Source: Pseudomonadales bacterium
GTDB lineage: Bacteria; Patescibacteriota; Microgenomatia; UBA1400; PJMF01
Length of the DNA stretch: 64,000 bases
Assembly: GCA_020632265.1 (NCBI GenBank)
Contig: JACKFW010000001.1
Coordinates: 465,892 to 529,891, forward strand
Direction: 5' to 3'
Shown: one piece after another, positions 1 to 64,000 of the stretch
Position numbering within the stretch: position 1 is the stretch's first letter
Layout: every line of letters begins with the position of its first letter
Notes under the pieces: generated by a model
Seen by the model: the letters and a program-made list of their open reading frames with translations, nothing else
Databases searched by the model: none
Told to the model about the DNA's origin: nothing
Translations under genes and position numbers: made by a program

Positions 1-682
1 TCCAATGAACTTTAATTTTGGGATTATTTAAGACTCTCTCAATCATAATTTTACTAGCCTTAAATTGATCTCTTCGATGAACAATATGCACCTCAGAAGC
101 AAATTTTGCCAATGCCGTTGCCTCTTCCATAGCGCTATCTCCTCCACCAACAACATAAGTAATCTTTTCTTTGAAAAAAGCTGCATCACACACCGCACAT
201 GCACTGACTCCTTTTGCAAAAAATTCCTTTTCACCAGGAACATTCAGCATAATTGGTGAAGCGCCAGTAGCAATGATCACACTATCCGCCATAATGGCCG
301 GCTCATTTTGTTTAATCTTCTCAATTGCTTGAGTCATTTGATCTGAAGTTGCAGAATTGGCAAAATCTGCTGGATCTTGATCATTGGGAAGATTAGTCCA
401 AATTTTAAATGGCTTCTGGGAAAAATCAACGGCCGTCACATATTCGTCTTTAACGATAGTACCAAACTTCTGCGCCTGTTCACGCATACCAAACATTAAG
501 TCTGGACCCTGAATACCTTTGGAAAAACCTGCATAATTTTCAACCTCGGTGGTATTCATTAATTGACCCCCACTTTTCCAACCACCAAAAAGGATAGTTT
601 TCAGCTGAGCTCTAGAAGTATAAATTGCTGCAGAATAGCCTGCTGGACCCGAACCAATAATGACGATCTTTGATGTTTCCAT
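1..682 (-). CDS. trxB: thioredoxin-disulfide reductase (5' portion; 3' end runs off window)
   Basis: Minus-strand translation from ATG at complement 680-682 gives METSKIVIIGSGPAGYSAAIYTSRAQLKTILFGG... with a GSGPAG FAD-binding motif and a CAVCD redox-active disulfide. It is absent from the ORF track only because it has no stop within the window. The stop of trxA lies 2 nt upstream. Confidence 0.8.
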   Translation of the reverse strand, partial: METSKIVIIGSGPAGYSAAIYTSRAQLKTILFGGWKSGGQLMNTTEVENYAGFSKGIQGPDLMFGMREQAQKFGTIVKDEYVTAVDFSQKPFKIWTNLPNDQDPADFANSATSDQMTQAIEKIKQNEPAIMADSVIIATGASPIMLNVPGEKEFFAKGVSACAVCDAAFFKEKITYVVGGGDSAMEEATALAKFASEVHIVHRRDQFKASKIMIERVLNNPKIKVHW

Positions 683-683
683 T

Positions 684-1031
684 CTAGTTTTCTCCATCCA
701 TTGCATCTTTAATCATAGCCACATACCCATCTTTACCAGCAAATCCAATTTTTCTATCAACTTCTTGACCATTCACAAAAACAATCACAGTTGGAATACT
801 CATCACACCATGTTCAGCAGCAAGCTGATTTTGCTCATCAACATTTACTTTCGCAATCACTGCTTTGCCATCATACTCTACACCTAATTCTTCAATAATT
901 GGAGCTGCCAACTTGCATGGACCACACCACTCAGCATAGAAGTCTACCAAAACTGGCATTTTTGCTGCTTCATCAAGTGTTTTCTGAAAATCATTCTTAG
1001 TTAAATGGGCTACCCCTTTTGCATCTGTCAT
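684..1031 (-). CDS. trxA: thioredoxin
   Basis: 115 aa with the WCGPCK active site and a typical thioredoxin fold sequence. Confidence 0.9.
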   Translation of the reverse strand: MTDAKGVAHLTKNDFQKTLDEAAKMPVLVDFYAEWCGPCKLAAPIIEELGVEYDGKAVIAKVNVDEQNQLAAEHGVMSIPTVIVFVNGQEVDRKIGFAGKDGYVAMIKDAMDGEN

Positions 1032-1074
1032 AATTGACTCCTTATAATTAATATCTAAATACTTCCTTTAATAT

Positions 1075-1311
1075 CTAATATCTAAACACTTCTTTTAATA
1101 TTTCGTCCAATTCACCGATTTTTCTTTCTTTTGAACACCTGGTAGCTTCTCCTGATAATAAATCTCTTGAAACACGACCCAAAGAACTTCTTGCTGCAAT
1201 AACCTGACGAACTATATCCACACAACCTCTTTCTTCTTCATACATCCGTATAATTCCATCGAGTTGACCCCTAATTCTTTTGAGTTGAGTGATAACTTTA
1301 TCAGTTTCCAT
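1075..1311 (-). CDS. CsoR/RcnR/FrmR-family (DUF156) repressor, CstR-like (two Cys, no His ligands)
   Basis: 78 aa with a helical DUF156-like sequence (QLKRIRGQLDGIIRMYEEERGCVDIV...). Two Cys are spaced about 30 residues apart. It lacks the His of the metal-binding C-H-C triad and lacks His3 of RcnR/FrmR. Confidence 0.6.
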   Translation of the reverse strand: METDKVITQLKRIRGQLDGIIRMYEEERGCVDIVRQVIAARSSLGRVSRDLLSGEATRCSKERKIGELDEILKEVFRY

Positions 1312-1325
1312 GATTACATACTAGA

Positions 1326-1342
1326 ATACCCCTAGGGGGTAT
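1326..1342. promoter_or_regulatory. 17-bp perfect palindrome ATACCCC-TAG-GGGGTAT, candidate CsoR-family operator
   Basis: Perfect inverted repeat 15 bp upstream of the CsoR-family gene start. Operators of this family are GC-rich palindromes of the TACCC...GGGTA type. Confidence 0.55.
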
Positions 1343-1385
1343 AATTTGTCAATAGCAAAAAACTTAAAGAATATGTTATTGAAGA

Positions 1386-1775
1386 TTAATTTCCAGAAGC
1401 TGGTGAGGGAGTTTGTGATTGAGTTGAAGCTTGTGGAGGCATTGGAGCTGGCAATGGTTCTGGAGTCGAAACACTATTTGGTGGATTTACATCAGCGCCC
1501 ACAGTTGGAGTTGAAGTAACATTTGAATAATCACCAGTATTTCTAATAGGAGGTGGTGCCTCCATAGCATAACTTGGTGAAACCTCAGTAATTGGAGCAC
1601 CATTAACATTTGATCGATTATCGTTATTATCTTGTCTTCCAACTATTGGAGTACATCCACCAGCAAGTATCAATATAATCGCCATAAGCAATGGCTTGTA
1701 TTTATCAATAAATGGTGATAAGTGGATACTATAATCTATACCTTTTGGATTATCTTTATTGATTGTTCTACTCAT
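1386..1775 (-). CDS. hypothetical secreted/lipoprotein-like protein, Pro/Ser/Thr-rich
   Basis: 129 aa with an N-terminal hydrophobic segment containing Cys (LILAGGCTP) followed by a low-complexity P/S/T-rich tail. Confidence 0.45.
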   Translation of the reverse strand: MSRTINKDNPKGIDYSIHLSPFIDKYKPLLMAIILILAGGCTPIVGRQDNNDNRSNVNGAPITEVSPSYAMEAPPPIRNTGDYSNVTSTPTVGADVNPPNSVSTPEPLPAPMPPQASTQSQTPSPASGN

Positions 1776-1950
1776 TAGCTTAAAGCTCTCCTATTAAGAC
1801 GCTTAAATAAATATAAGTTATTTAAGTTGATCTCACAAGTTATAATATAAGTACAGAATAACATAGAGTCCTATAACTGTCAACTATTAACAAAAAAAAG
1901 CCATCACAGTTTCGCCCTCTATTCTAACAATTTAGTAAAAGTCTTAAACA

Positions 1951-3771
1951 TTATTTTTGTATTTTAACAATTTGTTTGAGTAAAAAATTTTGACGCTCTA
2001 GCTCATCTGGAGATTTATTATCTTTTTTATCTAGAAAACTAAGTTCTTTAGTAATTTGCGCTATTTGTTCTTTGACGATCATAGATTTAAGTTTTTTTAT
2101 CAATGTCGCCCATTCTTTTTCAATATTGATAGAGTTTAAACCATTTAATAAATTTTGATCTGAATAAATATCAAACAAAATCTCTTGAATATCTTCTGGT
2201 AATTTCGCTGTAAAAATTTTTAAATCAAAAATATTTTGGAATTTAACAAGTTGATTAATTATAAAATTGGCGCCACTTAGATTAAAAGAAATATCTTTCA
2301 AACTTTCAACTCGTTTTAATACTTTATTTGCAGAGGAGTGGAATAGTAAAAATAAAATATAATTCTCCAATTTTGCTCTTGGATCAAAATTGATTGTATC
2401 TTTTTCTGGCTTCTGAGTTTCGGAATTTTGAGTTTTCTTAAACTGCTGTTTATTTTTAAATTCATCGATATCTTCTTTAACACTGCTTGTTTTAACATCT
2501 AGTTGTTTAGCCAAGAATTTGATGTAATGTTCGAGAACAACTGCATGCTCAATTTCTGATAAAACAGGCGCAAGCTCTTTGATAATTGCTCTTTTTCCCT
2601 CTGGCTTTGTAGCATCATGTTGTTTTAGAGATGCTCTAATTAAAAATTCATGCGCTGGAATAGAAGCCTTAACTGCATCTCGCCATTTCTTAGGATTTGA
2701 TTTAATAAGCTCATCAGGATCCTTGCCATCTGGGATAACTACCACCCTAAGTTCGAGATCGGTTTCTTTCAAAGAGATAATTGCTTTTTTTGTGGCGTTA
2801 ACACCCGCTTCATCTGTGTCAAGTGATAACAAAACTTTTTCGACTGTACGTTTGAGCAACCTAGCATGATCAATAGTTAAAGCTGAACCTTTAATAGCCA
2901 CAATTGAATTCATATGGGCCTGAACTGAAGAAATCACATCAAACTCACCTTCTACAACTACAACTTGCTTTGAAGTTCTAATTTGTTGGTATAGTTCACT
3001 AAAACCAAAAAGCATTTTACTTTTGTGATAGAGAGCAGTTTCGGGAGAATTAATATATTTAGCATCTTTTTCATTACCAGCAAGAATTCTTCCAGAAAAA
3101 CCAACAGTCCTACCTCTATGATCATTCAGAGGAAAAATGATTCTACTTCTAAAACGATCATAATAACGACCATTTTTACTTTTAATAATCAGTCCAGCAT
3201 CAAAAAGCAACTGAAGATCATACTTCTTTTTTTTATGCAAATAATTGATTAGTCCATCCCAAGTTGGTAATGAATACCCTATCTGAAAAATTTTTATTGA
3301 TTCTTTGGTTACTAAGCGGTTTTTCAAATATTCTCTAGCAACTGCCCCAACTTCATGATCTGTTAATAAAAAATGATAATATTGCTTTGCCATACTCAAA
3401 ACTTCTAATATCATTTCGCGTCTAATATCATCGCTGGACTTGGTAAATTTTTGTAACACAATGCCGGCTCGTTTTGCTAAATCTTCTAAAGCTTCTACAA
3501 ATGTCATGCCGTCATATTTTTCCAAAAATGTGATCACATCCCCACTCTCACCACAACCAAAACATTTATAACGTTGCAAATTTTCATCAACAAAAAACGA
3601 TGGACTTTTTTCTGAATGAAAAGGACAAAGACCTCTCATGTAACTTCCGGATCTTTGTAATGAAAGCCTTGATCCAATTATCTCAACAATGTCACTCGCC
3701 TCTTTGACCTGCTGAATTTGTGACATATTTTCCATACCTCTCTTGGATAGTATTACCCCAATTTTAACCAA
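1951..3771 (-). CDS. dnaG: DNA primase
   Basis: 606 aa with an N-terminal CHC2 zinc finger (CPFHSEKSPSF, CFGCG) and a Toprim core (VVVVEGEFD, DTDEAG). Confidence 0.9.
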   Translation of the reverse strand: MVKIGVILSKRGMENMSQIQQVKEASDIVEIIGSRLSLQRSGSYMRGLCPFHSEKSPSFFVDENLQRYKCFGCGESGDVITFLEKYDGMTFVEALEDLAKRAGIVLQKFTKSSDDIRREMILEVLSMAKQYYHFLLTDHEVGAVAREYLKNRLVTKESIKIFQIGYSLPTWDGLINYLHKKKKYDLQLLFDAGLIIKSKNGRYYDRFRSRIIFPLNDHRGRTVGFSGRILAGNEKDAKYINSPETALYHKSKMLFGFSELYQQIRTSKQVVVVEGEFDVISSVQAHMNSIVAIKGSALTIDHARLLKRTVEKVLLSLDTDEAGVNATKKAIISLKETDLELRVVVIPDGKDPDELIKSNPKKWRDAVKASIPAHEFLIRASLKQHDATKPEGKRAIIKELAPVLSEIEHAVVLEHYIKFLAKQLDVKTSSVKEDIDEFKNKQQFKKTQNSETQKPEKDTINFDPRAKLENYILFLLFHSSANKVLKRVESLKDISFNLSGANFIINQLVKFQNIFDLKIFTAKLPEDIQEILFDIYSDQNLLNGLNSINIEKEWATLIKKLKSMIVKEQIAQITKELSFLDKKDNKSPDELERQNFLLKQIVKIQK

Positions 3772-3832
3772 AACTTCATCATTTTAGTAGTGCAAAATTC
3801 CAGATAAAGAATGTAGTCTAATAAAAGGAAAT

Positions 3833-5491
3833 TTGAACATGAATTTTAATAATTTAATAAAAAAAAACTATCCATTAATTTTTTTAGTTATATTTTTTTC
3901 TCTCTTTTATTTCAACTATATAATATTGCCAATTGCAGATTTGGGCAGACACATAATCAATGGTCAAGAAATCCTAAAAGGAAATTTTCAAGTTTTAAAT
4001 GAAAATTATTATTCTTATACTGAGCCAAATTTTCAATTTCCCAATCACCATTGGCTATTTGGAGTTATAGCATATTTAGTTCAACAAACCAGTGGATTTT
4101 CTGGTCTAACCCTACTCAACGCATCCTTTTATATACTAGCTTTTATTTTTAGCTTAGTTTTAGCTAAAAAGAAATCAAGCTTAAATTTCACACTCATTGC
4201 AGGAATTTTGGCAATGCCTCTCATTACAAGTCGTAGCGAAGTAAGACCTGAGTCAATCAGCTTGTTTATGTTTAGTGCATTCCATTACCTATTTTATCTA
4301 ATTTCACAAAATTTTGAAAATTTGAACAATAAAAAAATATTCAGAAAGGTTAATTATCAAGAACTGCAATTACTCATAATTTTTGTAGTACTTTTCTTGG
4401 GTCAAATTGTTTGGACAAATTCGCATCTTTTCTTTATTTTTGGACCACTCATATCGGGCATGTATTTATTAAACGAAATATTTATCACAGTTTTTACAAA
4501 AAAATCTAAAAACATATTTACCAAAGAAGTTCAGTTTTATCTCCTAATTACTTGCGCACTTCTCTTTACAACACTGATAAACCCACATGGATTAGAAGGT
4601 AGCTTGAGTCCATTTCATATTTTTGATAACTACAACTACAGAGTTGCAGAGAATCAATCAGTTTGGTTTATGATCAAAATTAAAAACAATATTTTCAAAT
4701 ATTACTATTTTGTTTTTTTAACAATCTTGGGATTAGCAACTTTTTTTTATAAAGACAAAGAAGCAAAAAGTCTTAAGATTTTAAAAGATAAAGATATAAT
4801 TGTGTCAATTCTTTCATTTTTTATTTTTGGACTATTATTTTTATTTATTAATAGAGCTTCATCATTTTTTGGAATAGTTTTTATTCCCATTGTTGCAAAA
4901 AATCTTTTGCATTTATTTCAAAATAATAAAAAACAAATTATACAATTATTAAACAAAAATATATTCTTAATGATTTTTTCACCAATATTTATTGGACTTT
5001 CAATTTTACTAGCATCAAAAAATGTGTTACTACCTAAGATTAGTAATATTGGAATTGGACTTGCTCCGCAAAGCAATAATTCCGTAAATTTTTTTATTAA
5101 CGAAAAATTATCGGGTCCAATTTTTAATAACTATGATTTGGGTGGATTTTTAATTTATCATTTATTTCCAAATCAAAAAATATTTATTGATAATAGACCG
5201 GAGTCATATTCTACGGATTTTATTAGCAATATTTACATTAAAGCTCAAGAGGATGAAAAAGTATGGCAAGAAGTATCAAATGATTATGGCTTTGAAACAA
5301 TCTATTTTTTTAGATTAGATATGACCGATTGGGCACAAGGATTTCTAAATCGAAGGATTAATGATCCAGAATGGATACCAGTATATGTTGATTTATATTC
5401 ACTTATTTTAGTAAAAAATGATGATGTTAACCAACAAATTATTGAAAATTTTGCACTACCTAATGAAATATTTTCTTATAAAGAACTTTAG
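3833..5491 (+). CDS. polytopic membrane protein, possible GT-C type glycosyltransferase
   Basis: 552 aa, extremely hydrophobic, with many predicted TM helices and a C-terminal soluble region. No specific motif was recognised. Confidence 0.35.
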   Translation: MNMNFNNLIKKNYPLIFLVIFFSLFYFNYIILPIADLGRHIINGQEILKGNFQVLNENYYSYTEPNFQFPNHHWLFGVIAYLVQQTSGFSGLTLLNASFYILAFIFSLVLAKKKSSLNFTLIAGILAMPLITSRSEVRPESISLFMFSAFHYLFYLISQNFENLNNKKIFRKVNYQELQLLIIFVVLFLGQIVWTNSHLFFIFGPLISGMYLLNEIFITVFTKKSKNIFTKEVQFYLLITCALLFTTLINPHGLEGSLSPFHIFDNYNYRVAENQSVWFMIKIKNNIFKYYYFVFLTILGLATFFYKDKEAKSLKILKDKDIIVSILSFFIFGLLFLFINRASSFFGIVFIPIVAKNLLHLFQNNKKQIIQLLNKNIFLMIFSPIFIGLSILLASKNVLLPKISNIGIGLAPQSNNSVNFFINEKLSGPIFNNYDLGGFLIYHLFPNQKIFIDNRPESYSTDFISNIYIKAQEDEKVWQEVSNDYGFETIYFFRLDMTDWAQGFLNRRINDPEWIPVYVDLYSLILVKNDDVNQQIIENFALPNEIFSYKEL

Positions 5492-5504
5492 TAAATAAAC
5501 AAGA

Positions 5505-5625
5505 AATTCTAGATCTCGAATTATTAAAACTATCTAGATCTGAATATATTTAGCACAAACTAGCAATGAATTTAGTCGATAATAAATCTAGCCCCAATGA
5601 ATTTAATCGACAATAAATCTAATGA
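5505..5625. repeat. two pairs of short direct repeats upstream of the iron permease gene
   Basis: tctagatctcgaa / atctagatctgaa at about 5510 and 5533. aatgaatttagtcgataataaatctag / aatgaatttaatcgacaataaatctaatg at 5565-5624. They contain GATAATAAATC, which is weakly Fur-box-like. Confidence 0.4.
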
Positions 5626-5766
5626 AGCAAGATAATAAGGTTACAAAATATGTGAGACTTTTGTAAACAATACTGAACTATAATAATAAAACATAATTTT
5701 CCAATAATAATGTTACAATCATAACTTGGCAATAAATTAACAAATTACCAAAGCAACAATTTACAA

Positions 5767-6687
5767 ATGTTTCCAAATTTCATAATTACCTTTAGAGAAA
5801 CCCTTGAAGCAACCTTAATAATTGGAATCGTTTTAAGTTTTCTTGCAAACACAAAACAAACAGCATACAATAATTCGGTTTTTCTTGGGTCAATTTTTGG
5901 AGTGATTGCCAGTTTGATTGGTGCCATAATATTTTCTACACTTGCAAATGGATTTTCTGGAGAAACTGAACAAATATTTGAAGGCATAACAATGATCTTC
6001 TCATCGACTTTAATTGCCACAATGATAATTTGGATGCAACATCAAAATGATATTGCCAAAAATTTAACAAAAAAAATTGCTCAAAAAATTGAACTTGCCA
6101 AAACAGTTGGAATTCCTATAAAGATTTATTTTGGTTGTACAATTGGAATTTTTAAGAAAATCAGTTCAGCCAAATCCATTGAATTTACCAAAAAAATTGA
6201 AATTTTTTTTCTGATATTTTTTGCAATACTTAGAGAAGGAATTGAAATTGTTTTATTCTTATCTACAATTAATTTAACTTCAAGAACATCCCATTTTTGG
6301 GCAAGCTTGAGTGGAATACTTATAGCTATAATAATTGGATACGCAGTATTTGCATCAAGCACAAAAATTAATGTTAAGTTATTTTTTAGACTTTCTACTG
6401 TTATTTTAATCCTATTCGGTGCAGGACTTTTTGCACATGGCATCCATGAACTACAAGATGCAAGGTTAATTCCAACTATTATAAAAGAAACTTGGGATAT
6501 AAATCCTAAAGTTACAACAAGCGAATCATACCCAATCCTTCACGAGAAAGGCTTTGTTGGCAATTTTCTTAAAGAGCTTTTTGGCTACAACGCCAATCCA
6601 TCATTACTAGAAAGTTTGGGTTACATAACTTATCTAACAGCTTTTTGGTTAATTTTAAAAAATCAAAATAAAAAAATAATTAAATAA
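5767..6687 (+). CDS. FTR1/EfeU-family high-affinity iron permease
   Basis: 306 aa polytopic protein with two RExxE motifs (RETLEA near the N-terminus and REGIEIV mid-protein), which are diagnostic of the FTR1 family. Confidence 0.65.
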   Translation: MFPNFIITFRETLEATLIIGIVLSFLANTKQTAYNNSVFLGSIFGVIASLIGAIIFSTLANGFSGETEQIFEGITMIFSSTLIATMIIWMQHQNDIAKNLTKKIAQKIELAKTVGIPIKIYFGCTIGIFKKISSAKSIEFTKKIEIFFLIFFAILREGIEIVLFLSTINLTSRTSHFWASLSGILIAIIIGYAVFASSTKINVKLFFRLSTVILILFGAGLFAHGIHELQDARLIPTIIKETWDINPKVTTSESYPILHEKGFVGNFLKELFGYNANPSLLESLGYITYLTAFWLILKNQNKKIIK

Positions 6688-6723
6688 TATTCTAACTCAA
6701 CTTCAAAAAAAATTAACTGTATA

Positions 6724-7107
6724 ATGAAAAAAATGAAAAACTATAAAAATGAAAAAATAGCCATTGTGGGTGTTTCACAAAATCAAGAAAAGTATGGACA
6801 CAAAATATTTAGAGATTTGATTCAAGCCAATTATAATGTATTAGGTATTAATCCAAAAGAAAAATTGATTTTAGGACAAACAATTTATCCAGATTTAGAT
6901 AGTCTGCCTTACATTCCGAATTTAGTGATTCTTGTTGTTCCACCAAAAATATCTTTAGAAATCTTAAATGAATGCGCTGTGTTAGGAATCAAAAAAGTAT
7001 GGCTTCAACCTGGTGCTGAATCTAGCGAAGCAATCATATTTGCCAAAAATAATAACATAAATTTATCAGTAAATTTATGTTTTATGGCTGAACAAGATCT
7101 CTGGTAG
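6724..7107 (+). CDS. CoA-binding domain protein (YccU/YneT-like)
   Basis: 127 aa with the (K)IAIVGVS...YG...NPK...G...Y..L pattern of the CoA_binding_2 family. Confidence 0.55.
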   Translation: MKKMKNYKNEKIAIVGVSQNQEKYGHKIFRDLIQANYNVLGINPKEKLILGQTIYPDLDSLPYIPNLVILVVPPKISLEILNECAVLGIKKVWLQPGAESSEAIIFAKNNNINLSVNLCFMAEQDLW

Positions 7108-7603
7108 ATTTCAATTTAAAAAACTGATTTGCATAAATTAATTTAAAAACTGATTTTATCGCAACAAATCCATATCCAAAAAATAAATCACCAATGAGTG
7201 TGTTCCTATAAAAAGGTATTGCTAACACATAACATGCTATCAATCCTGAAATTGAGTGTGGATATCTATACCACCAAACTCCAAAATTAGAAATAATAAA
7301 AAATGAAAAAGATGCAAAAGGCAATAAAAATATCTGTAATTTTTGGGTTTTAGCTAATTTCCCAAATAACCAATAACTAAAAAAACCAAAATAAGTAAAT
7401 ATAAATCCCGAATAAAATCCTCCTTTGAAAAAATCAAAGACTAAAATAGTTAGAAAATATAGAAATATATTTTGACCAAAAAAACCATAGCTTCCAAGAA
7501 CTGAAATATTCGGCGCAAAAAAACCAAATCTTGAAAAAAACACAAATATCGCAAAAATTATTTTAAAAAAAGGTTTGTTTTTGTAACTATTTAATTTCTT
7601 CAT
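7082..7603 (-). CDS. small polytopic membrane protein, possible ECF-type substrate-binding (S) component
   Basis: 173 aa with about 5 hydrophobic helices. It is overlapped and translationally coupled with the upstream DUF4430 gene. Confidence 0.3.
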   Translation of the reverse strand: MKKLNSYKNKPFFKIIFAIFVFFSRFGFFAPNISVLGSYGFFGQNIFLYFLTILVFDFFKGGFYSGFIFTYFGFFSYWLFGKLAKTQKLQIFLLPFASFSFFIISNFGVWWYRYPHSISGLIACYVLAIPFYRNTLIGDLFFGYGFVAIKSVFKLIYANQFFKLKSTRDLVQP

Positions 7604-8114
7604 ATCGCCACTCTACTAAATCACCTTTTTTTAAATCTGTTTTGTCGGCACCGGTTGGTGATTTTTCACCATTAACATAGAGTGCCCAAAAATGATTTTC
7701 ATCACCAATTATTCCATTAATAGAATTTACAAAAACACCAAAATCATATTGCTTAAATTCAATGTCTGCATTAATTTGTAATAAACTAAATGCATTATCG
7801 CCAGTATTTTCGGCAACGTATGTTATTGATTCAATTTCATTTGGTTCATCGATTGAATTCAATTCCATGTTGGAATCCAATTCCATGCTAGAATCCAAAT
7901 CCATGTTTTCTGAAAAATCATCAATTATTTGGGAGTCAGATCCAGGATTTGAAGTATTATCCGAATTATTCTTTGTTTCTTCTGCTTGCCTCTGATTTGG
8001 AGCAATTTTTTCAGCATTTTTGATAAATCCATATTTACCCAAAATTGAGTTTGCTAAAACCAATATTAACAAAATGATTACTAAAATAACAAATTTTGAT
8101 GCTAATTTTTTCAT
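7587..8114 (-). CDS. secreted DUF4430 (transcobalamin-like) domain protein
   Basis: 175 aa with a signal peptide. The C-terminal 90 aa (FSLLQINADIEFKQYDFGVFVNSINGIIGDENHFWALYVNGEKSPTGADKTDLKKGDLVEWRY) matches the DUF4430 pattern. Confidence 0.5.
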   Translation of the reverse strand: MKKLASKFVILVIILLILVLANSILGKYGFIKNAEKIAPNQRQAEETKNNSDNTSNPGSDSQIIDDFSENMDLDSSMELDSNMELNSIDEPNEIESITYVAENTGDNAFSLLQINADIEFKQYDFGVFVNSINGIIGDENHFWALYVNGEKSPTGADKTDLKKGDLVEWRYEEIK

Positions 8115-8158
8115 ATTTTTTTGTGTCTTCTATATTTTATTAATCTAGATCAAAAATG

Positions 8159-8243
8159 CGGAGGCAGTGGGATTCGGACCCACGAACCGGAAACCCGGTC
8201 AAGGTTAGCAACCTTGTGCAATTGGCCACTATGCGATGCCTCC
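8159..8243 (-). tRNA. tRNA-Ser (anticodon GCT)
   Basis: Manual fold gives acceptor GGAGGCA/TGCCTCC, anticodon stem CAAGG/CCTTG, loop TTGCTAA and a long variable arm. No CCA is encoded. Confidence 0.7.
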
Positions 8244-8310
8244 AATTAGTGTGAGAATTATAACATCGCTAAGTGTGCACTTCTAGAGGAGTTGTGAGAT
8301 AATACAAATT

Positions 8311-8790
8311 ATGTCTACTGATCAACGAATATTAGAAAAAAGAATGCGCCCTGGAGTAAAAGCACTGATTGTACATGACAATAAAATACTTTTAATTCAT
8401 GAGAATGTAATGAGAAACGGTCGTCCGGTTGAAATAACAGATTTTCCTGGTGGTGGGGTTGAGTTTGGAGAAGATTTAATACTTGCTCTGAAAAGAGAAG
8501 TTTTTGAAGAAGTTGGTCTACGAATTTCTGTAAAAAAAGTTGTTGGAGCATGGGATTTTGTTTTAGGTAAAATCGATCATGATAACCCAGAAAAAAGTGG
8601 TGTACATATCGTTTGCATTGGATACCAATGCAGTCTTTTAGGAGAACCAACTATTAATGTCAAAAATAATCCTGCAAAAGAAGACATTTATGATGCGCGT
8701 TGGTATACAGTAGAAGAATTATTAACTAACAATGAAAAATTGCTTGGTCATAAAGGAATGGTGCGAGCAGTTCAAAATTTAAATCTCTAA
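8311..8790 (+). CDS. NUDIX hydrolase
   Basis: 159 aa with the Nudix box GGGVEFGEDLILALKREVFEEVGL. Confidence 0.8.
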   Translation: MSTDQRILEKRMRPGVKALIVHDNKILLIHENVMRNGRPVEITDFPGGGVEFGEDLILALKREVFEEVGLRISVKKVVGAWDFVLGKIDHDNPEKSGVHIVCIGYQCSLLGEPTINVKNNPAKEDIYDARWYTVEELLTNNEKLLGHKGMVRAVQNLNL

Positions 8791-8824
8791 AAGCTCTGTT
8801 ATAATAATTCTTTATCGTTCAGGA

Positions 8825-8910
8825 GGAGGTGTCGCATAGTGGTCAATTGCACACGCCTGGAAAGCGTGATCCTTATGGATTCAAGGGTTCGAATCCCTTC
8901 ACCTCCGCCA
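8825..8910 (+). tRNA. tRNA-Ser (anticodon GGA)
   Basis: Acceptor GGAGGTG/CACCTCC, anticodon stem CACGC/GCGTG, loop CTGGAAA, long variable arm, T-arm AAGGGTTCGAATCCCTT and an encoded CCA. Its last 20 nt recur at 21791-21810. Confidence 0.75.
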
Positions 8911-10362
8911 TTTTTCTAAATCATGAGAATCATTAAGATTTTCAAGTGGTTTCCACAATTTTGTAAGTCTGGTATTGGTTATTTTTCCATCTTTAAAATC
9001 ACAGTTCCAAAGTACTGATTTTAATAAATCTCTTTTAACTTCATCATCTCCTTCTTCAAAAACTTTAGATAGCTGTACAGCGCTATTTTTTATTTCTTCA
9101 ACAAGTTCCAAAGTTTCTAGAGCCCCTTTGTTATTTTTTTGCTTAAGAAGTACAGAGAGCTGAGCAAGTTCATTTTCAAATTCAATCTTTCTTTCGTTAT
9201 AACGATCAAAAGAAATTTGTTCATCAATATAAATATTCTCAAGTCTTGTTAATTTTCTTTTAAGACCTGAAACTTGTTGTTTAATTGTGTCTTTGTTATC
9301 TTTTTTATTAGCATCCTCTTTTAATAAAGATTGTTTGTATAAATCAAATGATTTATTTGCTCTTTCTGGATCTAGCGTAAAACCTCCAAAGAAATCTTGA
9401 AACAAATCTGAAATATGTTTTTTATTCCAATAGGTTGTATGTTGGGAGCACTTTCCTTTTCCATTTGTGCATCTGTAATAAATATATTTTCCTTTAGCAA
9501 TTCCTGCTGTAACTTTACAACCACATTCAGCACAATTTAGAAAATCTCTAAAAACAAAATTAAGTTTCTGTTTTTTAGGTCTGCTTTTATTTTCAAATCT
9601 AGCTTGAACCTTATCGAACAAATCTTTAGAAATTAAAGGCTTGTGCTTGCCTTCATGGAGTTGTCCTTTTCTGTTAATCACTCCGTAATATTCAGGATTT
9701 ATTAGCTGTCTATATAAACTAGAAGTGCCAACTTTTTTACCACTTCTTGATCTATAACCTTCACTTGCCAATTTTTTAGCTAGAGTTTTAACCGAATGTT
9801 CACCACCAGAAAATAATTCAAACGCTCTTTTAATGAAAGGAGCTCTGATAGGATCTGGTTCAATTCCTTTTCCCGGCTGAATGTTTATGTAGCCGATTGG
9901 AACATAACTTGGATATTCTCCTTTTAATAGTTTGCTTTCATTCCCAGCTTTAACTTTTACTGATAGATCTCTTGAAAATTGAGATGCTAAAACAAAATCA
10001 AATCCCATGTAAAATAGTGAAGAAGCATCTTGAAAAACAGTGGTTAAAGTTCTAACTTCTTTGAGTAGTCCTGTTTCAATCATCTTAATTACGAAACCAG
10101 CATCTATTAAATTTCTAGCTAGTCTGTCAGTGTGTACCACCAAAATCGAATCTGCTTCTCCATTCTTGATTCTGTCCAACATGTTATAAAACAAAGGTCT
10201 ATTTTGATCTGTTTTAGCACTTTTTGATTCTTTGATAATATCAACAACTTCCAACTTCAAACTACTAGCTAAATCTAATAAAAGGCGTTGTTGAGTACCA
10301 AGAGATTGAGTTTGTCTAGAATCTTCTTCAGATGATTTTCTACAATAAATAAAATGTTTCAT
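8899..10362 (-). CDS. large serine recombinase (resolvase/invertase N-domain plus recombinase and zinc-ribbon domains)
   Basis: 487 aa with the N-terminal YCRKSSEEDSRQ catalytic-serine motif and ...VHTDRLARN. The C-terminal region has a Cys cluster (CAECGCK...YYRC). The 3' end overlaps the tRNA-Ser(GGA) 3' end by 12 bp. Confidence 0.8.
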   Translation of the reverse strand: MKHFIYCRKSSEEDSRQTQSLGTQQRLLLDLASSLKLEVVDIIKESKSAKTDQNRPLFYNMLDRIKNGEADSILVVHTDRLARNLIDAGFVIKMIETGLLKEVRTLTTVFQDASSLFYMGFDFVLASQFSRDLSVKVKAGNESKLLKGEYPSYVPIGYINIQPGKGIEPDPIRAPFIKRAFELFSGGEHSVKTLAKKLASEGYRSRSGKKVGTSSLYRQLINPEYYGVINRKGQLHEGKHKPLISKDLFDKVQARFENKSRPKKQKLNFVFRDFLNCAECGCKVTAGIAKGKYIYYRCTNGKGKCSQHTTYWNKKHISDLFQDFFGGFTLDPERANKSFDLYKQSLLKEDANKKDNKDTIKQQVSGLKRKLTRLENIYIDEQISFDRYNERKIEFENELAQLSVLLKQKNNKGALETLELVEEIKNSAVQLSKVFEEGDDEVKRDLLKSVLWNCDFKDGKITNTRLTKLWKPLENLNDSHDLEKWRR

Positions 10363-11237
10363 GATGAATCCTTAAGGGCAGGGAGATTTAAAGTATTATA
10401 CACACTATATTCGCAATCCCCATTTCTTTTTGTTTCAAATATATTTTTATAACTTGGTATTATTTCATTTAATCTTGTGAGAATCTTTTCTGCCTCATAT
10501 CCATATAAAGTAACAGGTTGTTTTAAATTTCTAGAACCAGAATATGCTCTTTTTCCATTGAGTCTCGGATCATCAACGCTTTTTGATAAGTACTTAGCCA
10601 TATATCCAGCTATCCTATCAAGAGTTTTTCTATTAATTTTAACAAAACCAAGCTTCCACCATTTTTCAAGTAATTTTTTAGGTATATAAGGCAAATTACA
10701 AGCTAAATGAAAATGAATAGCTCCTCGATTGTTTTTATCTTGAAATTCAATAACCCAAACATATTTTAAATTAGGATATTTATATTTTAGCAACCTTAAG
10801 AAGTTTTTTAAGTATGCTGTACACTCATCAACATTTGTAATATCTAATCCGCAATCATCTTTTAAGGTAAGAACTATTGATTTAAAAAATCCCTGAAAAT
10901 TAGTATTGATAATTCTTTTAACTTTGAAAGATCGTCTAGTTCCAGTTCTTTTTGAATATTCATCACTTCTATCTTTTTGAGATCCAAAATTATTTAAGTT
11001 TGTATGCGGGAGATTTACAACAATTGGATCTTGATAGATATACTTTTCAACAAAATCTCCTGAAACAATAATTTTTAAATTCGTAGCAAAGGGTTTTGGA
11101 ACATGAATATTGGCTGATATTCTTCGTTCTAGTTTGACGGTATTATCAAGTCTAGTAGTGTGCTCGGGCACACTAGGAAGAGCAAGACCTAAAGGTCTAG
11201 CACCAAGAATATCTTGAACATCATTTTTTAACAACAA
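10359..11237 (-). CDS. rolling-circle replication initiator, Rep_1 (pC194/pUB110-like) HUH family
   Basis: 292 aa with motif II GAIHFHLACNL (HUH) and motif III GYMAKYLSKSVDD (AKYxxK..D, active-site Tyr). Its start overlaps the recombinase start by 4 nt, suggesting an operon. Confidence 0.6.
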   Translation of the reverse strand: MLLKNDVQDILGARPLGLALPSVPEHTTRLDNTVKLERRISANIHVPKPFATNLKIIVSGDFVEKYIYQDPIVVNLPHTNLNNFGSQKDRSDEYSKRTGTRRSFKVKRIINTNFQGFFKSIVLTLKDDCGLDITNVDECTAYLKNFLRLLKYKYPNLKYVWVIEFQDKNNRGAIHFHLACNLPYIPKKLLEKWWKLGFVKINRKTLDRIAGYMAKYLSKSVDDPRLNGKRAYSGSRNLKQPVTLYGYEAEKILTRLNEIIPSYKNIFETKRNGDCEYSVYNTLNLPALKDSS

Positions 11238-11430
11238 TATTACTCCTTTCTTTTTGAAGGAGTGAATGACGATATAGCGCTCTACCTAAATAATATAAGG
11301 AACGATCAATTTCAAAATCAGAATTTTCTGGGGCAAGTATTTGTTGACTGGAATTTGTTTTAAGAGTTTTTTGTTTGTTAAGATCAACAGAAATTGCACC
11401 GCGCTTTAAGCGAGATGTATTTCTTTTCAT
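11221..11430 (-). CDS. small basic protein upstream of rep, hypothetical
   Basis: 69 aa, Lys/Arg-rich, translationally coupled to rep. Confidence 0.3.
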   Translation of the reverse strand: MKRNTSRLKRGAISVDLNKQKTLKTNSSQQILAPENSDFEIDRSLYYLGRALYRHSLLQKERSNIVVKK

Positions 11431-11540
11431 GTTTCATATTAGTCCATGAACGCAGACTCTTAATAATGAATATACAACATTTTTTTATAAACAAAAGAAT
11501 CAAAATGATTCAATCTGGGTTTTATTGAACAATAAATCCA

Positions 11541-11660
11541 GTGGTAAACCACGGGGAGGGGGAAACGATCCAGGGAGGTATCCGGCTTCGCTTCGCGAGC
11601 CTGCCTCCCTTCCATGCCCCTACGGGGCAACCAGGAAAGGAAAAAATCACATGCGAGCTA
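11541..11660. other. GC-rich highly structured element, candidate origin (dso/sso) or ncRNA of the integrated replicon
   Basis: ggggagggggaaacgatccagggaggtatccggcttcgcttcgcgagcctgcctcccttccatgcccctacgggg. A 7-bp stem agggagg/cctccct encloses a GGCT(t)CGC-TTC-GCG-AGCC hairpin, and there is a cccc-tac-gggg hairpin. Local GC is far above the surrounding DNA. Confidence 0.4.
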
Positions 11661-11758
11661 CGCTCGAAGTGATATAGAGGTAACTAACAAAAGTGAAATT
11701 TCAGAATTATGATAAAATTAAAACTGATATTTGAAATTATATAAAGAAATAAATGTGA

Positions 11759-12532
11759 ATGACAAAAATAAAAACAGAGACAGGAATATTGCCACACACT
11801 CTCTTAGTTCCAAATCCTGAAATAGAATCTTTATCAATTCATGAAAAAAACTTGCGTCAAAATTTTCCGAACTTTGAGAGAGTTTCTAATGATTACCTTG
11901 TTAATGAATTGAAAATGGGCAATCAATTTGCCGAAATAATGGATGAGCTGGGAAAAATGAAAAGAAGATTTGGCATTTGTGGAATTATTTCAGGAACAAG
12001 TTTGGCACTATTAACTAGCCCTGATTTTTATAATAATAGATTTAACTTTTCTCCAAAAGAATATAAAAGAATGTTTGATGAAAATATTAAAAAAGGTACA
12101 AAAAAACCTTTTGATTTATTTGCTGAACAATATCTTCTACAGGAGTTTTCCGTACCAGTACTACCTCCAATTATGTCAGCAGAAGGATTAAATAAAATAC
12201 TCTTTAATTTGAAAAGCAATCAGGGATTACATACTTGTGTTTTATGTGAATACGAGGAAGAAAAAGGAACACATACTCATTTTTTAGCTATTAAAAAAAT
12301 CGACCAAAAAAAACTTTTAGTTGTGGGTGACTTAAGCCCATTCGGTTTAAATTGTTGGGGTATTATAGTTCCAGTAGAAGATTATGCGGAGGCTTTAACA
12401 AAAGTAATTGGTGCGAGTTCAACAACAACTGTGAGTGATGCAATTATACAAACAAATATTAAATTTGGAGATGGATTGGATAATTCTAATATATTTGATA
12501 AAAATGCTTATATTTGGACTTTCGAAAACTAA
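11759..12532 (+). CDS. hypothetical protein (cassette 1), possible Cys/His peptidase-like
   Basis: 257 aa with conserved Cys (GICGIISG) and His (HTHFLAI) that could form a papain-like dyad. This is weak. Confidence 0.3.
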   Translation: MTKIKTETGILPHTLLVPNPEIESLSIHEKNLRQNFPNFERVSNDYLVNELKMGNQFAEIMDELGKMKRRFGICGIISGTSLALLTSPDFYNNRFNFSPKEYKRMFDENIKKGTKKPFDLFAEQYLLQEFSVPVLPPIMSAEGLNKILFNLKSNQGLHTCVLCEYEEEKGTHTHFLAIKKIDQKKLLVVGDLSPFGLNCWGIIVPVEDYAEALTKVIGASSTTTVSDAIIQTNIKFGDGLDNSNIFDKNAYIWTFEN

Positions 12533-12579
12533 TTTTATTGAAAATATAATGATTTATCAATATAAAGATTGCTTAAAAA

Positions 12580-12608
12580 AGTTCCAATTTCATCCCACAC
12601 TCTCCGCA
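12580..12608 (+). repeat. tRNA-Ser-3'-end-like cassette boundary repeat (variant B: AGTTCCAATTTCATCCCACnCTCTCCGCA)
   Basis: agttccaatttcatcccacactctccgca. It is nearly identical over 17 nt to the 3' end of tRNA-Ser(TGA), atccctcgctctccgca. Confidence 0.7.
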
Positions 12609-12611
12609 ATA

Positions 12612-13202
12612 TTAAAATAAATCTTTATACGCTACACTTCCCCAGATTGATTCCTGAGGAAATTCTGACTCTTTAATCTGTCTTACTGAAACACCATTAG
12701 TATCCATATGATCGAGTACAACACCACCTCCACTAGTTGCAACTTCTTCTAAAGAACTTACTATAACTATTTTTCCATTTGGGTTTATCTCATACATAGT
12801 TATAAATGTGTCTATATCGGTGGTCCACATTCGTTCTGGTTTTGGCTTATCTAGTGGATCAGTAATTCTATAAAGAACTACCAGTTTAGGATCTACACCT
12901 AACCTTTCTAACTCCTCAATTGGCAGTTGCTCCCCTTCTTCAAGGTCTTGTTGAGAAATTGAGGCACGATGTTCAATAGTTACCATGTGGAGTCCAGTCT
13001 CTTGGAGTTTGTGAACGATAATAGAAAAGTCATTTTGTTGCTTTACAAGATCAGCCACATTGACTCCAATTCTAGTTTCAATTATTTTAGCAAGTGATGG
13101 CATTCTTAAACCCTGAATTTCTGCGGCACCTTGGTCGACTAACCCTAATAAATTTTTTTTTCTAAATGTAGCATTAGTTGGTGATTCTGCAAAAAAAGTC
13201 AT
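12612..13202 (-). CDS. hypothetical protein (cassette 2)
   Basis: 196 aa with no recognisable motif. It is flanked on both sides by variant-B repeats. Confidence 0.4.
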   Translation of the reverse strand: MTFFAESPTNATFRKKNLLGLVDQGAAEIQGLRMPSLAKIIETRIGVNVADLVKQQNDFSIIVHKLQETGLHMVTIEHRASISQQDLEEGEQLPIEELERLGVDPKLVVLYRITDPLDKPKPERMWTTDIDTFITMYEINPNGKIVIVSSLEEVATSGGGVVLDHMDTNGVSVRQIKESEFPQESIWGSVAYKDLF

Positions 13203-13236
13203 AGTGAGATTGTATATTTTATGGCTAAATTAAAAA

Positions 13237-13330
13237 AGTTCCAATTTCATCCCACGCTCTCCGCATGTAGGGACTCCTGGCAGGAATTGTGTTAAAATTT
13301 GGATAGGTGTAGGGACTAGAGAACCTAAAC
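13237..13330 (+). repeat. full cassette junction unit (variant-B core plus promoter-like module)
   Basis: agttccaatttcatcccacgctctccgca then tgtagggactcctggcaggaattgtgttaaaatttggataggtgtagggactagagaacctaaac. It ends 10 bp before the next start codon. Confidence 0.7.
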
Positions 13331-13340
13331 ATATCTTATT

Positions 13341-14183
13341 ATGAAATTTTCAATTATTGTTCCAACTTATAACAGAGCATATATACTTCGAAATCTAATT
13401 AGATCAGTCTTAAACCAAACTTATAATGATTGGGAGTTACTAATAGTTGATGATGGTTCTACTGATTCCACTAAAGAAGTTGTGAAAAAAATTAGTGATA
13501 AAAGGATTATTTTCCTTGAACAAGAAAATCAAGGTCCTTCTGCTGCCAGAAATTATGCTTTAAGTAAATCTACTGGTAAATGGATTGCTTATATTGATAG
13601 TGATAATGAGTTATTGTCGAATTATCTTGATGTTTTATTAATCTTTATTCAAAAAAATCCGGAAGCATTGTTTAGTATTACTAAAGGTATTAGAACATTA
13701 GAACTATTTGAAAATGATCAGCTGGTCGACATTATTGATGATTCTGATAATTATCCTAAAACTGTTTCCGTTGAGGATGTCTATACAAGAAAAGTTAAGT
13801 TTGACATTAATGGATTCGCTCATTCAAAAAAAATATACAACGATGATTATCAGTGGAATGAAGATTTGTCCTTAATGGAAGATTGGGATTTTTTCATGCA
13901 GTTTGCTGATAAATACAAAGATGGACTTGTTTACATTAACATTCCAGTTTTTCACTATCACCAAAGATTTGGAACAGATGGTCTCGTATCAAATGCTAGT
14001 TATAAAGATTGGGCTAAAGCCTTTGAAACAATTTATCAAAGACATAAAAATTCAAAATATATTAAAAATCAAGAATGGTATCCACAAAGAGTTGAAAAAT
14101 ATATACAATTAGCAGTACAGGAAAAAAAAGGAGAAGCAAAACCTGCCTATCTTAAGTATTTCCCAAACTTTGTTTCAAGCTAG
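13341..14183 (+). CDS. family 2 glycosyltransferase (cassette 3)
   Basis: 280 aa with the N-terminal FSIIVPTYNRAYIL...LIVDDGSTD GT2 signature. Confidence 0.75.
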   Translation: MKFSIIVPTYNRAYILRNLIRSVLNQTYNDWELLIVDDGSTDSTKEVVKKISDKRIIFLEQENQGPSAARNYALSKSTGKWIAYIDSDNELLSNYLDVLLIFIQKNPEALFSITKGIRTLELFENDQLVDIIDDSDNYPKTVSVEDVYTRKVKFDINGFAHSKKIYNDDYQWNEDLSLMEDWDFFMQFADKYKDGLVYINIPVFHYHQRFGTDGLVSNASYKDWAKAFETIYQRHKNSKYIKNQEWYPQRVEKYIQLAVQEKKGEAKPAYLKYFPNFVSS

Positions 14184-14214
14184 GATTAAAAAGGTTATTT
14201 TGATTTGAATAGTA

Positions 14215-14308
14215 GGTTCTAACTTGGTACACACACCTCCGCAAGTCAGAACTCCAGGCAAAGAATGTGATAAAATTAGGATAGGTGTAGGGACAGTAGA
14301 ACCTACAT
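14215..14308 (+). repeat. full cassette junction unit (variant-A core GGTTCTAACTTGGTACACACACCTCCGCA plus promoter-like module)
   Basis: ggttctaacttggtacacacacctccgca then agtcagaactccaggcaaagaatgtgataaaattaggataggtgtagggacagtagaacctaca. The core resembles the tRNA-Ser(GGA) 3' end ggttcgaatcccttcacctccgcca. Confidence 0.7.
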
Positions 14309-14331
14309 TAAATTATCAATAGAATATACAT

Positions 14332-15186
14332 ATGTCAGTAGAAGGCTATCGACCAGAAAGAATTCCAACAAGAAGAATAGAAGGTTCTGAAATTAGTACT
14401 TTCAGAGAAATAACTATCGATGAAACTGATCCTGTTGATCTATTTGATATTAGCTGGCCAAATTATAATGCCGGAATTAAGTTTAAAAAAGTTGGATCTT
14501 ATTCTAAGAAACGCTATGGTGTTGAAGAAAGATACCCACTTTATGAAGCAATTGCAATTTTTAAAGATTTAAAGAATAAAGTTCATGAAATAAATTTAAC
14601 AAAGACAACGAGTAGAAAAAGATGCTTATTTACAGGATCAAATTCTGGTTTTTTTATGCATGATCCTGCTTGGGTAGGCATTGATTCGGATTATTATGTT
14701 GTTGGAATTAATCCACGGGAATTACAAGCAGATATTAGAAGACAGATAGCAACTTATCACGAACTTGGACATGCAGAAATTGTGGATCATGGATATGATA
14801 CTCAATTGCTTAAAGGATCTACAACTATGAAAGATAAAGATTTACCTGCTATTTCTATGATTAAAGCTTATGCTAAGAAAGTAAAAGATGCTTTAATTGG
14901 TGCAAGGTATGATATAGAAAAAATAAAAAACATTACTATTACACCACAGATATTATTTGCTCTAATGAATGATGATACTGAAATTGATTCAAGCATAAGA
15001 TTGTTTCATGAAAGAAATGCTTGGGCTGGTGGAGATAAACTTATAAGAAAGCATAAATTTCCAATTGGTTTTGAAAAGAAGAGCTCTTTAAGAGAATATA
15101 GTCAATTTTGTTTAGAAACATATGCAAGATATTATAGTGAAGCAAAATTTACAAAAGGTATGAGAGATCGGAAAAATAGGTTCTAA
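14332..15186 (+). CDS. hypothetical protein with HExxH zinc-metallopeptidase-like motif (cassette 4)
   Basis: 284 aa containing IATYHELGHAEIVDHGYD (HExxH). The TAA stop lies inside the TTCTAAC of the following repeat. Confidence 0.4.
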   Translation: MSVEGYRPERIPTRRIEGSEISTFREITIDETDPVDLFDISWPNYNAGIKFKKVGSYSKKRYGVEERYPLYEAIAIFKDLKNKVHEINLTKTTSRKRCLFTGSNSGFFMHDPAWVGIDSDYYVVGINPRELQADIRRQIATYHELGHAEIVDHGYDTQLLKGSTTMKDKDLPAISMIKAYAKKVKDALIGARYDIEKIKNITITPQILFALMNDDTEIDSSIRLFHERNAWAGGDKLIRKHKFPIGFEKKSSLREYSQFCLETYARYYSEAKFTKGMRDRKNRF

Positions 15187-15208
15187 CTTTGTACACACAC
15201 CTCCGCCA
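15179..15208 (+). repeat. variant-A core repeat overlapping the upstream stop codon
   Basis: ggttctaactttgtacacacacctccgcca, followed by an A-run/T-run hairpin aaaaaaaataacctttttgggtatttttttt. Confidence 0.7.
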
Positions 15209-15229
15209 TAAAAAAAATAACCTTTTTGG

Positions 15230-15400
15230 GTATTTTTTTTATGACGAAATGGCAAAAGGCATGGAGAAGATTGTTCACACCAGCACCTTCAGCACCTACT
15301 GAATGCATGTTCCCACAATTGCCTTACTTCGTATATCCTTGCTAGCTTCCTAGCGCAGCATTAAGTTGCAAACTTCAGAATATCTTGGACTACTCATATA
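15230..15400. repeat. internal copy of the tRNA-Ser(GGA) att-flank region
   Basis: caaaaggcatggagaagattgttcacaccagcacc...gcatgt... is homologous to 21690-21760 (tgcaaaaagattgttcgcaccagtaag...tagtgcatgtgag), which directly precedes the terminal att copy. Confidence 0.45.
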
Positions 15401-15411
15401 AAATAATTTTC

Positions 15412-16335
15412 TTACGCCCATACTAGTGGATGGTCAGAATCCTTCTTTCTCAGAATTGTTGAAAATAGTTTTTTTCCTTTGTTGGGACCAATTTCCACTT
15501 GTAAAATTCTGTTAAGATGAAAATCAGTTAATGCTCTTTCATAAGCAATATCAAAAGATGGCTTAGTTTCATAATTCATAAGAGAACTCTCATTTCCAAT
15601 GGGTGATGGTTCTCTTGATGAGAAAGAAGAATCAATAAAAATACCGTTTTGTGATAAAAGCTCAAAAATGCGTGGTACATGAAATTCTGGGATGTTACTA
15701 TGAACTAAAGACATTCTACTGTGAATCAAGTTAACATTCCCAATAAGTGGTATCACTCCACTCTCAGTTTTAATCTTTAATTGTCTAAATGATTTCACAT
15801 CTTTTGTATCATTGCCAGTTAGTTCTGCTTCCACATATTCAACTAAATTATTTTCTAAAGCATATATTATTGGAGACATATCTAAACCAACATTCGCAAG
15901 TCTAGATTCAGCTGCTAGATGTATATCAAAATTTTGCTCAATATTTGAAATGATAAGCTTTACTTTTCCTTCATTAATCTCATTTTCCAATATTCTTGCA
16001 ATTCTGCAAAAACTCAAACCCAGTCCTCCTCCAAAATCTAAAACTACAATAGGACCACCTCCATCTTTTTTCTCAAGTAGTTGAAGGATCATTTGTTCGA
16101 GACTTTTTTCTATACCTAATAGACTTTCTTTTGTTTCTTCTGTTCTATAAATACTTTCACTCACTCCCATGAGAGTTGATGTACCAAAATCTGCGCTGAA
16201 AACAGGCTTGCTGTAGTCACCAATAGCAAATGACCAAGCTTCACCTGATTCTTCCTTGCCCATTGAACGATATCTTTTATTTTCTAAATGTTGTCTTTTT
16301 AATCTTTTATGAAAATTTCTAAATTCTTGGTTCAT
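15412..16335 (-). CDS. class I SAM-dependent methyltransferase-like protein (cassette 5)
   Basis: 307 aa with motif I VVLDFGGGLGLSF and a downstream acidic residue pattern typical of the Rossmann-fold MTase. Confidence 0.5.
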   Translation of the reverse strand: MNQEFRNFHKRLKRQHLENKRYRSMGKEESGEAWSFAIGDYSKPVFSADFGTSTLMGVSESIYRTEETKESLLGIEKSLEQMILQLLEKKDGGGPIVVLDFGGGLGLSFCRIARILENEINEGKVKLIISNIEQNFDIHLAAESRLANVGLDMSPIIYALENNLVEYVEAELTGNDTKDVKSFRQLKIKTESGVIPLIGNVNLIHSRMSLVHSNIPEFHVPRIFELLSQNGIFIDSSFSSREPSPIGNESSLMNYETKPSFDIAYERALTDFHLNRILQVEIGPNKGKKLFSTILRKKDSDHPLVWA

Positions 16336-16475
16336 ATATATTATATATTACACAACTATATCAAGAAATGATAGGATAATTGGTATATATTGGTCTCATA
16401 TATAGATGGTTTTTTTGCAAGCAATATTTTTTCCAAAGTAAGTCCTCAAATTGGAGAAGTTATTTCTTTTAAAAA

Positions 16476-16569
16476 AGTTCCAATTTCATCCCATGCCCCC
16501 CGCAAGTCAGAACTCCAGGTTAGGAATGTGATAAAATTGGGACAGGTATAAGGAATTTAGAACCTAAAA
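16476..16569 (+). repeat. full cassette junction unit (variant-B core plus promoter-like module)
   Basis: agttccaatttcatcccatgccccccgca then agtcagaactccaggttaggaatgtgataaaattgggacaggtataaggaatttagaacctaaaat. Confidence 0.7.
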
Positions 16570-16573
16570 TACA

Positions 16574-17269
16574 ATGAACACAACTAATTTAACAATTAAT
16601 CTTCAAAAAATAATTAAAATTCTTTCTAAAAACAAACATTTAGAATTTTCTCATACCCAATTAGGAAAAATTTCGGAAAATGAAATTAATACTCCAATTG
16701 GAGACGCAATATCACTTTTTTCAAATAAAAAATGTAAACTTTCAAATGATTTGATTGATCTAGAGCTATTAGAAAAATTGGTTAGCCAGTTAACAAAAAA
16801 TAGCTCAATAATTCGTCCAAGTCATATAGGTTTTTGCTATAAAGTTTTATCAGTAAATGATGAGAAGATCAGAATATCTAATTTAGCAAAAGAATCAGAT
16901 TTAGATTTATACCAAGAGGAATCAAATGATGATGGTCTATGGCTTTTTGTTGGAGATGCAAATAAATGGGAAGAGCCAGTTATTGAATTAATTCCAATAG
17001 AATCCACAAATGATAAATATGTAGATTATTGGTTGCCTCACATTCAAATAGATATTGATACAAATTTAACTGGAGAAGAAATAGATAAAATTGTTAAATC
17101 TATTTTTGGAAACAAGATAATTCCATTTTTTATCAAAATTGATGGTGCAACTTATATTATTAGAAATAGGTTAGGTGTTATTGATGGAGTGAATATTTTT
17201 CTTGACTTAGCAACAAATTCTAGAAAAGTTAAATACTTAAGGCAAGAGTTGTGGAAGAAGATTGTATAA
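16574..17269 (+). CDS. hypothetical protein (cassette 6)
   Basis: 231 aa with no motif recognised. Confidence 0.4.
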   Translation: MNTTNLTINLQKIIKILSKNKHLEFSHTQLGKISENEINTPIGDAISLFSNKKCKLSNDLIDLELLEKLVSQLTKNSSIIRPSHIGFCYKVLSVNDEKIRISNLAKESDLDLYQEESNDDGLWLFVGDANKWEEPVIELIPIESTNDKYVDYWLPHIQIDIDTNLTGEEIDKIVKSIFGNKIIPFFIKIDGATYIIRNRLGVIDGVNIFLDLATNSRKVKYLRQELWKKIV

Positions 17270-17274
17270 AATAG

Positions 17275-17303
17275 GTTCTAACTTGGTACACACACCTCCG
17301 CAA
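17275..17303 (+). repeat. variant-A core repeat
   Basis: ggttctaacttggtacacacacctccgca, 5 bp after the stop of the upstream gene. Confidence 0.7.
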
Positions 17304-17372
17304 GTGATAACAGATCATTTTTTGTGATATACTAAAATTCAATTATTATTATCTACATAATAGGAACATTTT

Positions 17373-17765
17373 ATGAACACCTATGATCAATACAGTCCAA
17401 ATCAGGAAGAAGTAGAAGCATGGACTAACAAAGTTATATCATTAGATATTTTATCAGATGAACAAAAGGAAGAAATAAAAAGACTCAGAGAAAAAAATGG
17501 TTGGGAAGATTTACCTCAGGAATTAGCAGAGATTATTTATAAATTTATTCCTTATTCATTTGATTTATTATCCTTTTCTCGTTTCGTTAATTTATATTTA
17601 GATGCTAATGATCAAGAAAGAGATAAAGCTAAAGAATTAATTCTAAGTTTAGATAATGTGAAAATGACACGAAAACAAGCATTCGATTTTGTAATTTTCA
17701 CTCTAGATGGATCAATTAGTGAGGCTGTAGAAAAAATCAGGTCAGGACAGCCTATATATAGCTAA
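17373..17765 (+). CDS. hypothetical protein (cassette 7)
   Basis: 130 aa, acidic, with no motif. Confidence 0.4.
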   Translation: MNTYDQYSPNQEEVEAWTNKVISLDILSDEQKEEIKRLREKNGWEDLPQELAEIIYKFIPYSFDLLSFSRFVNLYLDANDQERDKAKELILSLDNVKMTRKQAFDFVIFTLDGSISEAVEKIRSGQPIYS

Positions 17766-17976
17766 GTTAAAAAATATTTTATTATATTGCTTTTATAATA
17801 ATTAGTTTATCAATAATTTATACTATCACTCAAGACAAATTTTTTTGCATATATGGGCTGTGGAGGACTACATTAATAGGCCTAGTAAATAAATGTATTA
17901 ACGGATTTGTTTGTGCGTCTAATCAGATTCCAAACTTTTCTGGATGTGGTGGTACTTGTAAACCCAAATAATAATA

Positions 17977-18006
17977 GGCTCTAAATTGGTACACACAGCT
18001 CCACCA
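17977..18006 (+). repeat. degenerate variant-A core repeat
   Basis: ggctctaaattggtacacacagctccacca. Confidence 0.5.
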
Positions 18007-18096
18007 AACAGGATAATACCCCCTTTATCAAAGTCGATATTAGTTTAATATATGTTGCTTAGTTTATGGTTTAATGTGTCGTTTTAATTTCAAGCT

Positions 18097-18558
18097 ATGA
18101 GTGATACTATTATAAACATGAGTCAATTTTTTCTTGCTTATTGGTGGTTATTGCTTTTAGTAATAATTATTATAGCAATTTTCACTAGAAATTTAATTAA
18201 ATTTCTAACTACAGTTATAATATTTATTTTTATATTTATCGTTTTTTGGCAAGTAATTATAAAATCAGGATTTACTCAATCAAATCAGTGTTTCACAAAT
18301 GACTTGAGTTCATCAATCTCTATTAATGAGCGTGCAAAACTTATGAATCCTGGCATAGAGAGAAATCAATATATATGTTCAGAAAGTGTAAAAAGTTTTA
18401 TTTTACTTGAAAACTGTTTAAATAATTCAAAGTTTTCAAACAAATTAAGCTTTACGATTTTTTCCAATCTACCTTGGTTTAAAAATACTATGAATGATGT
18501 TGTAACAACTCATAATCAAAATTGTCCTAATGATCGAATAGACACTCTAACTTATTAA
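18097..18558 (+). CDS. hypothetical membrane-anchored protein (cassette 8)
   Basis: 153 aa with two N-terminal TM helices. Confidence 0.4.
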   Translation: MSDTIINMSQFFLAYWWLLLLVIIIIAIFTRNLIKFLTTVIIFIFIFIVFWQVIIKSGFTQSNQCFTNDLSSSISINERAKLMNPGIERNQYICSESVKSFILLENCLNNSKFSNKLSFTIFSNLPWFKNTMNDVVTTHNQNCPNDRIDTLTY

Positions 18559-18598
18559 AAGCTTATATATTTTATTATTAAACAGTTATCTCAAACCA

Positions 18599-18689
18599 GG
18601 TTCTAACTTGGTACACACCTCCACATGTCAGAACTCTAGGTTAGAAATGTGCTAAAATTGGGATAGGTGTAGAGAATTTGATATCTAAT
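18599..18689 (+). repeat. full cassette junction unit (variant-A core plus promoter-like module)
   Basis: ggttctaacttggtacacacctccaca then tgtcagaactctaggttagaaatgtgctaaaattgggataggtgtagagaatttgatatctaattagaacctaat. Confidence 0.7.
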
Positions 18690-18743
18690 TAGAACCTAAT
18701 ATATATTAAATTGCATTAATAATTTTGTATTGTATTATAAGCA

Positions 18744-19013
18744 ATGTTGTATAAAAAAAAAGTTGTTATGTCACAAAAAATATCAAAATCATCATTACAG
18801 ACAAAAATGATTAAGATAATTGTTAAAAAATATGCTTTGGGTTATATAAATTCAATGAAGGCACGTAACCTAATGGCAGAGGTGTTATCAAAGCTTTCTC
18901 ATTCTACAATTGGACAACTTGATTATCACCAAGTTCTATATTTAACAAGAATAGATGCCATTTTTAGTGAGTTAAAAGATTTCTATTTATCAAAAAATAC
19001 AAAAGGGAATTGA
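18744..19013 (+). CDS. hypothetical small protein (cassette 9, first gene)
   Basis: 89 aa. Its stop overlaps the start of the next ORF. Confidence 0.35.
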   Translation: MLYKKKVVMSQKISKSSLQTKMIKIIVKKYALGYINSMKARNLMAEVLSKLSHSTIGQLDYHQVLYLTRIDAIFSELKDFYLSKNTKGN

Positions 19014-20647
19014 TGATGCATGAAAATTGGTCCATCCCGCCAAATGAAAAAATGACCTTCGGAGAAAGAGGAAGACGAATTAAAAGAAAAGTTATTAAAA
19101 CTTTAAATAGGTTTCAAACACTTTTTTGTATAAGAGATAAAACAGTTGCAGAGATTGCTAAAGCAGAAGATGAAAGTTCTAAAAATATTGATCCCATTAA
19201 TCAATTTGCTGTTACTATGATAAGTGCAGAACCAACTGATTGGATTAATATATTGACTAGTTTGAATGATGATGAATCAGTTGATCTAGATAAAACAATA
19301 GTTGCTCCAGAAAAAACTACTCATGAAAAAGTTCCTTTTGGTTATTTACAAATAGTAACTAAATTAGATCAGGAACAAGTTGAAGATGATGATTCTTTCC
19401 CAAGAATTGAAGGTAGTTTAGAACCTCTTTCAACAAAATATGCTGTTCAAGTTGCAGATTCTTCAACAACAAAGATAACAGATAATTTATCACATCATCG
19501 AATGATGATTGCTACACCACGTTCAGGGAGACAACTAAACGAACTACTTGATGCAGAAATTATATATGGTGGCAGAGCTATTTCTACAATAATGATTAAA
19601 GGTACTGGAGTTCCCAATATAGTCAGAGAAACTTGGGTTGATTATGCAGGGCAAGATGACCCATTTTTTTTCACAGAAAAACAGACTGGTGGTGAAACGG
19701 CAACAGGCTTGATTGCTAAAAATGAAATGATGGGACCAGCACTCAAAGAAGATCAAGTAGAAGATGCGCGAAATTCATTAGTTCTTCATAATGCTGGAGT
19801 AAAGGTAAGAATTCCTTTAGGTGGTTGGGAAGTTAAATCATTTGTTATTGCTGGAGAACAAAAAGATATTGCTTGGTTTAAAGAGCATGGATATGATGGA
19901 GAAGTGTTATATCAATCTGCTTGGGGAATGACATGTCCTTTGCGCATTGAAGATATCAATGATATGTTATCAGAAGCTGTTTATGTTAATAATAATCCAA
20001 AACTACTTGATGATTTACTCAAAGAATTACTTGTTTTTGCACAAAAAGATAAATCAAAACCCTATGTAGATCTCTCTAAAAAATGGAAAGATATTTTAGA
20101 TTTAGATAATTTTGAACTTGATGAAGATACCCGAGTACAGCTCTGGACAGATTTTGGCATTGCTCTCTGTGAAACTATGGGCAGTAATTTTGATTCAATG
20201 CATAAAGCTAATTTAAAGCATGGTAATGCTCATGATCAAAATATTTCATTTTTTGGTGAACTATGTGATAACTCAACTGTAAGTGAGGGTCTACTTGTGT
20301 CTGGAGGTGATCAAAAAATTGGTGATGATATTGATAGTTTTGCTGATGGCATGAGAAGATTCAATGATCGGGTATTAGCAATGAGTGGTGTAAATACCTT
20401 TGATGAGTTTGAATTAGTACAGGAAGCACTTGATAAATATAAACAGGCAGTTAGAAAAAACTGGATATCTTATGAAGAATGGGTGAAGACTAGTACTGGG
20501 TTGCTTGTTTCTGATAATGACAACAGAAATAGAGCTGAAAATGAATTAAATGAATATCAGAATGAAGTAGACGAGTATGATATAAGCAGACAAATACTCA
20601 GAAAAACTGGTGGAGAAAGACGATTTCGAATATATGGTGAAGATTAG
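19010..20647 (+). CDS. hypothetical protein (cassette 9, second gene)
   Basis: 545 aa, acidic, soluble, with no motif recognised. Confidence 0.45.
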   Translation: MMMHENWSIPPNEKMTFGERGRRIKRKVIKTLNRFQTLFCIRDKTVAEIAKAEDESSKNIDPINQFAVTMISAEPTDWINILTSLNDDESVDLDKTIVAPEKTTHEKVPFGYLQIVTKLDQEQVEDDDSFPRIEGSLEPLSTKYAVQVADSSTTKITDNLSHHRMMIATPRSGRQLNELLDAEIIYGGRAISTIMIKGTGVPNIVRETWVDYAGQDDPFFFTEKQTGGETATGLIAKNEMMGPALKEDQVEDARNSLVLHNAGVKVRIPLGGWEVKSFVIAGEQKDIAWFKEHGYDGEVLYQSAWGMTCPLRIEDINDMLSEAVYVNNNPKLLDDLLKELLVFAQKDKSKPYVDLSKKWKDILDLDNFELDEDTRVQLWTDFGIALCETMGSNFDSMHKANLKHGNAHDQNISFFGELCDNSTVSEGLLVSGGDQKIGDDIDSFADGMRRFNDRVLAMSGVNTFDEFELVQEALDKYKQAVRKNWISYEEWVKTSTGLLVSDNDNRNRAENELNEYQNEVDEYDISRQILRKTGGERRFRIYGED

Positions 20648-20754
20648 TGTATAAATGTATAAAATGAATGTTTTTATGGTTTAATACAGTTGAAGCATTA
20701 GAGCTTTATTTAGCTCAAGAAAGAAGTATTATCAGTGATCGACTAAGTAAAACA

Positions 20755-20783
20755 GGTTCTAACTTGGTACACACACCTCCGCA
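20755..20783 (+). repeat. variant-A core repeat
   Basis: ggttctaacttggtacacacacctccgca. The listed 61-aa ORF 20668..20853 spans it and is probably spurious. Confidence 0.7.
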
Positions 20784-20871
20784 TATTAAGAGACATATTA
20801 GTGCTTTAGAATTAAATTTGATGTTTCTTTTTAACAATTGTAAGAACGCATAGTTTTTCTATACTAGATAA

Positions 20872-21537
20872 ATGGATAAAGAAACAAAAACACACACTGA
20901 ATTTGGTATAAGATCTCAAGAAAATAAAAGGCTGATAAACCAGCTTCAGCTTCAGAAACTTAGTCCTGATATAGATTTTTTTCCCAAAGTCGTAGGCTTT
21001 AAAGATTTTGATAATTCTCAGGGATATGAAGTTGAACAAATTGTTGGACAAACATTTCAGGAACTCATGAGTAGTACTAGTAGCTCTGATTTTATTAGAC
21101 TTCTTCTTGTTGCAACTGAGCAGCAACAAAAACTTTTCAAAAATTATGGCATTTTAGTAAAAGATAGAAATAAAGATAATTTTATTTTTGGAGTAAAAGA
21201 TGAAAATTCAAATCTAAAAGTATATCAAGTAGATTTAGAATCTATTTATGATTCTGTTACAGATGCCGACTTTCTTGATATAAATGAACACTTATTATCA
21301 AGATCTAGTAACCCAATTAAAATTAGTAATGAAAATAAAACTGGCATAGAAATTGCAGATATATGTGATTCACTTCAAGAAATATTTATTGAATATTTAA
21401 AAAGAAAAAAAAGAACACAAATTGAGCAACAAGTTTATGTTAAATGGAATAAAAGACTTGGGACTATTAGGAGGATAAAAAACTTTGATAAACTAACTAT
21501 ACTTTTTGAAGATTTATTGAGAATTTTTGGAAATTAA
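20872..21537 (+). CDS. hypothetical protein (cassette 10)
   Basis: 221 aa with no motif. Confidence 0.4.
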   Translation: MDKETKTHTEFGIRSQENKRLINQLQLQKLSPDIDFFPKVVGFKDFDNSQGYEVEQIVGQTFQELMSSTSSSDFIRLLLVATEQQQKLFKNYGILVKDRNKDNFIFGVKDENSNLKVYQVDLESIYDSVTDADFLDINEHLLSRSSNPIKISNENKTGIEIADICDSLQEIFIEYLKRKKRTQIEQQVYVKWNKRLGTIRRIKNFDKLTILFEDLLRIFGN

Positions 21538-21600
21538 AAATTTGATAAATTGCTCATATCTGAAAATATGAACTAAAAGCCAACTTTTATTTAACTTAAT

Positions 21601-21632
21601 AAAGTTCCAATTTCATCCCACGCTCCCCCGCA
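21601..21632 (+). repeat. variant-B core repeat
   Basis: aaagttccaatttcatcccacgctcccccgca. Confidence 0.7.
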
Positions 21633-21790
21633 TATACAAAAAAGTCTCCTGAAAGGCGATGTTTTTGTATAATTGGGGTGTGGTTTGGTATGCAAAAAGA
21701 TTGTTCGCACCAGTAAGAAGTGAGCATCTGCGAACTTCCTGCTTAGTGCATGTGAGCTTCCTTAAGTAGATGCAAATTGCAGCGAATCGT

Positions 21791-21810
21791 GAATCCCTTC
21801 ACCTCCGCCA
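21791..21810 (+). repeat. terminal direct repeat (attR-like): exact 20-bp copy of the tRNA-Ser(GGA) 3' end
   Basis: gaatcccttcacctccgcca is identical to 8891-8910. It defines an island of about 12.9 kb downstream of the tRNA. Confidence 0.75.
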
Positions 21811-21819
21811 TCGTGTATG

Positions 21820-22920
21820 AAGAAGCCAAGAGATCTGTTAAATATGCCTGTCAATCGATCATTTTAGTCAATTCTAACCTTTGATATTCTCTTCGCAGTG
21901 CTGGTGCGTTGTGTTTGATGGGGACAAACCACTTCATTGGCTCAATATAGAGTTTCTCGCCTTGATTTTAGGATTTTATAGCCAAAATATCAAGCACCCT
22001 TTTTCGTAGACACGGTTTCTAATTAGTTAGCGTAGAATTTTGCAGGCGGCATTTTAAGTGCCGAATGAATTCTGCTATGGTTGTAGTTGTAAAGTGTGTA
22101 GTGAATTTCTTCGAGAAAATGACCTTCTGATTCGAAACGAGCAAATTCAAGACCTAAATCAGTTTTAAAGTTGTTATAAAATGATTCTTGAAATCCATTT
22201 TCTCAAGGCGAAGACTTGGTACTCATAGAAATAGTAACTCCAAAGTCTTGCACTGATTTTGTGTAATCTTGACTTATGTATTCAGAGCCCTGATCGGTGT
22301 GAATATAGATTGGTTTTTGAAAATCTCTTCTTTTTCTCCATCTGGCTTTTCTTTTATATGGCTTGATGCCAAATAACTGCATACATCTTCGAACTCGCTT
22401 TTTGCCAACATCCATCTCAATTGCAATTCTTCTGGACCCATAACTTGGTTGATTAACCAACACTGACTCCATTTGTTCCCTGAGTAAAGTATCTTTTTGT
22501 TTTTGTAAAAAGATCGTTTTGTATAGCCATTGTCGAGAAATACCAAGTGCTTTTGCAACAAACTTTTTATCTAACTAAAGATGAATCTGAGTTGCTTTTT
22601 TAGCTGTTTGTGTTTTTCTTTTTTTTTGATCTCTCCAACTCGAGTGTGACGACCCCCAAGATCTTTTTTAAATCTTCATTTTCCTTGAGCAACCGTTTAT
22701 ATTCTCGGTAATTGACTTGCTCGGTCACTTGACCTCGCAACCAACTATAAATTGTCTTGTCACTCACACCGTATTGTTTGGAAAGTTCCACTGCTTTCTA
22801 TCCAGAATTCACTTTTGCCAGTATTTCAGACTTCACCTCTTATGCTATTTCTACCATTTTTTTTCCTCTCGTTTACCATATTTTACTTAGAGTCTGTGTA
22901 AACTATAAGGGGAGTAAGTG
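21820..22920 (-). mobile_element. decayed IS3-family insertion sequence (transposase broken into at least 3 frames)
   Basis: The ORFs 22600..22791 (HTH OrfA-like MELSKQYGVSDKTIYSWL...), 22274..22561 and 22203..22472 (DDE core ...IHTDQGSEY...) are fragments, and C-terminal transposase sequence continues down to about 21.85 kb with internal stops. The end sequence gtaaactataaggggagtaag at about 22890 is repeated as solo ends elsewhere. Confidence 0.6.
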
Positions 22921-23124
22921 ACTTTGACGAAAAGCAAATTTTTAAATTAAATTTATAATTAATTTTTCTGATTTGTGTATTATACTAAAATAAATAAATC
23001 AATTTTAATAGTTAATTGTAGTAATTGAAAAATTAATCTTTATTATGGCAATACATCTTTGATATAATTTCTTCTCACAATTAAAGAGGATGCTTGCTCA
23101 TCATATAAGCACAGATAGTAGTAT

Positions 23125-24679
23125 ATGCGAGATATTAAAAGAATATATATATTTTTATTTATTATTAGTATAGCAACTATATTTCTAATCTTCAACAACA
23201 TACAATCAAAAAATATACCCTGGTTTTCTGATAATGCAAGAGATTATTTGGTAGCTAAAAATATTATTAAGCATCATGATTTCAAATATATTGCACCTTT
23301 TGCAGAGTTTCAAGAAAACACTTTAGCTAACAGTGTTTTTTACTATTACTTTCTATCAATCTTTTATTTATTTTCCTTTGATAATGAAAAAATATACTTA
23401 TTACTTTATATGGTCTTTTATGCTAGTACGATATTCATTTTTTCTTATTTACTCGGTCGAATATTTTTAGAAAAAAAAACTTTTTTCCATATTTCCAATT
23501 CTGATTTATTTTACCCCTACTATTTATGCTCACGGCAAGTTTATTTTTCAGCCTAATTTTATTTTTCCTATCTTTCTAGTTTGTCTTTACTTTCTTTTTT
23601 CTGCATTTAAAGAAAAATCAATTAAAAGGCTCTCGCTATCTACATTTTTATTTATAATATGTCTAAATATTCATCTCTCAGTTCTTGTATTAATTCCTTG
23701 GATCATTGTTAATAGTATTTATGTCAGAAGCAATTTTAAAAACGTTCATCCTTTTTGGATGATAGTTCCAGACTTAATATTTATTACTGGTATTTATTTC
23801 TTTTTTCTTAATCAAAAAATTATATCTCAATCAAAAAATTGGTTTGATTTCATAATTATTTTTTTCAAAAATATCTTAAATGGGAAGTCCGCTAATTTTG
23901 ATTTAATAGATAATGCCAAATTCTTAATGGAAGAAATAATGAGTAGTGATTTTCATATTAGAAAATTTCAAATAATCTTTTTTATTTTTGTGTTTATTTT
24001 ATCTATAATAATTTACATTAAAAAAAATAAAAATTACTATACTAATTCTTTGATGCTTGCTTTGGCTACTTACATGATAGTGTTCATCTCATTAACTGAT
24101 CTTAGGAATTTTTATTTTTTTCCTGCATACATTATATTAGTATGTTTTGTGATAATTAATATCTTAAAATTAAATCAAAAAGTAGTAATTTTGGTATTTT
24201 TAATATCAATATTTTTTAATTTTGGTATTATTTTTAATGACTTATCCTACAGGAATCGAGATGAGAACAAAAATAAATATCAATTAACTGCAGAGATAAT
24301 TGATAAAGATCTAGCAACTTTGTCAAAAAATGAGCCACATGCATTTTTAATATATTCTGTAGATGATACTCTAAATTTTTCAAATCCTGTTTATTGGTTA
24401 TATTTAGAAAAAAAACTTAATTATCAAATTGTAGAGAATGGAAATTTTTTTAGATTTAGTTTATTGCCCATAACAAAAAATTCAAACAATTTGTATCTTA
24501 TTTGTGATAACCCAAATACAAATTTTGAAGAACCGCCTGAAAAATATAAATGCTTAGAAAGAATTGAGATGCAAAAAGGAATAAAAAATTATTCTAAATT
24601 ATTTGATCAAAAAAATAACAATTTTTCTATATATAAAATTGATCTTATTGATAGCATGAGCAGATATGAGACTCTCTAA
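23125..24679 (+). pseudogene. frameshifted polytopic membrane glycosyltransferase-like gene (two ORFs 23125..23556 and 23759..24679)
   Basis: Both ORFs are extremely hydrophobic, and hydrophobic coding continues through 23560-23760 in another frame. It resembles the 3833..5491 membrane protein in composition. Confidence 0.35.
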
Positions 24680-24906
24680 AGAAACTATTTTACAATTTAG
24701 AAAACTTATTTTTTTTTAGGTTAAAATACAGAGTTATAAATATTGGTTAGATCATCCTAGAACATATTTCAAAGAGCAATTATTCAATTTAAAGATAAAC
24801 AAAAATATACTTATTACCAGAATTAGGTTATAATTTTATAATTACAGATCAAGAAACTCCCCACAATTGAAAAAAGCTCAAGTAGACAACTTTTTACCGC
24901 TGCAGT

Positions 24907-24937
24907 AAAGTTCCAAGTGCATCCCATACTGCTCGCA
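24907..24937 (+). repeat. degenerate variant-B core repeat
   Basis: aaagttccaagtgcatcccatactgctcgca. Confidence 0.5.
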
Positions 24938-24991
24938 AAATATATAAAAAGACCGATTTGATATTTAAAAAAATAAAGATTAAATTAAGAA

Positions 24992-25453
24992 TTATCTAAT
25001 GTTTTTTTGTGTATTCCGTTCATGATAGTCGTAATCAGCTTTTAATATTGCATCCATTCCATCAGTTCTATCAATTCTTTTTTGTTTTGCATTCAAATTA
25101 TAGTCATCAATTGAGAAATTACTAATTATATCCATGTTTACTAATGTAGTTCCACTTCCAATGACTCCAGCATAAATTTGTTCATCGATTTGTGTTAATA
25201 CCACCATTTTACGAATAGATACAGCTTTGTAAAAATATTGGATTGTTGGCAATTCACCATTTTCTCTGTAAATCATCGCAGATTTACCATTTATAAATTT
25301 AGCTAAAGAATTTGCTTGACCCTCAGTGAGGATTCCACTATCAACTAGGGATTTAATATCTTTTGATTTGCTAATTAACTCAAGATTGTCATTTTCAAGT
25401 GCTTTATTTAATAGGTTTATTGGTGATTCACCATCTATTATTTTTTCAGTCAT
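24992..25453 (-). CDS. hypothetical protein
   Basis: 153 aa with no motif. Confidence 0.4.
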   Translation of the reverse strand: MTEKIIDGESPINLLNKALENDNLELISKSKDIKSLVDSGILTEGQANSLAKFINGKSAMIYRENGELPTIQYFYKAVSIRKMVVLTQIDEQIYAGVIGSGTTLVNMDIISNFSIDDYNLNAKQKRIDRTDGMDAILKADYDYHERNTQKNIR

Positions 25454-25603
25454 AAGTTATATGGTATCACAAAATTTATTGGTTTTATACATAATTAATC
25501 AACTTCTTATTTATAATTCATATTGATTTTGAACAATTAAAGATTAAATATATTACTCATATCAGAAAAAAGGAACTAGCAGTCAACTTTTATTTCATTT
25601 AAT

Positions 25604-25755
25604 AAAGTTCCAACTTCATTCCACGCTCCCCGCATTTGACAGAAAGTGAGCTTTAGCTCAGTTTGTGTCAAATATGAATGGGATGAGAAGTTTATGCCCC
25701 ATCAAGCGAAATATAAAAATATAAATTTGAGCATGACCGGGCTTAAATCCCCCTC
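25604..25755 (+). repeat. module M copy 3 (diverged): variant-B core, hairpin, conserved about 60 bp, then a degenerate tRNA-Ser(CGA) 3'-end 17-mer
   Basis: aaagttccaacttcattccacgctccccgca...tatgaatgggatgagaagtttatgccccatcaagcgaa...aaatttgagcatgaccgggcttaaatccccctccctc aligns with the reverse complement of 54351-54515 and of 57741-57877. Confidence 0.6.
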
Positions 25756-25915
25756 CCTCTTAACAATCTGAAGATTTAATAGACTCAAACTTGCAACAGA
25801 AGAATACGAGGTCTCATTAAAGGATTAATCCTCAAAATAATCACTCTGCAAATCAAACATCATTTGGATTAATGGAGGTATTCAAGCCCCTTATAGGACT
25901 AAGTCAAGCCAAGTT

Positions 25916-26995
25916 CTACGGGCTTGATTGTGACTTTTCACTCTCTCGACCGTCTAAAATCCCATCACCATCTGAGTCCGGATTGATTGGGTCAGTACCA
26001 TGTCCAACTTCATAACCATCTAATAATCCGTCGCCATCTGAGTCCGGATTGAGTGGATTGGTGGGATAATAAAAAGTTTCATCACCATCTAATAATCCGT
26101 CGCCATCTGAGTCCGGACTGAGTGGATGGGTGTGAGCTTGAAAAAATTCAGTCCCATCAGCTGATCCATCACCATCAGTATCTTGATTATTTGGATCAGT
26201 ATGTAGAAGCTTAGTCTCCTCGTAGTCCATCAATCCGTCGCTATCTGAGTCCGGATTGAGTGGATCAGTACCATGTTGTTTAACTTCATCGCCATCTGAT
26301 AATAAGTCACCATCTGAGTCCGGATTGATTGGGTCAGTACCATGTCCAACTTCATCACCATCTAATAATCCGTCGCCATCTGAGTCCGGATTGAGTGGGT
26401 CAGTATGAAAATAATTTTCCTCATCAAAGTTCCACAACCCATCTCGATCTGTATCTGGATGAAGTAATCCAGAAAGATATTGGTTAAAATTTGGCAATTC
26501 TTGAGAAATCAGGCATATACCAAGGGAAGAGCTACCAAGTATGGCTACTAGAAAAAGCATACGCATCCTGTTTCTAAATCTTATTCCCCGCCTTCTCCTT
26601 CTCTCCCTATTTGTTTCCTCAGTAGGTGCTGTAATAGAAATTACTTCTGTCTGAGTAGAATTGCTATTTGGTGGTGGATAAATTTCAACTCTTTCTATAT
26701 CTTCTGGGAATCTCTCTCCTCCATAAATTAATAAAAGAAGTTTTTCTCTAACACCTTGCCGTAGACTTTGAGGAATAGTTTCTAGTGCATTCTCTAGTGA
26801 AGAGCCTAAATTGTGATTAGTTGACCGTCTGTAGTGTCCTGCAGCTGCGGGATTACCATGACAAATAATCAAATCTGCGGCATAATTCCATTCGAGGGAC
26901 CGCTGATTATTTGTAACATGATCGGTTGGTTCCAAAAGAGTTTCGTGATCAGGACTCAAAATTTTAATACGATGATCTAATGAACGTTGTATCAT
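25916..26995 (-). CDS. membrane-anchored protein with thrombospondin type-3-like calcium-binding repeats
   Basis: 359 aa. After an internal TM segment (LFLVAILGSSSLGICLI) it carries at least 8 tandem DP(L/I)NPDSDGDGLLDGDE repeats. Confidence 0.55.
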   Translation of the reverse strand: MIQRSLDHRIKILSPDHETLLEPTDHVTNNQRSLEWNYAADLIICHGNPAAAGHYRRSTNHNLGSSLENALETIPQSLRQGVREKLLLLIYGGERFPEDIERVEIYPPPNSNSTQTEVISITAPTEETNRERRRRRGIRFRNRMRMLFLVAILGSSSLGICLISQELPNFNQYLSGLLHPDTDRDGLWNFDEENYFHTDPLNPDSDGDGLLDGDEVGHGTDPINPDSDGDLLSDGDEVKQHGTDPLNPDSDSDGLMDYEETKLLHTDPNNQDTDGDGSADGTEFFQAHTHPLSPDSDGDGLLDGDETFYYPTNPLNPDSDGDGLLDGYEVGHGTDPINPDSDGDGILDGRESEKSQSSP

Positions 26996-27351
26996 AATTT
27001 GTGTTTACAAAAAAGTTTGATAGGTAATTAATAGTTAGTAATTAAGTAAGATAAAAAAACCACTATGATTAATCCTTATGAAATTATATCATTTTTTTTT
27101 AGTTGTGAAAATAATTGTGTCATTTAATGTTATTTAATGAGTTATAAAGATATATTATGAAAGAAATGAATAATTTTTTACTAAATGTATAAATATTTTC
27201 ATTGCATACTTTAATAATCTCCGCGAGAAAAAGATATTTTCTTTTATAACATTCGGCCCCAAATATTCTTCAGCTAATAAAACTAAGAGTAAGGTAAATT
27301 TTTATTATAAAATAGAACCTATTTCATAATCATCGAATAAAATTATAAATC

Positions 27352-27684
27352 CTATACTGTAAAGAGTTTAAGTTTTTTGGCAACTTTGTAAATTTGAAAA
27401 TATCCAGAAATGAGTAAGATTGCGCCAATAATACTTGAAAACATAAAAAATAATCTTATTTGCGTATCATCAAGCATACCTCTAAAACCAGTTTCTAAAA
27501 TATAGAATGTAACAATAACAATTGTGTGAATAACTGTACCACCCGAAATTTTTTTTAAACCAGATCCAAGAGTACCACCCAATTGTTTGGCAGACATCAA
27601 AGCAGTAACTATTATTAAAAATGTGGGAACTAGAACAACTAAATAAGATAGCTTATATAAAGATGAATAACTTAAAGGTTCCAT
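27352..27684 (-). CDS. small membrane protein
   Basis: 110 aa with 3 hydrophobic helices. Confidence 0.35.
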   Translation of the reverse strand: MEPLSYSSLYKLSYLVVLVPTFLIIVTALMSAKQLGGTLGSGLKKISGGTVIHTIVIVTFYILETGFRGMLDDTQIRLFFMFSSIIGAILLISGYFQIYKVAKKLKLFTV

Positions 27685-27781
27685 ACAAAAAAAATTATAA
27701 TATATTAAAAATGCAGTGGATAGCGTTGAAATAAACTACTGAAAATATCAAGCTAAATGTAAACTTTTATGCAACAACTAT

Positions 27782-29098
27782 TCAATCTCCAAATATAATC
27801 ACATACATGTTTTCTCCATGTCTTACGCAAGCATTTTTAAACTCCCTACTGAGCTGGGCCTCTCTATGACCTATGGTTGATGAATCAAAACACCATTCGA
27901 TAATTGATGTTCCGGTTTGTGCAATAAATGAATCACCCGTTTGCATATTTTTACAATTTTGAAAAGCCAAATTTTCTCCAATGTTTTTTCCAGGATAGTA
28001 TTTAATTTCGTCTGGAAGATTCTCCAAATCCGCAAAATCTTCAATAAATCCTGCATGATCATCCAAACCGCCAAATTCAATTAAGTCATTAACTCTTCTA
28101 GATGCATAATTACATAAATTTTTGTTAAAATTTAATGGAAAAATTTGATGTGACGCACGATAATCATTGAGAGCATTAAAGACTTCTTCGTCTGAAATAT
28201 CTGGGTAAACAGGTCCTTTGATTGCAACCTGCTGAGGAACAACGTTCACCTGCTTCATTGGTTTACCAAGAACTTGAACAACAACTCCAACAGTTCCTAA
28301 ATCCTTAATTTCAACAATTTTTGTAGCAAAACCTACATCCTCAAAGTCATCATCTTTTAATGCCTCAATTTGTTGAGCATCAGAGAACCAAGCATCAACT
28401 ATTGCTTGTTCAGTTTGTGGACCAATAACCATATTATGGCTAACGTGTAAATAATTATAGCCAACAGTCTTAAGTGCATTCTTTAATTCTTCTAAGAAGT
28501 CCTTCTTCTCTAAATCATAATCATACTTTTCAGCTTCAGCAATCAAAATGGCAGCAGCACTAGCAAGTTGATCACTATATTCTAGTTCTCCAACTTCCAA
28601 TGAAATTCTTTCAGAATTGAGTTTTTGAAAGATTACCTGTGGATCTAAATCAGTTTTAACCTCTTTTTGTATCTCTTCTGCTAGATATCCAACTTTTGGT
28701 TTTTCAATTAAGCCAGTTTGAGTGAGAAAATTTAAAAGTTCCTTTGGAATATGAAACGTGTTATTTTCAATAAAATATTTTCCCAAAACTATATTAACTC
28801 CAAGAAAAAAAGAAATAATTGTTATTTTAATAATTAAGGATACTTTTGGATCTTTAAAAAAATCACTTATTCTATTAAAAAAGAATTTTATTTTTATAAA
28901 TTTGGACAAAATAAATTTTGAAAATTTTTTTACTTTATTTATGAAAAGTTTTATTTTTATAGGAAAAATTTGAAGAGAATTAACAAACTTTTTATGTCTC
29001 AACTTACTCTTGGCTTTTAAATGATGATTCTGAATTGAGTTTTTTTGGTGAGATTTAATAATATTTGTTTCAATTTCTACTTTATTTTTTTTCATCAA
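27782..29098 (-). CDS. hypothetical membrane-anchored protein, possible C-terminal CAP/SCP-like domain
   Basis: 438 aa with an N-terminal basic region, one TM segment, and a C-terminal ...GENLAFQNC...IGHREAQL... weakly reminiscent of CAP-domain motifs. Confidence 0.3.
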   Translation of the reverse strand: MMKKNKVEIETNIIKSHQKNSIQNHHLKAKSKLRHKKFVNSLQIFPIKIKLFINKVKKFSKFILSKFIKIKFFFNRISDFFKDPKVSLIIKITIISFFLGVNIVLGKYFIENNTFHIPKELLNFLTQTGLIEKPKVGYLAEEIQKEVKTDLDPQVIFQKLNSERISLEVGELEYSDQLASAAAILIAEAEKYDYDLEKKDFLEELKNALKTVGYNYLHVSHNMVIGPQTEQAIVDAWFSDAQQIEALKDDDFEDVGFATKIVEIKDLGTVGVVVQVLGKPMKQVNVVPQQVAIKGPVYPDISDEEVFNALNDYRASHQIFPLNFNKNLCNYASRRVNDLIEFGGLDDHAGFIEDFADLENLPDEIKYYPGKNIGENLAFQNCKNMQTGDSFIAQTGTSIIEWCFDSSTIGHREAQLSREFKNACVRHGENMYVIIFGD

Positions 29099-29687
29099 AT
29101 ACTCCCGAATCTTCTAAAAGAGGTACTAAAAATTCCATGGGCAAACCATGTGTGAAACTACTTAAAGATCCTTTTATTGAAGCAATCAAATTAATTCCAG
29201 CTGGATAGGCAGGACAAAACGCCGCCGACCAGGTTGTAACTGGATTTTCTGCTACATATTTATTTATTTCATAATTTGTAAGTTGTCTAAATACCAATTC
29301 AGTTATTGCGGTTTTATATACTTCAATTTTATTTAAATTATCTATATAGGCGAATCCACTCAAACACTTTCCTTTTTTTCCAGACTGTTCGGATAACATT
29401 TGTATCGCTTCATTGTTATTGACAGGTTTTTCATAAGATTTTTCATTAAATATTGTAAAAGTATCAGCCGCGATCACTATGGAATTTGGATTTATAGAAG
29501 CAATTTTCCGAGCTTTTTTTTGAGCTATCAATTGAGCTCGAAGTTTCTGATTACTTTCAATGATAGATTTTTCATCAATATTAGCCGGCTGTATCTCAAA
29601 TTTGATTCCCAGAGCATCAAGAAGCAACCTTCTTTGAGGTGATTGAGATGCTAAAATAATTTTTTGCATAACTATTATTATTTCCAA
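29082..29687 (-). CDS. maf: Maf-like nucleoside triphosphate pyrophosphatase
   Basis: 201 aa with the N-terminal [23 protein letters not shown] signature of the Maf family. Confidence 0.7.
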
Positions 29688-30409
29688 CCATATTCACTAT
29701 AAAATATACCTTTTTGAAAATTATTAATAGCTTCTCTAATATAAGGAATCACATTTTTAGGTAATTTATTGATGTGAAACCAAGCCAATTCATCACATTT
29801 TTCCAATTCTAAATTTTTTGGTTCTCCCTCAAAATTTTCAACCAAATGAAAAACATCAACTCTTTGAGAACCATCGGTATCAGATTTTCTGTGCATAACA
29901 TGCACGGTTTTAATTTGATTTGGGTCAAAAATTAACCCCGACTCTTCTCTCGCTTCTCTTATCAGTGCGTCTGTAAAAGTTTCATCAAAATCTACATGTC
30001 CAGCCACCAAACTATACTGACCATCTTTATAGCCTGTATTGAATCTCCTTAACAATAAAATTAGATCTTCTCTCTTTAATATTAAATATGAAGCCGGAAT
30101 ATTTTGGTTTCGGATAACTTTTTTATTATTTATAAGTTTCATTTTTTCTAATCTAGATAATTTTTTTATTTCTGCTTCTCTTTTTGTTGCCAAGGACCTA
30201 CTAGAAAATTCTTCATAATATTTGAGACTTATCGGCAAGTGGCTTCTAGTATATTTGGCTCCCTTACCCGCCGAATGAACACGTAGTCTATTTTCCAAAT
30301 TATTAGTCGAACCTGTATATAAAGACTTGTCAACACATTCTAATATATATACAGTCCAGAGTAAATTTTTCATTATAACCAAACTAACTTTATCTATTTT
30401 CATCCCCAT
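29678..30409 (-). CDS. GIY-YIG domain / NUDIX hydrolase fusion protein
   Basis: 243 aa. The N-terminal [37 protein letters not shown] is a UPF0213-type GIY-YIG motif. The C-terminal [23 protein letters not shown] is a Nudix box. Confidence 0.65.
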
Positions 30410-30725
30410 GCTTATGTGGAAGAATTTTAATTCCCTTTAACCCAAAATAAAGTGATGTAATGATTATTACTTTTAAAATAAAATAGTCACTTGGATTCAA
30501 AAAATCTTCAGTCATTTTGGTCATTTGACCACTTAACAAATGAGCCAAAATTCCAATTGGCAATGTTAAATATAGCCAAACTTTTTTTGAAGTAGATATT
30601 TTAAATATTAAAAATAATTTAACCAAAAGTGGACTGAGTATATAAACCCCCAAAAATGATACAACAAAATCAAAAATTGCATACTCTCCGACTCTAAATG
30701 ACCTTAAATATTCAATGTTAAACAT
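30390..30725 (-). CDS. small membrane protein
   Basis: 111 aa with 3 TM helices. Confidence 0.35.
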
Positions 30726-30753
30726 AATTTTTCTTTCTCAAAAAACAAAATAA

Positions 30754-32076
30754 CTAATAACGATAATGATCCGATTTGAAAGGCCCATTTTTTTCAATTC
30801 CGAGATATTCAGCTTGCTCTTTACTAAGCTTGGTCAATTTAACTCCAATTTTATCAAGATGAAGTACGGCAACTTTTTCATCAAGATGCTTTGGTAATTG
30901 ATAAACGCCAACTTCATATGATTGATTGAATAATTCTATTTGGGCAAGAACCTGATTTGTAAATGAATTTGACATCACAAACGATGGATGACCCATCGCA
31001 CATCCTAAGTTAATCAATCTTCCTTCTGCTAATAAAATTACTCTATGACCATCAGGAAAAGTATAAATATCTACTTGCGGTTTCAATTGTTTTTTCTTAA
31101 TTTTTGGGTATTTATTTAGCTTGGCTACTTGAATTTCAATATCAAAATGACCTATGTTACACACAATAGCGGTATCCTTCATTTTTTCCAAGTGCTCAAT
31201 TCTAATAACATCTTTGCATCCCGTAGCAGTTACAAAAACATCAATTTCTTTTACAACATCCTCAATTCTTTTAACTTCATAACCTTCCATCGCAGCCTGC
31301 AAAGCACAAATTGGATCAACCTCGGCTACAATTACTCTTGCACCATTATTTCTTAACGACTGAGCACTACCTTTCCCCACATCTCCAAAACCAGCAACAA
31401 ATGCTACCTTGCCAGCAAGCATAATATCTGTGGCTCGACGAATTCCATCTACCAGAGATTCTCGACAACCATAAATATTATCAAATTTTGATTTAGTAAC
31501 CGAATCATTAACATTAATTGCTGGAATTTTTAACTGATGATTTTTCATCATTTTATATAAATGATGGACTCCGGTGGTAGTTTCCTCTGACACTCCTCTA
31601 ATATCCTTCAAAAGCTTTGGAAATTTTTCATGAACCAACGCAGTTAAATCACCACCATCGTCCAAAATCATATTTGGACCAACTTCTTTTCCTGATTTAT
31701 CCTTAAATTTTAGCGTCTGTTCTGTGCACCACCAATATTCTTTTTCAGTTTCCCCTTTCCAAGCAAAAACTGGAATTTTTTTTGTAGCTATTGCAGCTGC
31801 GGCATGATCTTGAGTTGAAAAAATATTACACGATGCCCATCTAACTTCAGCTCCCAAAGCAACTAAGGTTTCAATCAAAACTGCAGTCTGAATGGTCATA
31901 TGCAAAGAGCCAGCGATTCTCGCACCTTTAAGTGGCTTTTTCGTGCCATATTCTTCTCTTAGTGCCATTAATCCAGGCATTTCTTTTTCAGCTAATTCAA
32001 TCTCGTCCCTGCCCCAAGAAGATAACCTTATGTCTTTAATTTTATAATCTAATTTTGAAACGCTTGTTTTTGCCAT
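30754..32076 (-). CDS. ahcY: adenosylhomocysteinase
   Basis: 440 aa with strong family-level similarity, including the N-terminal substrate-binding region and the NAD-binding GxGxxG ([10 protein letters not shown]). Confidence 0.9.
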
Positions 32077-32088
32077 AATATTATTTTC

Positions 32089-33039
32089 CTAAATTTTTAG
32101 TACTTGATGATAATTCTCTTTATATCTAGATTTAATCATTTTCAATGTAAAATAATGTTCTTGCGTGCCATGTTTTTCTACTGCGAAAGCTGCAACCGTA
32201 GATGCTAGTTGTGTTGCTATTTGCAGGTCCCAGCCCTTTACATATCCATATATAAATCCGGCTCTATATGCGTCACCCGCTCCAGTTGGATCTACAACTT
32301 TTTTAACTTTAACAGCAGGGACCATCATGGGAATGTATTTATTGTTTTTGGCATAAACTGCTGAACCTTTTCCTCCCAAAGTAATAATTGAAACTAAAGT
32401 TTTCTCAACAATCAGTTGTCTATCTAGGCCCGTTTTTTTAGTTAATAAACCCATTTCGTAATCGTTTACAATCAAAACTTCACAAGCTTCAAGTCCTTTA
32501 ATCAAATTTTCTTTACTTAAGGCTAAGATTTGCTGGCCAATATCAAAAATCATTCTTTTTTTGTATTTTATACATTCTTTTGCTTGCACGACCATTTGAG
32601 CAGGATCATGTGCAGAAATCACCACTAAAACATTTTCATCTTTAAATTTTTTAATTGTTAAACTTTTGGAGTCAGCCATGGCACCTGGATAAAATCCGCC
32701 AACTTGACAATCATTGTTATCAGTCAAAACACTAAATGTTGCAGTTGGTAAATCTGAAAAATGAACATATTGGGTATTTACTCCAAGCTTTTTCAAATTT
32801 CCGATATAAGTCTGACTTTCATGTCCAACTGAACCATATAAAATTGGTTTTTCACCCAGCATTGCCAGAGAATAGGCAATATTTCCGGCAATACCACCCG
32901 GTGTTCTTTTCATGCTTTTTACTAAAGGAGAAATTGAAAGAACATGAAGTTTGTCGGGTTGAATCAAGTTCTCATATAATCCATCAAAATTCATAATTTG
33001 ATCAACAGAAAGAGAACCTGACAATAGTATCTTCATCAT
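32089..33039 (-). CDS. PfkB-family carbohydrate/nucleoside kinase (likely adenosine kinase given ahcY linkage)
   Basis: 316 aa with the ribokinase-family signature DPTGAGDAYRAGFIYG near the C-terminus. Confidence 0.7.
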   Translation of the reverse strand: MMKILLSGSLSVDQIMNFDGLYENLIQPDKLHVLSISPLVKSMKRTPGGIAGNIAYSLAMLGEKPILYGSVGHESQTYIGNLKKLGVNTQYVHFSDLPTATFSVLTDNNDCQVGGFYPGAMADSKSLTIKKFKDENVLVVISAHDPAQMVVQAKECIKYKKRMIFDIGQQILALSKENLIKGLEACEVLIVNDYEMGLLTKKTGLDRQLIVEKTLVSIITLGGKGSAVYAKNNKYIPMMVPAVKVKKVVDPTGAGDAYRAGFIYGYVKGWDLQIATQLASTVAAFAVEKHGTQEHYFTLKMIKSRYKENYHQVLKI

Positions 33040-33298
33040 GATAAATAGTTTATCACAGATCTGAAGAATTAAGTGATTATTTGGCCTTTAATGAAAGTTG
33101 TATTTACCTAACCTACTCAAGCCACTATTAAATAGCTTTTTTTCATGTAAAAATAATATTTGCACCGATAAAATATTTATATCAATTTGCGAGAATATTT
33201 GGAGAAATTTGTGGATAAAATTATTCAACGCTTCATCAACTTTTCAATTATAAAACAATTTATAATCTGGAGAATATGGCTATTTTTCCCATTAGTAC

Positions 33299-34405
33299 TT
33301 GGAATACTTTTTTTACAATTTAGACCAAATTATTTATATACTACAATTTGGCAATATACACAAAAAATATCAAATTGTCGAAAGTCCACTGATTTTCCCC
33401 TGGAGCAACTTCGATGGTGTTCATTACATGGCAATAGCATCTAGAGGTTATATTGATGAAGGCAGGTTTTTGCCTTTTTATCCAGCATTAATCAATACTT
33501 TTTCTCAACCAATTATTTATTTTCTGGGCAATAAACCTTACGGTCCAACCACATTTTGGACTGGATTAGTTATAAGCAATGGTTTATTTCTTGTAAGCTT
33601 ATTTTTATTACAAAAATTACTATTACTAGATTACAAAAAAATGTTTATTAATAAAATATTACTTTTGCTTCTAATTGCACCAACTTCATTTTTCTTTGTA
33701 AGTTTATATTCTGAAAGCCTATTTTTGCTTCTTAGTTTAGTTGCATTATTTTTTGCAAGAAAAAAAAGATGGTTATTGGCAATTCTTGTTTCAATGTTTT
33801 TGGCAATTACTAGATTGCCGGGGTTTTTGATTGCTATTCCATTATTATATGAATATTTTTTTGAGAACAAAATCAAGACTGATTTAAAAAAGACATTTGC
33901 CTCAATTGGTTTTTTGTTTATTCCCATTCTGTTAGTTGTTTATGCATTTTTTAATTACATAAAATGGGGTGATCCTTTATTTTTTATCAATGCCCATGGA
34001 CTACTTGGAAATGATCGCGTGGTAAATACATTTGTATTTCCATTAATCACACTTTTTAGATATGTAAAAATTTTCTTTGGAATTTCACCATTTCAATATG
34101 AATTCTATGTAGCGTTAATTGAATTTGGATCATTAATTTTTGCTTTAATTGGAATATTTTTTGGATTTAAAAATAAAATTAGAACATCTTATTTGATATA
34201 TACAGTCTTACTTTTATTTCTTCCACTCTTATCTGGAACACTAAGTGGATTCCCAAGATATATAATACCCGCTTTTCCAATTTTTATTGGCTTTGCACAT
34301 AAAATTAATTTCAAAAATATCAGTGGAAAAATATATTTTTTAATTAATCTAATTTTTCAAATAATATTTTTGGCATTATTTTCCAGAGGATATTTTATTG
34401 CTTAA
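33299..34405 (+). CDS. polytopic membrane protein, possible GT-C/mannosyltransferase-like
   Basis: About 368 aa with more than 8 predicted TM helices. The start is uncertain, with an alternative at 33187 in another frame. Confidence 0.35.
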   Translation: MEYFFYNLDQIIYILQFGNIHKKYQIVESPLIFPWSNFDGVHYMAIASRGYIDEGRFLPFYPALINTFSQPIIYFLGNKPYGPTTFWTGLVISNGLFLVSLFLLQKLLLLDYKKMFINKILLLLLIAPTSFFFVSLYSESLFLLLSLVALFFARKKRWLLAILVSMFLAITRLPGFLIAIPLLYEYFFENKIKTDLKKTFASIGFLFIPILLVVYAFFNYIKWGDPLFFINAHGLLGNDRVVNTFVFPLITLFRYVKIFFGISPFQYEFYVALIEFGSLIFALIGIFFGFKNKIRTSYLIYTVLLLFLPLLSGTLSGFPRYIIPAFPIFIGFAHKINFKNISGKIYFLINLIFQIIFLALFSRGYFIA

Positions 34406-34497
34406 TTCAATAAAAAGTTTAAATATTTTGAAATTTAATACATACATCATTTAGTTGTATATAGACAACAAATTTATGTACCTGCTAAGATTAGAAC

Positions 34498-35004
34498 ATG
34501 CTCATTTCTGAACTATACCACAAGCATGTAATCACAATCTCTCAAGACGCAACGGTTCTAGAAGCTCTCAAGGTCTTAATAGAAAAAAGAGTTAACGGTC
34601 TTATTGTTTTTGATAATGATAATAAAGTTACTGGAGTTCTCGCACTTCAAGATATAGCTGCTGCAACTATACCACGTCAATTCCGCCATAATATTCAAAT
34701 GGCTGCAGCGATGTATCGTCCTGGTTTTTTCAGCGAAAACTGTGAGGAGATTAAAAATAAGCCTGTTTACTCTGTAATGAGAAAAAAATTTACCATTACT
34801 AATCTAAATGACAATATTATGACCGTAGCAGCTGATTTTTTAAAAAATGATCTTTATATAGTACCAGTAATTGAAAAAGGTAAACTTCTAGGTGTAATTA
34901 CCCGTTCTGAAATCAAAAGAGCACTCGCCTACGGTATGAGAATACCTAAATTTTATAATCAGATGAAAGATTCTATAGATAAACCAAATAAGGAAAAGAA
35001 TTAG
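34498..35004 (+). CDS. CBS domain pair protein
   Basis: 168 aa with two CBS motifs (ITISQDATVLEAL...NGLIVFDNDNKVTGVLALQDI, and a second at 100-150). Confidence 0.6.
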   Translation: MLISELYHKHVITISQDATVLEALKVLIEKRVNGLIVFDNDNKVTGVLALQDIAAATIPRQFRHNIQMAAAMYRPGFFSENCEEIKNKPVYSVMRKKFTITNLNDNIMTVAADFLKNDLYIVPVIEKGKLLGVITRSEIKRALAYGMRIPKFYNQMKDSIDKPNKEKN

Positions 35005-35013
35005 AGTAAGCAC

Positions 35014-36345
35014 ATGCAATATTTTGGACTATCAATTTTTTCTATTATCTCCTTAGTTACATTAGCCATTGTCTATTTTTTTCTAATTAGTGAAAAACTT
35101 AATAAAGTAATTGTCTCAATTCTAGGAGCAACTATATTAATATTAATGCAAGTTTTTCGAACAGCTAGTCATACTTCACAGAAAAACGCTTTTGAATTTA
35201 TTGCTAATAATTTAGACATTTTAGGTTTCGTAATTGGTATGATGGTTTTAGTAGGAATTGTTAAAGATTCTGGAATTTTTGAAGCCCTTGCAATTTGGCT
35301 TGTAAAGTTAGTAAAAGGACATCCAATTTGGCTTCTAATTAGCTTAGGATATTTGACACTTTTTATGACTGCAGTATTTTCAAATATTCCTACAATCTTG
35401 ATAATAATTCCAATTCTAGTAGTTCTAATCAAAACATTTAAATTGCCATATATGCCATATTTTTTTGTAGCAGTAATGATGTCAAATATTGGTGGAGCCA
35501 TGACGCCAATCTCCGACCCAACTACTTATTATCAGGCAAGAGTTGTTGGACTAAGCTTCGCCGAAGTAATATCAAATTCTGGCATAATCGTACTAATTCT
35601 TTCTGTTGTAACTTTAATCTATAGCATAATTATTTTTAAAAAAGATCTAAACTCAGTCGTTGTTGATAAAAAGAGTGTGGAATTTTTTAAACCAAAAGCA
35701 GCTATTAAAAATAAAAAACTTCTTTACAAAGGACTGCCGATATTAATTATTGTAATTCTTTTAATGATATTTAAAGAACAAATTAGCAATTCTTTTGGAA
35801 TTACAATTGATAATGCTACATTAACAATTGGCGGTGCATTTTTTGCAATGATGATTTTCCATAGAAAACCTCACAAAGTTATTAGTGATTTGATTGACTG
35901 GGAAATAATCTTTTTTTTCATGGGCTTATTTATCATCGTTGGTTCACTTGAATTCACACATGTAATTGAAATTCTAGCAGATCAACTAGTTAAATTATCT
36001 GGAGGAAATATTAGTTACTTAACCCTCATGATTTCGACAGGGTCTGCATTACTTTCGACATTTATTGATAATGTTCCTTATAACATCACTATGGTTGGGG
36101 CAATAAAAGCTATGGAAACTGCTGGAATTACTGTTTACCCTCTATGGTGGGCATTAAATCTCGGAACATCGATAGGTGGCGCTGGTTCTCCAATTGCCGC
36201 AGCATGTAATGTTATTGCATTTGGGCAAGCAGAAAAAGAAGGATGGAAAACATCATTCTTCAAATATTTGAGTTTGGCACTACCGCTAGTTTTGATAAAT
36301 AGTTTAATTACTTTTGGACTTATTTGGCTTAGATATATTGCTTAG
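35014..36345 (+). CDS. ArsB/NhaD/SLC13-superfamily anion permease
   Basis: 443 aa with about 10-12 TM segments in an internally duplicated arrangement. It lies downstream of the CBS protein. Confidence 0.5.
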   Translation: MQYFGLSIFSIISLVTLAIVYFFLISEKLNKVIVSILGATILILMQVFRTASHTSQKNAFEFIANNLDILGFVIGMMVLVGIVKDSGIFEALAIWLVKLVKGHPIWLLISLGYLTLFMTAVFSNIPTILIIIPILVVLIKTFKLPYMPYFFVAVMMSNIGGAMTPISDPTTYYQARVVGLSFAEVISNSGIIVLILSVVTLIYSIIIFKKDLNSVVVDKKSVEFFKPKAAIKNKKLLYKGLPILIIVILLMIFKEQISNSFGITIDNATLTIGGAFFAMMIFHRKPHKVISDLIDWEIIFFFMGLFIIVGSLEFTHVIEILADQLVKLSGGNISYLTLMISTGSALLSTFIDNVPYNITMVGAIKAMETAGITVYPLWWALNLGTSIGGAGSPIAAACNVIAFGQAEKEGWKTSFFKYLSLALPLVLINSLITFGLIWLRYIA

Positions 36346-36469
36346 GCTATTAATATTTCAAATATTAGCAAAATGATTTTTATTGGTAAGGACTAAAAGC
36401 AACAAGATTTGTTACTACATATGAGAGAATTAATCAATTAGTTAAAAAAATTATTACCCCAAACATGAA

Positions 36470-36600
36470 TACTCGTTTATATTCCAGGTGACTTATTTGT
36501 TCGGTCGTCTGCGCGCATTCAACTACATATTGTCTTATCACTCGCCCCATATTTTTTGATTAGAATCTTTGTGAACTATATGGGGAGCAGGTCTTGCGAT
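36470..36600. mobile_element. solo IS3-family end remnant
   Basis: ttgttcggtcgtctgcgcgcattcaactacatattgtcttatcactcgcc...gtgaactatatggggagcag is homologous to 22700-22920 of the decayed IS. Confidence 0.5.
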
Positions 36601-36727
36601 ATTTTCTAAAAAATATTTTATTTCCTAAGAATTTAAAATATTTTTCATCAATAGTATTGACGATTCCTATTTTTAAATATATAGATAACAATATTCAATA
36701 AAAAATTGTTATAATAAGATAATTTAT

Positions 36728-38155
36728 ATGCAGAAAACCGAAATAAATCCAATAGCACTTTTGAAGAAGATTGTATATCCTATTGATTTAATTGCAGGAT
36801 ATCCTGAAAGAAATCAAGGTCTGAATTCTCCAAATGTTTTAGAAAATCTTACTATGGAGTTATGGGAACAAGCTGAATCCGGTATACCACTCCCAGATGC
36901 CAATATTGTTTTGTTTAAAATTTTTGAAACTCTTGCTGATGCAATCACTCCTAATAGTGATGGCAAACAAGTAATCATTGGTTCCACAGGTGTAGAATAT
37001 GATATTGAAATAATTAAAGATCAGATTAATAAGATCTTTAATGAATTAGGTCTTATAACAGTAAATTCTGCAAGGCCGGCAAGTAGACTTATGAAAATGA
37101 TTGAAGGTAAGAAAAGTGCTAAAAATACTATTACAAAAGCTGATCTTCAAATAGCAATCAATCAATGTACTGCCATCACAAGAAATTTTGGTTTGAGAAA
37201 TTCCATTCAAATTATTGTTGGGCTACTTCTAATTGATCAAGTTTCAAACAGAAATAAAGCAGAAAATGTTACTAATGAAATACTGAGAGACACACCAGAA
37301 ATATTACCTACCGCCACATTTTCATTCTCCTCTCCATATCATGAGAATCATGATGTTTACGGACATTCTAGTTTTCAAAGAGCCGGTCAAGATGGAACAG
37401 TTGATAGGTATGTAGTAGGTGATGGATCAGGTGGATCGGGCGCAACAGATATTCAAACTCAGAAAAAGATGACTGCCATGAGAGATGTGGTAATGAATGC
37501 TAGTTTGAAAGACATTCATGAAGCAATCATACTAGCAGATAAAGCTGGCAAAATTTTGGATGAAGAGAGCAATAGATCTTACGGAGTTATGGTGGGAGTT
37601 GATGTGATTAGAAATAAAAATGGAAAAATCGAAGCAGTAAATACTGCAAATGTAGGAGACGCAGTTGTGTTGGGTTGGAGGCCAAATGGATTTACACACA
37701 GAAGAAGTAGCACGTATCCTAATCGAGGTGACGAATCAAATATTACTTTATATAGTGATGTTGATAATCTAGCAAGTGTATTAAAACAGTCTGAACTAGA
37801 CAATATTAAGACTGGTAGCTTAGATACTGATGCAAGGGCAAATGTCATATTGCATTCAATGGGAAGTACTGATAAGCAATGTGAGCCAAAAAGATATCAA
37901 ATCGATCAAGATGCTGATGACTTTCCACAAATATTAATTCTTTGCACTGATGGATTACAACCAAATAAAATGACTGTTCCAGAAGAAGCTTATTCTAGAT
38001 ACGTTAATAAACTATTGACTGATTACACGACAGGTCAAGGACATCTCACTTTAGATGAAATTGCAAAAAATATTGCTATTTTTGCAAGAAATAAACTTTT
38101 TGATGAAGATGATATTACTATTACACTGATAGATCTTAGATCAAATAACGAATGA
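36728..38155 (+). CDS. hypothetical protein with C-terminal PP2C-like phosphatase domain
   Basis: 475 aa. The C-terminal region has VGDGSGG and LILCTDGL motifs resembling PP2C metal-binding motifs. Confidence 0.4.
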   Translation: MQKTEINPIALLKKIVYPIDLIAGYPERNQGLNSPNVLENLTMELWEQAESGIPLPDANIVLFKIFETLADAITPNSDGKQVIIGSTGVEYDIEIIKDQINKIFNELGLITVNSARPASRLMKMIEGKKSAKNTITKADLQIAINQCTAITRNFGLRNSIQIIVGLLLIDQVSNRNKAENVTNEILRDTPEILPTATFSFSSPYHENHDVYGHSSFQRAGQDGTVDRYVVGDGSGGSGATDIQTQKKMTAMRDVVMNASLKDIHEAIILADKAGKILDEESNRSYGVMVGVDVIRNKNGKIEAVNTANVGDAVVLGWRPNGFTHRRSSTYPNRGDESNITLYSDVDNLASVLKQSELDNIKTGSLDTDARANVILHSMGSTDKQCEPKRYQIDQDADDFPQILILCTDGLQPNKMTVPEEAYSRYVNKLLTDYTTGQGHLTLDEIAKNIAIFARNKLFDEDDITITLIDLRSNNE

Positions 38156-38165
38156 TTAAAAACAC

Positions 38166-39242
38166 CTAATCATTTGATAATTTGACATTATTGCTAATTT
38201 CGATTTTGGGCTTTCTTTTGTTCAAAACTCTCAAACTTAAATAAATAACAGTCAACCATAAAACAATTATCATCATTAGAATGTCAATTCTCAACTGATT
38301 TGTGAAAATTGCATAAATAATTCTTAAACCAATAGTATGAGATAAAAAAATGATGTAGGAATTTTTTCCAAACCAAACAAGCAAACGAGAAGAAAAGTTT
38401 ATAGTTGCAAAACTCAAATTTGCTAACAAGCCAAAAGGTATGATTAAAATCTTGGTAAACTTCAGAGCTGGTAATGGATCAAGTCCATTATTAATTTGTT
38501 GAAGACTAAAAAAAACTATCAAAACAAATGAGAAAACACTACCTATTGGAGCCAGCTTTATCAACATTTTTGGCAATTCTTTTGATTTCAAATATATACC
38601 AAAAATAAAGTAAACAATCCAAGATAAAAATAAAGTGTATTCCAAACGGTCACTATTATTGAGCTTAAAATAAAAATAGATATAAAGAATTATTTGCGCA
38701 AACAAAGCTATAAAAAGGATTAACTTTAGATTTTTTCTATGAAACCAAATTACAGGAAAGATTGCATATAGTTGAAAAATGACAGGTAAAAAATACAACT
38801 GATAATCGGCTTGACCAATTAAGAGTTGAACTAATAAAGACTTCGGTTGGTTGCCAAAAGACCATGTTGGAATTGAGTTAATAATTAGAATTGAAAAAAT
38901 ACTCCAAACTAAATAAAGCGGAATTAACTTCAAGATTCTTGTTTTGAAAAATTTCCAATAATTAATTTTTTTGCTTTCATACTTCGTGGCGAGACCATAA
39001 CCAGAAAGAATAATGAAAGCTGGCATGCAAAAACGAGCAAATTGATCTAAAGAAATGTATAAAATTTGTTGATTGGAATTATATATTCCTGGAAGATAAG
39101 CTAAGATATGAAGAAAAATAACAGCAATAATAGCCAAACCTCTAATGGTGTTGGTTTTTTGGATTGTTATTAAAATTTTTGACACAAATAAGTATGTATT
39201 TTTTTGCCTACTATAAAAAATGTCTATCACATATTTCTTCAA
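38166..39242 (-). CDS. acyltransferase family 3 (OafA-like) membrane protein
   Basis: 358 aa with 10 TM helices and the N-terminal IRGLAIIAVIFLHI signature. Confidence 0.65.
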   Translation of the reverse strand: MKKYVIDIFYSRQKNTYLFVSKILITIQKTNTIRGLAIIAVIFLHILAYLPGIYNSNQQILYISLDQFARFCMPAFIILSGYGLATKYESKKINYWKFFKTRILKLIPLYLVWSIFSILIINSIPTWSFGNQPKSLLVQLLIGQADYQLYFLPVIFQLYAIFPVIWFHRKNLKLILFIALFAQIILYIYFYFKLNNSDRLEYTLFLSWIVYFIFGIYLKSKELPKMLIKLAPIGSVFSFVLIVFFSLQQINNGLDPLPALKFTKILIIPFGLLANLSFATINFSSRLLVWFGKNSYIIFLSHTIGLRIIYAIFTNQLRIDILMMIIVLWLTVIYLSLRVLNKRKPKIEISNNVKLSND

Positions 39243-39261
39243 ATCTCTCTAACTATGTATT

Positions 39262-40248
39262 TTATTTAGTCCTCTTAAACAAAAGAAAAAATAAAATAAA
39301 ACTGGTAAAAATGAGTCCAGCAATGATAATTAAAACAATGGGAGACACAAGTATATTGCGTTTTTTAATAGTTATAGTCAGATCAAATTGTTGAACTTCA
39401 CCATTTAACTGCAGGCTTTGTTCACCCTCATAATTGTCATAAGCAATTAACACACGATGCTCACCAGGATCAATATTATTAAATATTACTAAACCATTAT
39501 CATCTGTCAGAGCCTCACTAACTTTGGAATATATAGTAACTTTGGCGCCTTCGACTGGTTGTTCGTGCTCATCAATAACTTTTATGCGCACTATATAATA
39601 ACCTTCATTATCAGTTTCAATCACTGCACTGTTCTTAGTTGAATCACTGATTGCCTCAATCGATTCTTCAGAATTTTTTTTGGAATCTGCAATTGAAACC
39701 AAAGAAATGTTTTTTGTCTCAAACTGTTTGAAACTCACTGCACTTTTTGTCTTTGCTGAAAGTTCATTACTCCATTCTCCTGGAGCACATCCATTACCTG
39801 CTCTAACCTTAAAAAAATAAGTAGTATTGGGTTGCAAAGAATTTACTAAATATGTCCTAGATCCTCCTGAGCCAATATCTGTCAAACCCCAAATATATTT
39901 GCCAGATTCTGTACCAAATTCAACCGCATAGTAACTAACAGGATCATCTGCTGGAGTAAAATAAAGAAGAATTGCAGTACCACTCTGGGCAGTTGCTGCA
40001 TACAACCAAGGATTTTTATCACCGGGTTTTTGGTCACCACAGCTTGGAGACACTGAATTTGATAGCGAAGAAACAGAGTTATTATCCATAGAAGTAACTG
40101 AGGTTTGTTGTATCTCTCCCTCATTAAACAAGCCGGTGTCATACGAACCCGACCCATATGTAGTCGCAAATACAGATTTCGAGAACGCAAAAAGAGTCAG
40201 TGTACTCAAAATAAATAAACTTACAGCTTGATTTATATAATACTTCAT
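39262..40248 (-). CDS. secreted, C-terminally membrane-anchored surface protein with FN3/Ig-like beta domains
   Basis: The signal peptide is MKYYINQAVSLFILSTLTLFAFS. The more upstream start at 40305 would overlap tatA. There is a C-terminal TM anchor. Confidence 0.45.
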   Translation of the reverse strand: MKYYINQAVSLFILSTLTLFAFSKSVFATTYGSGSYDTGLFNEGEIQQTSVTSMDNNSVSSLSNSVSPSCGDQKPGDKNPWLYAATAQSGTAILLYFTPADDPVSYYAVEFGTESGKYIWGLTDIGSGGSRTYLVNSLQPNTTYFFKVRAGNGCAPGEWSNELSAKTKSAVSFKQFETKNISLVSIADSKKNSEESIEAISDSTKNSAVIETDNEGYYIVRIKVIDEHEQPVEGAKVTIYSKVSEALTDDNGLVIFNNIDPGEHRVLIAYDNYEGEQSLQLNGEVQQFDLTITIKKRNILVSPIVLIIIAGLIFTSFILFFLLFKRTK

Positions 40249-40286
40249 TGTTATAGTTACTATAGATAAAAAAAGGGATAAATTCA

Positions 40287-40466
40287 ATGTTCGGACTTGG
40301 CGCACAAGAACTATTACTTATTTTGGCAATTATATTGCTTCTTTTCGGTGGGAAGAAACTCCCTGAGTTGTCCCGAAGCATGGGACAGGCTATCAAGGAA
40401 CTCAGAAAAGGCTTCACCGATGAAATTTCAGAAAAAAATACCAAAAACAAAAAGTCAAAAGACTAA
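40287..40466 (+). CDS. tatA: twin-arginine translocase subunit TatA/E
   Basis: 59 aa, MFGLGAQELLLILAIILLLFGGKKLPELSRSMGQAIKELRKGF. It is not listed in the ORF track (under 60 aa). ATG is at 40287 and TAA at 40464-40466. Confidence 0.8.
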   Translation: MFGLGAQELLLILAIILLLFGGKKLPELSRSMGQAIKELRKGFTDEISEKNTKNKKSKD

Positions 40467-41181
40467 TTCATCAACCTTCGCAGACCATTTGTCTGAACTT
40501 CAGAACAGAATTTTAATTGTCTTCTTAATTTTTGTTTTGGGTTCACTTATCGGATACCTTATTCATCAAGATATTTTTAATTTATTGATTATTCCTTTAA
40601 ATCAGCCTATTTATTATACTTCTCCAGCCGGTGGTTTCGAGTTTACATTTCAATTATCTCTTTTTTTTGGCTTTTTGCTCTCATTACCAGTTTTTGTATA
40701 TCAAACAATTCGGTTTGTTGAACCTGCCCTTCCTCAAAAATTCCCTCATCTTCTTAGTAAAATACTATTTGCTTCAAATATATTAATGTTAATGGGTATA
40801 AGCTTTGCATACTTTGTAAGTTTGCCTGCCGCATTGTATTTTTTAAACACATATTCTACGGATCAAATTAAAGCACTCATATCAACATCTGAATACTTTT
40901 CATTTATAACTAGATATCTTATGGGTTTTGGCATTATTTTTCAATTACCCTTGGTACTAATCGCAGTTAATAAAGTCCATAAAATTGCTATTTCCTCCTT
41001 ATTTTCTAAAGAAAAATATGTTGTTCTTTCTGCTTTCATTTTTGCAGGCATTCTCACTCCAACTCCTGATATATTTAACCAACTTGTCATGGCAATACCA
41101 ATAATCCTGCTCTACCAAATATCAATATTATTAGTGTGGATAATGCAAAAAAAACCATCGACAATCATTGACAACAACTAA
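40420..41181 (+). CDS. tatC: twin-arginine translocase subunit TatC
   Basis: The ORF 40297..41181 contains FADHLSELQNRIL (the TatC HLxELRxR motif) and 6 TM helices. The likely start is MKFQKK at about 40420, overlapping the tatA 3' end. Confidence 0.7.
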   Translation: MKFQKKIPKTKSQKTNSSTFADHLSELQNRILIVFLIFVLGSLIGYLIHQDIFNLLIIPLNQPIYYTSPAGGFEFTFQLSLFFGFLLSLPVFVYQTIRFVEPALPQKFPHLLSKILFASNILMLMGISFAYFVSLPAALYFLNTYSTDQIKALISTSEYFSFITRYLMGFGIIFQLPLVLIAVNKVHKIAISSLFSKEKYVVLSAFIFAGILTPTPDIFNQLVMAIPIILLYQISILLVWIMQKKPSTIIDNN

Positions 41182-41205
41182 TCAACTACTCTATATTTAA
41201 AGAAT

Positions 41206-41409
41206 ATGGATTTACCAACATTTGACACATTATTTTCTAAAGAAATGAATAGAAAAGAGTTTCTTCTACATATTGGAGTCGTTTTATTAACTCTTTTTGG
41301 TATTTCGGGAATACTTAGAACACTATCAAATCCTCACATACTCAGTTCTTCCAAACAACATTTATCTACATTTGGTTCTGGAACATATGGAGGAATAAAA
41401 AAAGTTTAA
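41206..41409 (+). CDS. small membrane protein
   Basis: 67 aa with one TM helix. It is the first gene of a three-gene translationally coupled operon. Confidence 0.35.
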   Translation: MDLPTFDTLFSKEMNRKEFLLHIGVVLLTLFGISGILRTLSNPHILSSSKQHLSTFGSGTYGGIKKV

Positions 41410-41410
41410 T

Positions 41411-41860
41411 ATGTCTAGATTACCTACTGTTGGCGGAGATGAGAATAACTGGGGAATAGTTCTAAATGACTTTCTGCAGGTAGCTCACAACGCTGATGGC
41501 TCTCCTAAAAATGCAGCGCTTACAACTCATGAAGCTTTGAATGACACAGCTCATAATCTAACCGACAAAGTTGACAAATCTACTTCAATTATTGAAGTGT
41601 CTTCTACTTATGAGGTGCAAGCTAGCGATAGAGCAAAAACTATAGAAGCAAATGGTACATTTACAATAACCTTTCCAGATGGATTGGCAACTGGATTTCA
41701 GGTTGTAATTGTTAATGTGGGTAGCGGCACAATCACACTATCAGCTGCAACTTCACTACAAAGCGCTGGTGGTGCTACCACAATCACCTCGCAATATTCG
41801 GGAGCTGTTGTATATCATCGTGGAACTAATATCTGGCTAGCTATGGGAAATCTATCATAA
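41411..41860 (+). CDS. hypothetical protein (beta-rich, Thr/Ser/Gly-rich)
   Basis: 149 aa. Its stop overlaps the next start. Confidence 0.4.
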   Translation: MSRLPTVGGDENNWGIVLNDFLQVAHNADGSPKNAALTTHEALNDTAHNLTDKVDKSTSIIEVSSTYEVQASDRAKTIEANGTFTITFPDGLATGFQVVIVNVGSGTITLSAATSLQSAGGATTITSQYSGAVVYHRGTNIWLAMGNLS

Positions 41861-42450
41861 TGTCATGGCCAATGATATATGGTCCTCTAGCGGCAACGTT
41901 TGGACCAACCGAATTATTCAATTTTGACTTCGAAGAATATGTTGATGGAGCTAACTGGTCTGAAACAGGCTGGAATTCTGGCGTTAATTGGAAAATTTAT
42001 GATGACATGGGAGATAATATTATTTATCCGTCTTCTGCAAACGAATGGTGGAATACTTATGATGTTGCCTTATCAAACGTTGTCATGATTGCTGGAATCA
42101 AAGAATCAAACTCAAATACTTTAAGTGGAGTGGTTGCGAGATATTTAAACAATTCTAATTTTCTCCTCCTAGAAGCCGTCAGAAATGAAAGTAAAGTAAA
42201 AATGTATATTAGACAAAGCGGAACTTGGTCACTTCTTGATGAAACGGATGCGAATATTAGCTTCTTAAATGAATCAGTGATTGAATATCGTATTGAATGC
42301 AAAGGTAACACAATTCTTGGATTCAGAAATAACGTACAAGTAACTTCAGCCATTCTAGTCGGTTCAGAATTACTTGGAACTCAAGTTGGCATCTATTGTG
42401 GCACCTCTCAACCCAACTTTAGCTACATGTCGGCAACAACGGCACCATAG
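41860..42450 (+). CDS. hypothetical protein, possible lectin/jelly-roll fold
   Basis: 196 aa, Asn/Ser-rich. No motif was recognised. Confidence 0.35.
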   Translation: MSWPMIYGPLAATFGPTELFNFDFEEYVDGANWSETGWNSGVNWKIYDDMGDNIIYPSSANEWWNTYDVALSNVVMIAGIKESNSNTLSGVVARYLNNSNFLLLEAVRNESKVKMYIRQSGTWSLLDETDANISFLNESVIEYRIECKGNTILGFRNNVQVTSAILVGSELLGTQVGIYCGTSQPNFSYMSATTAP

Positions 42451-42465
42451 ATAAATGCACCTTAA

Positions 42466-42963
42466 TTAGAGTTTCCTAGAATCGTAAGCCCAATGTAAAA
42501 GAGCTTGACGTTGCCGAGGCCTACAACTCAAATCTCCCTTTGCACAATTGTGTTTAAGCTGAGTAACGTGTCGACGCATTGCTTTCCATCTTTTTATTTG
42601 CCGCTCATCATCTATCGATCGTCTTCCCATGTAATAGCGACAATACCATTGAAACCACCCCCTAGGATCATTTGGATGTATCCAACCTTTTTTTTTCCAA
42701 AACAACAGACTCTGACTTGCATTTACCTTAAAATAATTTACATTTGGATTTTTTTCTAGAGAAAGCTTTGCATTGATAAACCAATCTTTTGGAAATTCTT
42801 TGGGATAGTCAGAAAAATATTTACCTCCAAACACTCCTAACTCCAATAATTGTTTAGGTGATAATTCTGGTCGAAAATCTGGGTCGTAGTTTGAACCGAC
42901 CTTCTCAGTAAGAAAATACACATAATTTTGCTGAAAAGCATCATTGACTATAATTTTCTTCAT
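42466..42963 (-). CDS. hypothetical conserved protein (Trp-rich GWFQWYCRYYMGRR motif)
   Basis: 165 aa. The family could not be named. Confidence 0.4.
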   Translation of the reverse strand: MKKIIVNDAFQQNYVYFLTEKVGSNYDPDFRPELSPKQLLELGVFGGKYFSDYPKEFPKDWFINAKLSLEKNPNVNYFKVNASQSLLFWKKKGWIHPNDPRGWFQWYCRYYMGRRSIDDERQIKRWKAMRRHVTQLKHNCAKGDLSCRPRQRQALLHWAYDSRKL

Positions 42964-43326
42964 AGATTAATTATACATTAACGTTCTAAAATATTTTCCA
43001 ATTTATTGACATAAACATTACTCATTAATAATAATCAATTCATTTGCCAAATCCAACCAAACTTAATTTTTTTGTATTGCTAAGTTATTTTGACTTTGTT
43101 TTTCAATACCGTTTGTCTCCAAGAATTTGTAATTATTTCAGAAAATATCTGAATTTCTTCTTGCGCAATACTTCCTTTTATCGAGCGCATTCGATGCCAA
43201 CCTATAAGTAGTTTGTCGCAATTGTATTATTATACAGTGCTTAGCACGTGAATCTGCAACCAGTGAGTCGTTGTAACAAATTAATTTTTAAATGTCATTA
43301 AATACTATCACTTCATACATAGCTTT

Positions 43327-43725
43327 TCATTTCTTAAGTCTTATAAAATATTTAATTATTATTCCTGAAATATAGATTTCAAGTAAACTTAGTGGAATTG
43401 CAAAAAGTAGTAGTGTAAACGGAAGAACTTGTAGATTATACATTGTTATCCACATCATCAAAAATGCAGGAATCCACGATAAAAAAATAGTTTCTTTGAA
43501 AGAGAATTTTTGTAATAATTTTAAAATTAGAAAAGCTAAACAAAAACTCCAGATTACCCATAAAAAACCATTAATAACCAAAGTTTTAAAAATTAATCCT
43601 AGTGATTCAAAGTGGTTTATCCAATAAGACTTGAACAATAATTCATTTCTTAAAAACTCAGAAAATGATATCCAAAGAGTTGTAAATACTAAAGCAAGTA
43701 CAATTTTTTTTAAGTTGTGTGTCAT
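43327..43725 (-). CDS. small membrane protein
   Basis: 132 aa with 4 TM helices. Confidence 0.35.
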   Translation of the reverse strand: MTHNLKKIVLALVFTTLWISFSEFLRNELLFKSYWINHFESLGLIFKTLVINGFLWVIWSFCLAFLILKLLQKFSFKETIFLSWIPAFLMMWITMYNLQVLPFTLLLFAIPLSLLEIYISGIIIKYFIRLKK

Positions 43726-43969
43726 ATAATTATTCTTTAATTTAGAGTTGATAAATTTTCTTGAAAGATTGTCCTAACTAATAAATTTAGCCAATAGTAA
43801 ATATTACACCCAACTTTTCGGTGTAAATGACGTTGCGATTGATACAATCTTATTTTATATTAATCGGGAAATTTAGATCTAGCAACGGCAAAAGCGAGCT
43901 AGATATATTGTGTTGTCCTAGTCTAAGCGTTAACAAAAGTGCAATTTCCCCATGAGTATTCTAAAAAAA

Positions 43970-44524
43970 TTATTTTCCGTCTTTGTTTTTAGACAAATAT
44001 CTCTTTAATTCTATCGCTGTTTTTAATATTTCTTCCGCTTCCTCATCACTAAGTTTTTCCATAGTTCGAATTTGAGTTAATCCCGAAACATTGTAAGAAG
44101 AAGTGATTCTATAAACATCTCCGTTGACATCTATAATACAATAGTAAGGTGTAAACTTTTCAGGCCAATGACGACCATCATTTATACTATAGACATTTAC
44201 ATTAAGAACTAAGTAATGCACTTCATAAGCATTGCCTATTAAATCTGTTAGAGTGAAATTTCTTGAATCTGAAAGAGAAATATCTTTAATAACATATTCG
44301 GCCCTTTGTCCAGAATCAAGATTCAAACCTTTAGCCAACCCAGAATCAATTTGATTAATGGGAACACTAATAACAGGAGAAACAAAACCCAAACTAAAAA
44401 ATTCTTGAGCTAATCTAAATATTCTTAATAATTCATCATTCTGAATAAGAAGATGAGGGTCGTGATAAGGAAGTTTTTCTAGCATTTTTCTTAATGAGAA
44501 ATTATAAAAGAGTTGATAATACAA
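43970..44524 (-). CDS. hypothetical protein
   Basis: 184 aa with no motif. Confidence 0.35.
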   Translation of the reverse strand: MYYQLFYNFSLRKMLEKLPYHDPHLLIQNDELLRIFRLAQEFFSLGFVSPVISVPINQIDSGLAKGLNLDSGQRAEYVIKDISLSDSRNFTLTDLIGNAYEVHYLVLNVNVYSINDGRHWPEKFTPYYCIIDVNGDVYRITSSYNVSGLTQIRTMEKLSDEEAEEILKTAIELKRYLSKNKDGK

Positions 44525-44795
44525 GTCAATCGACAGAAGCCATATAATTATGACCGGCTTTATCAGTTTATAGAATATTTGTAAATGTCCCTTGACTCAA
44601 AATATCTAGATTAGATTTTTGGGGAAACTAGAGAAGCGCATATTGTGTGTGGTACATGCTTTTGCGAAAAAGAGCGCGGATAACAAAATTTTTGCAAAAT
44701 ATGCATTAAGTTCAAAAACTCACTGATTTATATGCCAAATTTTTTATTAGTTAATTTTCACCGCCATAGACAACGGATATCTATAAATGTTTTTG

Positions 44796-46523
44796 TTAGC
44801 CATAAACAATCTTCTCTAGCGCTTCTTCTTTGCTGAGGACTACTGATTCCTGAGATTGGCGCGCTTTATACTCCACTCTTCTTTCATTTCGAGGCGAAAC
44901 AACAAGGCGGTTTGGCATTCCTAATAAATCTGCATCGGCAAACTTACGACCAGCAGACTCTGAACGATCATCCCAGAGGACTTCTACATTATTATTGATT
45001 AAATAATCATAGACTTCTTGTGCCACCTCTTCTGCTCCATTGAGGGATATGAGATGGACGGCAAATGGGGCAATTGTTTTGGGCCAAATAATACCGGCAT
45101 CATCGTGATGTTTTTCCACAATTGTAGCCATAGTTCTGCCCAAGCCAATACCGTAGCAACCCATGTAATATGGTTTAGCTTTGCCATCAGAGTCAATAAA
45201 TGTGGCGTTTTTCATTAAGTTTGAGTAATGATATCCAAGTTGGAAGATATTGCCAACTTCAATACCTCGTTCTTCTCTAAGCACACTGCTCCCGTCCGGG
45301 CTGAGGAAGCCATCTTGTGCCAATGCTACGTCAGCTTCTATCTCATGGGTAAAATCACGACCATAGTTGACATTAATTGAGTCGGTAGTTTCCTCTTTTT
45401 GACCGCCAATAAAGTTAGTGACAGTTTTAAGTGAGTAGTCAGCTACGTAGATGACGCGACAATCTCGATTTTCGCTAGCCGCTTTTCGAGGGGTTACAAA
45501 CTTGTGTCCCCAACTGTGCACATATCCTGGTTGGGTGCCAATAGCAGTAAGATCTTCTACGGTAGCTTCTTCAAGCTGGCCAACTAAATTTAGTACTCTT
45601 TCTAACTTAATTTTGTTGACCTCTAAGTCTCCGCGAATTGTCACAATTATGATATCACCCTGCTCTGAACGATAAACGACATTTTTAAGGAAAAACTGGG
45701 CGGGCTTCTGATAGTTTTTTTGATTATCTTCCATGGTTTTAACCCATTTTGGCTGTTCAATGAATTCTATTTTAGCTGGAGTTTCTTCTGGATTGATGGG
45801 CTTGAGTTGAAAAGTTGCAATGTCCTCATGAGAAACGTATTTGTTATCTTCAGAAACAAAGAATCGACCTTCACCCTTTGGGTGAACTACTTGAAACTCG
45901 TGACAATACTCACCGCCAATGTAGCCATTGTCAGCCTCGACTTTGAGTGTTTTTAACCCCAATCGCTCAAAAATACGGTGGTAAACCTCAGACATTTTTT
46001 GGTACTCGAGTTTAAAGTTTTCTTCATTAGGGTGGAATGAGTAAGCATCTTTCATGGTGAACTCGCGAACTCTGAGTAAGCCGCCTCGTGCTCGTGCTTC
46101 ATCTCGAAACTTGGTAGAAAATTGATAAATGTTGAACGGCAAATCTTTGTAAGTGTGCTGGAATTTGCGAACGACATCTACCATCATTTCTTCAGCAGTG
46201 CCACCCAAGGCGAATTTACCACCACGACGATCGGTAACCTGCATCAGCTCGAAACCAGTGGTATTAGTGCGGTTTGTTTCTTGCCATAACTCAAGAGGGT
46301 GTAATACAGGAGTAATCATTTCTTGTGCACCCGCTGCATTCATTTCCTCGGCAATAATCGCTTTAATCTTTTCATGAACTCTCCAGCCAAGGGGAAGGAA
46401 AAAGTATCTGCCGGCAACTGACTCAGCAATGAAACCACCGCGAGTTAAATATTGATGGCTGATCAGATCTGAGCCACCAATTTTTGTTTTGCTAGTTTTA
46501 CCAAAGAGCTGTGAATATTTCAT
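44796..46523 (-). CDS. proS: proline--tRNA ligase (bacterial type with editing domain)
   Basis: 575 aa with N-terminal class II aaRS motifs (FIAESVAGRYFFLPLGWRV) and a C-terminal anticodon-binding region. Confidence 0.9.
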   Translation of the reverse strand: MKYSQLFGKTSKTKIGGSDLISHQYLTRGGFIAESVAGRYFFLPLGWRVHEKIKAIIAEEMNAAGAQEMITPVLHPLELWQETNRTNTTGFELMQVTDRRGGKFALGGTAEEMMVDVVRKFQHTYKDLPFNIYQFSTKFRDEARARGGLLRVREFTMKDAYSFHPNEENFKLEYQKMSEVYHRIFERLGLKTLKVEADNGYIGGEYCHEFQVVHPKGEGRFFVSEDNKYVSHEDIATFQLKPINPEETPAKIEFIEQPKWVKTMEDNQKNYQKPAQFFLKNVVYRSEQGDIIIVTIRGDLEVNKIKLERVLNLVGQLEEATVEDLTAIGTQPGYVHSWGHKFVTPRKAASENRDCRVIYVADYSLKTVTNFIGGQKEETTDSINVNYGRDFTHEIEADVALAQDGFLSPDGSSVLREERGIEVGNIFQLGYHYSNLMKNATFIDSDGKAKPYYMGCYGIGLGRTMATIVEKHHDDAGIIWPKTIAPFAVHLISLNGAEEVAQEVYDYLINNNVEVLWDDRSESAGRKFADADLLGMPNRLVVSPRNERRVEYKARQSQESVVLSKEEALEKIVYG

Positions 46524-46535
46524 TTTTTCCTCTCA

Positions 46536-46566
46536 GAAGACAGGACAATAAAATGTCCTTGTCTTC
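46536..46566. promoter_or_regulatory. inverted repeat abutting the proS ribosome-binding site
   Basis: agaagacaggaca-ataaaa-tgtccttgtcttc, 12 bp upstream of the proS start codon on the coding strand. Confidence 0.3.
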
Positions 46567-46789
46567 CAATCATACTACTGATTGTGACAAGGACAAAGCA
46601 TTAATTCGTATTATCACCTTGTTTTTCTGAGCAAATTACCAGACTCAGACTTAGAAACTATTGATAAATACCATAATCGAATTCTAGATTGCGGACAGCG
46701 ACCGAATGTTTTAGAGTAGTTGTTATGACAAATGCCGAGCCGTAGCAGCCTTTTTCTTTTCTGAAGCTATTGGTTAGGAGCCGACGTAG

Positions 46790-46910
46790 CTAAAAGTTAA
46801 ACAAATTCAAATTTTATCTCTCGTGCTATTCCTACCATTTTTCCTCATCATGTTTAACGTATTTTACTTAAAAACTGTGCAAACTATAAGCATAGCATGT
46901 GAGTCTGGGA
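46790..46910. mobile_element. solo IS3-family end remnant
   Basis: ctattcctaccatttttcctcatcatgtttaacgtattttacttaaaaactgtgcaaactataagcatagcatg is homologous to 22820-22920. Confidence 0.5.
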
Positions 46911-47208
46911 CCCCAATGCTCTTAAAAGTAATTCTGTAATTATAAATGATTGTGTCGAAATACTATCAATGGAATACCATTAAGAGTGGTAATTTGTAGT
47001 AACAATGTTAAAAGATAAAACACATTTTTTTTGTTATTAATAGGAACATTTGTTTTTTCACTAATTTTTTATAAAACCCAAATTAACAATTTAAGCTGGC
47101 TTTCTGACAATGTAAAGCTCTTCTTTATGCACCTTTTTTTCTATAAAAATTCTCCTTATTTGCTAAAATAAATCAAAAAACCTGAAGAATTAATTTTACC
47201 CAGTTTTT

Positions 47209-47427
47209 CTAAGTATTCTTCCTAGAAAGAAAAAACCCACTGGATGATTTGCTTCCTCGTAGGAAGAGGTCTATAACACTTCCGTCTTCCAAAACAGTGT
47301 AATAATGTTTGGGAATCATAATAAATCTAGTTGTTTTCTTTTCTGATTTAACTTCTAAGCTCGTTAAAATTTTTTCAGTAAGCACGGCTATATCAAAACA
47401 AATAGAACTTGGCTTGAATACTTCCAT
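47209..47427 (-). CDS. small hypothetical protein
   Basis: 72 aa. It sits in the gap downstream of the giant gene. Confidence 0.2.
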   Translation of the reverse strand: MEVFKPSSICFDIAVLTEKILTSLEVKSEKKTTRFIMIPKHYYTVLEDGSVIDLFLRGSKSSSGFFLSRKNT

Positions 47428-47541
47428 TAATCAAAAATTTTATATGTTTGGTTATCGAAAAACATTTAAATGTTTGGTAACTACATGTACATTATGATAA
47501 AGTTTAGGGAGTGTGTTAAAGTTTTTGCCTCCATTACCCGC

Positions 47542-50500
47542 TTACACCTGATAATTTTTTGCTGCCATCTCTAACAGTCTATCTGAAATAAACCTAAATG
47601 GCGTTGCCTTTGAGTCGGTGTGTGTTTGCATATAAACCTTGCGTTCTTCTGGCATTAATACCATTCTACGAATTGCCGCCAGTGCTTGATTTTCAGTCAT
47701 TTCACCAAATCTAACCTGGTTCCATAGGCCTGGTCTGACATGTTCAATGAAAGCTTCAACTAGTGGAGTTGCATTTCTGCCCCGCTCTGAATAAAAACTA
47801 ATTGCTTCAATTATGTGAGTCAACTCTTCTATATAGGTGTCAACAAACTCTTTAAATGGTTTTTCATCTAAAGATTGAGATAGTTTAATTCGTAAACTGC
47901 TTTTATCTGCAAAGCTTCTATCTCCGGTGATGATATCAATTGGTACAATTATGCCAGTCGCACGCTGGAACAAGTCTATTCTCCTGTATAACTCATAAAG
48001 AGATTCGTTTGCTGCCACAGGTGTTTCATCAAATTTCATCATGGTCTCTACCATCTCGCGGGAAAGAGGCGTACCGCTAGAAGCCACGTTACGAAAGTCA
48101 TCTATAATTGATTGGCGTATTTCATTCAAGCTTCTGCCATCAGGTAGTTTAATGTTCATTAGTAAATGCTCTAAGTTGTATACCGATTCATCAGTGTACT
48201 TACCCATCTCAATTGCATCTGCAGTTTGTGTGCTCCCTGCTAATAGTTGATCAAATAACTCAGCTTCTGTTTTTATGTCATAATCAGGTCTGTAATATTG
48301 ATTATATAGTGCATCATTTGCTAGCATCGGAACATACCAGGATCCTTTTCTATATCGTTGGGCTAATTCGCGGTACACAGTAGCTGCCACAGTTTTCTTT
48401 AACCTATCAATTTCTTGTTTTGAAACTGCTAATCCAGCCCTAACTCTGGTGGGAGGTAGCCAGGTAGGAACATCCACCTGCAAAACCAAACCCTGATTTT
48501 CCAAGAGTTGAACAATTGTCGGATGAATATAGTCAGTTAATCCAAAATTTCGATCTTCTACTTCACCTAGTGACATATTTCTTCTTCGAACATCTGCCCA
48601 TGGATAGTCTTGTCTTTGAGCTAGAGCAACTCTTAGAGTGCCAGATCTTTGCTTCCCAGTAGCTGTTTCACCAGAGTAGCTAATCTCACCAATGACTTCT
48701 TGCTGTGGAGGCTCTAAATTTTCGGATTGATATGATATAGGCATCAGCTCTGAAATTGGACGAGCATAATGTTCAACAGCATTGCGAACAATCTTTTCTT
48801 GCCATTCTGGGGGAAGATCTTGAGTCAATTTTACTCTGACAGTGCTTCCTGGATACTTGTCCGAGGGATGTTGCTCATCAGCCAATATCACAATATCAGT
48901 TACCATGTCATTTTCTCTTACAATACCAAGGCGAGTGATTGATTCCACTCCATTTTTTACTGCAACTACATCAATTTCATCCGCAACCAAAGCCACAGTT
49001 CCAAATCCCCAACCAATGCCCCCTTCAACAAGTGGGTTTGCTGCTTTCTCAAGATCTCTAGTATTGAATTGGAGTAATTTGTTTTTGATTACATCTATGT
49101 CCATACCAATCCCTTGATCTGAAATTTCAAAAACTCCATGCGTAATGTTGTCACCTTCCATTTCTCGATACATTCTCATATCAATCTGTCCGCCTTCAAC
49201 CTCAAAACCGTTCATAATGACTGCGTCACGAGCATTTTGTAGCAGTTCACGTACAAAAGTGTCCCATCGCACCGATTGTGAGTGAACAGCTTTCATAACT
49301 GACTCGGTATCTGCTTCAACCACTCTTGTAGTATCAAATGGATCAGCACCTCGTTTTTTACGAGCAATCATTTGACCTACAGTAACTCCACTCAGCCGAC
49401 CTTGTGATAATTCTTGTTTTGCTTCTTCTGCAAGTACTCGAACATCACTCGATAAAAAGTCAATCATTTCATCTGTTTGTCGGCTTAAGCTTCCAGGATT
49501 ATCAACTATGTCTATATACATCTGATTGAATAATGTTCTAAGTGAAGTTTCACTCATCATCATTTGAACATTTTTAAGCAAAGATTCTTGATCACTAGCT
49601 CCATGTTTAATGACTGTCGCAACTATTTTGGCAAAAGCATACTCTTCAAAAGGATCTTCTGGTACTGTAAACTGGCCTCTCTTTGCTAGTTTTGATATTT
49701 GCTCTGCCAATTCTGGAGTTAGAACTTCCTCATACAAAAGCAGTGGAATAATGCGGATTGTGCATAAGCTATCTGCAAGCTCAGGATTTTCTCTGGATAT
49801 TTTTGTCAATTGATAAAGCATTTGTATTTCATCAAACTCTCCACCAAGTACGTTTCGCAGATCGCGAACCCTGTCTGCAACCATAGCAACCGACTGAGCA
49901 TTTTCGTGAATAGGCAATAGGCCAGGTAGATATGCCCCTTGAGGTAAGAAGAAGTCTCTTGCAAATGTACAACCAGCTTGTTCAAGTTGAGAAACTGCTT
50001 GTTGTACATGTTGAGGCGGGGATTGTAGATTCTCGTTCAATGATGGATTTTTCACTAAAGTTGTAATGGCGAGGTTTGCCATTTCTGGATTCTTGAGTCT
50101 GTATTTCATCAGGTTTGCCATAACATTTTGAAATAAAGTTTGAACTTGTGGATCAGAAAAATCCCAGCTTGGGTTTTTGCAGCAAGCGATAAAGGTTTCT
50201 CCAACCAATGTGGTAGCCCAATTATTTTGTTGTTCATGAGAAGCTAAGCGTTCTTCGACTTTGTCAATAACAAATGATTGGGAAATTTCGACGATCTGCT
50301 CCAATATTTGACTGTAATTTCTCACTAAATTCACACTTACAGGAATGTTAGGATGAGAGAAAAAATCCTTAATAGCAATTGGAATTGAAGCTGAAAGCAC
50401 TATAGACTTTGATTGTTGATGTTTTTTTGTGTAGTCAAGACCTTCAAAAATTGCATTGGTCAATTCGATTAGTACTTCTTCATCAACATTTGTACTTTCT

Positions 50501-53500
50501 GGGTTTGAAAAGATTGATAGTAATTTATATGTAGTATTTCCTGGATATCCAACTTGAATTTCAGGGTTATTTCTATCTTTAATCTGTTGAATCAAATTAA
50601 CCATAGTCTCACTGTCAAAATGTGCTAGATTAGGAGAATTGAATATGTTTACTCCATTGTCTCTGAAGAAGAACCTCACAAAATTTTTAGAATAACTAGC
50701 AAGCCAGTAATTAAGGGATTCATTTCCCAGGACGAGTGCGCCAGAATTAATTAAAAACTGTTCATAGACTAAACCTAAATGATGTATGTAACCTGATTCC
50801 AAAAGTTGTGGAGACAGTCTAATTAGTTCATCATGTATTTGTGAATAAATGTTTGCCCAATCATCCCCAATGTTTGGGTTGGTTGCCAAACCTTCGAATG
50901 ATGCAACTAGGCAAGTTGGAAATTGTTGGTCAATAATACCAGATTTATGAAGATAATCCCAATAACTCTTAATCCTTTCTTTAGCCCAATTAGTAACATC
51001 GGGATTATCAAGTTGAAATTTTTGACTAGCAGCATTAAATATATTAATATATTTTAAGTGCCTGAAAATATCTATTTTCCAAAGATTTTTACCAGACTTT
51101 TTTATTCTATGGTGTTGGGCAGTTTCAAAATCAAGGAGTAGCTGAGAGTTTTTTAAACACTGTTCAACTTTTTTTCTTACCCAATCATCTTCAAAATTAA
51201 GTTTTTTTGTTAGAAAATATTCGGATAATTCAGCATAGCCATATGACATTAGGTCATCTGACTCCTCTTTAATTAATCTAATTAATTCTGTTCTTTGAGT
51301 CTCAAAAACATTATCGATCAATCCCCGCACCCACGGATCAGAAAGATCTAACCATTCCTTCTTAACCAGTTTCGTTCCCAATCTAATTAACCGTTCTCCT
51401 TTAAATGTTTCAAAGGCATGGGTTATGTGCTCTCGAATCCAAGGGTTATCTACTGTGTCTATGCCTCGAAGCAATTCCTGATAGCCTTCAAATAGACCTT
51501 GCTGAGTATTATCAGGTAGCTTTTGACCATCCCTCATCAATGTTTTTTCTAACCTAATGTATCTGTCTAACATCTCTTGTCCAAATTTAGTCTCCCAGAA
51601 AACTGAAGATATGTTATCCGCACCGAATTTTTCTTCACGTTTATCGTACATCTGAAAATAAAGATCCATATATTTGACAACTAAATCTCGACACCATTGA
51701 TGATCGAAGTCCCAAGGTAAGCCAAATATCAGCATTGGTATAGATTGAGATAACAACTGGCGCTTGATTTCATCCAATTCGTTTTTTGATAGATGACGAC
51801 CGCTTCGATCAGTACCTGTATCTAAGGCTAGTAAGTCTTGTCGAATATTTTGTTGAATGCTGTGTAGCAATTCTCTTAGAGTAGTTCGTTCCATTTCCGA
51901 TCTATCATGGTGATCTCTACGTCCATTTTCTCTCATCATCACATGCATTTCTATCACGTCCATATATCTTGAACCGCTCATAAACTCATCCATGGTTTGG
52001 TCCCAATCAAAACTTTTTTCAATATCTCGAGAGGATTCGGCAGATTCTTCAATCTGTTGAGATGCAGACCTCTGCATTGGTACAAATTCTCCCGCTTTGA
52101 TTGAGGCAAAACCCTTAAATGAAGCTGGTTGAGGATAGCCAACGTCAATGCCATTTATCAATGCATTAAGGATGTCTATGCCTTCACTAGTTTGAATAAG
52201 TCTGTCATATACAGCACGATCTAAAAATAGGACTCCTTCATGTTCAAAATGCAGCGGATGGTATTGGTCGTCATTCTTAAATTTGGCTAGATAAAGCTGA
52301 TAAACTCTGGAACCACGCCAACGATCTGACATTTCACCGATTGATCTTGGAGAAAAATCAAACAAGGCTTCGTCAACATGAACAAAACCCTCTGCATCTA
52401 GATGAGAAAAGTCATCAGTGTTTGGAACAAACTGCGCTCCTTGTTTTTTTTCAAGTATCTCTAAATCACCTTTAATTAGTGGCCTTATTCTCCGTGATAC
52501 CATCGATACAAACATTTTGTAATCTTCTGACTTAGTGTTTCCAATATCTTTAGCAATGGCTCTAAGGACAGCTGTAAGCAGATTAGCATACCTTATTCTG
52601 TCAATTGGTTCTTCAATAGCTTTGATTTGGTCAATGATAACTTCTAGATTATATTCATATTCCTTATCTTTAAGTATTCGAGTCCAACTCTCGTCCAATG
52701 TAACAGTGTCCAGCGAAATGACTGCTTTATCTGCGGGAAAGCTACCCCTTATTCTGCCTTTAATTTGATATTGCTCTACTGTAATTCCACTAACTTGAAT
52801 ACTGAATGTTGGTTCAACAGAATTTGAAGTTGTTTCTCCTACAAGGATTTGAGCATTACTTTTCCTATCTCGACGATTAAATCTTTTTGTACCACGTCCA
52901 GGAACTAAAAATTTTTCGTATAAAACTTCTGTAGCTGTTTTTTTAGGTTGAGTAAGACCTGAGCCTCGGTCTAATACAATATAACCCTCGTCAGAGAGAT
53001 AGATATAAATATTTCCTCTTGATTTTCGTGATTCGTTATTATTAATACCTCGCAACTTATCTGCTTCTTTATTTATTCGCATTTTTCTGCCATCTGCAGT
53101 GGCGCACCAAATGTTAAAGCCTTGTGAATCAGCAAAACGCCATTTGACTTCAGCAAGCAATTTATCAGCATTCATTGGAGCATCGACTCTAATAACAGTT
53201 CCATGATTCAAGTTTCCTTCTAGCCCAAAGGGTTCGAGGACCAATTTTGCCTGTCTTTGCAATTCTTGGTCAGGATTTTGATCAGGAGCAAATAAGAACT
53301 CACCGCCACTTGCGCGAACATATCCACCAGTTGTCTCTCCAGCTTGATTTTTGCTCAGTACACTAAAGCGAGCATCTCTACGTTTAGTGAGCCACTGCCA
53401 TGTTGAAACAATTCCTTTCCCAAATCGTCCAGTTGTATCTTCTAGGTGAGCATCGCGGGCATTTGTCACAGCTTCAACTACTGTTTGTTCTAGGATAGCC

Positions 53501-54117
53501 TGTTGAAAAACATGACTAGCTTCATCAAAGGGTGTGTATTCCAGTCGTCGACGTTTCAAGATATCACCATCAACTCGACCTTCTCTTTGCCATTTATCAT
53601 ATTCCGCAGCATCTCCATGCCCGCCCTCAACATAACCAATTATTTGTTTAATAGGGTAATAGGTTTGGCTCTTTGGAAGTTGACGAGCTGTTTCAACAAG
53701 TTTTCTTCGTTGAGCGAAGGGTAGCACTCCCACCAATTCTTTTAGAGTTCTTGTATCATTCTTATCTGTGGATTTAATAAGTTTTTCAATGATTCTTAAA
53801 CTTTTTAGTAAAAATGATCTTACAAATGCCTCACCAAGTACGTCGATTATCTCCTCACCTGTTGGTTGTTGATCTTTAGTGGCTTCAGTCCTTTGGCGAT
53901 AAAGAGAGAAAAGTTGCTGATTTTCAGGGTCCAGTAAATCATGGCCAACAATTAAAACGAGATCATCATTACTAGTAATGTTTTCTATGAGTCTCTGTTT
54001 ATCAAACAAAAAGCCATGATAATAATCGACAAGTCTAGGAAGCGCATCTTCTAGTTTTGTGTTTCGCTCGGCTGACCTTGTGGATGGTAAGTATTCATTA
54101 TTTGGATTATATGACAC
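47542..54117 (-). CDS. giant (2191 aa) cytoplasmic protein with GHKL/Hsp90-like ATPase domain
   Basis: An uninterrupted 6.6-kb ORF. Residues about 1600-1800 (nt about 48700-49300) carry Bergerat-fold boxes: N-box RELLQNARDAV, G1 DQGIGMD and G2 GGIGWGFGTVAL. There is no signal peptide or TM segment. Confidence 0.7.
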   Translation of the reverse strand: MSYNPNNEYLPSTRSAERNTKLEDALPRLVDYYHGFLFDKQRLIENITSNDDLVLIVGHDLLDPENQQLFSLYRQRTEATKDQQPTGEEIIDVLGEAFVRSFLLKSLRIIEKLIKSTDKNDTRTLKELVGVLPFAQRRKLVETARQLPKSQTYYPIKQIIGYVEGGHGDAAEYDKWQREGRVDGDILKRRRLEYTPFDEASHVFQQAILEQTVVEAVTNARDAHLEDTTGRFGKGIVSTWQWLTKRRDARFSVLSKNQAGETTGGYVRASGGEFLFAPDQNPDQELQRQAKLVLEPFGLEGNLNHGTVIRVDAPMNADKLLAEVKWRFADSQGFNIWCATADGRKMRINKEADKLRGINNNESRKSRGNIYIYLSDEGYIVLDRGSGLTQPKKTATEVLYEKFLVPGRGTKRFNRRDRKSNAQILVGETTSNSVEPTFSIQVSGITVEQYQIKGRIRGSFPADKAVISLDTVTLDESWTRILKDKEYEYNLEVIIDQIKAIEEPIDRIRYANLLTAVLRAIAKDIGNTKSEDYKMFVSMVSRRIRPLIKGDLEILEKKQGAQFVPNTDDFSHLDAEGFVHVDEALFDFSPRSIGEMSDRWRGSRVYQLYLAKFKNDDQYHPLHFEHEGVLFLDRAVYDRLIQTSEGIDILNALINGIDVGYPQPASFKGFASIKAGEFVPMQRSASQQIEESAESSRDIEKSFDWDQTMDEFMSGSRYMDVIEMHVMMRENGRRDHHDRSEMERTTLRELLHSIQQNIRQDLLALDTGTDRSGRHLSKNELDEIKRQLLSQSIPMLIFGLPWDFDHQWCRDLVVKYMDLYFQMYDKREEKFGADNISSVFWETKFGQEMLDRYIRLEKTLMRDGQKLPDNTQQGLFEGYQELLRGIDTVDNPWIREHITHAFETFKGERLIRLGTKLVKKEWLDLSDPWVRGLIDNVFETQRTELIRLIKEESDDLMSYGYAELSEYFLTKKLNFEDDWVRKKVEQCLKNSQLLLDFETAQHHRIKKSGKNLWKIDIFRHLKYINIFNAASQKFQLDNPDVTNWAKERIKSYWDYLHKSGIIDQQFPTCLVASFEGLATNPNIGDDWANIYSQIHDELIRLSPQLLESGYIHHLGLVYEQFLINSGALVLGNESLNYWLASYSKNFVRFFFRDNGVNIFNSPNLAHFDSETMVNLIQQIKDRNNPEIQVGYPGNTTYKLLSIFSNPESTNVDEEVLIELTNAIFEGLDYTKKHQQSKSIVLSASIPIAIKDFFSHPNIPVSVNLVRNYSQILEQIVEISQSFVIDKVEERLASHEQQNNWATTLVGETFIACCKNPSWDFSDPQVQTLFQNVMANLMKYRLKNPEMANLAITTLVKNPSLNENLQSPPQHVQQAVSQLEQAGCTFARDFFLPQGAYLPGLLPIHENAQSVAMVADRVRDLRNVLGGEFDEIQMLYQLTKISRENPELADSLCTIRIIPLLLYEEVLTPELAEQISKLAKRGQFTVPEDPFEEYAFAKIVATVIKHGASDQESLLKNVQMMMSETSLRTLFNQMYIDIVDNPGSLSRQTDEMIDFLSSDVRVLAEEAKQELSQGRLSGVTVGQMIARKKRGADPFDTTRVVEADTESVMKAVHSQSVRWDTFVRELLQNARDAVIMNGFEVEGGQIDMRMYREMEGDNITHGVFEISDQGIGMDIDVIKNKLLQFNTRDLEKAANPLVEGGIGWGFGTVALVADEIDVVAVKNGVESITRLGIVRENDMVTDIVILADEQHPSDKYPGSTVRVKLTQDLPPEWQEKIVRNAVEHYARPISELMPISYQSENLEPPQQEVIGEISYSGETATGKQRSGTLRVALAQRQDYPWADVRRRNMSLGEVEDRNFGLTDYIHPTIVQLLENQGLVLQVDVPTWLPPTRVRAGLAVSKQEIDRLKKTVAATVYRELAQRYRKGSWYVPMLANDALYNQYYRPDYDIKTEAELFDQLLAGSTQTADAIEMGKYTDESVYNLEHLLMNIKLPDGRSLNEIRQSIIDDFRNVASSGTPLSREMVETMMKFDETPVAANESLYELYRRIDLFQRATGIIVPIDIITGDRSFADKSSLRIKLSQSLDEKPFKEFVDTYIEELTHIIEAISFYSERGRNATPLVEAFIEHVRPGLWNQVRFGEMTENQALAAIRRMVLMPEERKVYMQTHTDSKATPFRFISDRLLEMAAKNYQV

Positions 54118-54350
54118 AAGATAAGTATAGCAAAATTATCTTCAATGACTTGACTATAATCTGTGTTAAAGAATTAATAAATTAAATGATATAAAATTTT
54201 TCATCTTCCTTACCCATATTTTTGTGCCAAGCAAACAAACGAATAATCCTGAGGTTGTTAAATTATTAGATCGAGATATAAAAGTTTGTATAAATGAAAA
54301 ATATATAACTCAATGGGGATATTTACTTTCACTAAGCGATGATGTTGAGG

Positions 54351-54515
54351 ATTTCCTCTCTTAGAGGACATAACACTGCGTAGGGAGGGGGATTTACCCT
54401 CGTCATGCTCAAATTTATATCTGCTTTGCGAATTCGCTTGATCGGGCATAAACTTTCTCATCCCCACTCATATCTGTAAAAAAATAGGCTTACAGCCTAC
54501 TTTTTTACAGATGCG
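54351..54515 (-). repeat. module M copy 2: tRNA-Ser(CGA) 3'-end 17-mer, conserved about 118 bp with hairpin, then a variant-B core in place of the tRNA
   Basis: 54351-54486 is nearly identical to 57741-57875. It is then followed (reverse complement) by aaagttccaatttcatcccatgctccccgca where the genuine tRNA end sits in copy 1. The listed ORF 54258..54467 is probably spurious. Confidence 0.7.
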
Positions 54516-54658
54516 GGGAGCATGGGATGAAATTGGAACTTTTTTCTCTCAATAAACATAAGCCTATATATTTTATATTGAGTTTTTAGAAACAGCGAAA
54601 TCTTTCAGATTCATAACTAATATAAAATAACAAATTTCAATTAAAAATAGTATTAATA

Positions 54659-55450
54659 TTAAATGGGGAAAGAACAAAAAGATAGATCAGATTCAATTGC
54701 CATAAAATTTATGAAGTCCTTTTTCAAATTATCAATAGAAATACCCAATTTGTTACTTAATAGTTCTATACTTTTCTCTGGCATAAGACTATTAAGTTTC
54801 AATTTATTAGTTACATCATCCATTGACAAACCTTTATGCAAACCAAAATATGCTACTCCCAAAACTAAGTTTTGGTAGTCAGGATGGACATTAATTTTGA
54901 AAGTATTTTCACCAGCTTGAGAAACACCTTCTGAATCTAATCCTAAAACAGTTCTAACCTCTTTCTCATTTATTATAGAATTTTGATTTCCCATTTTGTT
55001 ACAAAGAAGCTTAATTGCTCTAGCAGTTCTTCCATTCCCATTTTTGTATTTATGCAACAAAATTTCCATTAAATAAAATCCATTTGCAAATCTATCCCAA
55101 TCTGAATCTTCAAAAACCTTATCAACTAAAGATCTAACTATTTCATTATAAATAACTTGATCTTTTGATGGTTTTTTCCAAACAGTAAGACCAACCTTAA
55201 ATGCAATAATAGTATCTTTACTAGAATGAATATCTGTTTTTTTATCTATATTTAAAAGTTTTCTATTAAGCAAATCATCAAAACCGCTAATAATCCCCAC
55301 TAACCCTTGAATATCTCCCTCACTTAAGAAAGCTTTTAATATTTTTAAAGTGAATTGTAATGTCTCTGTCATGCGAAGAACAGATTCTTCACGAAACTCT
55401 TTTGAGTCTTGATCATATCTACTACTTATTTTTTCATCTTCATTTATCAT
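54659..55450 (-). CDS. Fic/Doc-family protein (cassette cargo)
   Basis: 263 aa with HKYKNGNGRTARA matching the Fic core HxFx(D/E)GNGRxxR, with N at the acidic position. It is preceded directly by a full junction unit. Confidence 0.6.
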   Translation of the reverse strand: MINEDEKISSRYDQDSKEFREESVLRMTETLQFTLKILKAFLSEGDIQGLVGIISGFDDLLNRKLLNIDKKTDIHSSKDTIIAFKVGLTVWKKPSKDQVIYNEIVRSLVDKVFEDSDWDRFANGFYLMEILLHKYKNGNGRTARAIKLLCNKMGNQNSIINEKEVRTVLGLDSEGVSQAGENTFKINVHPDYQNLVLGVAYFGLHKGLSMDDVTNKLKLNSLMPEKSIELLSNKLGISIDNLKKDFINFMAIESDLSFCSFPI

Positions 55451-55610
55451 AAAAATTTTTAGGTTCTAAATTCCCTACACCTATCCCAATTTTATCACAT
55501 TTCTAGCCTGGAGTTCCATCATGCGGAGGTGAAGGGATTCACGATTCGCTCGTTTCACTCACTCACATGCACTAGGCAGGCTCGCTTTGTTCGCTTGCCG
55601 TCGCGAACCA
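55451..55610 (-). repeat. junction unit whose core is the genuine tRNA-Ser(GGA) 3' end plus att flank (inverted relative to the tRNA-Ser(GGA) locus)
   Basis: The reverse complement reads ...tagtgcatgtgag...gcgaatcgtgaatcccttcacctccgca-tgatggaactccaggctagaaatgtgataaaattgggataggtgtagggaatttagaacctaaaaattttt-ATG(Fic). It is homologous to 21745-21810. Confidence 0.7.
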
Positions 55611-55639
55611 TAAATATTTAATCAACATTCAACCTACAC

Positions 55640-55707
55640 AAACGTACAAAAAAATAGGCTTACAGCCTACTTTTTTACAGACGCGGAGCATACGGGTCTG
55701 GAACCCG
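55640..55707 (-). repeat. partial module M hairpin plus variant-C core repeat (GGTTCCAGACCCnnATGCTCCGC)
   Basis: aaaaataggcttacagcctacttttttacagacgcggagcatacgggtctggaacccg. Confidence 0.6.
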
Positions 55708-55714
55708 TGCGTCG

Positions 55715-56137
55715 TTATAAATTCAAAGTGACATCTTCTAAGTTTTCAAATCTTCCATCCTGATATGGTGGATAACAAATTTCAAAAACAACTAAGTTCT
55801 CATCTGATTGCCACTGCATGATATCTCCTACTTCAATTGTGTGTGAAAATCCTTCGGTTTCTGGGCTTACTTCAAATACTAATTTTTCACCATTTGGCTT
55901 AAGTATAATAAGTCTACCCTTTCCAGAAATATAACCTTCTATTGTTTCTTGGCCAGTAAGAACTTTTTGAGGTTTAGTTTTTTTACCAGACTCAATATAA
56001 ATAACTCCCAGATCTCTTTCTTTTGTTTCTGGGTGAAGATATACGTCACAGACAACTCCAGGAAAAACTTCGGATGAAACAATAAATTTAGTTATGAGCG
56101 TTTTGTGCTTATACGTAAAGGTCTCAAGTCTTTTCAT
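55715..56137 (-). CDS. hypothetical protein, possible cupin-like (cassette)
   Basis: 140 aa, beta-rich, with no confident motif. Confidence 0.35.
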   Translation of the reverse strand: MKRLETFTYKHKTLITKFIVSSEVFPGVVCDVYLHPETKERDLGVIYIESGKKTKPQKVLTGQETIEGYISGKGRLIILKPNGEKLVFEVSPETEGFSHTIEVGDIMQWQSDENLVVFEICYPPYQDGRFENLEDVTLNL

Positions 56138-56173
56138 TGGGAATATTTTATCATGAATAAATCACACTCTTCG

Positions 56174-56275
56174 TCACTGTAGTTAGAATACTAGGATGCG
56201 GAGCATGTGGGTCTGGAACCCGGTTATCACTATAGTTCGAATCCTAGGATGCGGAGCATGTGGGTCTGGAACCCA
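56174..56275 (-). repeat. two tandem variant-C junction repeats
   Basis: gtcactgtagttagaatactaggatgcggagcatgtgggtctggaaccc and tcactatagttcgaatcctaggatgcggagcatgtgggtctggaaccc. The reverse complement core is ggttccagacccacatgctccgca. Confidence 0.7.
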
Positions 56276-56296
56276 GATATCTATGTAGCACTATTC

Positions 56297-56491
56297 TTAT
56301 GCTTCTGAAATATTTCCCATTTTTTCGTAGTTTATGAATGCCTGCTTACTTACTGTAATAGATTCATTTGTTTTATCTTGAACTACAGTATATGAATCAG
56401 AATATTCAGATTCACTAACAGATAAATATCGAAGAGGTTCTAATTTAAGTGAACCCCAATCAAAATGCTTTTTAACCTGGTATTTTTTCAT
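56297..56491 (-). CDS. small hypothetical protein (cassette)
   Basis: 64 aa, bounded by variant-C repeats. Confidence 0.3.
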   Translation of the reverse strand: MKKYQVKKHFDWGSLKLEPLRYLSVSESEYSDSYTVVQDKTNESITVSKQAFINYEKMGNISEA

Positions 56492-56502
56492 TTTTTTAAG
56501 TC

Positions 56503-56560
56503 CGTCACTGTAGTTAGAATCCTAGGATGCGGAGCATGTGGGTCTGGAACCAGTGTGTCG
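56503..56560 (-). repeat. variant-C junction repeat
   Basis: gtcactgtagttagaatcctaggatgcggagcatgtgggtctggaaccagtgtgtcgctata. Confidence 0.7.
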
Positions 56561-57229
56561 CTATAACTGATAACAATTTCCACCCACATCTACATAATTA
56601 CCGTCGTACGGCTTTGCATGAATTACTGAACCCTGCCCATGCATAATTGTTAATTCACTCTGTAGTAGATGTGCTAGCTGCATTGATCCAGATCCATTAG
56701 CTTCATCTTCAGAAATTCCCCAATCAGGAGCAAAAGTTCTGGCTCTAATGATCTTGTTTTTTTTATCTTGCCATGCCCATACTAAGGAATGTTTGTAATC
56801 TTGTATTTGTTTTTGCGTTAGATTTTCAACTTCTTCATAACTCTTAATTTGAATGTGTTGCCAATTAGGAGTAATTGACAATGGACCTCGAATCCAAAAA
56901 AAGTCATTTTGGTATATAGAAACTTTTTCATCAGAACAAATAAGATTTTTGGGTGGATTTTTAGTGTGTTGATATAAAAACCAAGCTGTTCCTAAAATTG
57001 CATGACCAGCAAATTTAACTGGTTTAAGTGGATTGAAAATTTGAACTTTACCTTGATTGATATTATCTATAAATACGGTTTCACTATAGTTTAGTTGTTT
57101 GGCAATTTTTTGACGTTGAGATGGTTCCAACTTTTCTTGCTCATCAATAATAATACCCACAGGATTACCAAAATTGTTGTCTGAGTTAACAAATACACTA
57201 ACAGTAAAAACATTTTGTTTTTCGAGCAT
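56561..57229 (-). CDS. PhzF/DapF-fold isomerase-like protein (cassette)
   Basis: 222 aa with the N-terminal FTVSVFVNSDNNFGNPVGIIID and FAGHAILGTAWFL resembling the PhzF-family signatures. Confidence 0.45.
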   Translation of the reverse strand: MLEKQNVFTVSVFVNSDNNFGNPVGIIIDEQEKLEPSQRQKIAKQLNYSETVFIDNINQGKVQIFNPLKPVKFAGHAILGTAWFLYQHTKNPPKNLICSDEKVSIYQNDFFWIRGPLSITPNWQHIQIKSYEEVENLTQKQIQDYKHSLVWAWQDKKNKIIRARTFAPDWGISEDEANGSGSMQLAHLLQSELTIMHGQGSVIHAKPYDGNYVDVGGNCYQL

Positions 57230-57261
57230 CTGAAGTCATTATATAACTACAAAGAAGATTT

Positions 57262-57323
57262 ATCACTGTAATTCGAATCCTAGGATGCGGAGCATGTGGG
57301 TCTGGAACCAGTGTGTCGCTATA
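57262..57323 (-). repeat. variant-C junction repeat
   Basis: tcactgtaattcgaatcctaggatgcggagcatgtgggtctggaaccagtgtgtcgctata. Confidence 0.7.
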
Positions 57324-57326
57324 GTT

Positions 57327-57524
57327 TTATTTGAAAATCGCAACCATACTTACCAACAAAGCTAGCCCACTAATAATTACAGCTATCCAGGATCTCAAGG
57401 AATCCATTTTTTCAGTTTCTTCGTTTACCCTAATAAGATTGAGCGTTGCCTCTATCTCATTAGGTTGTTCGCCTTGTTGTTCCAACAATTTTTTTATAGC
57501 AAGAATTTTTTTACTATCTTTCAT
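57327..57524 (-). CDS. small membrane-anchored protein (cassette)
   Basis: 65 aa with a C-terminal TM helix. The strand was chosen to match the array orientation, though a plus-strand ORF of equal length overlaps. Confidence 0.25.
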   Translation of the reverse strand: MKDSKKILAIKKLLEQQGEQPNEIEATLNLIRVNEETEKMDSLRSWIAVIISGLALLVSMVAIFK

Positions 57525-57647
57525 AGATTAACACTAATTTGCATTTGAATTCAAAAGTTGTTGTCCCGTGTGCAAATGCGCCCAGCAGAGGTAATTGTAC
57601 TTGAAATGGTACAAATGGGACAGTATAAAAAGGGAGTGTCTCACAAT

Positions 57648-57680
57648 AAAAACACCTCAGAGAATTTCTGAGGTGTTTTT
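57648..57680. terminator. bidirectional rho-independent terminator
   Basis: aaaaacacctcagagaatttctgaggtgttttt is a perfect 11-bp stem flanked by an A-run and a T-run. Confidence 0.6.
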
Positions 57681-57740
57681 ACATAGATCACCAACCCATT
57701 CAACCATATTAGACGGGTCTGACATAACTTTTCAACTATT

Positions 57741-57875
57741 GCGGAGGGAGGGGGATTTACCCTCGTCATGCTCAAATTTATATCTGCTTTGCGAATTCGC
57801 TTGATCGGGCATAAACTTTCTCATCCCCACTCATATCTGTAAAAAAATAGGCTTACAGCCTACTTTTTTACAGAC
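57741..57875 (-). repeat. module M copy 1 immediately downstream of tRNA-Ser(CGA), ending in a 17-bp direct copy of the tRNA 3' end
   Basis: Reading 5' to 3' on the minus strand, the tRNA 3' end ...ccccctccctccgc is followed by gtctgtaaaaaagtaggctgtaagcctattttttt (hairpin), then about 80 bp, then aaatccccctccctccgc (57741-57758). Confidence 0.7.
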
Positions 57876-57876
57876 G

Positions 57877-57962
57877 CGGAGGGAGGGGGATTCGAACCCC
57901 CGTGAGTAAAATACTCCCAAGCTTTTCGAGAGCTGGCCGTTAAACCACTCCGACATCCCTCC
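57877..57962 (-). tRNA. tRNA-Ser (anticodon CGA)
   Basis: Acceptor GGAGGGA/TCCCTCC, anticodon loop CTCGAAA on a 4-5 bp stem, long variable arm, and T-arm GGGGGTTCGAATCCCCC. Confidence 0.6.
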
Positions 57963-58074
57963 TCTATTTATTTTTTAAATTTTCGCTGTTAACATAACAA
58001 ATTCCACTAAAAATTTTAGTCATGATATCTAAAGCATATTTCAATTATATATAGTTAAATTTACTAAACAATTG

Positions 58075-58147
58075 TGCACCCAGTGCGACTTGAACGCACG
58101 ACCTTCTGTTCCGCAAACAGATGCTCTATCCACTGAGCTATGGGTGC
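58075..58147 (-). tRNA. tRNA-Arg with unusual anticodon GCG (predicted)
   Basis: 73-nt cloverleaf with acceptor GCACCCA/TGGGTGC, D-stem GCTC/GAGC, anticodon stem TCTGT/ACAGA, loop TTGCGGA and T-arm GTGCG-TTCAAGT-CGCAC. All stems are Watson-Crick. Confidence 0.6.
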
Positions 58148-58213
58148 AATATATTCAATGAAACTTATGTATTATACCAGAGATATTGACAAAGAATTTG
58201 AATGAGTCACGAG

Positions 58214-58819
58214 TTATGAATCAAGATCTAAAGGGACTTTCTTTTTAAGCCAAATAGCAAATTTCTCAGTAGAAGTTAATGCTGGTTTTTGTTTTAACAA
58301 AACCTCCGACAAAATTTCAGTTAATGTATCTTCGGAAGCTTCACCTAATACAAGTGTTAACCTATGAGGAAATCGAGCAACTTCAACAAATAAAAGAGTT
58401 TCATCAAACTTTTTTTCAAACCAAAATCTGCCTAACTCTTCCCAATAATATAAATTGTTCTCAGTTCTAATTCCATAATTGGTTAATTTATTTTCTATCT
58501 CATGAGGAGGAATGGTCGACATTACATATCCTAAAAATACTACCGAGATCACTACTGCTATAGTCAAGATCTGCCCAGCAAAAAATAAAATCAGTGACAG
58601 CAAGAGCGCTATTGTAATGACAGTTGTGTGATATTGCTTATTCCTTTTTTTAAATGGTCTACTTGTAGCCTTCCACTCAAAAATAACTTCCTCAGGAATT
58701 GGTTTCATAACATTTTGAAAATAATCTGAATACTGATTATCGCTTTGAGAATATTGATTATTGCTTCGTGAATTCTTATCATTGTCACCTGGTAGAAAAT
58801 CTTGTGATTCTTGATTCAT
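58214..58819 (-). CDS. hypothetical membrane protein
   Basis: 201 aa with an N-terminal Q/S/N-rich region and two TM helices. Confidence 0.4.
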   Translation of the reverse strand: MNQESQDFLPGDNDKNSRSNNQYSQSDNQYSDYFQNVMKPIPEEVIFEWKATSRPFKKRNKQYHTTVITIALLLSLILFFAGQILTIAVVISVVFLGYVMSTIPPHEIENKLTNYGIRTENNLYYWEELGRFWFEKKFDETLLFVEVARFPHRLTLVLGEASEDTLTEILSEVLLKQKPALTSTEKFAIWLKKKVPLDLDS

Positions 58820-59002
58820 AGTTTTTTTGAATTATTACATAATATACGAGTAATCATGCTTATCTTTAAGTGTACACCAAAAAAAACCACACAAAAAGAT
58901 TTAATTGAATGGTATAATGTTCACTCTTGAGGAAAGAGATGTTTTTAAAAAAACCTAAATGATATTTTTTCTCAGATCTTATATACTAAGAAGTTGATAA
59001 GT

Positions 59003-59086
59003 GGAGAGCTGGCAGAGTGGTCAATCGCAACGGTCTTGAAAACCGTGACCTTTATGGTCTCGTGGGTTCGAATCCCTCGCTCTCCG
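59003..59086 (+). tRNA. tRNA-Ser (anticodon TGA)
   Basis: Acceptor GGAGAGC/GCTCTCC, anticodon stem ACGGT/ACCGT, loop CTTGAAA, long variable arm, and a T-arm with one T-T mismatch. Confidence 0.6.
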
Positions 59087-59094
59087 CAAATAAC

Positions 59095-59769
59095 ATGACT
59101 ACACATCAACTCACAGAAAAATTAGTTGCAGATATTGAAAAAAAGTCTGATGATCATTCATTGTTTATTGTTGCCATCAGTGGACTAGATGCTTCAGGAA
59201 AATCTCAAATAGCTGAAGTTTTAGCAAGGAAACTTGAAGATAGAAAAAAAAATGTTCTCAGTGTGTCAGGGGATTCATTTCAATTTCCACGTGAGTACAA
59301 GGAGGATTTTCAGGAAAAAGACTGGACCACTCAACACATAAGAAGAACAATCAATTTTGAAAAAATGACCACTGAATTATTCCAGCCTCTGCAAGCTTTG
59401 CCAAATACTTTGCAATTAGATATTGTCAATTATGACACAAAAGAAAAAGTAAAAACTGCTGTCTCATTACAATACCCGCTAATTCTCATTGTTGAGAGTA
59501 TTTATCTCTTTTCTCATAAAATGATGCCATACTTTGATTATAAAATTTTTCTTGATATTTCAATTGCAGAAGCTTTAAAGAGAGCAACTTTACGAAAAAG
59601 AGATTTGGAGCTTTATGGTAGTGCAGATGGGATTCAGCAAAAATATGAAACTAAAAACTTTCCGGGATATCTCGAATTTGATAAGCAGGAGAACCCAAAA
59701 AGCCTTTCAGATGTTGTCATAGATAATAATGATTGGCAAAACCCAGTAATAATTAAAGGTGAGTTATAA
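59095..59769 (+). CDS. uridine kinase/phosphoribulokinase-family P-loop kinase
   Basis: The listed ORF 59017..59769 begins inside the tRNA. The likely start is ATG 59095 (MTTHQLTEK...) with Walker A ISGLDASGKSQ. Confidence 0.55.
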   Translation: MTTHQLTEKLVADIEKKSDDHSLFIVAISGLDASGKSQIAEVLARKLEDRKKNVLSVSGDSFQFPREYKEDFQEKDWTTQHIRRTINFEKMTTELFQPLQALPNTLQLDIVNYDTKEKVKTAVSLQYPLILIVESIYLFSHKMMPYFDYKIFLDISIAEALKRATLRKRDLELYGSADGIQQKYETKNFPGYLEFDKQENPKSLSDVVIDNNDWQNPVIIKGEL

Positions 59770-59777
59770 CGACGCAC

Positions 59778-59802
59778 GGGTTCCAGAACTGGGTGATCCG
59801 CA
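59778..59802 (+). repeat. variant-C core repeat (plus orientation)
   Basis: gggttccagaactgggtgatccgca. The preceding ttataacgacgcacgggttccaga is identical to the reverse complement of 55687-55710. Confidence 0.6.
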
Positions 59803-59821
59803 ACAATAAACAAATTTACAT

Positions 59822-60310
59822 TTATTGTGATATTTTATTTAAAACTCCCTTTTCCAAACGATCAATAAGCAACCAAATAACCATAGATACTATCATCGCA
59901 ATCCAAAGCATAAAAAACAAGAAAGTAAATTCTATACCTTGAGTAATTGTAATAATGAAAAATCCTACAATATTTAATACAAATATGAATCCAATAACTA
60001 ACTTTTTAGAAACTTTAATATTAATATTAAAAACTCGTTCAGCGATAAATAAAAATATTGCATAAATAAAGTATAATTTATAAAAAATATTCATTACATC
60101 ATCTTTAGTGTGCAGACCATCAGGAACATGTAATTGCTTAAAGAATAAAGTATCTGCACCAAGTATATTTAATGACATAAGAATAATGACAAAATTAGTA
60201 ATAACTATGAAAGTTTCTGGAGCTTTTTTTAAAAAAAATAAAAAATATGAAAAAATATTTAATAACAACTTTATGCCAGAATTTAGTGAATCTAATTTTA
60301 TTGAAACCAT
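59822..60310 (-). CDS. hypothetical polytopic membrane protein
   Basis: 162 aa with 4 TM helices. Confidence 0.4.
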   Translation of the reverse strand: MVSIKLDSLNSGIKLLLNIFSYFLFFLKKAPETFIVITNFVIILMSLNILGADTLFFKQLHVPDGLHTKDDVMNIFYKLYFIYAIFLFIAERVFNINIKVSKKLVIGFIFVLNIVGFFIITITQGIEFTFLFFMLWIAMIVSMVIWLLIDRLEKGVLNKISQ

Positions 60311-60393
60311 ATAAAATCAGTATAACATTGCTTTAGACTAACTCTAAGTAAGTTTTGACTCAGATATTGAAAACAACTTTTTCCCAATTGATT

Positions 60394-60426
60394 AAAGTTC
60401 TAATTTCATCCCATGCTCCCTAGCAC
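60394..60426 (+). repeat. variant-B core repeat
   Basis: aaagttctaatttcatcccatgctccctagca. Confidence 0.6.
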
Positions 60427-60452
60427 ATACATCTTTATGCTACAATTTTTAT

Positions 60453-61091
60453 ATGAAAACAGCACGCATCTACGTTTTTGGTGATAGTTTGACTTACGGA
60501 GCGTGGGATAGCCAAGGTGGTTGGTGCGATAGAATCAAGCGCAAACTCCACGAGCTAAAACTTACTCCAAATTCTGATCATAAATTTCAAATGTTTAATT
60601 TGGGTATTGGTGGAGAAAACTCCAGATCTTTATCTAAAAGATTTGAAAGCGAACTTACCAATAGATGCCGTGAAGATTGGCCTGCCGTGATAATAATAGC
60701 TACTGGAGCAAATAATTCCCTTTTCACCAAATCGGACAAAAATCCTGTTGTATCTATTGAAGAATTTCAACAAGACTTAGAAAAAATCATCAATACTGCA
60801 AAAAAATATACAAATAAAATCTTATTTGTAGGAATAGCACCTGTTGAGAATGACCTTCAACCATTTAAAAACTCACTACATAGCAATGAGCTACTAAAAA
60901 AATACGATGATGTAGTAACTTTTGTCACTAACAATTACTACATATCGAAGATTAATGTCTGGGAAAAGTTCAAGTCTGCAACTGAGCATTTGTATTCAAT
61001 AGACAGTGTTCATCCAAATGACAATGGTCATAAAATAATTGAACAACTTGTTTGGGCAGAATTATCAAAAATTCTTCTAGAAAAGGGTTGA
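60453..61091 (+). CDS. SGNH/GDSL-family hydrolase
   Basis: 212 aa with block I IYVFGDSLTYGAWD (catalytic Ser) and a C-terminal DSVHPN (DxxH). Confidence 0.7.
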   Translation: MKTARIYVFGDSLTYGAWDSQGGWCDRIKRKLHELKLTPNSDHKFQMFNLGIGGENSRSLSKRFESELTNRCREDWPAVIIIATGANNSLFTKSDKNPVVSIEEFQQDLEKIINTAKKYTNKILFVGIAPVENDLQPFKNSLHSNELLKKYDDVVTFVTNNYYISKINVWEKFKSATEHLYSIDSVHPNDNGHKIIEQLVWAELSKILLEKG

Positions 61092-61141
61092 TTTTTCTTC
61101 AGGAAATACTCCAATTTTATCCCCCACTCTTTGTAAATGAA

Positions 61142-61954
61142 TTAGTAAGAAAATGTTTCTAAAATTTTCAATGCTGTATTAACATCTGTTGAATTAACAA
61201 ATTTATCTGACATCATATAAACACTTTCCATCCCATTTATTTTTGAAACAAATTCACCAGTTATCATTGTAGTTCCTTGAGTATTTAAACCATCAAACCC
61301 ATAGCAAATGTTGTTCCAACAACGCTGAGCAGGAATAACGTTGAAACGAATGTTTCCAGTAGAACTAAATTCTTTGTTTGGCTGAAGTCCATTCAACACT
61401 ACATATAGTGGCTTATTATAAAAGTTTAATGTCGCTAATGTTTGATTTTCAATGTTATTTTTTTGACATTCTTCATCACATCCACCTCCTAAACCATCAA
61501 TATTAGTCCTTATTCTTAATAAAAAATTATTAGGAGACAATAATTGAATATCACCCATGCTCCACTCAGAATTAGAATTTTCAACGTTATTTTCTTCTAA
61601 CTTCCAGTCGGGCGGATAATTAAAGCTAAGTTTTTCATTAAATATTTTGTATGATTTCCACTCATCATTTGAAGTAATATCTTGCATATTTTTTAACTCA
61701 GATTCAATATTTTGATTATCTATAAATGAATTAGAACTGTCATTAATTTTGTCAAAATCTAAAACTGAATTATGCAAATCAGATAATTTTAATTCTAAAT
61801 TTGATATTTTTTGTCTTATTAAAATATTTTGAAAAAACAAATAGGAGATTCCAAATATTAGCAAGAAAAAAACTACGATTGTTAAATATAATCGTATATT
61901 ATTTTTCTTTGAATCACTAACTTTGCTGGAATTATCTTCAAAACTGTCGCTCAT
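61142..61954 (-). CDS. hypothetical secreted/membrane-anchored protein
   Basis: 270 aa with an N-terminal TM/signal segment and 4 Cys in the C-terminal half. Confidence 0.4.
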   Translation of the reverse strand: MSDSFEDNSSKVSDSKKNNIRLYLTIVVFFLLIFGISYLFFQNILIRQKISNLELKLSDLHNSVLDFDKINDSSNSFIDNQNIESELKNMQDITSNDEWKSYKIFNEKLSFNYPPDWKLEENNVENSNSEWSMGDIQLLSPNNFLLRIRTNIDGLGGGCDEECQKNNIENQTLATLNFYNKPLYVVLNGLQPNKEFSSTGNIRFNVIPAQRCWNNICYGFDGLNTQGTTMITGEFVSKINGMESVYMMSDKFVNSTDVNTALKILETFSY

Positions 61955-62012
61955 AAAAACTTGTTGATTTTCATTTATTTTATAATTTTACATGATTTAT
62001 TTGACAAAACGC

Positions 62013-62040
62013 AATTCCAATTTGATCCCACACTCTCTTC
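62013..62040 (+). repeat. degenerate variant-B core repeat
   Basis: aattccaatttgatcccacactctcttc. Confidence 0.45.
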
Positions 62041-62293
62041 AAGAACAAAAAGTATTTTTGACACGTCAAATACTACTAAATTATCAATTTTTTGTCCAAA
62101 ATTGACTAACTTTTCAAAATAATAGAGCCATATTTGCTAAGAAAGAATTGGAAAAAATGCTAGAAGATCAGAAAACTCAAGAAAGCTAATAATTCTCAGT
62201 TCTCTTTCAGTTTCATAAGTTATATTACCAATACTGTTAACAGTATTAATTATCATTAGATGTAATTCATCTGAGACACAAAGGTATAAAATT

Positions 62294-62734
62294 ATGAAAA
62301 TGAAAACAGCATTACTAGGAGTTGTTTTAGTCGGTGGAGTAATGAGCATATCTCCAAGTTTAGTTTCCGCTTATCAAGGTAATCCAAATGTCCAAGGACC
62401 AAATTATTCATCAGTAAGACATGAGGCAATAAACCAAGCTTTCAGCAATGGTGATTACAATTCATGGAAACAACAAATGGAAGGAAACGGGGCTACCAAT
62501 CGAATAACTGAAACTAACTTCCTTCGCTTTGCAGAAGCTCACAAACTAGCAACTCAAGGAGATCTTGAGGGCGCGAAAAAAATCAGAGAAGAACTTGGAT
62601 TAGGACTTAAAGATGGCTCTGGTCAAAAGAATGGTTTAAATCGAAACCACGATATGAATCAAAACCAAAATTCTGGTCAGCATAAACAAAACAGCATTGG
62701 TCTTAAAAGAAGCTTTAATCAAGATAAAAACTAA
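62294..62734 (+). CDS. small secreted protein
   Basis: 146 aa with a signal peptide (MKMKTALLGVVLVGGVMSISPSLVSA), Gln/Asn-rich. Confidence 0.45.
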   Translation: MKMKTALLGVVLVGGVMSISPSLVSAYQGNPNVQGPNYSSVRHEAINQAFSNGDYNSWKQQMEGNGATNRITETNFLRFAEAHKLATQGDLEGAKKIREELGLGLKDGSGQKNGLNRNHDMNQNQNSGQHKQNSIGLKRSFNQDKN

Positions 62735-62769
62735 TTTATTTTTACTCTTAAATAAGTAAATTAGTGTTT

Positions 62770-62796
62770 AAAAACCTCCACAAATGTGGAGGTTTT
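62770..62796 (+). terminator. rho-independent terminator
   Basis: aaaacctccacaaatgtggaggttttt. Confidence 0.6.
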
Positions 62797-62835
62797 TATT
62801 TGATAGTTTGTGGCATAATATAATACATCAATCGT

Positions 62836-64000
62836 ATGAAGAAATTACTAATAATTATAAATACATTTTTAATTTGTTTTTTCTTAAGTTTTTGTTACAA
62901 CAACAATTTCATAAATGCACAAACATCAGATTTAGAAACGAATGCTATTGAACCGCAAGTACTAAATTTATTGGCAAACGATACTAAATCACAAACAACA
63001 GAAAATATATTAGATGATAATTCAAAGCAAACATCACAAATAAATGAAACATATGAGCTTGCCAAAGTAACTGAAATTATAAGTCAAAAAATAATCCCAA
63101 TTGAAGGTCAATATTTTTACATTCAAAATGTAAAAATTAAGCCCAATTCTTCCGAAAATGAACAAGAGCTTACTATTGGTAGTGAATTTCAACCTTTAAA
63201 CGAAAATCAATTATTATCAGTTGGATCAAAAGTAATTATTTCTCAACAAACATCAATGGAAAATCAAACAGAATTAGTCATAAATGATGTATATCGTATT
63301 CCAGTTTTAATTATACTTACTATTATATTCATTATTTTAGTTGTGATGATTGGAGGAAGACAAGGAGCTTTATCAATTGCTGGTATGATTTTTAGTTTAT
63401 TTGTATTAGTTTTATTTATTGTCCCTCGTATTTTGAATGGAGAGAATCCATTTTTTATAACTCTAATTGGAGCTACATTAACTTCGGTAGTAACCATGTA
63501 TGTATCTCATGGGGTTAAAAGACAAACTCATATAGCACTTATTTCAATGCTAATTTGCTTGGGACTTGCAGCAGTTTTGTCAATGAGCGCCGTTCAGCTT
63601 GGTCGTTTTGTGGGTTTAGGATCAGAAGATGCGGCCTATTTACAATTTGGTACCACTCAAAAAATCAACCTGCAAGGACTGTTGTTAGCAGGAATTCTAT
63701 TGGGAACGCTAGGAATTCTGGATGATATTACCTTAGCTCAAACCTCTGTTATTGAACAACTACGAGCTGTAAATAATAAATTAAGTTTTTCTGAATTATA
63801 CTCCAGAGGCTTGGAAGTTGGAAAAGACCATGTGGCATCATTAGTAAATACTCTGATATTTGCTTATGCCGGAACTAGTCTGCCGTTGTTTCTTTTATTT
63901 ACACTCTACAGAACACAACCAACTTGGGTAATAATAAATTCCGAAATCATTGCTGAAGAAATTATTAGAACCCTAGTCGGATCAATTGCTCTAGTAATGG
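62836..64000 (+). CDS. YibE/F-like polytopic membrane protein (3' end beyond window)
   Basis: An open frame runs from ATG 62836 to the window end. It has a signal/TM segment, an extracellular region of about 170 aa, then at least 6 TM helices. It is absent from the ORF track because no stop lies in the window. Confidence 0.5.
   Translation, partial: MKKLLIIINTFLICFFLSFCYNNNFINAQTSDLETNAIEPQVLNLLANDTKSQTTENILDDNSKQTSQINETYELAKVTEIISQKIIPIEGQYFYIQNVKIKPNSSENEQELTIGSEFQPLNENQLLSVGSKVIISQQTSMENQTELVINDVYRIPVLIILTIIFIILVVMIGGRQGALSIAGMIFSLFVLVLFIVPRILNGENPFFITLIGATLTSVVTMYVSHGVKRQTHIALISMLICLGLAAVLSMSAVQLGRFVGLGSEDAAYLQFGTTQKINLQGLLLAGILLGTLGILDDITLAQTSVIEQLRAVNNKLSFSELYSRGLEVGKDHVASLVNTLIFAYAGTSLPLFLLFTLYRTQPTWVIINSEIIAEEIIRTLVGSIALVM

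What the first reader, a model, noticed from the sequence alone, without database searches (positions are those of the whole stretch)
8825..11430. tRNA-Ser(GGA)-integrated replicon: serine recombinase, Rep_1 HUH initiator and small ORF in one operon overlapping the tRNA 3' end
The recombinase gene ends 12 bp inside the tRNA. A perfect 20-bp direct repeat of the tRNA 3' end lies 12.9 kb away at 21791-21810, giving an attL/attR pair. Pairing a pC194-type rolling-circle Rep (HFH and AKYLSK motifs) with a large serine recombinase and no structural phage genes suggests an integrative plasmid-like element as the engine of the array.
Basis: partly seen in the sequence, partly recalled or inferred. 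Interest (0 to 1): 0.6.

Follow-up and report, generated by a model that had tools for sequence, protein, structure and literature searches.

The report
Integrated rolling-circle replicon at tRNA-Ser
A small plasmid-like mobile element, carrying a serine integrase and a rolling-circle replication gene, is inserted at the end of a serine tRNA gene; it heads a row of about twelve single-gene cassettes separated by short sequences that imitate the tRNA's end.

Summary
tRNA-Ser(GGA) lies at 8825-8910. A 487-aa large serine recombinase (LSR) gene ends 12 bp inside it on the opposite strand. Upstream, in one overlapping operon, are a 292-aa HUH Rep and a 69-aa ORF. An exact 21-bp copy of the tRNA end lies 12.9 kb away.

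One correction: the Rep belongs to PF23343 (REP_ORF2-G2P, weakly RepSA), not Rep_1.

The same module sits at tRNA-Ser(CGA), (GCT) and (UGA) in close relatives. More distant Rep-LSR pairs abut other tRNAs in 14 contigs, mostly candidate-phyla-radiation (CPR) genomes. In every case the LSR reading frame stops inside the antisense tRNA. This is an integrative rolling-circle replicon, comparable to AICEs, phiRSM and SCC elements.

The 12.9-kb repeat pair probably bounds a composite. The conserved core is about 3.7 kb, ending at a conserved tRNA-like site (12578-12607). Beyond it lie roughly 12 one-gene cassettes, punctuated by three families of tRNA-Ser-end mimics that all end in CTCCGC. Similar arrays follow two other tRNA-Ser genes in the window.

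The LSR is the only intact recombinase found in the window, so it is the plausible engine of the array. That is not shown: I found no circular junction and no empty site.

The parts
8825..8910 (+). tRNA-Ser(GGA), the integration target. Its 3' end forms the proximal junction.
   Evidence: ARAGORN; Rfam tRNA, 59.2 bits.
8891..8911 (+). Proximal copy of the 21-bp direct repeat GAATCCCTTCACCTCCGCCAT, running from the T-loop to CCA plus one T.
   Evidence: Read directly from the sequence.
8899..10362 (-). Large serine recombinase, 487 aa. R8 and S10 lie in the N-terminal motif YCRKSS. The stop codon is inside the antisense tRNA.
   Evidence: Pfam Resolvase + Recombinase + Zn_ribbon_recom. PHROG 95 integrase, 7e-78. 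dN/dS of 0.09-0.25 against four relatives, gap-free over 487 codons.
10359..11237 (-). HUH rolling-circle initiator, 292 aa, with motifs LTL, HFH and YMAKY. It overlaps the LSR start by 4 nt.
   Evidence: PF23343, 3.6e-19. PHROG 3584/3419, replication initiation. Alignment A1. Relatives occur on 1.6-7 kb plasmids and on small circular viral contigs.
11221..11430 (-). Conserved 69-aa ORF, first gene of the operon. Function unknown; candidate regulator or directionality factor.
   Evidence: No family in Pfam, PHROGs or NCBIfam. tblastn 60-78% identity at the same position in L003, L004, L006 and L007.
11486..11505 (-). Conserved motif TTTTGATNCTTTTRTTTATA, about 60 nt upstream of the small ORF. 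Candidate nick region or promoter element.
   Evidence: Present in the window, L003, L004, L006 and L007. The functional assignment is inference.
11646..11673 (-). Conserved hairpin ATCAC-N18-GTGAT within a G+C-rich leader (about 11540-11680). Candidate origin or operator.
   Evidence: The stem ends are kept in four relatives while the interior varies. No Rfam match.
11736..11765 (-). Best sigma-70-like promoter match in the region (TTGTCA-18-TATAAT), facing the operon.
   Evidence: 11 of 12 positions. This is a consensus match only.
11759..12532 (+). First cargo ORF, 257 aa, no known family.
12578..12607 (+). First type A tRNA-like site (AAAGTTCCAATTTCATCCCACACTCTCCGC). Candidate distal end of a 3.7-kb core element spanning 8909-12607.
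   Evidence: The same site lies 3.0-3.2 kb beyond the small ORF in L003, L004 and L006 at 93-97% identity to the query site. L006 and L003 are 100% identical over 31 nt where their genes are about 76% identical.
12608..21631 (+). Array of nine cassettes, 620-2158 bp each, with one or two ORFs. Each ends in a type A site (13235-13264, 16474-16503, 21603-21631) or a type B site (14214-14242, 15178-15206, 17273-17301, 17976-18004, 18598-18624, 20754-20782). Four begin with a promoter-like R1 unit (13265-13329, 14243-14307, 16504-16568, 18625-18700).
   Evidence: the repeat finder families D2, D3, D5, D6 and D9. Junction listing. blastn-short. ORFs.
21632..21790 (+). Non-coding terminal unit: an A/T hairpin, a conserved stretch (CTGCYTAGTGCATGTGAG ... 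GCGAATCGT), and then the tRNA-end copy.
   Evidence: Homologous units at window 55523-55682 (-) and L003 5047-5203 (-).
21791..21811 (+). Distal copy of the 21-bp repeat.
21812..25760 (+). Continuation of the island. It holds an IS3-type transposase remnant (22019-22561), two membrane-protein ORFs, a degenerate type A site (about 24908-24937), a cassette ending in type A (25604-25633), and a unit ending in a decayed tRNA-Ser(CGA)-type end (about 25740-25760).

Best explanation
The operon at 8899-11430 and its leader form the autonomous core of an integrative, plasmid-like rolling-circle replicon. The core consists of a small ORF, an HUH Rep and a large serine recombinase (LSR).

The LSR inserted the element at the extreme 3' end of tRNA-Ser(GGA). 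The crossover lies at or next to ...CTCCGC|CA. The attachment site on the element overlaps the last codons of the LSR gene itself. As a result the tRNA stays intact and the LSR frame runs into antisense tRNA sequence.

After excision the circle is presumably copied by Rep-initiated rolling-circle replication, starting from the conserved leader.

The element sits at the tRNA-proximal end of an island of about 17 kb (8.9-25.8 kb). The island is made of one-gene cassettes, each ending in a tRNA-Ser-end mimic (type A, B or C, or a tRNA-identical end). I think these mimics are secondary substrates of the same LSR. On that view cassettes and the core element enter at the tRNA and push older ones outward, and left and right half-sites are reshuffled.

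Shown: gene identities, junctions, conservation, tRNA targeting across relatives, site families and their combinations.
Inferred: which enzyme acts on the cassette sites, the exact crossover, replication of the excised form, and the role of the 69-aa ORF.

Sub-probabilities:
- Integrated LSR + Rep element: about 0.85.
- LSR is also the enzyme that built the array: about 0.4.
For: Gene identity:
- Searches identify the LSR and the Rep.
- Rep relatives (27-38% identity) are the Rep genes of 1.6-7 kb cryptic plasmids, Spiroplasma plectroviruses and small ssDNA viruses.
- 18 IMG/VR contigs of 4.1-9.1 kb with Rep relatives carry terminal repeats, so they are circular.

Mobility and target:
- The trio recurs with LSR identity of 92, 73, 72 and 67% at tRNA-Ser(cga) (L003, L040), tRNA-Ser(tga) (L006) and tRNA-Ser(gct) (L004).
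- L003 is syntenic with window 57.9-59.1 kb. There the window has other cassettes but no trio.
- In 15 instances on 14 contigs, a Rep-LSR pair ends with the LSR stop 12-114 nt inside a convergent tRNA. The tRNAs are Ser, Val, Gly, Asp, Arg, Glu, Gln and Trp. Hosts are mostly Patescibacteria MAGs.

The LSR is under purifying selection.

Array link:
- All junctions share C(T/C)CCGC and diverge immediately after it.
- Left halves (four tRNA-Ser ends, types A, B, C and two 'arm+tRNA core' types) occur with right halves (LSR end, R1, R2 hairpin unit, R3) in many combinations.
- Type A is 93-100% conserved between genomes whose genes are about 76% identical, and it accompanies every close relative of the module.
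- Arrays follow three tRNA-Ser genes in the window but not tRNA-Arg.
- Pfam scans of most ORFs of 110 aa or more found no other intact recombinase in the 64 kb. The 2191-aa ORF at 47542-54117 and a few smaller ORFs were not scanned.
Against: - No circular junction and no empty tRNA-Ser(GGA) site was found. Contigs from four public samples show the same integrated order, or simply break at the repeats.
- No recombination directionality factor is identified.
- The junction sites show no dyad symmetry above shuffled controls. They therefore do not look like textbook LSR sites by that test.
- More distant Rep-LSR elements have neither long tRNA repeats nor arrays of tRNA-like sites. The array is not a general property of the module.
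- A recombinase encoded outside the window could be responsible for the cassettes.
Confidence: 0.7

Rival explanations
1. The trio is only the latest arrival. The island grew by serial, independent integrations of different tRNA-targeting elements whose integrases have since been lost, as in tycheposon-seeded islands. The tRNA-like sites are inherited att remnants, not substrates of this LSR.
For: - Two kinds of 'arm + exact tRNA core' repeats (17-21 bp, starting at the T-loop AATCCC) look like classical T-loop-type att remnants. They sit at 21792, 55539(-), 57757(-), 54394(-) and L003 5063(-).
- An IS remnant lies inside the island.
- The cassette order is stable across samples.
- The published model has newcomers pushing older elements inward, with partial tRNAs scattered through the island (10.1101/2020.12.28.424599).
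Against: - Types A, B and C are not decaying copies of the resident tRNAs. They are uniform within each type and are conserved across genomes more strongly than coding sequence.
- No integrase fragments were seen in the arrays.
- Cassettes are 0.6-2.2 kb, too small to have been autonomous elements.
Confidence: 0.3
2. The element is a degraded integrated filamentous or other ssDNA prophage of the phiRSM kind.
For: - The Rep family is named after plectrovirus ORF2 and inovirus gpII.
- About 95 relatives lie on 4-12 kb IMG/VR contigs.
- phiRSM integrates with a serine recombinase at the 3' end of tRNA-Ser(UCG) (PMC4471427).
Against: - No morphogenesis ATPase, coat or other phage family was detected in the cargo ORFs.
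- The cargo genes face away from the rep operon and are separated by recombination-type sites.
- Equally close Rep relatives sit on tiny plasmids.
- The phiRSM Int is a resolvase-type enzyme, not an LSR.
Confidence: 0.1
3. The HUH Rep, not the LSR, moves the cassettes. It would nick single-stranded hairpin sites at CTCCGC| and rejoin them, in the manner of IS91, Helitrons or IS200/IS605.
For: - The sites contain T-arm-like hairpins followed by a fixed end.
- B+R1 units are about 100-nt imperfect palindromes, like integron attC sites.
- Rep is always linked to the LSR.
Against: - The conserved leader motif and hairpin next to rep do not resemble the cassette sites.
- tRNA adjacency tracks the LSR, not Rep. 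Rep-only loci show no consistent tRNA junction.
- Rep relatives are replication proteins of plasmids and phages.
Confidence: 0.08
4. The repeats are intergenic terminator-promoter modules or MITE-like palindromes. They are unrelated to site-specific recombination and merely resemble tRNA ends.
For: - R1 carries a conserved extended -10 (TGnTAAAAT) with a variable n.
- R2-type units start with long hairpins followed by T runs.
- No dyad symmetry typical of recombinase sites.
Against: - In the window they occur only downstream of tRNA-Ser genes.
- They share the tRNA-Ser-specific end CTCCGC.
- Left and right halves recombine exactly at that point.
Confidence: 0.1

Closest known systems
AICEs of actinomycetes (pSAM2 type; also Mycobacterium AICEs with serine recombinases at tRNA-Leu)
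   Same: - Integrated at a tRNA 3' end.
- Encodes a site-specific recombinase plus a rolling-circle initiator. Here there is a weak RepSA match (27.9 bits, below the 34-bit cut-off).
- Replicates after excision.
- PMC3218068 notes serine-recombinase AICEs at tRNA-Leu.
   Different: - No FtsK-type Tra gene or other conjugation gene was seen.
- The host is not an actinomycete.
- The Rep falls in PF23343 rather than RepSA.
- The element is 3.7-5.7 kb, against 9-24 kb for AICEs (the AICE size range is from my own knowledge).
- It is followed by a cassette array.
Filamentous phages phiRSM1/phiRSM3 of Ralstonia
   Same: [quoted passage not shown] Its attP is 13 nt of the tRNA-Ser(UCG) end (PMC4471427).
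   Different: - phiRSM Int is a small resolvase/invertase-type enzyme. Here it is a 487-aa LSR with recombinase and zinc-ribbon domains.
- No virion genes are present here.
SCC elements (SCCmec, Ccr recombinases)
   Same: - LSR-driven insertion at the 3' end of a conserved gene.
- Composite tandem arrays separated by short direct repeats.
- The best NCBIfam matches of the LSR are CcrB, XisF and CcrA.
- SCC elements also carry replication genes (from my own knowledge).
   Different: - The scores are far below the Ccr cut-offs (68 against 900 bits).
- The target is a tRNA, not rlmH.
- The replication protein is an HUH Rep, not a helicase/primase.
- The cassettes are single genes.
Tycheposon-seeded genomic islands (Prochlorococcus)
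   Same: - tRNA genes act as island seeds.
- Replicative integrative elements.
- Newcomers push older ones inward.
- Partial tRNAs are scattered in the islands.
- 27 of 937 elements have an LSR.
   Different: - The tycheposon hallmark is a tyrosine recombinase with primase/helicase replication.
- Here the punctuating sites are uniform tRNA mimics, not plain partial tRNAs.
- Units are about 1 kb with one gene.
Integrons
   Same: - The recombinase is divergent from a co-oriented array of cassettes of about 1 kb with one ORF each.
- Each cassette ends in a 30-100 nt imperfectly palindromic site.
- Insertion is at one primary site.
   Different: - No IntI tyrosine recombinase was found.
- The sites imitate a tRNA end and do not fit the attC R''/R' consensus.
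- Many cassettes bring their own promoter.
- The primary site is a tRNA gene.
Integrative mobilizable elements of Firmicutes with RCR-type Rep/relaxase and serine integrases
   Same: Small integrated elements that pair a serine or tyrosine integrase with an HUH protein, often at tRNA or ribosomal-protein gene ends. This rests on my own knowledge of PMC5704250; the paper was listed but not read.
   Different: There the HUH protein serves as a relaxase for hijacked conjugation. No conjugation context is evident here.

Membership tests
Large serine recombinases | N-terminal resolvase catalytic domain followed by the recombinase domain and a zinc beta-ribbon domain | tested here: met
   PF00239 54.9 bits, PF07508 55.5 bits and PF13408 33.1 bits, all above their cut-offs. 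PHROG 95, 7e-78.
Large serine recombinases | Catalytic serine (about position 10) preceded by a conserved arginine | tested here: met
   The N-terminus MKHFIYCRKSSEED has R8 and S10/S11. The assignment is by position, from general knowledge of the family.
Large serine recombinases | attP x attB recombination with a 2-bp crossover between sites of imperfect dyad symmetry | tested here: inconclusive
   The junctions share CTCCGC, and distant relatives have no long repeats, which fits a short crossover. However, no dyad symmetry above shuffles was found.
HUH rolling-circle initiators, superfamily I | Motif 1 (uTuT), motif 2 (HUH) and motif 3 with two tyrosines (YxxxY) | tested here: met
   T122-L-T124, H175-F-H177 and Y212-MAK-Y216, invariant or nearly so in 18 sequences.
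Rep_1 (PF01446, pC194/pUB110 type) | Match to the Rep_1 profile | tested here: not met
   No hit at E<=10. Only PF23343 and a sub-threshold RepSA match were found.
REP_ORF2-G2P (PF23343) | Match above the gathering score | tested here: met
   69.3 bits against a cut-off of 27.8, covering profile positions 5-98 of 99.
AICE (pSAM2-like) | int + rep + FtsK-like tra modules, integrated at a tRNA | tested here: not met
   int, rep and tRNA integration are present. No FtsK/SpoIIIE or other transfer domain was found in any ORF of the island.
Inovirus / plectrovirus prophage | Morphogenesis ATPase (pI/Zot) and coat genes co-oriented with rep | tested here: not met
   No such Pfam or PHROG family in the island ORFs. 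Very divergent small coat genes cannot be excluded.
Integron | IntI-type tyrosine recombinase next to attI and a cassette array | tested here: not met
   No tyrosine recombinase among the ORFs of the 64-kb window that were scanned. Most ORFs of 110 aa or more were covered, but not the 2191-aa ORF at 47542-54117 or a few smaller ones.
Integron | attC sites: imperfect palindromes with RYYYAAC ... GTTRRRY ends | tested here: inconclusive
   B+R1 units are about 100-nt imperfect palindromes with TTCTAAC ... GTAGAAC ends. This is close to the consensus but does not fit it, and halves recombine at CTCCGC, not at the right-hand box.
SCC elements | Ccr-type recombinase (NCBIfam equivalog) | tested here: not met
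   CcrB 67.9 bits against a cut-off of 900; CcrA 46.2 against 700.
Tycheposons | Deep-branching tyrosine recombinase hallmark; tRNA or partial-tRNA flanks | tested here: not met
   tRNA and partial-tRNA flanks are present, but the recombinase is an LSR and the replication module is an HUH Rep.

The most novel reading that the evidence does not exclude
In this CPR-like lineage the tRNA-Ser genes may act as the primary sites of an integron-like gene-capture system run by a large serine recombinase. One-gene cassettes, many with their own promoter, would end in mimics of the tRNA-Ser acceptor/T-arm. They would be inserted, excised and shuffled at CTCCGC| by the LSR. That LSR is carried on a small rolling-circle replicon, which is itself the autonomous 'cassette'. 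Because the crossover lies inside the LSR gene, the enzyme's C-terminal tail would differ between the integrated and free states. That difference could feed into directionality control.
Probability: 0.3. Interest if true: 0.8.

Novelty: new variant of a known kind. Interest (0 to 1): 0.55.

Why it matters
Few mobile elements of candidate-phyla-radiation (CPR) bacteria have been described (from my own knowledge). Integration into tRNA genes by serine recombinases is described as rare (PMC3218068).

This work defines a recurrent module: an HUH Rep followed by an LSR whose reading frame ends inside the antisense tRNA. It was found at eight tRNA amino-acid specificities (Ser, Val, Gly, Asp, Arg, Glu, Gln, Trp) on 14 contigs.

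That gives three things:
- a handle for finding integrated plasmids in these genomes;
- a set of natural LSR/tRNA attachment-site pairs;
- a candidate explanation for how tRNA-Ser-linked islands of accessory genes are built in a streamlined genome. In relatives these islands carry restriction-modification and Thoeris-type TIR genes.

If the cassette sites are LSR substrates, this would be a gene-cassette system analogous to integrons but built on different chemistry.

Tried and rejected
1. Rep_1/pC194 membership. Rejected: no profile hit even at E<=10.

2. LSR-style site geometry. By eye, the GTTCNAA-to-CCGC distance is 22 nt in the tRNAs and type C and 27 nt in types A and B, which recalls the 5-bp attB/attP offset of LSR sites. 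An ungapped dyad-symmetry test gave scores equal to shuffled controls. I keep the length difference only as an observation.

3. Circular form or empty site.
- Exact-protein look-ups of the LSR, the flanking NUDIX gene and two cassette proteins returned only the integrated arrangement, or contigs that break at the repeats.
- Types A and B are absent from IMG/VR.

4. Generalising the array. Fourteen Rep-LSR-tRNA sites in relatives were searched for tRNA-end repeats or mimics (ungapped, up to 6 mismatches). Beyond the 17-bp repeat in L003, one weak hit (L025) was the only candidate.

5. Known RNA families for the G+C-rich leader and the terminal units. None found. The four-sequence alignment fold gave only one conserved hairpin with little covariation.

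6. Defence or phage annotation of the cargo. Nothing in PADLOC, PHROGs or NCBIfam.

7. Solved structures. Only the catalytic domain of the LSR matched; Rep matched nothing.

8. Organism identity. Accession searches in the literature returned nothing. The CPR assignment rests only on the relatives' record titles.

9. A first python repeat scan timed out. It was replaced by blastn-short.


Full report
**1. What is in the sequence**

ARAGORN and Rfam agree on tRNA-Ser(gga) at 8825-8910 on the + strand. Three minus-strand ORFs follow: 8899-10362 (487 aa), 10359-11237 (292 aa) and 11221-11430 (69 aa). They overlap head to tail.

The first ORF ends 12 bp inside the tRNA. Its final codons TGG CGG AGG TGA are the antisense of the acceptor end.

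Pfam identifies the first ORF as a large serine recombinase (LSR), with Resolvase, Recombinase and Zn_ribbon_recom all above threshold. The second matches PF23343 REP_ORF2-G2P at 3.6e-19, plus a sub-threshold RepSA hit. The third matches nothing.

They fall on the invariant HUH and YxxKY columns of an 18-sequence alignment. The Rep is therefore a superfamily-I HUH initiator, but not of the pC194 profile family.

The direct repeat is exact and 21 bp long (8891-8911 and 21791-21811). It is the only such copy within 16 kb, against none in shuffles.

**2. What the Rep and LSR are related to**

Rep homologues are rare: 26 clusters in 5.8 billion proteins.

In annotated collections its relatives are 27-38% identical. 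They are the Rep genes of 1.6-7 kb cryptic plasmids of Bacillus, Brevibacillus and Clostridium, of Spiroplasma plectroviruses, and of small ssDNA viruses. In IMG/VR they sit on 4-12 kb contigs. Eighteen of those contigs have terminal repeats, meaning they are circular, and none of the 18 carries an LSR.

PHROGs call the Rep a rolling-circle initiator and the LSR an integrase. The LSR's nearest NCBIfam models are CcrB, XisF and CcrA, all far below their cut-offs.

**3. Evidence that the module is a mobile, tRNA-targeting element**

Exact and near relatives of the trio were recovered with their neighbourhoods. My own tblastn, ARAGORN and blastn runs on these loci show the same order: small ORF, then Rep, then LSR.

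| Locus | LSR identity | tRNA reached |
|---|---|---|
| L003 / L039 (FLOH01000084.1) | 92% | tRNA-Ser(cga) |
| L040 | 73% | tRNA-Ser(cga) |
| L006 | 72% | tRNA-Ser(tga) |
| L004 | 67% | tRNA-Ser(gct) |
| L046 (partial LSR) | 70% | tRNA-Ser(gga) |

L003 is syntenic with window 57.9-59.1 kb (tRNA-Ser cga, tRNA-Arg gcg, tRNA-Ser tga). At that site the window has other cassettes and no trio. This is a presence/absence difference at an orthologous site.

A scan of one genome per species found 32 loci encoding a Rep relative. Counting those and the viral contigs, there are 15 instances on 14 contigs in which the Rep is followed by an LSR whose ORF stops 12-114 nt inside a convergent tRNA. The tRNAs are Ser, Val, Gly, Asp, Arg, Glu, Gln and Trp. 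The record titles are mostly Patescibacteria: WWE3, Saccharibacteria, Pacebacteria, Gottesmanbacteria. There are also Gammaproteobacteria and an Acidobacteriota MAG. Two loci with sequence beyond the LSR had no detectable tRNA (L008, L024).

The LSR is gap-free over 487 codons, with dN/dS of 0.09-0.25 against four relatives. It is a functional gene.

**4. Where the element ends**

Window and L003 align only from the tRNA junction to window 11673. That covers the LSR, the Rep, the small ORF and a G+C-rich leader, about 2.8 kb at 83% identity. The cargo beyond differs.

The leader holds a hairpin, ATCAC-N18-GTGAT (11646-11673), kept in four relatives. It also holds a conserved motif, TTTTGATNCTTTTRTTTATA (11486-11505). 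The best promoter-like match in the region (11765-11736, minus strand) faces the operon. No Rfam family matches. I read the leader as promoter plus origin, which is inference. The TTTGAT core recalls the CTTGATA nick site of phiX174/pC194-type origins, a point from my own knowledge.

A 30-nt site, type A (AAAGTTCCAATTTCATCCCAYGCTCYCCGC), lies beyond the small ORF at these distances: 1.2 kb in the window (12578-12607), 3.0 kb in L003, 3.2 kb in L004 and 3.1 kb in L006. The copies in the relatives are 93-97% identical to the query site. Between L006 and L003 it is 100% identical over 31 nt, while their shared genes are 76-81% identical and their Rep genes do not align at all. It is absent from about 120 more distant loci.

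This makes type A the best candidate for the distal end of a 3.7-5.7 kb core element, a normal size for a rolling-circle replicon.

That unit consists of a hairpin, a conserved arm and an exact tRNA core, and it follows another type A site. Long tRNA repeats are not a family trait: 11 of the 15 sites tested, all in more distant relatives, have none of 12 nt or more within about 10-12 kb. That fits a serine recombinase needing only a short crossover.

The island also continues past 21811, with further sites at about 24.9 and 25.6 kb and a decayed tRNA-Ser(CGA)-type end at about 25.75 kb. The 12.9-kb pair is therefore real but most likely bounds a composite.

**5. The array**

Between 12608 and 21631 there are nine units of 620-2158 bp, each with one or two ORFs. 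Seven have the ORF pointing away from the tRNA. Each ends in type A or in type B (AGGTTCTAACTTGGTACACACACCTCCGC).

A third type, C (GGGTTCCAGACCCACATGCTCCGC), punctuates the array downstream of tRNA-Ser(cga) (57876 down to 54377, minus strand). A C-like and two A-like sites follow tRNA-Ser(tga) (59.8-62.0 kb). tRNA-Arg has none.

All left halves look like a T-arm plus acceptor strand and end in C(T/C)CCGC, the end shared by all four tRNA-Ser genes. The sequence diverges immediately after that point.

Left halves are combined with several right halves:
- the LSR 3' end;
- R1, a 65-nt unit with a conserved TGnTAAAAT extended -10 and an inverted copy of the left half;
- R2, a hairpin unit ending in a tRNA core;
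- R3.

That pattern is what recombination at or near CTCCGC| would leave.

Cargo is mostly unknown. It includes a GT2 glycosyltransferase and a methyltransferase-like protein, with no defence or phage hits. In L003 and L006 the cargo next to the trio is a Bsp6I-type restriction-modification pair, and in L003 also a ThsB TIR protein.

Pfam scans of most ORFs of 110 aa or more found no other recombinase, apart from an IS3-type rve fragment. The 2191-aa ORF at 47542-54117 and a few smaller ORFs were not scanned.

**6. Mechanism and its limits**

Best reading: the LSR integrates the replicon at the tRNA-Ser acceptor end. The element-borne site overlaps the LSR stop region, so the tRNA is kept whole. 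Five of six occupied sites read CCGC-CA, whereas the three other tRNA-Ser genes in the window (cga, tga, gct) and its tRNA-Arg lack an encoded CCA. Rep then replicates the excised circle.

The tRNA-end mimics are plausibly secondary LSR substrates that let cassettes accumulate behind the tRNA.

Against over-reading:
- No circular junction or empty site was recovered. Four samples show the same order.
- The junction sites show no dyad symmetry above shuffled controls.
- Arrays are confined to the tRNA-Ser clade.
- A recombinase outside the window cannot be excluded.

The rivals are serial accretion of unrelated elements, a decayed ssDNA prophage, Rep-driven single-strand transposition, and terminator/promoter palindromes. 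They are scored in the rival-explanations section.

**7. Comparison with known systems**

[quoted passage not shown] They cite phiRSM1 at the tRNA-Ser 3' end and Mycobacterium AICEs at tRNA-Leu (PMC3218068).
- phiRSM Int is a resolvase-type enzyme whose attP is 13 nt of tRNA-Ser(UCG) (PMC4471427).
- Tycheposon islands show the 'newcomer pushes older elements inward' pattern with partial tRNAs, and 27 of 937 elements carry an LSR.

The present element works like these and like SCC elements. It fails the defining tests for AICEs (no Tra), inoviruses (no morphogenesis genes), integrons (no IntI), SCC (no Ccr-type recombinase) and tycheposons (no tyrosine recombinase).

I found no paper describing Rep-LSR elements in CPR bacteria or tRNA-mimic cassette arrays. 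The library is incomplete, so this is not proof of novelty.

**8. Verdict**

It is a new variant of a known kind, namely integrative rolling-circle replicons with serine recombinases at tRNA genes. Two unusual traits stand out. The LSR frame ends inside the antisense tRNA across many relatives. And in this lineage there are integron-like arrays punctuated by tRNA-Ser-end mimics. Interest 0.55.

Noticed in passing
window 54377-57876 (minus strand) and 59088-62040: Two further cassette arrays lie downstream of tRNA-Ser(cga) and tRNA-Ser(tga), with no recombinase of their own. The cassettes encode a PhzF-like protein, a uridine-kinase-like protein, a GDSL hydrolase and unknowns. They are separated by type C, A-like and C-like sites. 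One 53-bp 'empty' unit (R3 + type C) is present in tandem at 56174-56287.
   Followed up: partly
window 54377-54528 and 57740-57891: A 152-nt unit is repeated at 95% identity. It has a long A/T hairpin followed by T's, about 80 nt, and then an exact or near-exact 17-nt copy of the tRNA-Ser(cga) end. One copy directly follows the tRNA itself, like a solo attL+attR footprint. A related decayed copy lies at 25634-25760 in the GGA island.
   Followed up: partly
window 55523-55579 (minus strand): An 'arm + tRNA-Ser(GGA) core' like the one at 21740-21811 sits inside the tRNA-Ser(CGA) island, joined to an R1 unit. This suggests exchange between islands at different tRNA-Ser genes.
   Followed up: no
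L046 1-10451 compared with window 8158-8910 and 27762-33040: In a more distant relative, the block tRNA-Ser(gct)-NUDIX-tRNA-Ser(gga) is inverted relative to the flanking host genes. Those genes (AdoHcyase, PfkB, Maf) lie beyond the gct-side island there, but beyond the gga-side island here. This is what recombination between the two inverted tRNA-Ser ends would produce.
   Followed up: partly
14 contigs (L003, L004, L017, L019, L020, L022, L023, L025, L027, L028, L030, L038, L048, window): The LSR ORF always terminates inside antisense tRNA sequence, overlapping it by 12-114 nt. In L004 it reads across the whole tRNA. The enzyme's C-terminal tail must therefore differ between the integrated and excised states.
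   Followed up: partly
L003 10109-10882 compared with L006 3341-4075: Between two elements that share the LSR, the leader, the restriction-modification cargo and the type A site at 76-100% nucleotide identity, the Rep genes do not align. Their proteins are 76% and 40% identical to the window Rep. This indicates a module swap within the operon.
   Followed up: no
window 8908, 8158, 57876, 59087, 58074: The occupied tRNA-Ser(gga) has an encoded CCA. The other three tRNA-Ser genes and tRNA-Arg do not (CCGC followed by A or G). Four of the five occupied sites in relatives also read CCGC-CA.
   Followed up: partly
window 22019-22561 (minus strand): A broken IS3-family transposase (rve and HTH_21 fragments in two overlapping frames) lies immediately outside the distal 21-bp repeat.
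   Followed up: partly
window 25916-26995 (minus strand); tandem repeats 25965-26459: A protein with bacterial TSP3 repeats. Its 69-nt periodic DNA repeats are repeat finder family D1.
   Followed up: no
window 47542-54117 (minus strand): A 2191-aa ORF adjoins the far end of the tRNA-Ser(cga) island. It was not analysed.
   Followed up: no

Follow-up and report, generated by a model that had tools for sequence, protein, structure and literature searches.

A tRNA-Ser-associated array of mostly single-gene cassettes with a large serine recombinase unit in a CPR bacterium

Introduction

In SCC/SCCmec, the large serine recombinases CcrAB or CcrC carry out insertion at the 3' end of rlmH, and SCC composite islands, like the Enterococcus cassette chromosome, hold tandem elements together with recombinase-less pseudo-elements, bounded by degenerate copies of the target end. 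The AICE pSAM2 combines a tRNA-targeting integrase with the rolling-circle initiator RepSA. In the tycheposons of Prochlorococcus, 910 of 937 integrases are tyrosine recombinases; newcomers push older elements into the island, and nothing but partial tRNA copies lies between neighbours (Hackl et al., bioRxiv 10.1101/2020.12.28.424599). Among streptococcal ICEs, integrase-less CIMEs bounded by att sites accrete in tandem beside an autonomous element (PMC5704250).

The DNA analysed here (the window) is a 64-kb stretch from a tiny-genome CPR/Patescibacteria bacterium, in which tRNA-Ser genes are trailed by strings of mostly single-gene cassettes. A preliminary description had reported an integron-like array at 11700-21812 and knew of no described system with this architecture, a statement that was too strong given the close precedents of tycheposons and SCC composite islands. 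The interval is probably, if not securely, part of a tRNA-Ser-seeded accretion island built through site-specific recombination.

Results

The array at tRNA-Ser(GGA)

Ten cores resembling the tRNA-Ser 3' end were found between 12.5 and 21.7 kb, six of type A and four of type B, all on the + strand like the tRNA-Ser gene itself. Core A (GGTTCTAACTTGGTACACACACCTCCGCA) occurs at 14215, 15179, 17274 and 20755 with at most two mismatches and as degenerate copies at 17977 and 18599. For core B (AGTTCCAATTTCATCCCACGCTCTCCGCA), the positions are 12580, 13237, 16476 and 21603. Cores A and B had zero matches in 100 shuffles of the sequence; the repeats are real and far above chance level. The cores bound ten cassettes, nine with one gene and one (18744-20647) with two or three. 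The described cassette array between diverged tRNA-Ser 3'-end copies stands. Array 1 contained the following features:

8825-8910, + strand: tRNA-Ser(GGA), seed of array 1 (ARAGORN, Rfam)
8899-10362, - strand: large serine recombinase (LSR), 487 aa (Pfam Resolvase, Recombinase and Zn_ribbon_recom)
10359-11430, - strand: rolling-circle Rep (10359-11237) and a 69-aa ORF (11221-11430) (Pfam REP_ORF2-G2P/RepSA)
11530-11690, unstranded: structured, GC-rich stretch that includes a hairpin around TTCGCTTCGC, read from the sequence
11759-12608, + strand: cargo gene c1 (11759-12532) and core B1 (12580-12608)
12612-13329: cassette 2, gene 12612-13202 (-), core B2 13237-13265, promoter module M1 13266-13329
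13341-14307, + strand: cassette 3, GT2 glycosyltransferase 13341-14183 (Pfam Glycos_transf_2), core A3 14215-14243, M1 14244-14307
14332-15207, + strand: cassette 4, HELGH-motif protein 14332-15186 with its TAG stop inside the repeat, core A4 15179-15207, then a T-run hairpin
15412-16568: cassette 5, methyltransferase-like gene 15412-16335 (-) (weak Methyltransf_23 match), core B5 16476-16504, M1 16505-16568
16574-17302, + strand: cassette 6, gene c6 16574-17269, core A6 17274-17302
17373-18006, + strand: cassette 7, gene 17373-17765 (own promoter, TGTGATATACT, at about 17322-17333), core A7 17977-18006 (degenerate)
18097-18700, + strand: cassette 8, gene 18097-18558, core A8 18599-18625 (2-nt deletion), M1 with an 11-nt insertion, to 18700
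18744-20783, + strand: cassette 9, two genes (18744-19013, 19010-20647) and a 61-aa ORF, core A9 20755-20783
20872-21632, + strand: cassette 10, gene 20872-21537, core B10 21603-21632
21633-21810, + strand: X element, with a terminator-like hairpin, about 110 conserved nt, AGCGAATCGT and the tRNA-Ser(GGA) 3' end copied exactly over 20 nt (the C core)
25600-25760, + strand: outlying B core (25606-25634), then an X' element whose tRNA-Ser(CGA)-type end is truncated

A conserved unit had been said to separate each gene. There is a core at each boundary, but the full repeat unit of about 100 nt makes up only four of the ten copies (13231-13329, 14209-14307, 16470-16568 and 18593-18700); the other six are cores of about 30 nt without a right arm. 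The inverse unit ends described earlier (TAGGTTCTAA...TTAGAACCTA) are confined to units with an A core on the left, and the right arm of full units is an inverted A-like copy regardless of left core type. On folding, A-M1 and A-M2 units were able to form long hairpins (z -1.4 to -2.7), whereas B-M1 units formed none (z +0.9), and B-M1 and C-M1 did no better than shuffles. Intra-unit pairing is therefore not conserved, and with a right arm that does not co-vary with the left core, attC-like palindromy cannot be kept as a general trait.

The last 20 nt of tRNA-Ser(GGA) (8891-8910) were found again by exact-match search. The reported terminal copy thus exists, but at 21791-21810, not ending at 21812, and it belongs to the separate X element of about 180 nt. 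X is 81.5% identical to the sequence right after a real tRNA-Ser(TGA) in relative L004 and 88% identical to that right after a real tRNA-Ser(GGA) in L006, where its C core is a copy of the 3' end of its own upstream tRNA-Ser(GGA). Because X follows intact tRNA-Ser genes without an LSR in other genomes, the copy is not, as had been supposed, the terminus of an LSR island. The outlying B core and X' are probably the far end of array 1.

Arrays 2 and 3

The repeats extend beyond 11700-21812, to which they had been confined, with further copies at 25606 and in two further arrays, downstream of tRNA-Ser(CGA) (array 2) and tRNA-Ser(TGA) (array 3). In the window, cores follow tRNA-Ser genes and none was found in the housekeeping block of about 28 kb (26-54 kb) between the arrays. 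Array 2 spans 54376-57962 and is read on the - strand:

57962-57876, - strand: seed tRNA-Ser(CGA)
57757-57741, - strand: 17-nt exact copy of the tRNA-Ser(CGA) end, in which an X' ends
57524-57328 (about), - strand: ORF, preceded by module M3
57310-57262, - strand: F core and M4, then a PhzF-like gene (57229-56561)
56552-56505, - strand: F and M4, then an ORF (about 56491-56297)
56274-56170, - strand: two empty F-M4 units in tandem
56137-55715, - strand: gene, then F' (55706-55682)
55550-55523, - strand: GGA-type C core of an X, then M1 (55522-55457)
55450-54659, - strand: gene, then B core (54540-54512) and X' (54511-54376)

Five F-type cores lie in array 2 (57309-55697, - strand), and the gene at 56137-55715 has 75% amino acid identity to a gene downstream of tRNA-Ser(GCT) in L018. 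Array 3 spans 59003-62045 on the + strand:

59003-59087, + strand: seed tRNA-Ser(TGA)
59107-59769, + strand: kinase-like gene, then F-type core (59778-59802)
59822-60310, - strand: gene, then B core (about 60392-60424)
60453-61091, + strand: GDSL lipase, then degenerate B (about 61110-61135)
61142-61954, - strand: gene, then degenerate B (about 62013-62045)

Core orientation was that of the seeding tRNA-Ser in all three arrays and in L003, L004, L006, L016 and L018. The gene is antiparallel to the core in five cassettes; the orientation of cores therefore tracks the array, not the transcript.

Core geometry

Cores and tRNA-Ser 3' ends had been aligned base for base. Instead, two blocks match, one outer (GGTTCNAA) and one inner (CACCTCCGC for A against GGA, CGCTCTCCGCA for B against TGA), with exactly 5 extra nt between them in the cores. 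Of the 20 distinct real tRNA 3' ends matched by the scan, 19 had a GTTC..CGC span of 22 nt (the twentieth being a 32-nt match), as did the F cores; the span was 27 nt in 34 of 39 non-tRNA cores. GTTCNAA in cores A, B and E accordingly lies 5 nt further from the junction than in tRNA-Ser ends and F cores.

The motif bound by the LSR zinc-ribbon domain occupies positions 11-19 in attB and 16-24 in attP, a 5-bp shift (Rutherford et al. 2013, PMC3783163). By this measure the outer motif of the cores would be placed as in an attP rather than an attB half-site, although here the likeness is clear only in left half-sites; right half-sites are heterogeneous, and no half-site common to the right-hand modules was found. 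The strongest inverted repeat of A-M1 (GTTCTAACTTG, 15 nt, CAAGTCAGAAC) is centred off the junction, 7-10 nt to its left, and a tRNA or F core with M4 forms an inverted repeat of about 40 bp with the centre CTC/CGCA. Since the A, B and E cores are mutually homologous, the additional 5 nt may represent one ancestral event rather than repeated selection.

The LSR-Rep unit

The LSR stop codon lies inside the 3' end of the convergent tRNA-Ser(GGA), and CCTCCGCCA with the T-loop, read antisense, encodes the C-terminal consensus of the family, WRR..DSNPR. In total, 406 homologs were found at E<=1e-20; the catalytic S10 and R8 were invariant across 25 homologs. LSR, Rep (a weak match to PF20199 RepSA) and the small ORF form a conserved triad, also present in L018-L024, L029-L031 and L038-L043. 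The stretch at 11530-11690, with zero matches in an Rfam search, is a candidate replication origin of this unit, judging by its sequence. A homologous hairpin region occurs in L018 and L024, and a remnant lies directly after an A core in L016, heading a B-ended cassette.

Core B1 is proposed as the distal end (attR, P arm) of a 3.7-kb LSR-Rep unit at 8911-12608. Contig L036 has this unit as well, and a B-type core terminates eight other LSR units. The order tRNA-Ser, LSR, Rep, small ORF, cargo and B core, over 3.7-6 kb, recurs in eight independent contexts, and in two more a B-like core directly precedes the LSR end. These contexts strengthen the earlier suggestion of the LSR as a plausible enzyme. 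It is the sole intact recombinase within 64 kb; that it is the only one visible needs qualifying for an rve transposase fragment at 22203-22472. The window has zero tyrosine recombinases and, as already stated, no IntI. A fixed platform integrase beside an attI is not what was found: the LSR sits inside one mobile unit, arrays 2 and 3 lack any recombinase, and the LSR is absent from the sequence examined around the arrays in L006 and L016.

Junctions and cassette exchange

In related Microgenomates, modules that lie behind cores in the window are attached to real tRNA-Ser genes at ..CCGCA, with different cargo. Junctions were combinatorial, involving tRNA-Ser(GGA), (GCT), (TGA), (CGA) and (ACT) and cores A, B, C, D, E and F, which bears out recombination at tRNA-Ser ends. 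Left partners were: for M1, tRNA-Ser(GGA), tRNA-Ser(GCT) and cores A, B, C, D and E; for M2, tRNA-Ser(GGA), A, B' and D; for M3, tRNA-Ser(GCT), A and C; for M4, tRNA-Ser(ACT), F and A; for X, tRNA-Ser(TGA), tRNA-Ser(GGA), A and B; and for the LSR end, tRNA-Ser(GGA), (GCT), (CGA) and (ACT) and B-like cores.

One cassette is shared with exact breakpoints. From CCGCA-M1 through c6 to the A core, window 16488-17303 and L025 6860-7675 share 90.3% identity over 816 nt and have unrelated sequence on either side, and a copy in L016 (85% identity) stops exactly at the core. Serine recombinases have a 2-bp crossover and tyrosine recombinases a 6-8-bp overlap; because partner sites at junctions have as little as CCGC in common, the former fits better. 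No excised circle, same-strain empty site or alternative junction was seen, and no contig among those retrieved was circular.

Discussion

Under the accretion reading, units ending in an imitation of about 30 nt of the tRNA-Ser 3' end would have been inserted successively downstream of a tRNA-Ser gene, by conservative site-specific recombination inside the shared ..CCGC(C)A. The unit at 8911-12608 would be an autonomous integrative rolling-circle replicon (LSR, Rep, small ORF, origin-like hairpin region, one cargo gene, B core), in which the tRNA end would provide attB's B arm and the B core attP's P arm. All other units would be non-autonomous: B-ended units may be LSR units that have lost LSR-Rep, and the compact A-ended units, each with a promoter module (extended -10 box, inverted A-like arm), usually one gene and an A core, behave as discrete exchangeable cassettes. 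The LSR is the probable recombinase for all units; it would act in trans, on cores in which its outer recognition motif is spaced as in attP. We infer that it, and not another enzyme or homologous recombination, moved the A-type cassettes; the crossover position and the order of insertion are likewise deduced. Recombination of attL, attR or attP x attP by canonical LSRs is not known to occur without a directionality factor; repeated insertion at an occupied tRNA would require relaxed right-arm requirements.

The repeats might instead act in regulation and at the RNA level. The module would be a promoter, transcripts would start in the inverted A arm, whose pairing with the 3'-UTR A core would stabilise or process the mRNA, and cassettes would be exchanged homologously between repeats of about 30-100 nt, the tRNA likeness being ancestral. 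PeSL cassettes of T4-type phages have been suggested to be shuffled by homologous exchange between repeats. The TG-N-TAAAAT box is almost invariant among 13 M1 copies, and of 13 genes that come after M1 or M2 in the scan, 9 have an A core behind them (roughly 11 of 15 after adding three scan-missed junctions and a degenerate A-like core in L018), which gives complementary 5' and 3' ends. The tRNA-Ser(GGA)-M1 junction is kept even in the more distant genome L026, so some junctions may be old and vertically inherited. We nevertheless regard this reading as unlikely, as the five antiparallel genes lie on the opposite strand to their cores, cores B, F and C lack a complementary partner, the LSR unit junctions are plainly site-specific, and one junction position behind five tRNA-Ser isoacceptors, where the common stretch can be as short as 4 nt, is hard to obtain by homologous recombination.

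It is rather improbable that the locus is a true integron-like platform, in which single-gene cassettes with their promoters are taken up and released by a dedicated recombinase at folded (hairpin) core-module sites, the tRNA-Ser end serving as attI. The regular, mostly single-gene cassettes, co-oriented sites, compact boundaries with stop codons in or beside the core, the A-M1 and A-M2 hairpins and the discrete cassette common to different genomes agree with it. Against it stand the lack of tyrosine recombinases, the unfolded B-M1 and C-M1 units, the six array 1 cores without any right arm, the cassettes' own promoters and the position of the LSR within a mobile unit. Small non-autonomous, MITE-like transposons with a passenger gene, mobilised by a transposase encoded elsewhere, are very improbable: inverted repeats of 10-28 nt do surround genes (TAGGTTCTAACTT.. 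/ ..AAGTTAGAACCTA), formed by the inverted A arm and A core as TIRs, and the rve fragment is close by, but no target-site duplications are visible, insertions lie only downstream of tRNA-Ser genes and are all co-oriented, cross-genome breakpoints fall at core-module junctions and not at the outer inverted-repeat ends, and the window has no intact transposase with matching ends.

Comparison with known systems

The closest known systems to the proposed accretion island are tycheposon islands and SCC composite islands. By analogy, tycheposons would share a site-specific integrase with an autonomous replication module and cargo; they also share tRNA gene targets, including tRNA-Ser(TGA), and degenerate remnants with scattered partial tRNAs in a streamlined host genome. 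Differences here are an integrase of the LSR type paired with a rolling-circle Rep, the use of four or more tRNA-Ser isoacceptors by one LSR family, separators that are conserved variants with 5-nt longer spacing rather than plain partial tRNAs, units that mostly consist of one gene and have promoter modules in common, and a CPR bacterium as host. SCC/SCCmec shares large serine recombinases, the 3' end of a conserved gene as target and tandem arrays with degenerate target-end copies; here the target is a tRNA rather than rlmH, single-gene units measure about 0.7-2 kb (against 10-60 kb), a replication gene is present and three arrays occur per 64 kb.

CIMEs resemble the locus in their tandem integrase-less, att-bounded units beside an autonomous one, and pSAM2 in tRNA targeting with a rolling-circle initiator, within the limits of the weak RepSA match; these systems differ in their tyrosine integrases, conjugation modules and large units. 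Integrons (IntI, attI, attC) share co-oriented sites around compact, mostly single-gene accessory cassettes, a few of them with reversed genes, and arrays that differ among close relatives. Membership among them fails: the locus has no tyrosine recombinase, attI-Pc platform or conserved folded attC, its cassettes have their own promoters and its recombinase lies inside a mobile unit. Overall, it resembles known tRNA-seeded genomic islands more closely than an integron, but is unusually regular and integron-like in form.

Cassette array downstream of tRNA-Ser(GGA)

In the window (G+C ~31%), array 1 followed the tRNA-Ser(GGA) gene predicted at 8825-8910 (+), which runs head-on to the gene of the large serine recombinase (LSR). 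Ten cores, i.e., ~30-nt sites resembling the tRNA-Ser 3' end, lay between 12.5 and 21.7 kb: six of type A and four of type B, all on the plus strand, with none expected by chance. These co-oriented cores set apart ten cassettes, nine of them single-gene, confirming the core-bounded cassette array of the preliminary description. Two genes ran antiparallel to the cores (12612-13202 and 15412-16335).

Modules M1-M4 are the sequences to the right of a core junction. M1 (~65 nt) directly followed four of the ten array 1 cores and closed with an A-like core copy in inverted orientation. An extended -10 box was near-invariant (TG-N-TAAAAT in M1; TG-N-TA(A/G)AAT across M1 and M2), and we infer from sequence that M1 and M2 are cassette-borne promoters. 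A pattern scan found an A core closing 9 of 13 genes after M1 or M2, or roughly 11 of 15 once junctions missed by the scan were read in.

Several smaller features were seen at the core edges. Cassette ORFs often stopped in or just before a conserved A(A/T)AG, itself 5' of the A core's GTTC (window 15184-15186 and 17267-17269; also cassettes of the related loci L003, L006, and L016), so the A-core repeat itself can supply the stop codon. On the minus strand of B cores (13244-13216 and 12587-12559), GTTCCAA reads as a -35-like TTGGAA 17 nt from a TAAAAT/TATATT box, a motif pair that may drive the reversed gene at 12612-13202; the arrangement was absent at core B5 and so is not general. A consensus promoter and terminator scan of this AT-rich DNA was uninformative (44 sites vs. 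56 expected); the cores are not intrinsic terminators. Zero cassette proteins matched PADLOC or NCBIfam, which left a defence-island reading unsupported.

Cores and tRNA-Ser 3' ends had two blocks in common: an outer block, GGTTCNAA (T-loop), and an inner block, CACCTCCGC for type A (against tRNA-Ser(GGA)) and CGCTCTCCGCA for type B (against tRNA-Ser(TGA)). The distance from GTTC to CGC, compared over 59 distinct sites of the window and 30-odd loci, was 27 nt in 34 of 39 non-tRNA cores vs. 22 nt in 19 of 20 real tRNA 3' ends matched (the remaining one was a 32-nt match). The likeness to tRNA-Ser reported earlier therefore holds for the two blocks, but not base for base. The F core (GGGTTCCAGACCCACATGCTCCGCA) retained the tRNA spacing.

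Shared junctions and different cargo in related genomes

A degenerate A and B core pattern search returned 6 genome loci and 11 metagenome loci, with arrays again downstream of tRNA-Ser genes. The matching MAGs were labelled Candidatus Pacebacteria/Patescibacteria, which makes the source of the window a CPR (Microgenomates-type) bacterium. In related genomes, real tRNAs stood in for cores at the identical junction.

Real tRNA genes at the core junction in fetched loci
tRNA-Ser(GGA) followed by M1: L003
tRNA-Ser(GCT) followed by M1: L006
tRNA-Ser(GGA) followed by M2: L016
tRNA-Ser(GCT) followed by M3: L018
tRNA-Ser(ACT) followed by M4: L025
tRNA-Ser(TGA) followed by X (a short element ending in a tRNA-Ser 3'-end copy): L004
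tRNA-Ser(GGA) followed by X: L006

Every right-hand module had several left partners and every core many right partners; the identical A core preceded more than 15 unrelated sequences, and in several partner pairs CCGC was the sole sequence in common. As read from the sequences, such combinatorial junctions are what would be left behind by conservative site-specific recombination whose crossover is very short.

Individual units were found in different surroundings. The unit at 16488-17303 (end of the preceding core, M1, gene c6, and A core) matched L025 6860-7675 at 90.3% over 816 nt, where it followed a partial tRNA-Ser(GGA) and had unrelated genes on both sides. L016 is a close relative (98.8% identity in tRNA-Ser(GGA)); there, the c6 gene and its A core were present at 85% identity, and homology with the window ended at the final base of the A core. 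Downstream of its tRNA-Ser(GCT), L018 carried a homolog of an array 2 gene (56137-55715) at 75% identity. The same repeats flanking different cargo, proposed as a check on the array, were thus found: cargo at the tRNA-Ser(GGA) locus was almost wholly different among the window, L016, and L018. None of the 43 fetched loci was a circular contig.

Full-length tRNA-Ser genes whose anticodon, ACT (A34), is unusual occurred in genomes that also had tRNA-Ser(GCT), and were absent from the window. These ACT genes are LSR targets and carry their own promoter-like TGATATAAT box.

Full-length tRNA-Ser(ACT) genes
L018: 11453-11540
L024: 11453-11540
L025: 12599-12684
L029: 6080-6169

The LSR-Rep unit

The LSR (8899-10362, minus strand; 487 aa) contained PF00239, PF07508, and PF13408, i.e., the Resolvase catalytic, recombinase, and zinc-ribbon domains (Pfam), and its S10 and R8 were invariant in the LSR-family alignment. 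Upstream were a rolling-circle Rep (10359-11237, minus strand) and a 69-aa ORF. A total of 406 LSR homologs were found at E<=1e-20; those with fetched contexts were 487 to 521 aa, and Rep and the small ORF accompanied them in every context described. This 65-69-aa ORF was conserved, matched no family, and is a candidate recombination directionality factor.

In the window and in fetched units, the LSR stop abutted or overlapped a convergent tRNA-Ser 3' end.

tRNA-Ser genes met by the LSR
GGA: window, L038
ACT: L018, L024
GCT: L023, L029
CGA: L031, L042

The LSR-family alignment ended in DLExWRRxxDSNPR, the antisense translation of CCTCCGCCA plus the T-loop. Nearly all family members therefore sit against such a site, and the LSR C-terminus depends on the integration target.

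At the other end, a B-type core closed the LSR unit in the window, L018, L023, L024, L029, L031, L038/39, and L042/43. The terminal core lay 3.7-6 kb from the tRNA-Ser end, with variable cargo before it; the recombinase thus lies beside one att junction of an element bounded at a specific target. Because LSR units elsewhere end in B-type cores, the autonomous unit in the window is 8911-12608, closed by core B1, rather than the full 12.9 kb. Two loci, L005 and L030, had a B-like core joined immediately to the LSR end. Such a junction would be expected in attP, or where a newer insertion has overtaken the unit.

A GC-rich hairpin region was conserved (window 11530-11690; L018 8700-8900; L024 8700-8950), with loop TTCGCTTCGC and flanks CCCCCCGC...GCGGGGGG. 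It is the candidate nick site or origin for Rep. In L016 (7538-7440, minus strand) this region occurred without LSR-Rep, directly after an A core and heading a B-ended cassette, which points to an origin of B-ended cassettes from LSR units by loss of LSR-Rep.

Viral contigs gave zero core matches, and all relatives that the LSR profile picked up in them were distant. In one 5015-nt IMG/VR contig (L032), a 38%-identical LSR abutted a tRNA-Gln(TTG) (4893-4966) in the same convergent layout; the wider LSR clade may target other tRNAs.

The claim that the LSR is the sole visible recombinase stood, since Pfam returned only the LSR and an rve fragment among window ORFs of at least 80-100 aa. The fragmented rve/HTH_21 (IS3-like) transposase frame at 21900-22600 (-) has an in-frame TGA where relatives carry W or Y (..SSP*ENGFQESFY..). 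Either this is a pseudogene, or the DNA comes from an organism in which TGA is a sense codon.

X elements

The exact 20-nt tRNA-end copy at 21791-21810 was first described as a terminal att copy, but it closes an X element of ~180 nt. In X, a terminator-like hairpin and a conserved body are followed by AGCGAATCGT and a copy of the tRNA 3' end (the C core). X and the related X' measured 130-180 nt, and their terminal 17-20-nt copy matched the tRNA-Ser that they follow.

X and X' elements in the window
21633-21810 (+): X; hairpin, body, and tRNA-end copy
55681-55523 (-): X; same element type
57875-57741 (-): X', directly behind tRNA-Ser(CGA)
54511-54376 (-): X'; same element type
25635-25760 (+): X'; same element type

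X directly followed an intact tRNA-Ser(TGA) in L004 and an intact tRNA-Ser(GGA) in L006, each time ending in a copy of that tRNA's own 3' end, as did X' behind the window's tRNA-Ser(CGA). The 20-nt copy was ruled out as the right end of the LSR island because LSR units elsewhere are B-ended and 3.7-8.5 kb long, and because X stands behind intact tRNAs in other genomes; core B1 (12580-12608) is preferred. The pre-insertion state was likely tRNA-Ser(GGA) followed by X, with the array inserted between the two. X and X' could be a native tRNA trailer with a spare att site, a miniature integrative element, or a small RNA. Rfam, at gathering thresholds and at E<=0.5, matched five tRNAs and tRNA-derived noise only, and none of the cores, X/X', or the GC-rich region.

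Arrays 2 and 3

Two further arrays were found, and a B core at 25606 is probably the far end of array 1.

Further arrays in the window
Array 2: seed tRNA-Ser(CGA), 57962-57876 (-); five F cores, each then M4, one M1, and one B core
Array 3: seed tRNA-Ser(TGA), 59003-59087; downstream cores progressively degenerate

The array of the preliminary description was real, but the repeats extended beyond its interval into arrays 2 and 3 and to 25606. Every core in the 64 kb sat downstream of one of three tRNA-Ser genes, and the 26-54 kb block, which encodes housekeeping proteins including AdoHcy hydrolase, TatC, and a class II aminoacyl-tRNA synthetase, contained zero cores. REP/BIME-like repeats, spread evenly between genes and independent of tRNAs and recombinases, do not fit this distribution within the window.

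In array 2, two F core plus M4 units (~53 nt each) stood in direct tandem with no gene between (56274-56170, minus strand); the pair could be an "empty cassette" or free landing pad. Right after the end of array 2 began an ORF of 2191 aa (47542-54117, minus strand) whose sole match, to HATPase_c, was weak. At 29678-30409 (-) a GIY-YIG nuclease domain was fused to NUDIX. Small stand-alone GIY-YIG homologs occurred in or beside cassette arrays of several other genomes (L023 ~900-1140; L024 ~3800-4030 and ~12650-12850; L009; L011; L031 2470-2748).

Recombination model and alternatives

LSR attP sites are ~50 bp, attB sites ~40 bp, and the crossover is 2 bp. The motif of the LSR zinc-ribbon domain lies 5 bp farther out in attP (half-site positions 16-24) than in attB (11-19) (Rutherford et al., 2013; PMC3783163). 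With the crossover set at about CTC/CGCA, GTTCNAA occupied positions 18-24 in A, B, and E cores, against 13-19 in F cores and tRNA-Ser ends. A tRNA or F core together with M4 formed a ~40-bp inverted repeat centred on CTC/CGCA. From these positions, the 5-bp shift, and the inverted repeat, we infer two kinds of LSR-site arm: B-type in tRNA ends and F cores, and P-type in A, B, and E cores. The left arms fit attB and attP spacing (22 vs. 27 nt); the right arms are otherwise heterogeneous and the best A-M1 inverted repeat is off-centre. In addition, A, B, and E cores are mutually related, and standard LSRs need help to reuse an occupied site. A 50-bp perfect palindrome for A-M1 centred on CC/GC was rejected, as it occurred in some M1 variants only and the best repeat of a systematic scan was off-centre.

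A tentative and rather doubtful extension is a serine-recombinase counterpart of the integron, in which A units would be free cassettes that the LSR captures, excises, and reshuffles in trans. The circular form of a type-A unit (promoter module, one gene, and A core) would carry an attP-like A-module junction, and the LSR of a co-resident mini-replicon would act at any tRNA-Ser 3' end or at tRNA-mimic pads (e.g., the empty F plus M4 units). If true, this would be a dedicated gene-capture system for reduced-genome CPR bacteria.

Repeats acting at the RNA or regulatory level explain part of the data, namely the promoter box and complementary arms of A-type cassettes, but leave unaccounted for the reversed genes, the B, F, and C cores, and the exact junctions behind five tRNA isoacceptors. 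Inverted repeats would also suit a MITE or mobile insertion cassette; however, target-site duplications were not visible, the window held no intact transposase, and the tRNA-Ser restriction, co-orientation, and breakpoints do not follow from such an element.

Site-specific recombination, probably by the LSR, remains preferred, and integron membership failed on every defining feature tested. No IntI-type tyrosine recombinase was found by Pfam among window ORFs of at least 80-100 aa, attI was absent, and cassettes had their own predicted promoters (M1 and M2) in place of a platform promoter. Only four of ten units had a right arm, which did not co-vary with the left core. Single-strand folding gave z-scores of -1.2 to -2.7 for A-type units and +0.9 for B-type units (B-M1), the latter no better than shuffles; the attC-like palindromy suggested earlier was rejected as a general property.

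Comparison with known systems

CPR/Patescibacteria have ~1-Mb genomes and, to our knowledge, few recognised mobile elements. Arrays followed three of the four tRNA-Ser genes in the 64 kb and together made up about one third of it, so they may be a main route of accessory-gene flux in the lineage. A compact LSR-Rep replicon is here paired with natural arrays whose tRNA-like sites have two spacings. Should the LSR act on these arrays, nature would offer an example of a single serine integrase working on many related landing pads, which would bear on integrase specificity and genome-engineering tools.

A description of this system in CPR bacteria was not found in the literature, within incomplete coverage; the earlier remark that no described system was known with this architecture nevertheless goes too far, since three known systems come close. 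In the tycheposon islands of Prochlorococcus, an integrase and replication module lie at tRNAs, tandem units are split by partial tRNAs, newcomers push older units inward, and most described examples use tyrosine recombinases (10.1101/2020.12.28.424599). The likeness is one of architecture: LSR, Rep, and cargo at tRNA-Ser, with tandem units and degenerate remnants in three arrays. Remnants included a C-terminal LSR piece (L005), an origin (L016), and exact partial tRNA copies in X, X', and L025. In SCC composite islands, LSRs build arrays marked off by copies of the target end; Ccr acts at the rlmH 3' end, whereas the target here is tRNA-Ser. The third close system is site-specific accretion and CIMEs (PMC5704250).

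Unlike these three, the present system combines its recombinase class with a tRNA target. Further differences are that one LSR family uses four or more tRNA-Ser isoacceptors, that the non-tRNA cores are conserved and spaced as in attP, that units carry promoters and mostly a single gene, and that the host is a CPR bacterium. The system is of real interest for mobile-element researchers. With it, the picture of tRNA genes as seeds of genomic islands, drawn in Prochlorococcus, reaches a streamlined lineage that is unrelated and has another class of recombinase; this looks like convergence on an integron-like cassette economy.

Follow-up and report, generated by a model that had tools for sequence, protein, structure and literature searches.

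Integrons carry arrays of mostly single-gene cassettes that occur in differing contexts between genomes and are bounded by an imperfectly palindromic site (attC) of ~60–140 bp, conserved in structure more than in sequence. Crossover falls at the GTT in the outer core site, R′, so that almost the whole of attC lies 3′ of the gene; the array is anchored at attI and its expression relies on Pc, although promoters of their own are present in a minority of the cassettes. SCC elements (SCCmec, Ccr) use large serine recombinases and form tandem cassettes, several kb to tens of kb long, at one chromosomal site (the 3′ end of rlmH), with repeated att sequences between units that move singly or together; we know of no conserved promoter module in the SCC att arm. 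Correia repeat-enclosed elements of Neisseria are intergenic units of ~100–150 bp with terminal inverted repeats, and they can give adjacent genes promoters. Tycheposons, in the portion of Hackl et al. (10.1101/2020.12.28.424599) available to us, are Prochlorococcus elements with an integrase (mostly a tyrosine recombinase, sometimes a large serine recombinase) and replication genes beside a tRNA, tRNA-Ser(TGA) being among the targets; partial tRNA copies flank or separate the inserts, the island grows outwards from the tRNA, and no promoter-bearing arm comparable to the one reported below was found in that portion.

The window analysed here (the whole 64-kb stretch of DNA) belongs to a system that resembles integrons, SCC elements and tycheposons without being identical to any. 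Each of the four tRNA-Ser genes has an array of single-gene cassettes, and the system includes an element encoding a large serine recombinase plus Rep (Table 1). The integron-like features are the arrays themselves, their mostly single-gene content, the imperfectly palindromic bounding site and the differing contexts between genomes. In contrast to integrons, a tRNA-Ser 3′ end takes the place of attI as anchor, the crossover lies ~30 nt inside the junction unit at CCGCA, conservation is of sequence and not of structure (folding as single-stranded DNA is not significant, with z-scores between −2.3 and +0.5, and A- and B-type units fold differently), and the cassettes have predicted promoters of their own. 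The first-pass annotation had set them against promoterless integron cassettes, a contrast that is overstated, as some integron cassettes have promoters. Nor is there a tyrosine recombinase, IntI-type included, in Pfam scans of nearly all window ORFs of at least 90 aa (a 2191-aa ORF and the ORF at 59017–59769 were omitted, and five others were scanned with NCBIfam only); apart from the large serine recombinase, no intact enzyme for site-specific recombination was found in the window, the only other recombinase-type match being to an rve transposase that is broken. As in tycheposons, recombinase and Rep genes abut a tRNA: the 3′ end of this module overlaps a tRNA-Ser 3′ end in the window and in L027 and L032 (L-numbered relatives are all metagenome-derived), and partial tRNA copies flank inserted material, true tRNA-Ser(GGA) 3′ fragments lying at ~21790–21810 and ahead of R copy 5. 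Unlike tycheposons, the host is Patescibacteria-like, all four tRNA-Ser isoacceptor genes are used, and the units are 0.7–2.2 kb long, mostly with one gene, and bear a 30-nt left arm that is strongly conserved and a right arm of ~64 nt that is conserved too. A large serine recombinase and tandem cassettes separated by repeated att-type sequences recall SCC, from which this system differs in its tRNA target and its cassette size.

Table 1. Coordinates of features in the window; transcription starts are predictions.
Feature	Position	Strand	Remarks
tRNA-Ser(GGA), array anchor	8825–8910	+	3′ end ..CACCTCCGCCA bears core
Large serine recombinase	8899–10362	-	Pfam Resolvase, Recombinase, Zn_ribbon_recom; 3′ end overlaps tRNA 3′ end by 12 nt
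Rep of recombinase–Rep element	10359–11237	-	PF23343; module conserved in L027–L032
Unit 1 left arm and core	13238–13265	+	B-type, GTTCCAATTTCATCCCACGCTCTCCGCA; like tRNA-Ser(TGA) 3′ end
R copy 1	13266–13329	+	Extended −10 TGTTAAAAT at 13290–13298; predicted start 13304–13306
Family-2 glycosyltransferase cassette gene	13341–14183	+	ATG 11 nt past R copy 1
Unit 2 left arm and core	14214–14243	+	A-type, AGGTTCTAACTTGGTACACACACCTCCGCA
R copy 2	14244–14306	+	TGATAAAAT at 14268–14276; predicted start 14282–14284
284-aa cassette gene	14332–15186	+	No Pfam match; stop TAA inside next A-left arm
A-left and core without R	15179–15207	+	Followed by A/T-rich hairpin and minus-strand gene 15412–16335
Unit 3 left arm and core	16477–16504	+	B-type
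R copy 3	16505–16568	+	TGATAAAAT at 16529–16537; predicted start 16543–16545; L024 homology from core onward
231-aa cassette gene	16574–17269	+	Family widespread in Patescibacteria
A-left and core	17274–17302	+	Window/L024/L015 homology ends here
Non-R right arm	17303–17372	+	Own extended −10 TGATATACT at 17325–17333, 39 nt before ATG 17373
Unit 4 left arm and core	18598–18625	+	A-type, variant core ..CCTCCACA
R copy 4	18626–18699	+	10-nt insertion, a variant also present in L005; TGCTAAAAT at 18650–18658; predicted start 18664–18666
89-aa and 545-aa cassette genes	18744–20647	+	No Pfam match
Gene after R copy 5	54659–55450	-	ATG 7 nt past R
R copy 5	55458–55521	-	TGATAAAAT at 55489–55497; predicted start 55481–55483
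True tRNA-Ser(GGA) 3′ fragment and core preceding R copy 5	55522–55540	-	

The central observation is upheld: a conserved module, here termed R, lies directly after the recombination core at many tRNA-Ser-linked cassette junctions. It is 63–74 nt long and was detected by repeat finding, pattern searches with shuffles (4–5 matches each vs 0 expected) and nhmmer. Four plus-strand copies and one minus-strand copy, the latter not listed in the first-pass annotation, occur in the window, and 12 copies were found in total, from at least six sources, apparently all Patescibacteria. Each window copy starts immediately after the core (..CCGCA) and ends 5–44 nt upstream of a same-strand ATG (11, 25, 5 and 44 nt for copies 1–4; 7 nt for copy 5), in agreement with the initial statement that every full unit carries the module 5–45 bp before a start codon. 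That “every” holds only because a full unit—left arm, core and R, of which four lie on the plus strand within 13237–18689—is one that has R; three further junctions in the same range, two of them in Table 1 and the third at ~17977–18005, have a left arm and core and lack it. R is seen exclusively upstream of same-strand genes and is absent at both junctions that precede reversed genes. Its three parts are a core-proximal block (AGTCAGAACTCCAGG), TGnTAAAAT, and a degenerate tRNA-Ser(GGA) 3′ end in inverted orientation, and across the 12 copies conservation spans the whole length, well past the −10.

In tRNA-Ser, the core sequence C(C/T)(C/A)CCGC(A/C) forms the 3′ end of the acceptor stem, and the left arms (28–30 nt; types A, B, C and others) are pseudo-tRNA 3′ ends that resemble those of tRNA-Ser. 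Five left sequences precede R (A-left, B-left, the true tRNA-Ser(GGA) and tRNA-Ser(GCT) 3′ ends, and CTACCGCA), and many different right arms follow A-left. Mosaic boundaries fall at CCGCA, such that 28–30 nt remain with the upstream gene and ~64 nt with the downstream gene. Specifically, homology between the window and L024, another metagenome, extends from CCGCA through R and the gene, and homology among the window, L024 and L015 stops at CCTCCGC. R thus travels with its gene, as the unit of R, 231-aa gene and A-left recurs in L024; the link is not obligatory, since in L015 and L025 the 231-aa gene has no R and lies 3 nt behind another gene. These metagenome comparisons suggest that the cassettes are mobile, with a crossover that would fall at or next to the short core CCGC, sequence to its left belonging to the upstream cassette and sequence to its right to the downstream one.

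We propose, with a probability of roughly 60%, that R is an extended −10 promoter for its cassette and at the same time part of a recombination site. Junction units would then be composite recombination sites within arrays of small, mostly one-gene cassettes that accumulated beside each tRNA-Ser gene of a Patescibacteria-like genome, and R, the commonest right arm, would have two layers. One would be TGnTAAAAT, 25–33 nt from the core, directed into the cassette gene and working without a −35; transcription is predicted to start ~7 nt downstream, inside GGATAGG, with leaders of ~30–80 nt, so that each R cassette would be expressed wherever it lands. The other would be the recombination-related flanks, i.e., AGTCAGAACTCCAGG next to the core and the distal inverted tRNA-Ser(GGA) end terminating in TTAGAACC. 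Together with the left arm, these flanks make an imperfect palindrome of ~100 bp, and they are probably a second recombinase-binding site.

Placement and conservation of the motif argue for the promoter layer. By its placement, TGnTAnnnT is this genome's predicted native promoter signature: it lies 13–34 nt upstream of 5/5 tRNA genes (P = 2e-7) and 5–9 nt ahead of the ATG in 7/51 genes without R linkage (P = 4e-7), and is slightly depleted across the window overall. At non-tRNA junctions, it occurs within 130 nt downstream in 18/35 cases vs 5/35 upstream (Fisher P = 0.002). The extended −10-like sequence noted in the first-pass annotation is present, as TGnTAAAAT, in all five window copies of R. 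Among the 12 copies the T, G, T and A are each invariant (12/12) and the final T is kept in 11, whereas the “n” column (6/12) ties for the most variable of all; TGn abuts a TAnnnT hexamer in 11 of the 12, the L016 copy (TGATAAAGA) having lost the key final T. The most diverged copy, in L026, retains TGTTAGAGT, and the one stretch besides the extended −10 that an unrelated arm family, R2, has in common with R is the terminal TTAGAACC. Three R genes leave just 5–11 nt before the ATG and hence no space for another promoter. The motif matches the sigma-70 extended −10 (TGnTATAAT), with T−12, A−11 and T−7 retained, and extended −10 promoters can do without a −35; unlike ordinary ones, the R motif stands at a fixed distance from the core within recombination-type sequence, and its promoter function is a prediction.

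Other results temper this reading. R contains no −35 (best match 2/6), and a generic two-hexamer promoter scan does not flag it, the region giving 41 sites vs 51 expected and thus no excess. No terminator was found between upstream genes and R, so read-through transcription is possible. Furthermore, R evolves about as fast as its linked gene (84% nucleotide identity between the window and L024), and its conservation could therefore largely reflect shared ancestry. The suggestion that cassettes bring their own promoter is thus favoured by a native signature with invariant bases that is kept in diverged R and R2 arms, and by an R that moves with its gene and stands only ahead of same-strand genes, and weakened by the missing −35 and by conservation along the full length. 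Since R is conserved well beyond the −10, this suggestion and the alternative offered alongside it, a recombinase-binding arm, are probably both partly right.

Several observations speak for the recombination layer. When the tRNA-Ser(GGA) 3′ end is aligned in reverse complement to the distal half of R, 24/30 positions agree (shuffle P ~0.005); TTAGAACC occupies positions +58 to +67 relative to the core in R and R2 alike; and A-left is at least 97% identical between sources that share an 85%-identical cassette gene. Less certain is the narrower proposal of a half-site for the serine recombinase of Table 1, as the arm of its own element beside the tRNA, TTTTTCTAAATCATGAG, is unlike R. Large-serine-recombinase att sites span ~40–50 bp with imperfect dyad symmetry about a central dinucleotide. 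By eye, CCGCA is not the centre of any dyad symmetry; the point about which GGTTCTAAC and GTCAGAACT are symmetric lies 5–7 nt left of the core, and the C-type unit is symmetric about CTCCGC. Given the dissimilar arm and the lack of a dyad around CCGCA, the tRNA-Ser-associated large serine recombinase is a candidate for the acting enzyme, and recombinase binding a candidate role for the arm.

R could instead be merely the conserved attP-type end of one family of tRNA-Ser-integrating elements, left by repeated integration, with a −10 match that is incidental in AT-rich DNA and cassettes that are read through or silent. Full-length conservation, the tRNA-derived distal half, the missing −35, the lack of excess generic promoter matches and the absence of terminators between cassettes all fit such an origin, as does the debris flanked by partial tRNAs, which is normal in tRNA-seeded islands according to the available portion of Hackl et al. 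(10.1101/2020.12.28.424599). We nonetheless consider it unlikely: TGnTAnnnT has a chance of ~0.002 per position yet occurs in 11/12 copies with variation concentrated at the “n,” persists in diverged R and in unrelated R2 arms, and marks all tRNA genes. Moreover, the genes following R all differ, which makes R more than the end of one element type.

Lower probabilities attach to three further explanations. That R acts mainly as RNA—a conserved 5′ leader or a small RNA, in either case antisense to the 3′ end of tRNA-Ser, which would control cassette translation or stability or pair with left-arm read-through transcripts—would account for the 30 nt past the predicted start (GGGATAGGTGTAGGGAATTTAGAACC), which are conserved as strongly as the −10 and complementary to tRNA-Ser(GGA)-like sequence, and for a fixed leader that is unusual here, since the remaining cassette promoters of the arrays are mostly leaderless. 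It is improbable given that no Rfam model hits R even at E ≤ 1 (in the window, nothing but tRNAs scores above the gathering threshold), that its consensus fold is a mere 4-bp hairpin with one compensatory change, and that folding z-scores are only −2.3 to +0.5. Alternatively, the ~100 bp of A-left, core and R, an intergenic unit with terminal inverted repeats and a potential promoter, recall a Correia element and might be a miniature inverted-repeat element that inserts whole between genes with its promoter facing outward. Its 10-nt terminal inverted repeats (TAGGTTCTAA and TTAGAACCTA), sharp outer boundaries and absence upstream of the 231-aa gene in L015, vs presence in the window and L024, agree with this. 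We judge it quite improbable because, unlike Correia elements, the halves recombine independently at an internal core (R with five left types, A-left with many right arms) and the arms are tRNA-derived; no target-site duplications are seen by eye at three units (14208, 18593 and L005:4369), and B-left units with R have no outer repeat match. Most improbable of all is that R serves a rolling-circle Rep as replication origin or nick site (GTG/ATA), letting excised cassettes replicate. The PF23343 Rep does adjoin the recombinase, and GTGATA, which we take to resemble the phiX and pC194 nick site CTTG/ATA, recurs in R, R2 and the arm at 17303; however, no column of R varies more than the one where the nick would fall (A/T/C), and the Rep element already contains a non-coding region rich in hairpins, at 11431–11758.

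Returning to R as a promoter joined to part of a recombination site, we put forward only tentatively, as a possibility that is open to considerable doubt, that the locus represents a previously undescribed, integron-like gene-capture platform in Patescibacteria. It would dock at all tRNA-Ser genes, exchange one-gene cassettes by crossover at CCGC, probably through the tRNA-Ser-linked large serine recombinase, and use the ~64-nt R as both recombination-site part and portable promoter, such that every captured gene could be expressed at any array position. If so, ultra-small host-dependent bacteria would gain a modular route to acquire and at once express single accessory genes, which would help account for their strain-level variability. 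Beside the integron and SCC paradigms, this would constitute a third design: tRNA-anchored arrays along which expression would not fall off as a platform promoter becomes more distant. The promoter claim can be tested directly at the predicted transcription start sites.

Among the cassette genes are glycosyltransferases, methyltransferases and many others whose function is unknown. As exact sequence tags, the 30-nt left arm and R can serve to mine such cassettes from metagenomes.

The first-pass annotation had described a conserved promoter-like module shortly before the next start codon at each full junction unit of this region, and that description is correct (exact coordinates of the module, its motif and the gap to the ATG are given in the table). 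We call this 63–74-nt right-arm module, which directly follows the core (..CCGCA) and contains the extended −10 TGnTAAAAT, R, and the 28–30-nt left arms upstream of the core A-left and B-left. Repeat finding recovered junction repeats in the region, and pattern searches allowing up to three mismatches gave four matches to the A-type left arm, five to the B-type left arm and four to the central part of the right module, with none expected from shuffles in each case. An HMM built from the four full units matched precisely these four as full units on the forward strand and, on the reverse strand, a fifth copy of R (55456–55537). Neither dyad symmetry nor target-site duplications were convincing on inspection by eye. 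One A-left arm (GGTTCTAA) holds the TAA that is the stop codon (15184–15186) of an ORF at 14332–15186, and so terminates the upstream reading frame.

Features of the window by position
Feature	Position	Strand	Remarks
R copy 1	13266–13329	+	TGnTAAAAT 13290–13298; same-strand ATG 11 nt past R
R copy 2	14244–14306	+	TGnTAAAAT 14268–14276; same-strand ATG 25 nt past R
R copy 3	16505–16568	+	TGnTAAAAT 16529–16537; same-strand ATG 5 nt past R
R copy 4	18626–18699	+	TGnTAAAAT 18650–18658; same-strand ATG 44 nt past R
R copy 5	55458–55521	−	TGnTAAAAT 55489–55497; same-strand ATG 7 nt past R
Left-arm-only HMM matches	12571, 15169, 17265, 17972, 20745, 21595, 25596, 54548 (−)
231-aa gene	16574–17269	+
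Large serine recombinase	8899–10362		directly against tRNA-Ser(GGA); 3' end overlaps tRNA 3' end
Rep protein	10359–11237		beside large serine recombinase
tRNA-Ser gene	8158–8243	−
tRNA-Ser gene	8825–8910	+
tRNA-Ser gene	57876–57962	−
tRNA-Ser gene	59003–59087	+
Array	~8.9–25.8 kb
Array	54.4–57.9 kb	−
Array	59.1–62.1 kb		degenerate B-left arms near 60400 and 62010
True tRNA-Ser(GGA) 3' fragments	~21790–21810; 55522–55540
Genes with TGnTAnnnT 5–9 nt ahead, by start	25453 (−), 33039 (−), 34498 (+), 54117 (−), 56137 (−), 60310 (−), 60453 (+)
C units	~57320–55680	−	five; back-to-back pair ~56280–56170
~125–140-nt hairpin module	57875–57735 (−), 54511–54390 (−), 25635–25760 (+)
Second hairpin module	21634–21810 (+), 15208–15300 (+), 55682–55522 (−)

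Across the window and comparison loci from other sources, R is preceded by five different left sequences, namely A-left, B-left, an intact tRNA-Ser(GCT) gene and a CTACCGCA element (both in L005, a Pacebacteria MAG), and tRNA-Ser(GGA), the last as intact genes in L016 and L026 and as a partial copy in L024. A-left is at least 97% identical between sources, yet the right arms that follow it are many and unrelated. At the 231-aa gene, similarity between the window and L024 begins at CCGCA, upstream of which the window carries B-left and L024 a tRNA-Ser(GGA) fragment; identity between the two is 84% over R and 100% over the R-to-ATG junction and the start of the gene. On the far side of this gene the window, L024 and L015 match up to CCTCCGC and then diverge wholly. 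These similarity limits define the shared unit (i.e., the cassette, mostly a one-gene unit between junctions) as core / R – gene – A-left / core. A deaminase gene ends 3 nt ahead of this same gene in L015 and L025, and the two form a two-gene unit whose leading arm belongs to R2, a right-arm family unrelated to R.

The proposal that cassettes bring their own promoter is well supported by sequence, though it stays unproven. The looser motif TGnTAnnnT precedes all five tRNA genes by 13–34 nt (P = 2e-7) and ends 5–9 nt before the start codon, a leaderless-type arrangement, in 7 of 51 genes unlinked to R (P = 4e-7; a 2191-aa ORF is among the seven). As it occupies these positions despite being slightly rarer than expected across the whole window, we regard it as a native promoter signature, and its placement suggests that leaderless mRNAs from extended −10 promoters are widespread in this organism. 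Among 12 R copies (five from the window, three from L005 and one each from L016, L024, L026 and L027), the leading specified T, G, T and A of TGnTAAAAT are each present in all 12 and the final T in 11, while the unspecified base agrees in only 6, tied for the lowest column of the module. In the most diverged copy, that of L026, the motif reads TGTTAGAGT, with the specified bases all kept and the inner bases altered; the L016 copy is the exception to the motif (TGATAAAGA). The R2 arms, unrelated as they are in sequence, retain the motif as TGATAGAAT, TGTTAGAAT or TGATAAAAT, the non-R arm at 17303 carries TGATATACT, and further right arms place the motif 6–10 nt ahead of an ATG. At 35 non-tRNA junctions, where its chance occurrence is about 20% per stretch, the motif was found within 130 nt downstream of the core in 18 cases versus upstream in 5 (Fisher P = 0.002). 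Three R-linked genes have an ATG gap too small for any alternative promoter, and R is missing at both junctions preceding reversed genes. Against the promoter reading, R contains no −35, a generic two-hexamer −35/−10 scan returned fewer sites than in shuffles and did not flag R, and no terminators were found between cassettes. In the R copy of L027 (11403–11344, −), GGTGTAGGG is changed to GGTATGGG, which introduces an ATG 10 nt past the −10; the gene caller places the start of a PNPOx-family gene at this new ATG inside R, and this copy may thus have turned into a promoter of the leaderless type.

The alternative raised by the first-pass annotation, that the conserved arm is instead a recombinase-binding half-site, is probably also partly right. 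Conservation among the 12 copies spans the entire module. Its distal half (AAAATTGGGATAGGTGTAGGGAATTTAGAACC) matches the reverse complement of the tRNA-Ser(GGA) 3' end at 24 of 30 positions (shuffle P ~0.005) and is in that sense tRNA-derived, and the outer 13 nt of this half match the outer A-left at 12 positions, so that A-left and R together form an imperfect palindrome of ~100 bp. Moreover, TTAGAACC occupies +58 to +67 relative to the core in R and R2 alike, while the position of the −10 differs between these families; such fixed spacing points to a constraint tied to recombination, not transcription. The arm that the recombinase element itself carries on its tRNA side does not look like R; by eye, it bears only a weak resemblance to the proximal part of R. 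A role at the DNA level is likelier than an RNA role or an attC-like hairpin, since R showed no significant fold, covariation was almost absent and Rfam gave no match for it. We therefore favor R as a dual-function right arm, serving both as promoter and in recombination, with a probability of roughly 0.6.

By association only, the large serine recombinase is the best candidate driver of the cassettes. The module of recombinase, Rep and small ORF recurs in other metagenomes (protein identities of 82 and 71% for the compared proteins P0200 and P0204), each time with the recombinase 3' end overlapping a tRNA-Ser 3' end and with cassette arrays nearby. The gene overlap is conserved in L027 and L032, and the element's att arm is thus coding sequence; in the window, the recombinase stop and last codons (8899–8910) overlap the 3' end of the opposite-strand tRNA-Ser(GGA). 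No tyrosine recombinase emerged from Pfam scans that covered nearly all window ORFs of at least 90 aa. A broken IS3-type transposase lies within the island (22200–22900, −), in the form of rve and HTH_21 fragments whose frames are disrupted. Beside the Rep/recombinase element, a non-coding region (11431–11758), possibly a replication origin, contains G+C-rich hairpins with loops CTTCGCTTCGC. In L015 (7540–7440, −) and L027 (6660–6860), comparable hairpin arms (GATATCACATC..GATGTGAT) with TGGTATAAT after them serve as cassette right arms.

Exact matches (100% identity) to the NUDIX protein and the recombinase exist at NCBI on a 1.08-Mb contig, under the label "MAG: Pseudomonadales bacterium." However, homologues of the NUDIX, 231-aa and recombinase proteins are named Pacebacteria, Microgenomates, Roizmanbacteria, Beckwithbacteria, Gottesmanbacteria, Moranbacteria or Patescibacteria, and the Pseudomonadales label is therefore probably a misclassification. 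Given these names, and given that the sole real source of R in a genome-collection scan was the Candidatus Pacebacteria MAG (L005), we take the host to be a member of the Patescibacteria (CPR). Four single R matches in unrelated taxa from that scan were taken as chance. A Prochlorococcus/tycheposon origin, suspected from the 32% GC and the tRNA-linked repeats, was rejected in view of the Patescibacteria-group names of the three proteins' homologues. Scans of viral contigs for R and A-left returned nothing, as did BLAST against phage and plasmid collections, and a second HMM, from the 12 R copies, found no more copies in the comparison loci. Relatives identified by synteny (62–70% identity), using the NUDIX gene that two tRNA-Ser genes flank, have no R beside tRNA-Ser(GGA), one of them carrying A-left 7 kb away. 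This comparison added no R copies to the set and shows the distribution to be patchy.

The system is a variant of site-specific cassette systems of known kinds. Like integron and SCC arrays, it has small cassettes that use a specific site and accumulate in tandem. Tests for integron membership were negative: no IntI was found among the scanned ORFs, there is no structural attC, and the crossover is internal. From SCC it differs in target and scale. Tycheposons and other tRNA-seeded islands, as portrayed by Hackl et al. (10.1101/2020.12.28.424599), resemble it but differ in host, unit size and the conserved 30-nt and 64-nt arms found here. In literature on Patescibacteria with cassettes, integrons or serine recombinases, we found no description of such a system.

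The window (32% GC) encodes all four tRNA-Ser isoacceptors (GCT, GGA, CGA and TGA) and one tRNA-Arg, and junction-type repeats follow three of the four tRNA-Ser genes. tRNA-Ser(GCT) has no array within the window; in L005, R stands directly after it. Judged by their termini, the left arms are decayed tRNA-Ser 3' ends, A-left (..CACCTCCGCA) resembling tRNA-Ser(GGA) and B-left (..CGCTCTCCGCA) tRNA-Ser(TGA). Repeats of a third type of unit, C, lie downstream of tRNA-Ser(CGA). Each C unit (GGTTCCAGACCCACATGCTCCGCA + TCCTAGGATTCGAACTACAGTGA) is a compact palindrome of ~45 bp with CTCCGC at its center. C units are likewise present in L005, L010 and L024, and in L024 a tRNA-Ser gene immediately precedes the unit. 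The ~125–140-nt module, without an Rfam match and also present in L005, L010/L012 and L017, runs from an A/T-rich hairpin (..GTAAAAAAGTAGGCTGTAAGCCTATTTTTTTAC..) through GATGAGAA..ATGCCCGATCAAGC.. to GACGAGGGTAAATCCC..CTCCGCA, a pseudo tRNA-Ser(CGA) 3' end. The second hairpin module, also in L015 (~5008–4830, −), passes from a hairpin through ..GATTGTTCGC.. and ..CCTAGTGCATGTGAG.. to GCGAATCGTGAATCCCTTCACCTCCGC(C)A; modules of this type end in a true tRNA-Ser(GGA) 3' fragment, which provides the left arm of R copy 5.
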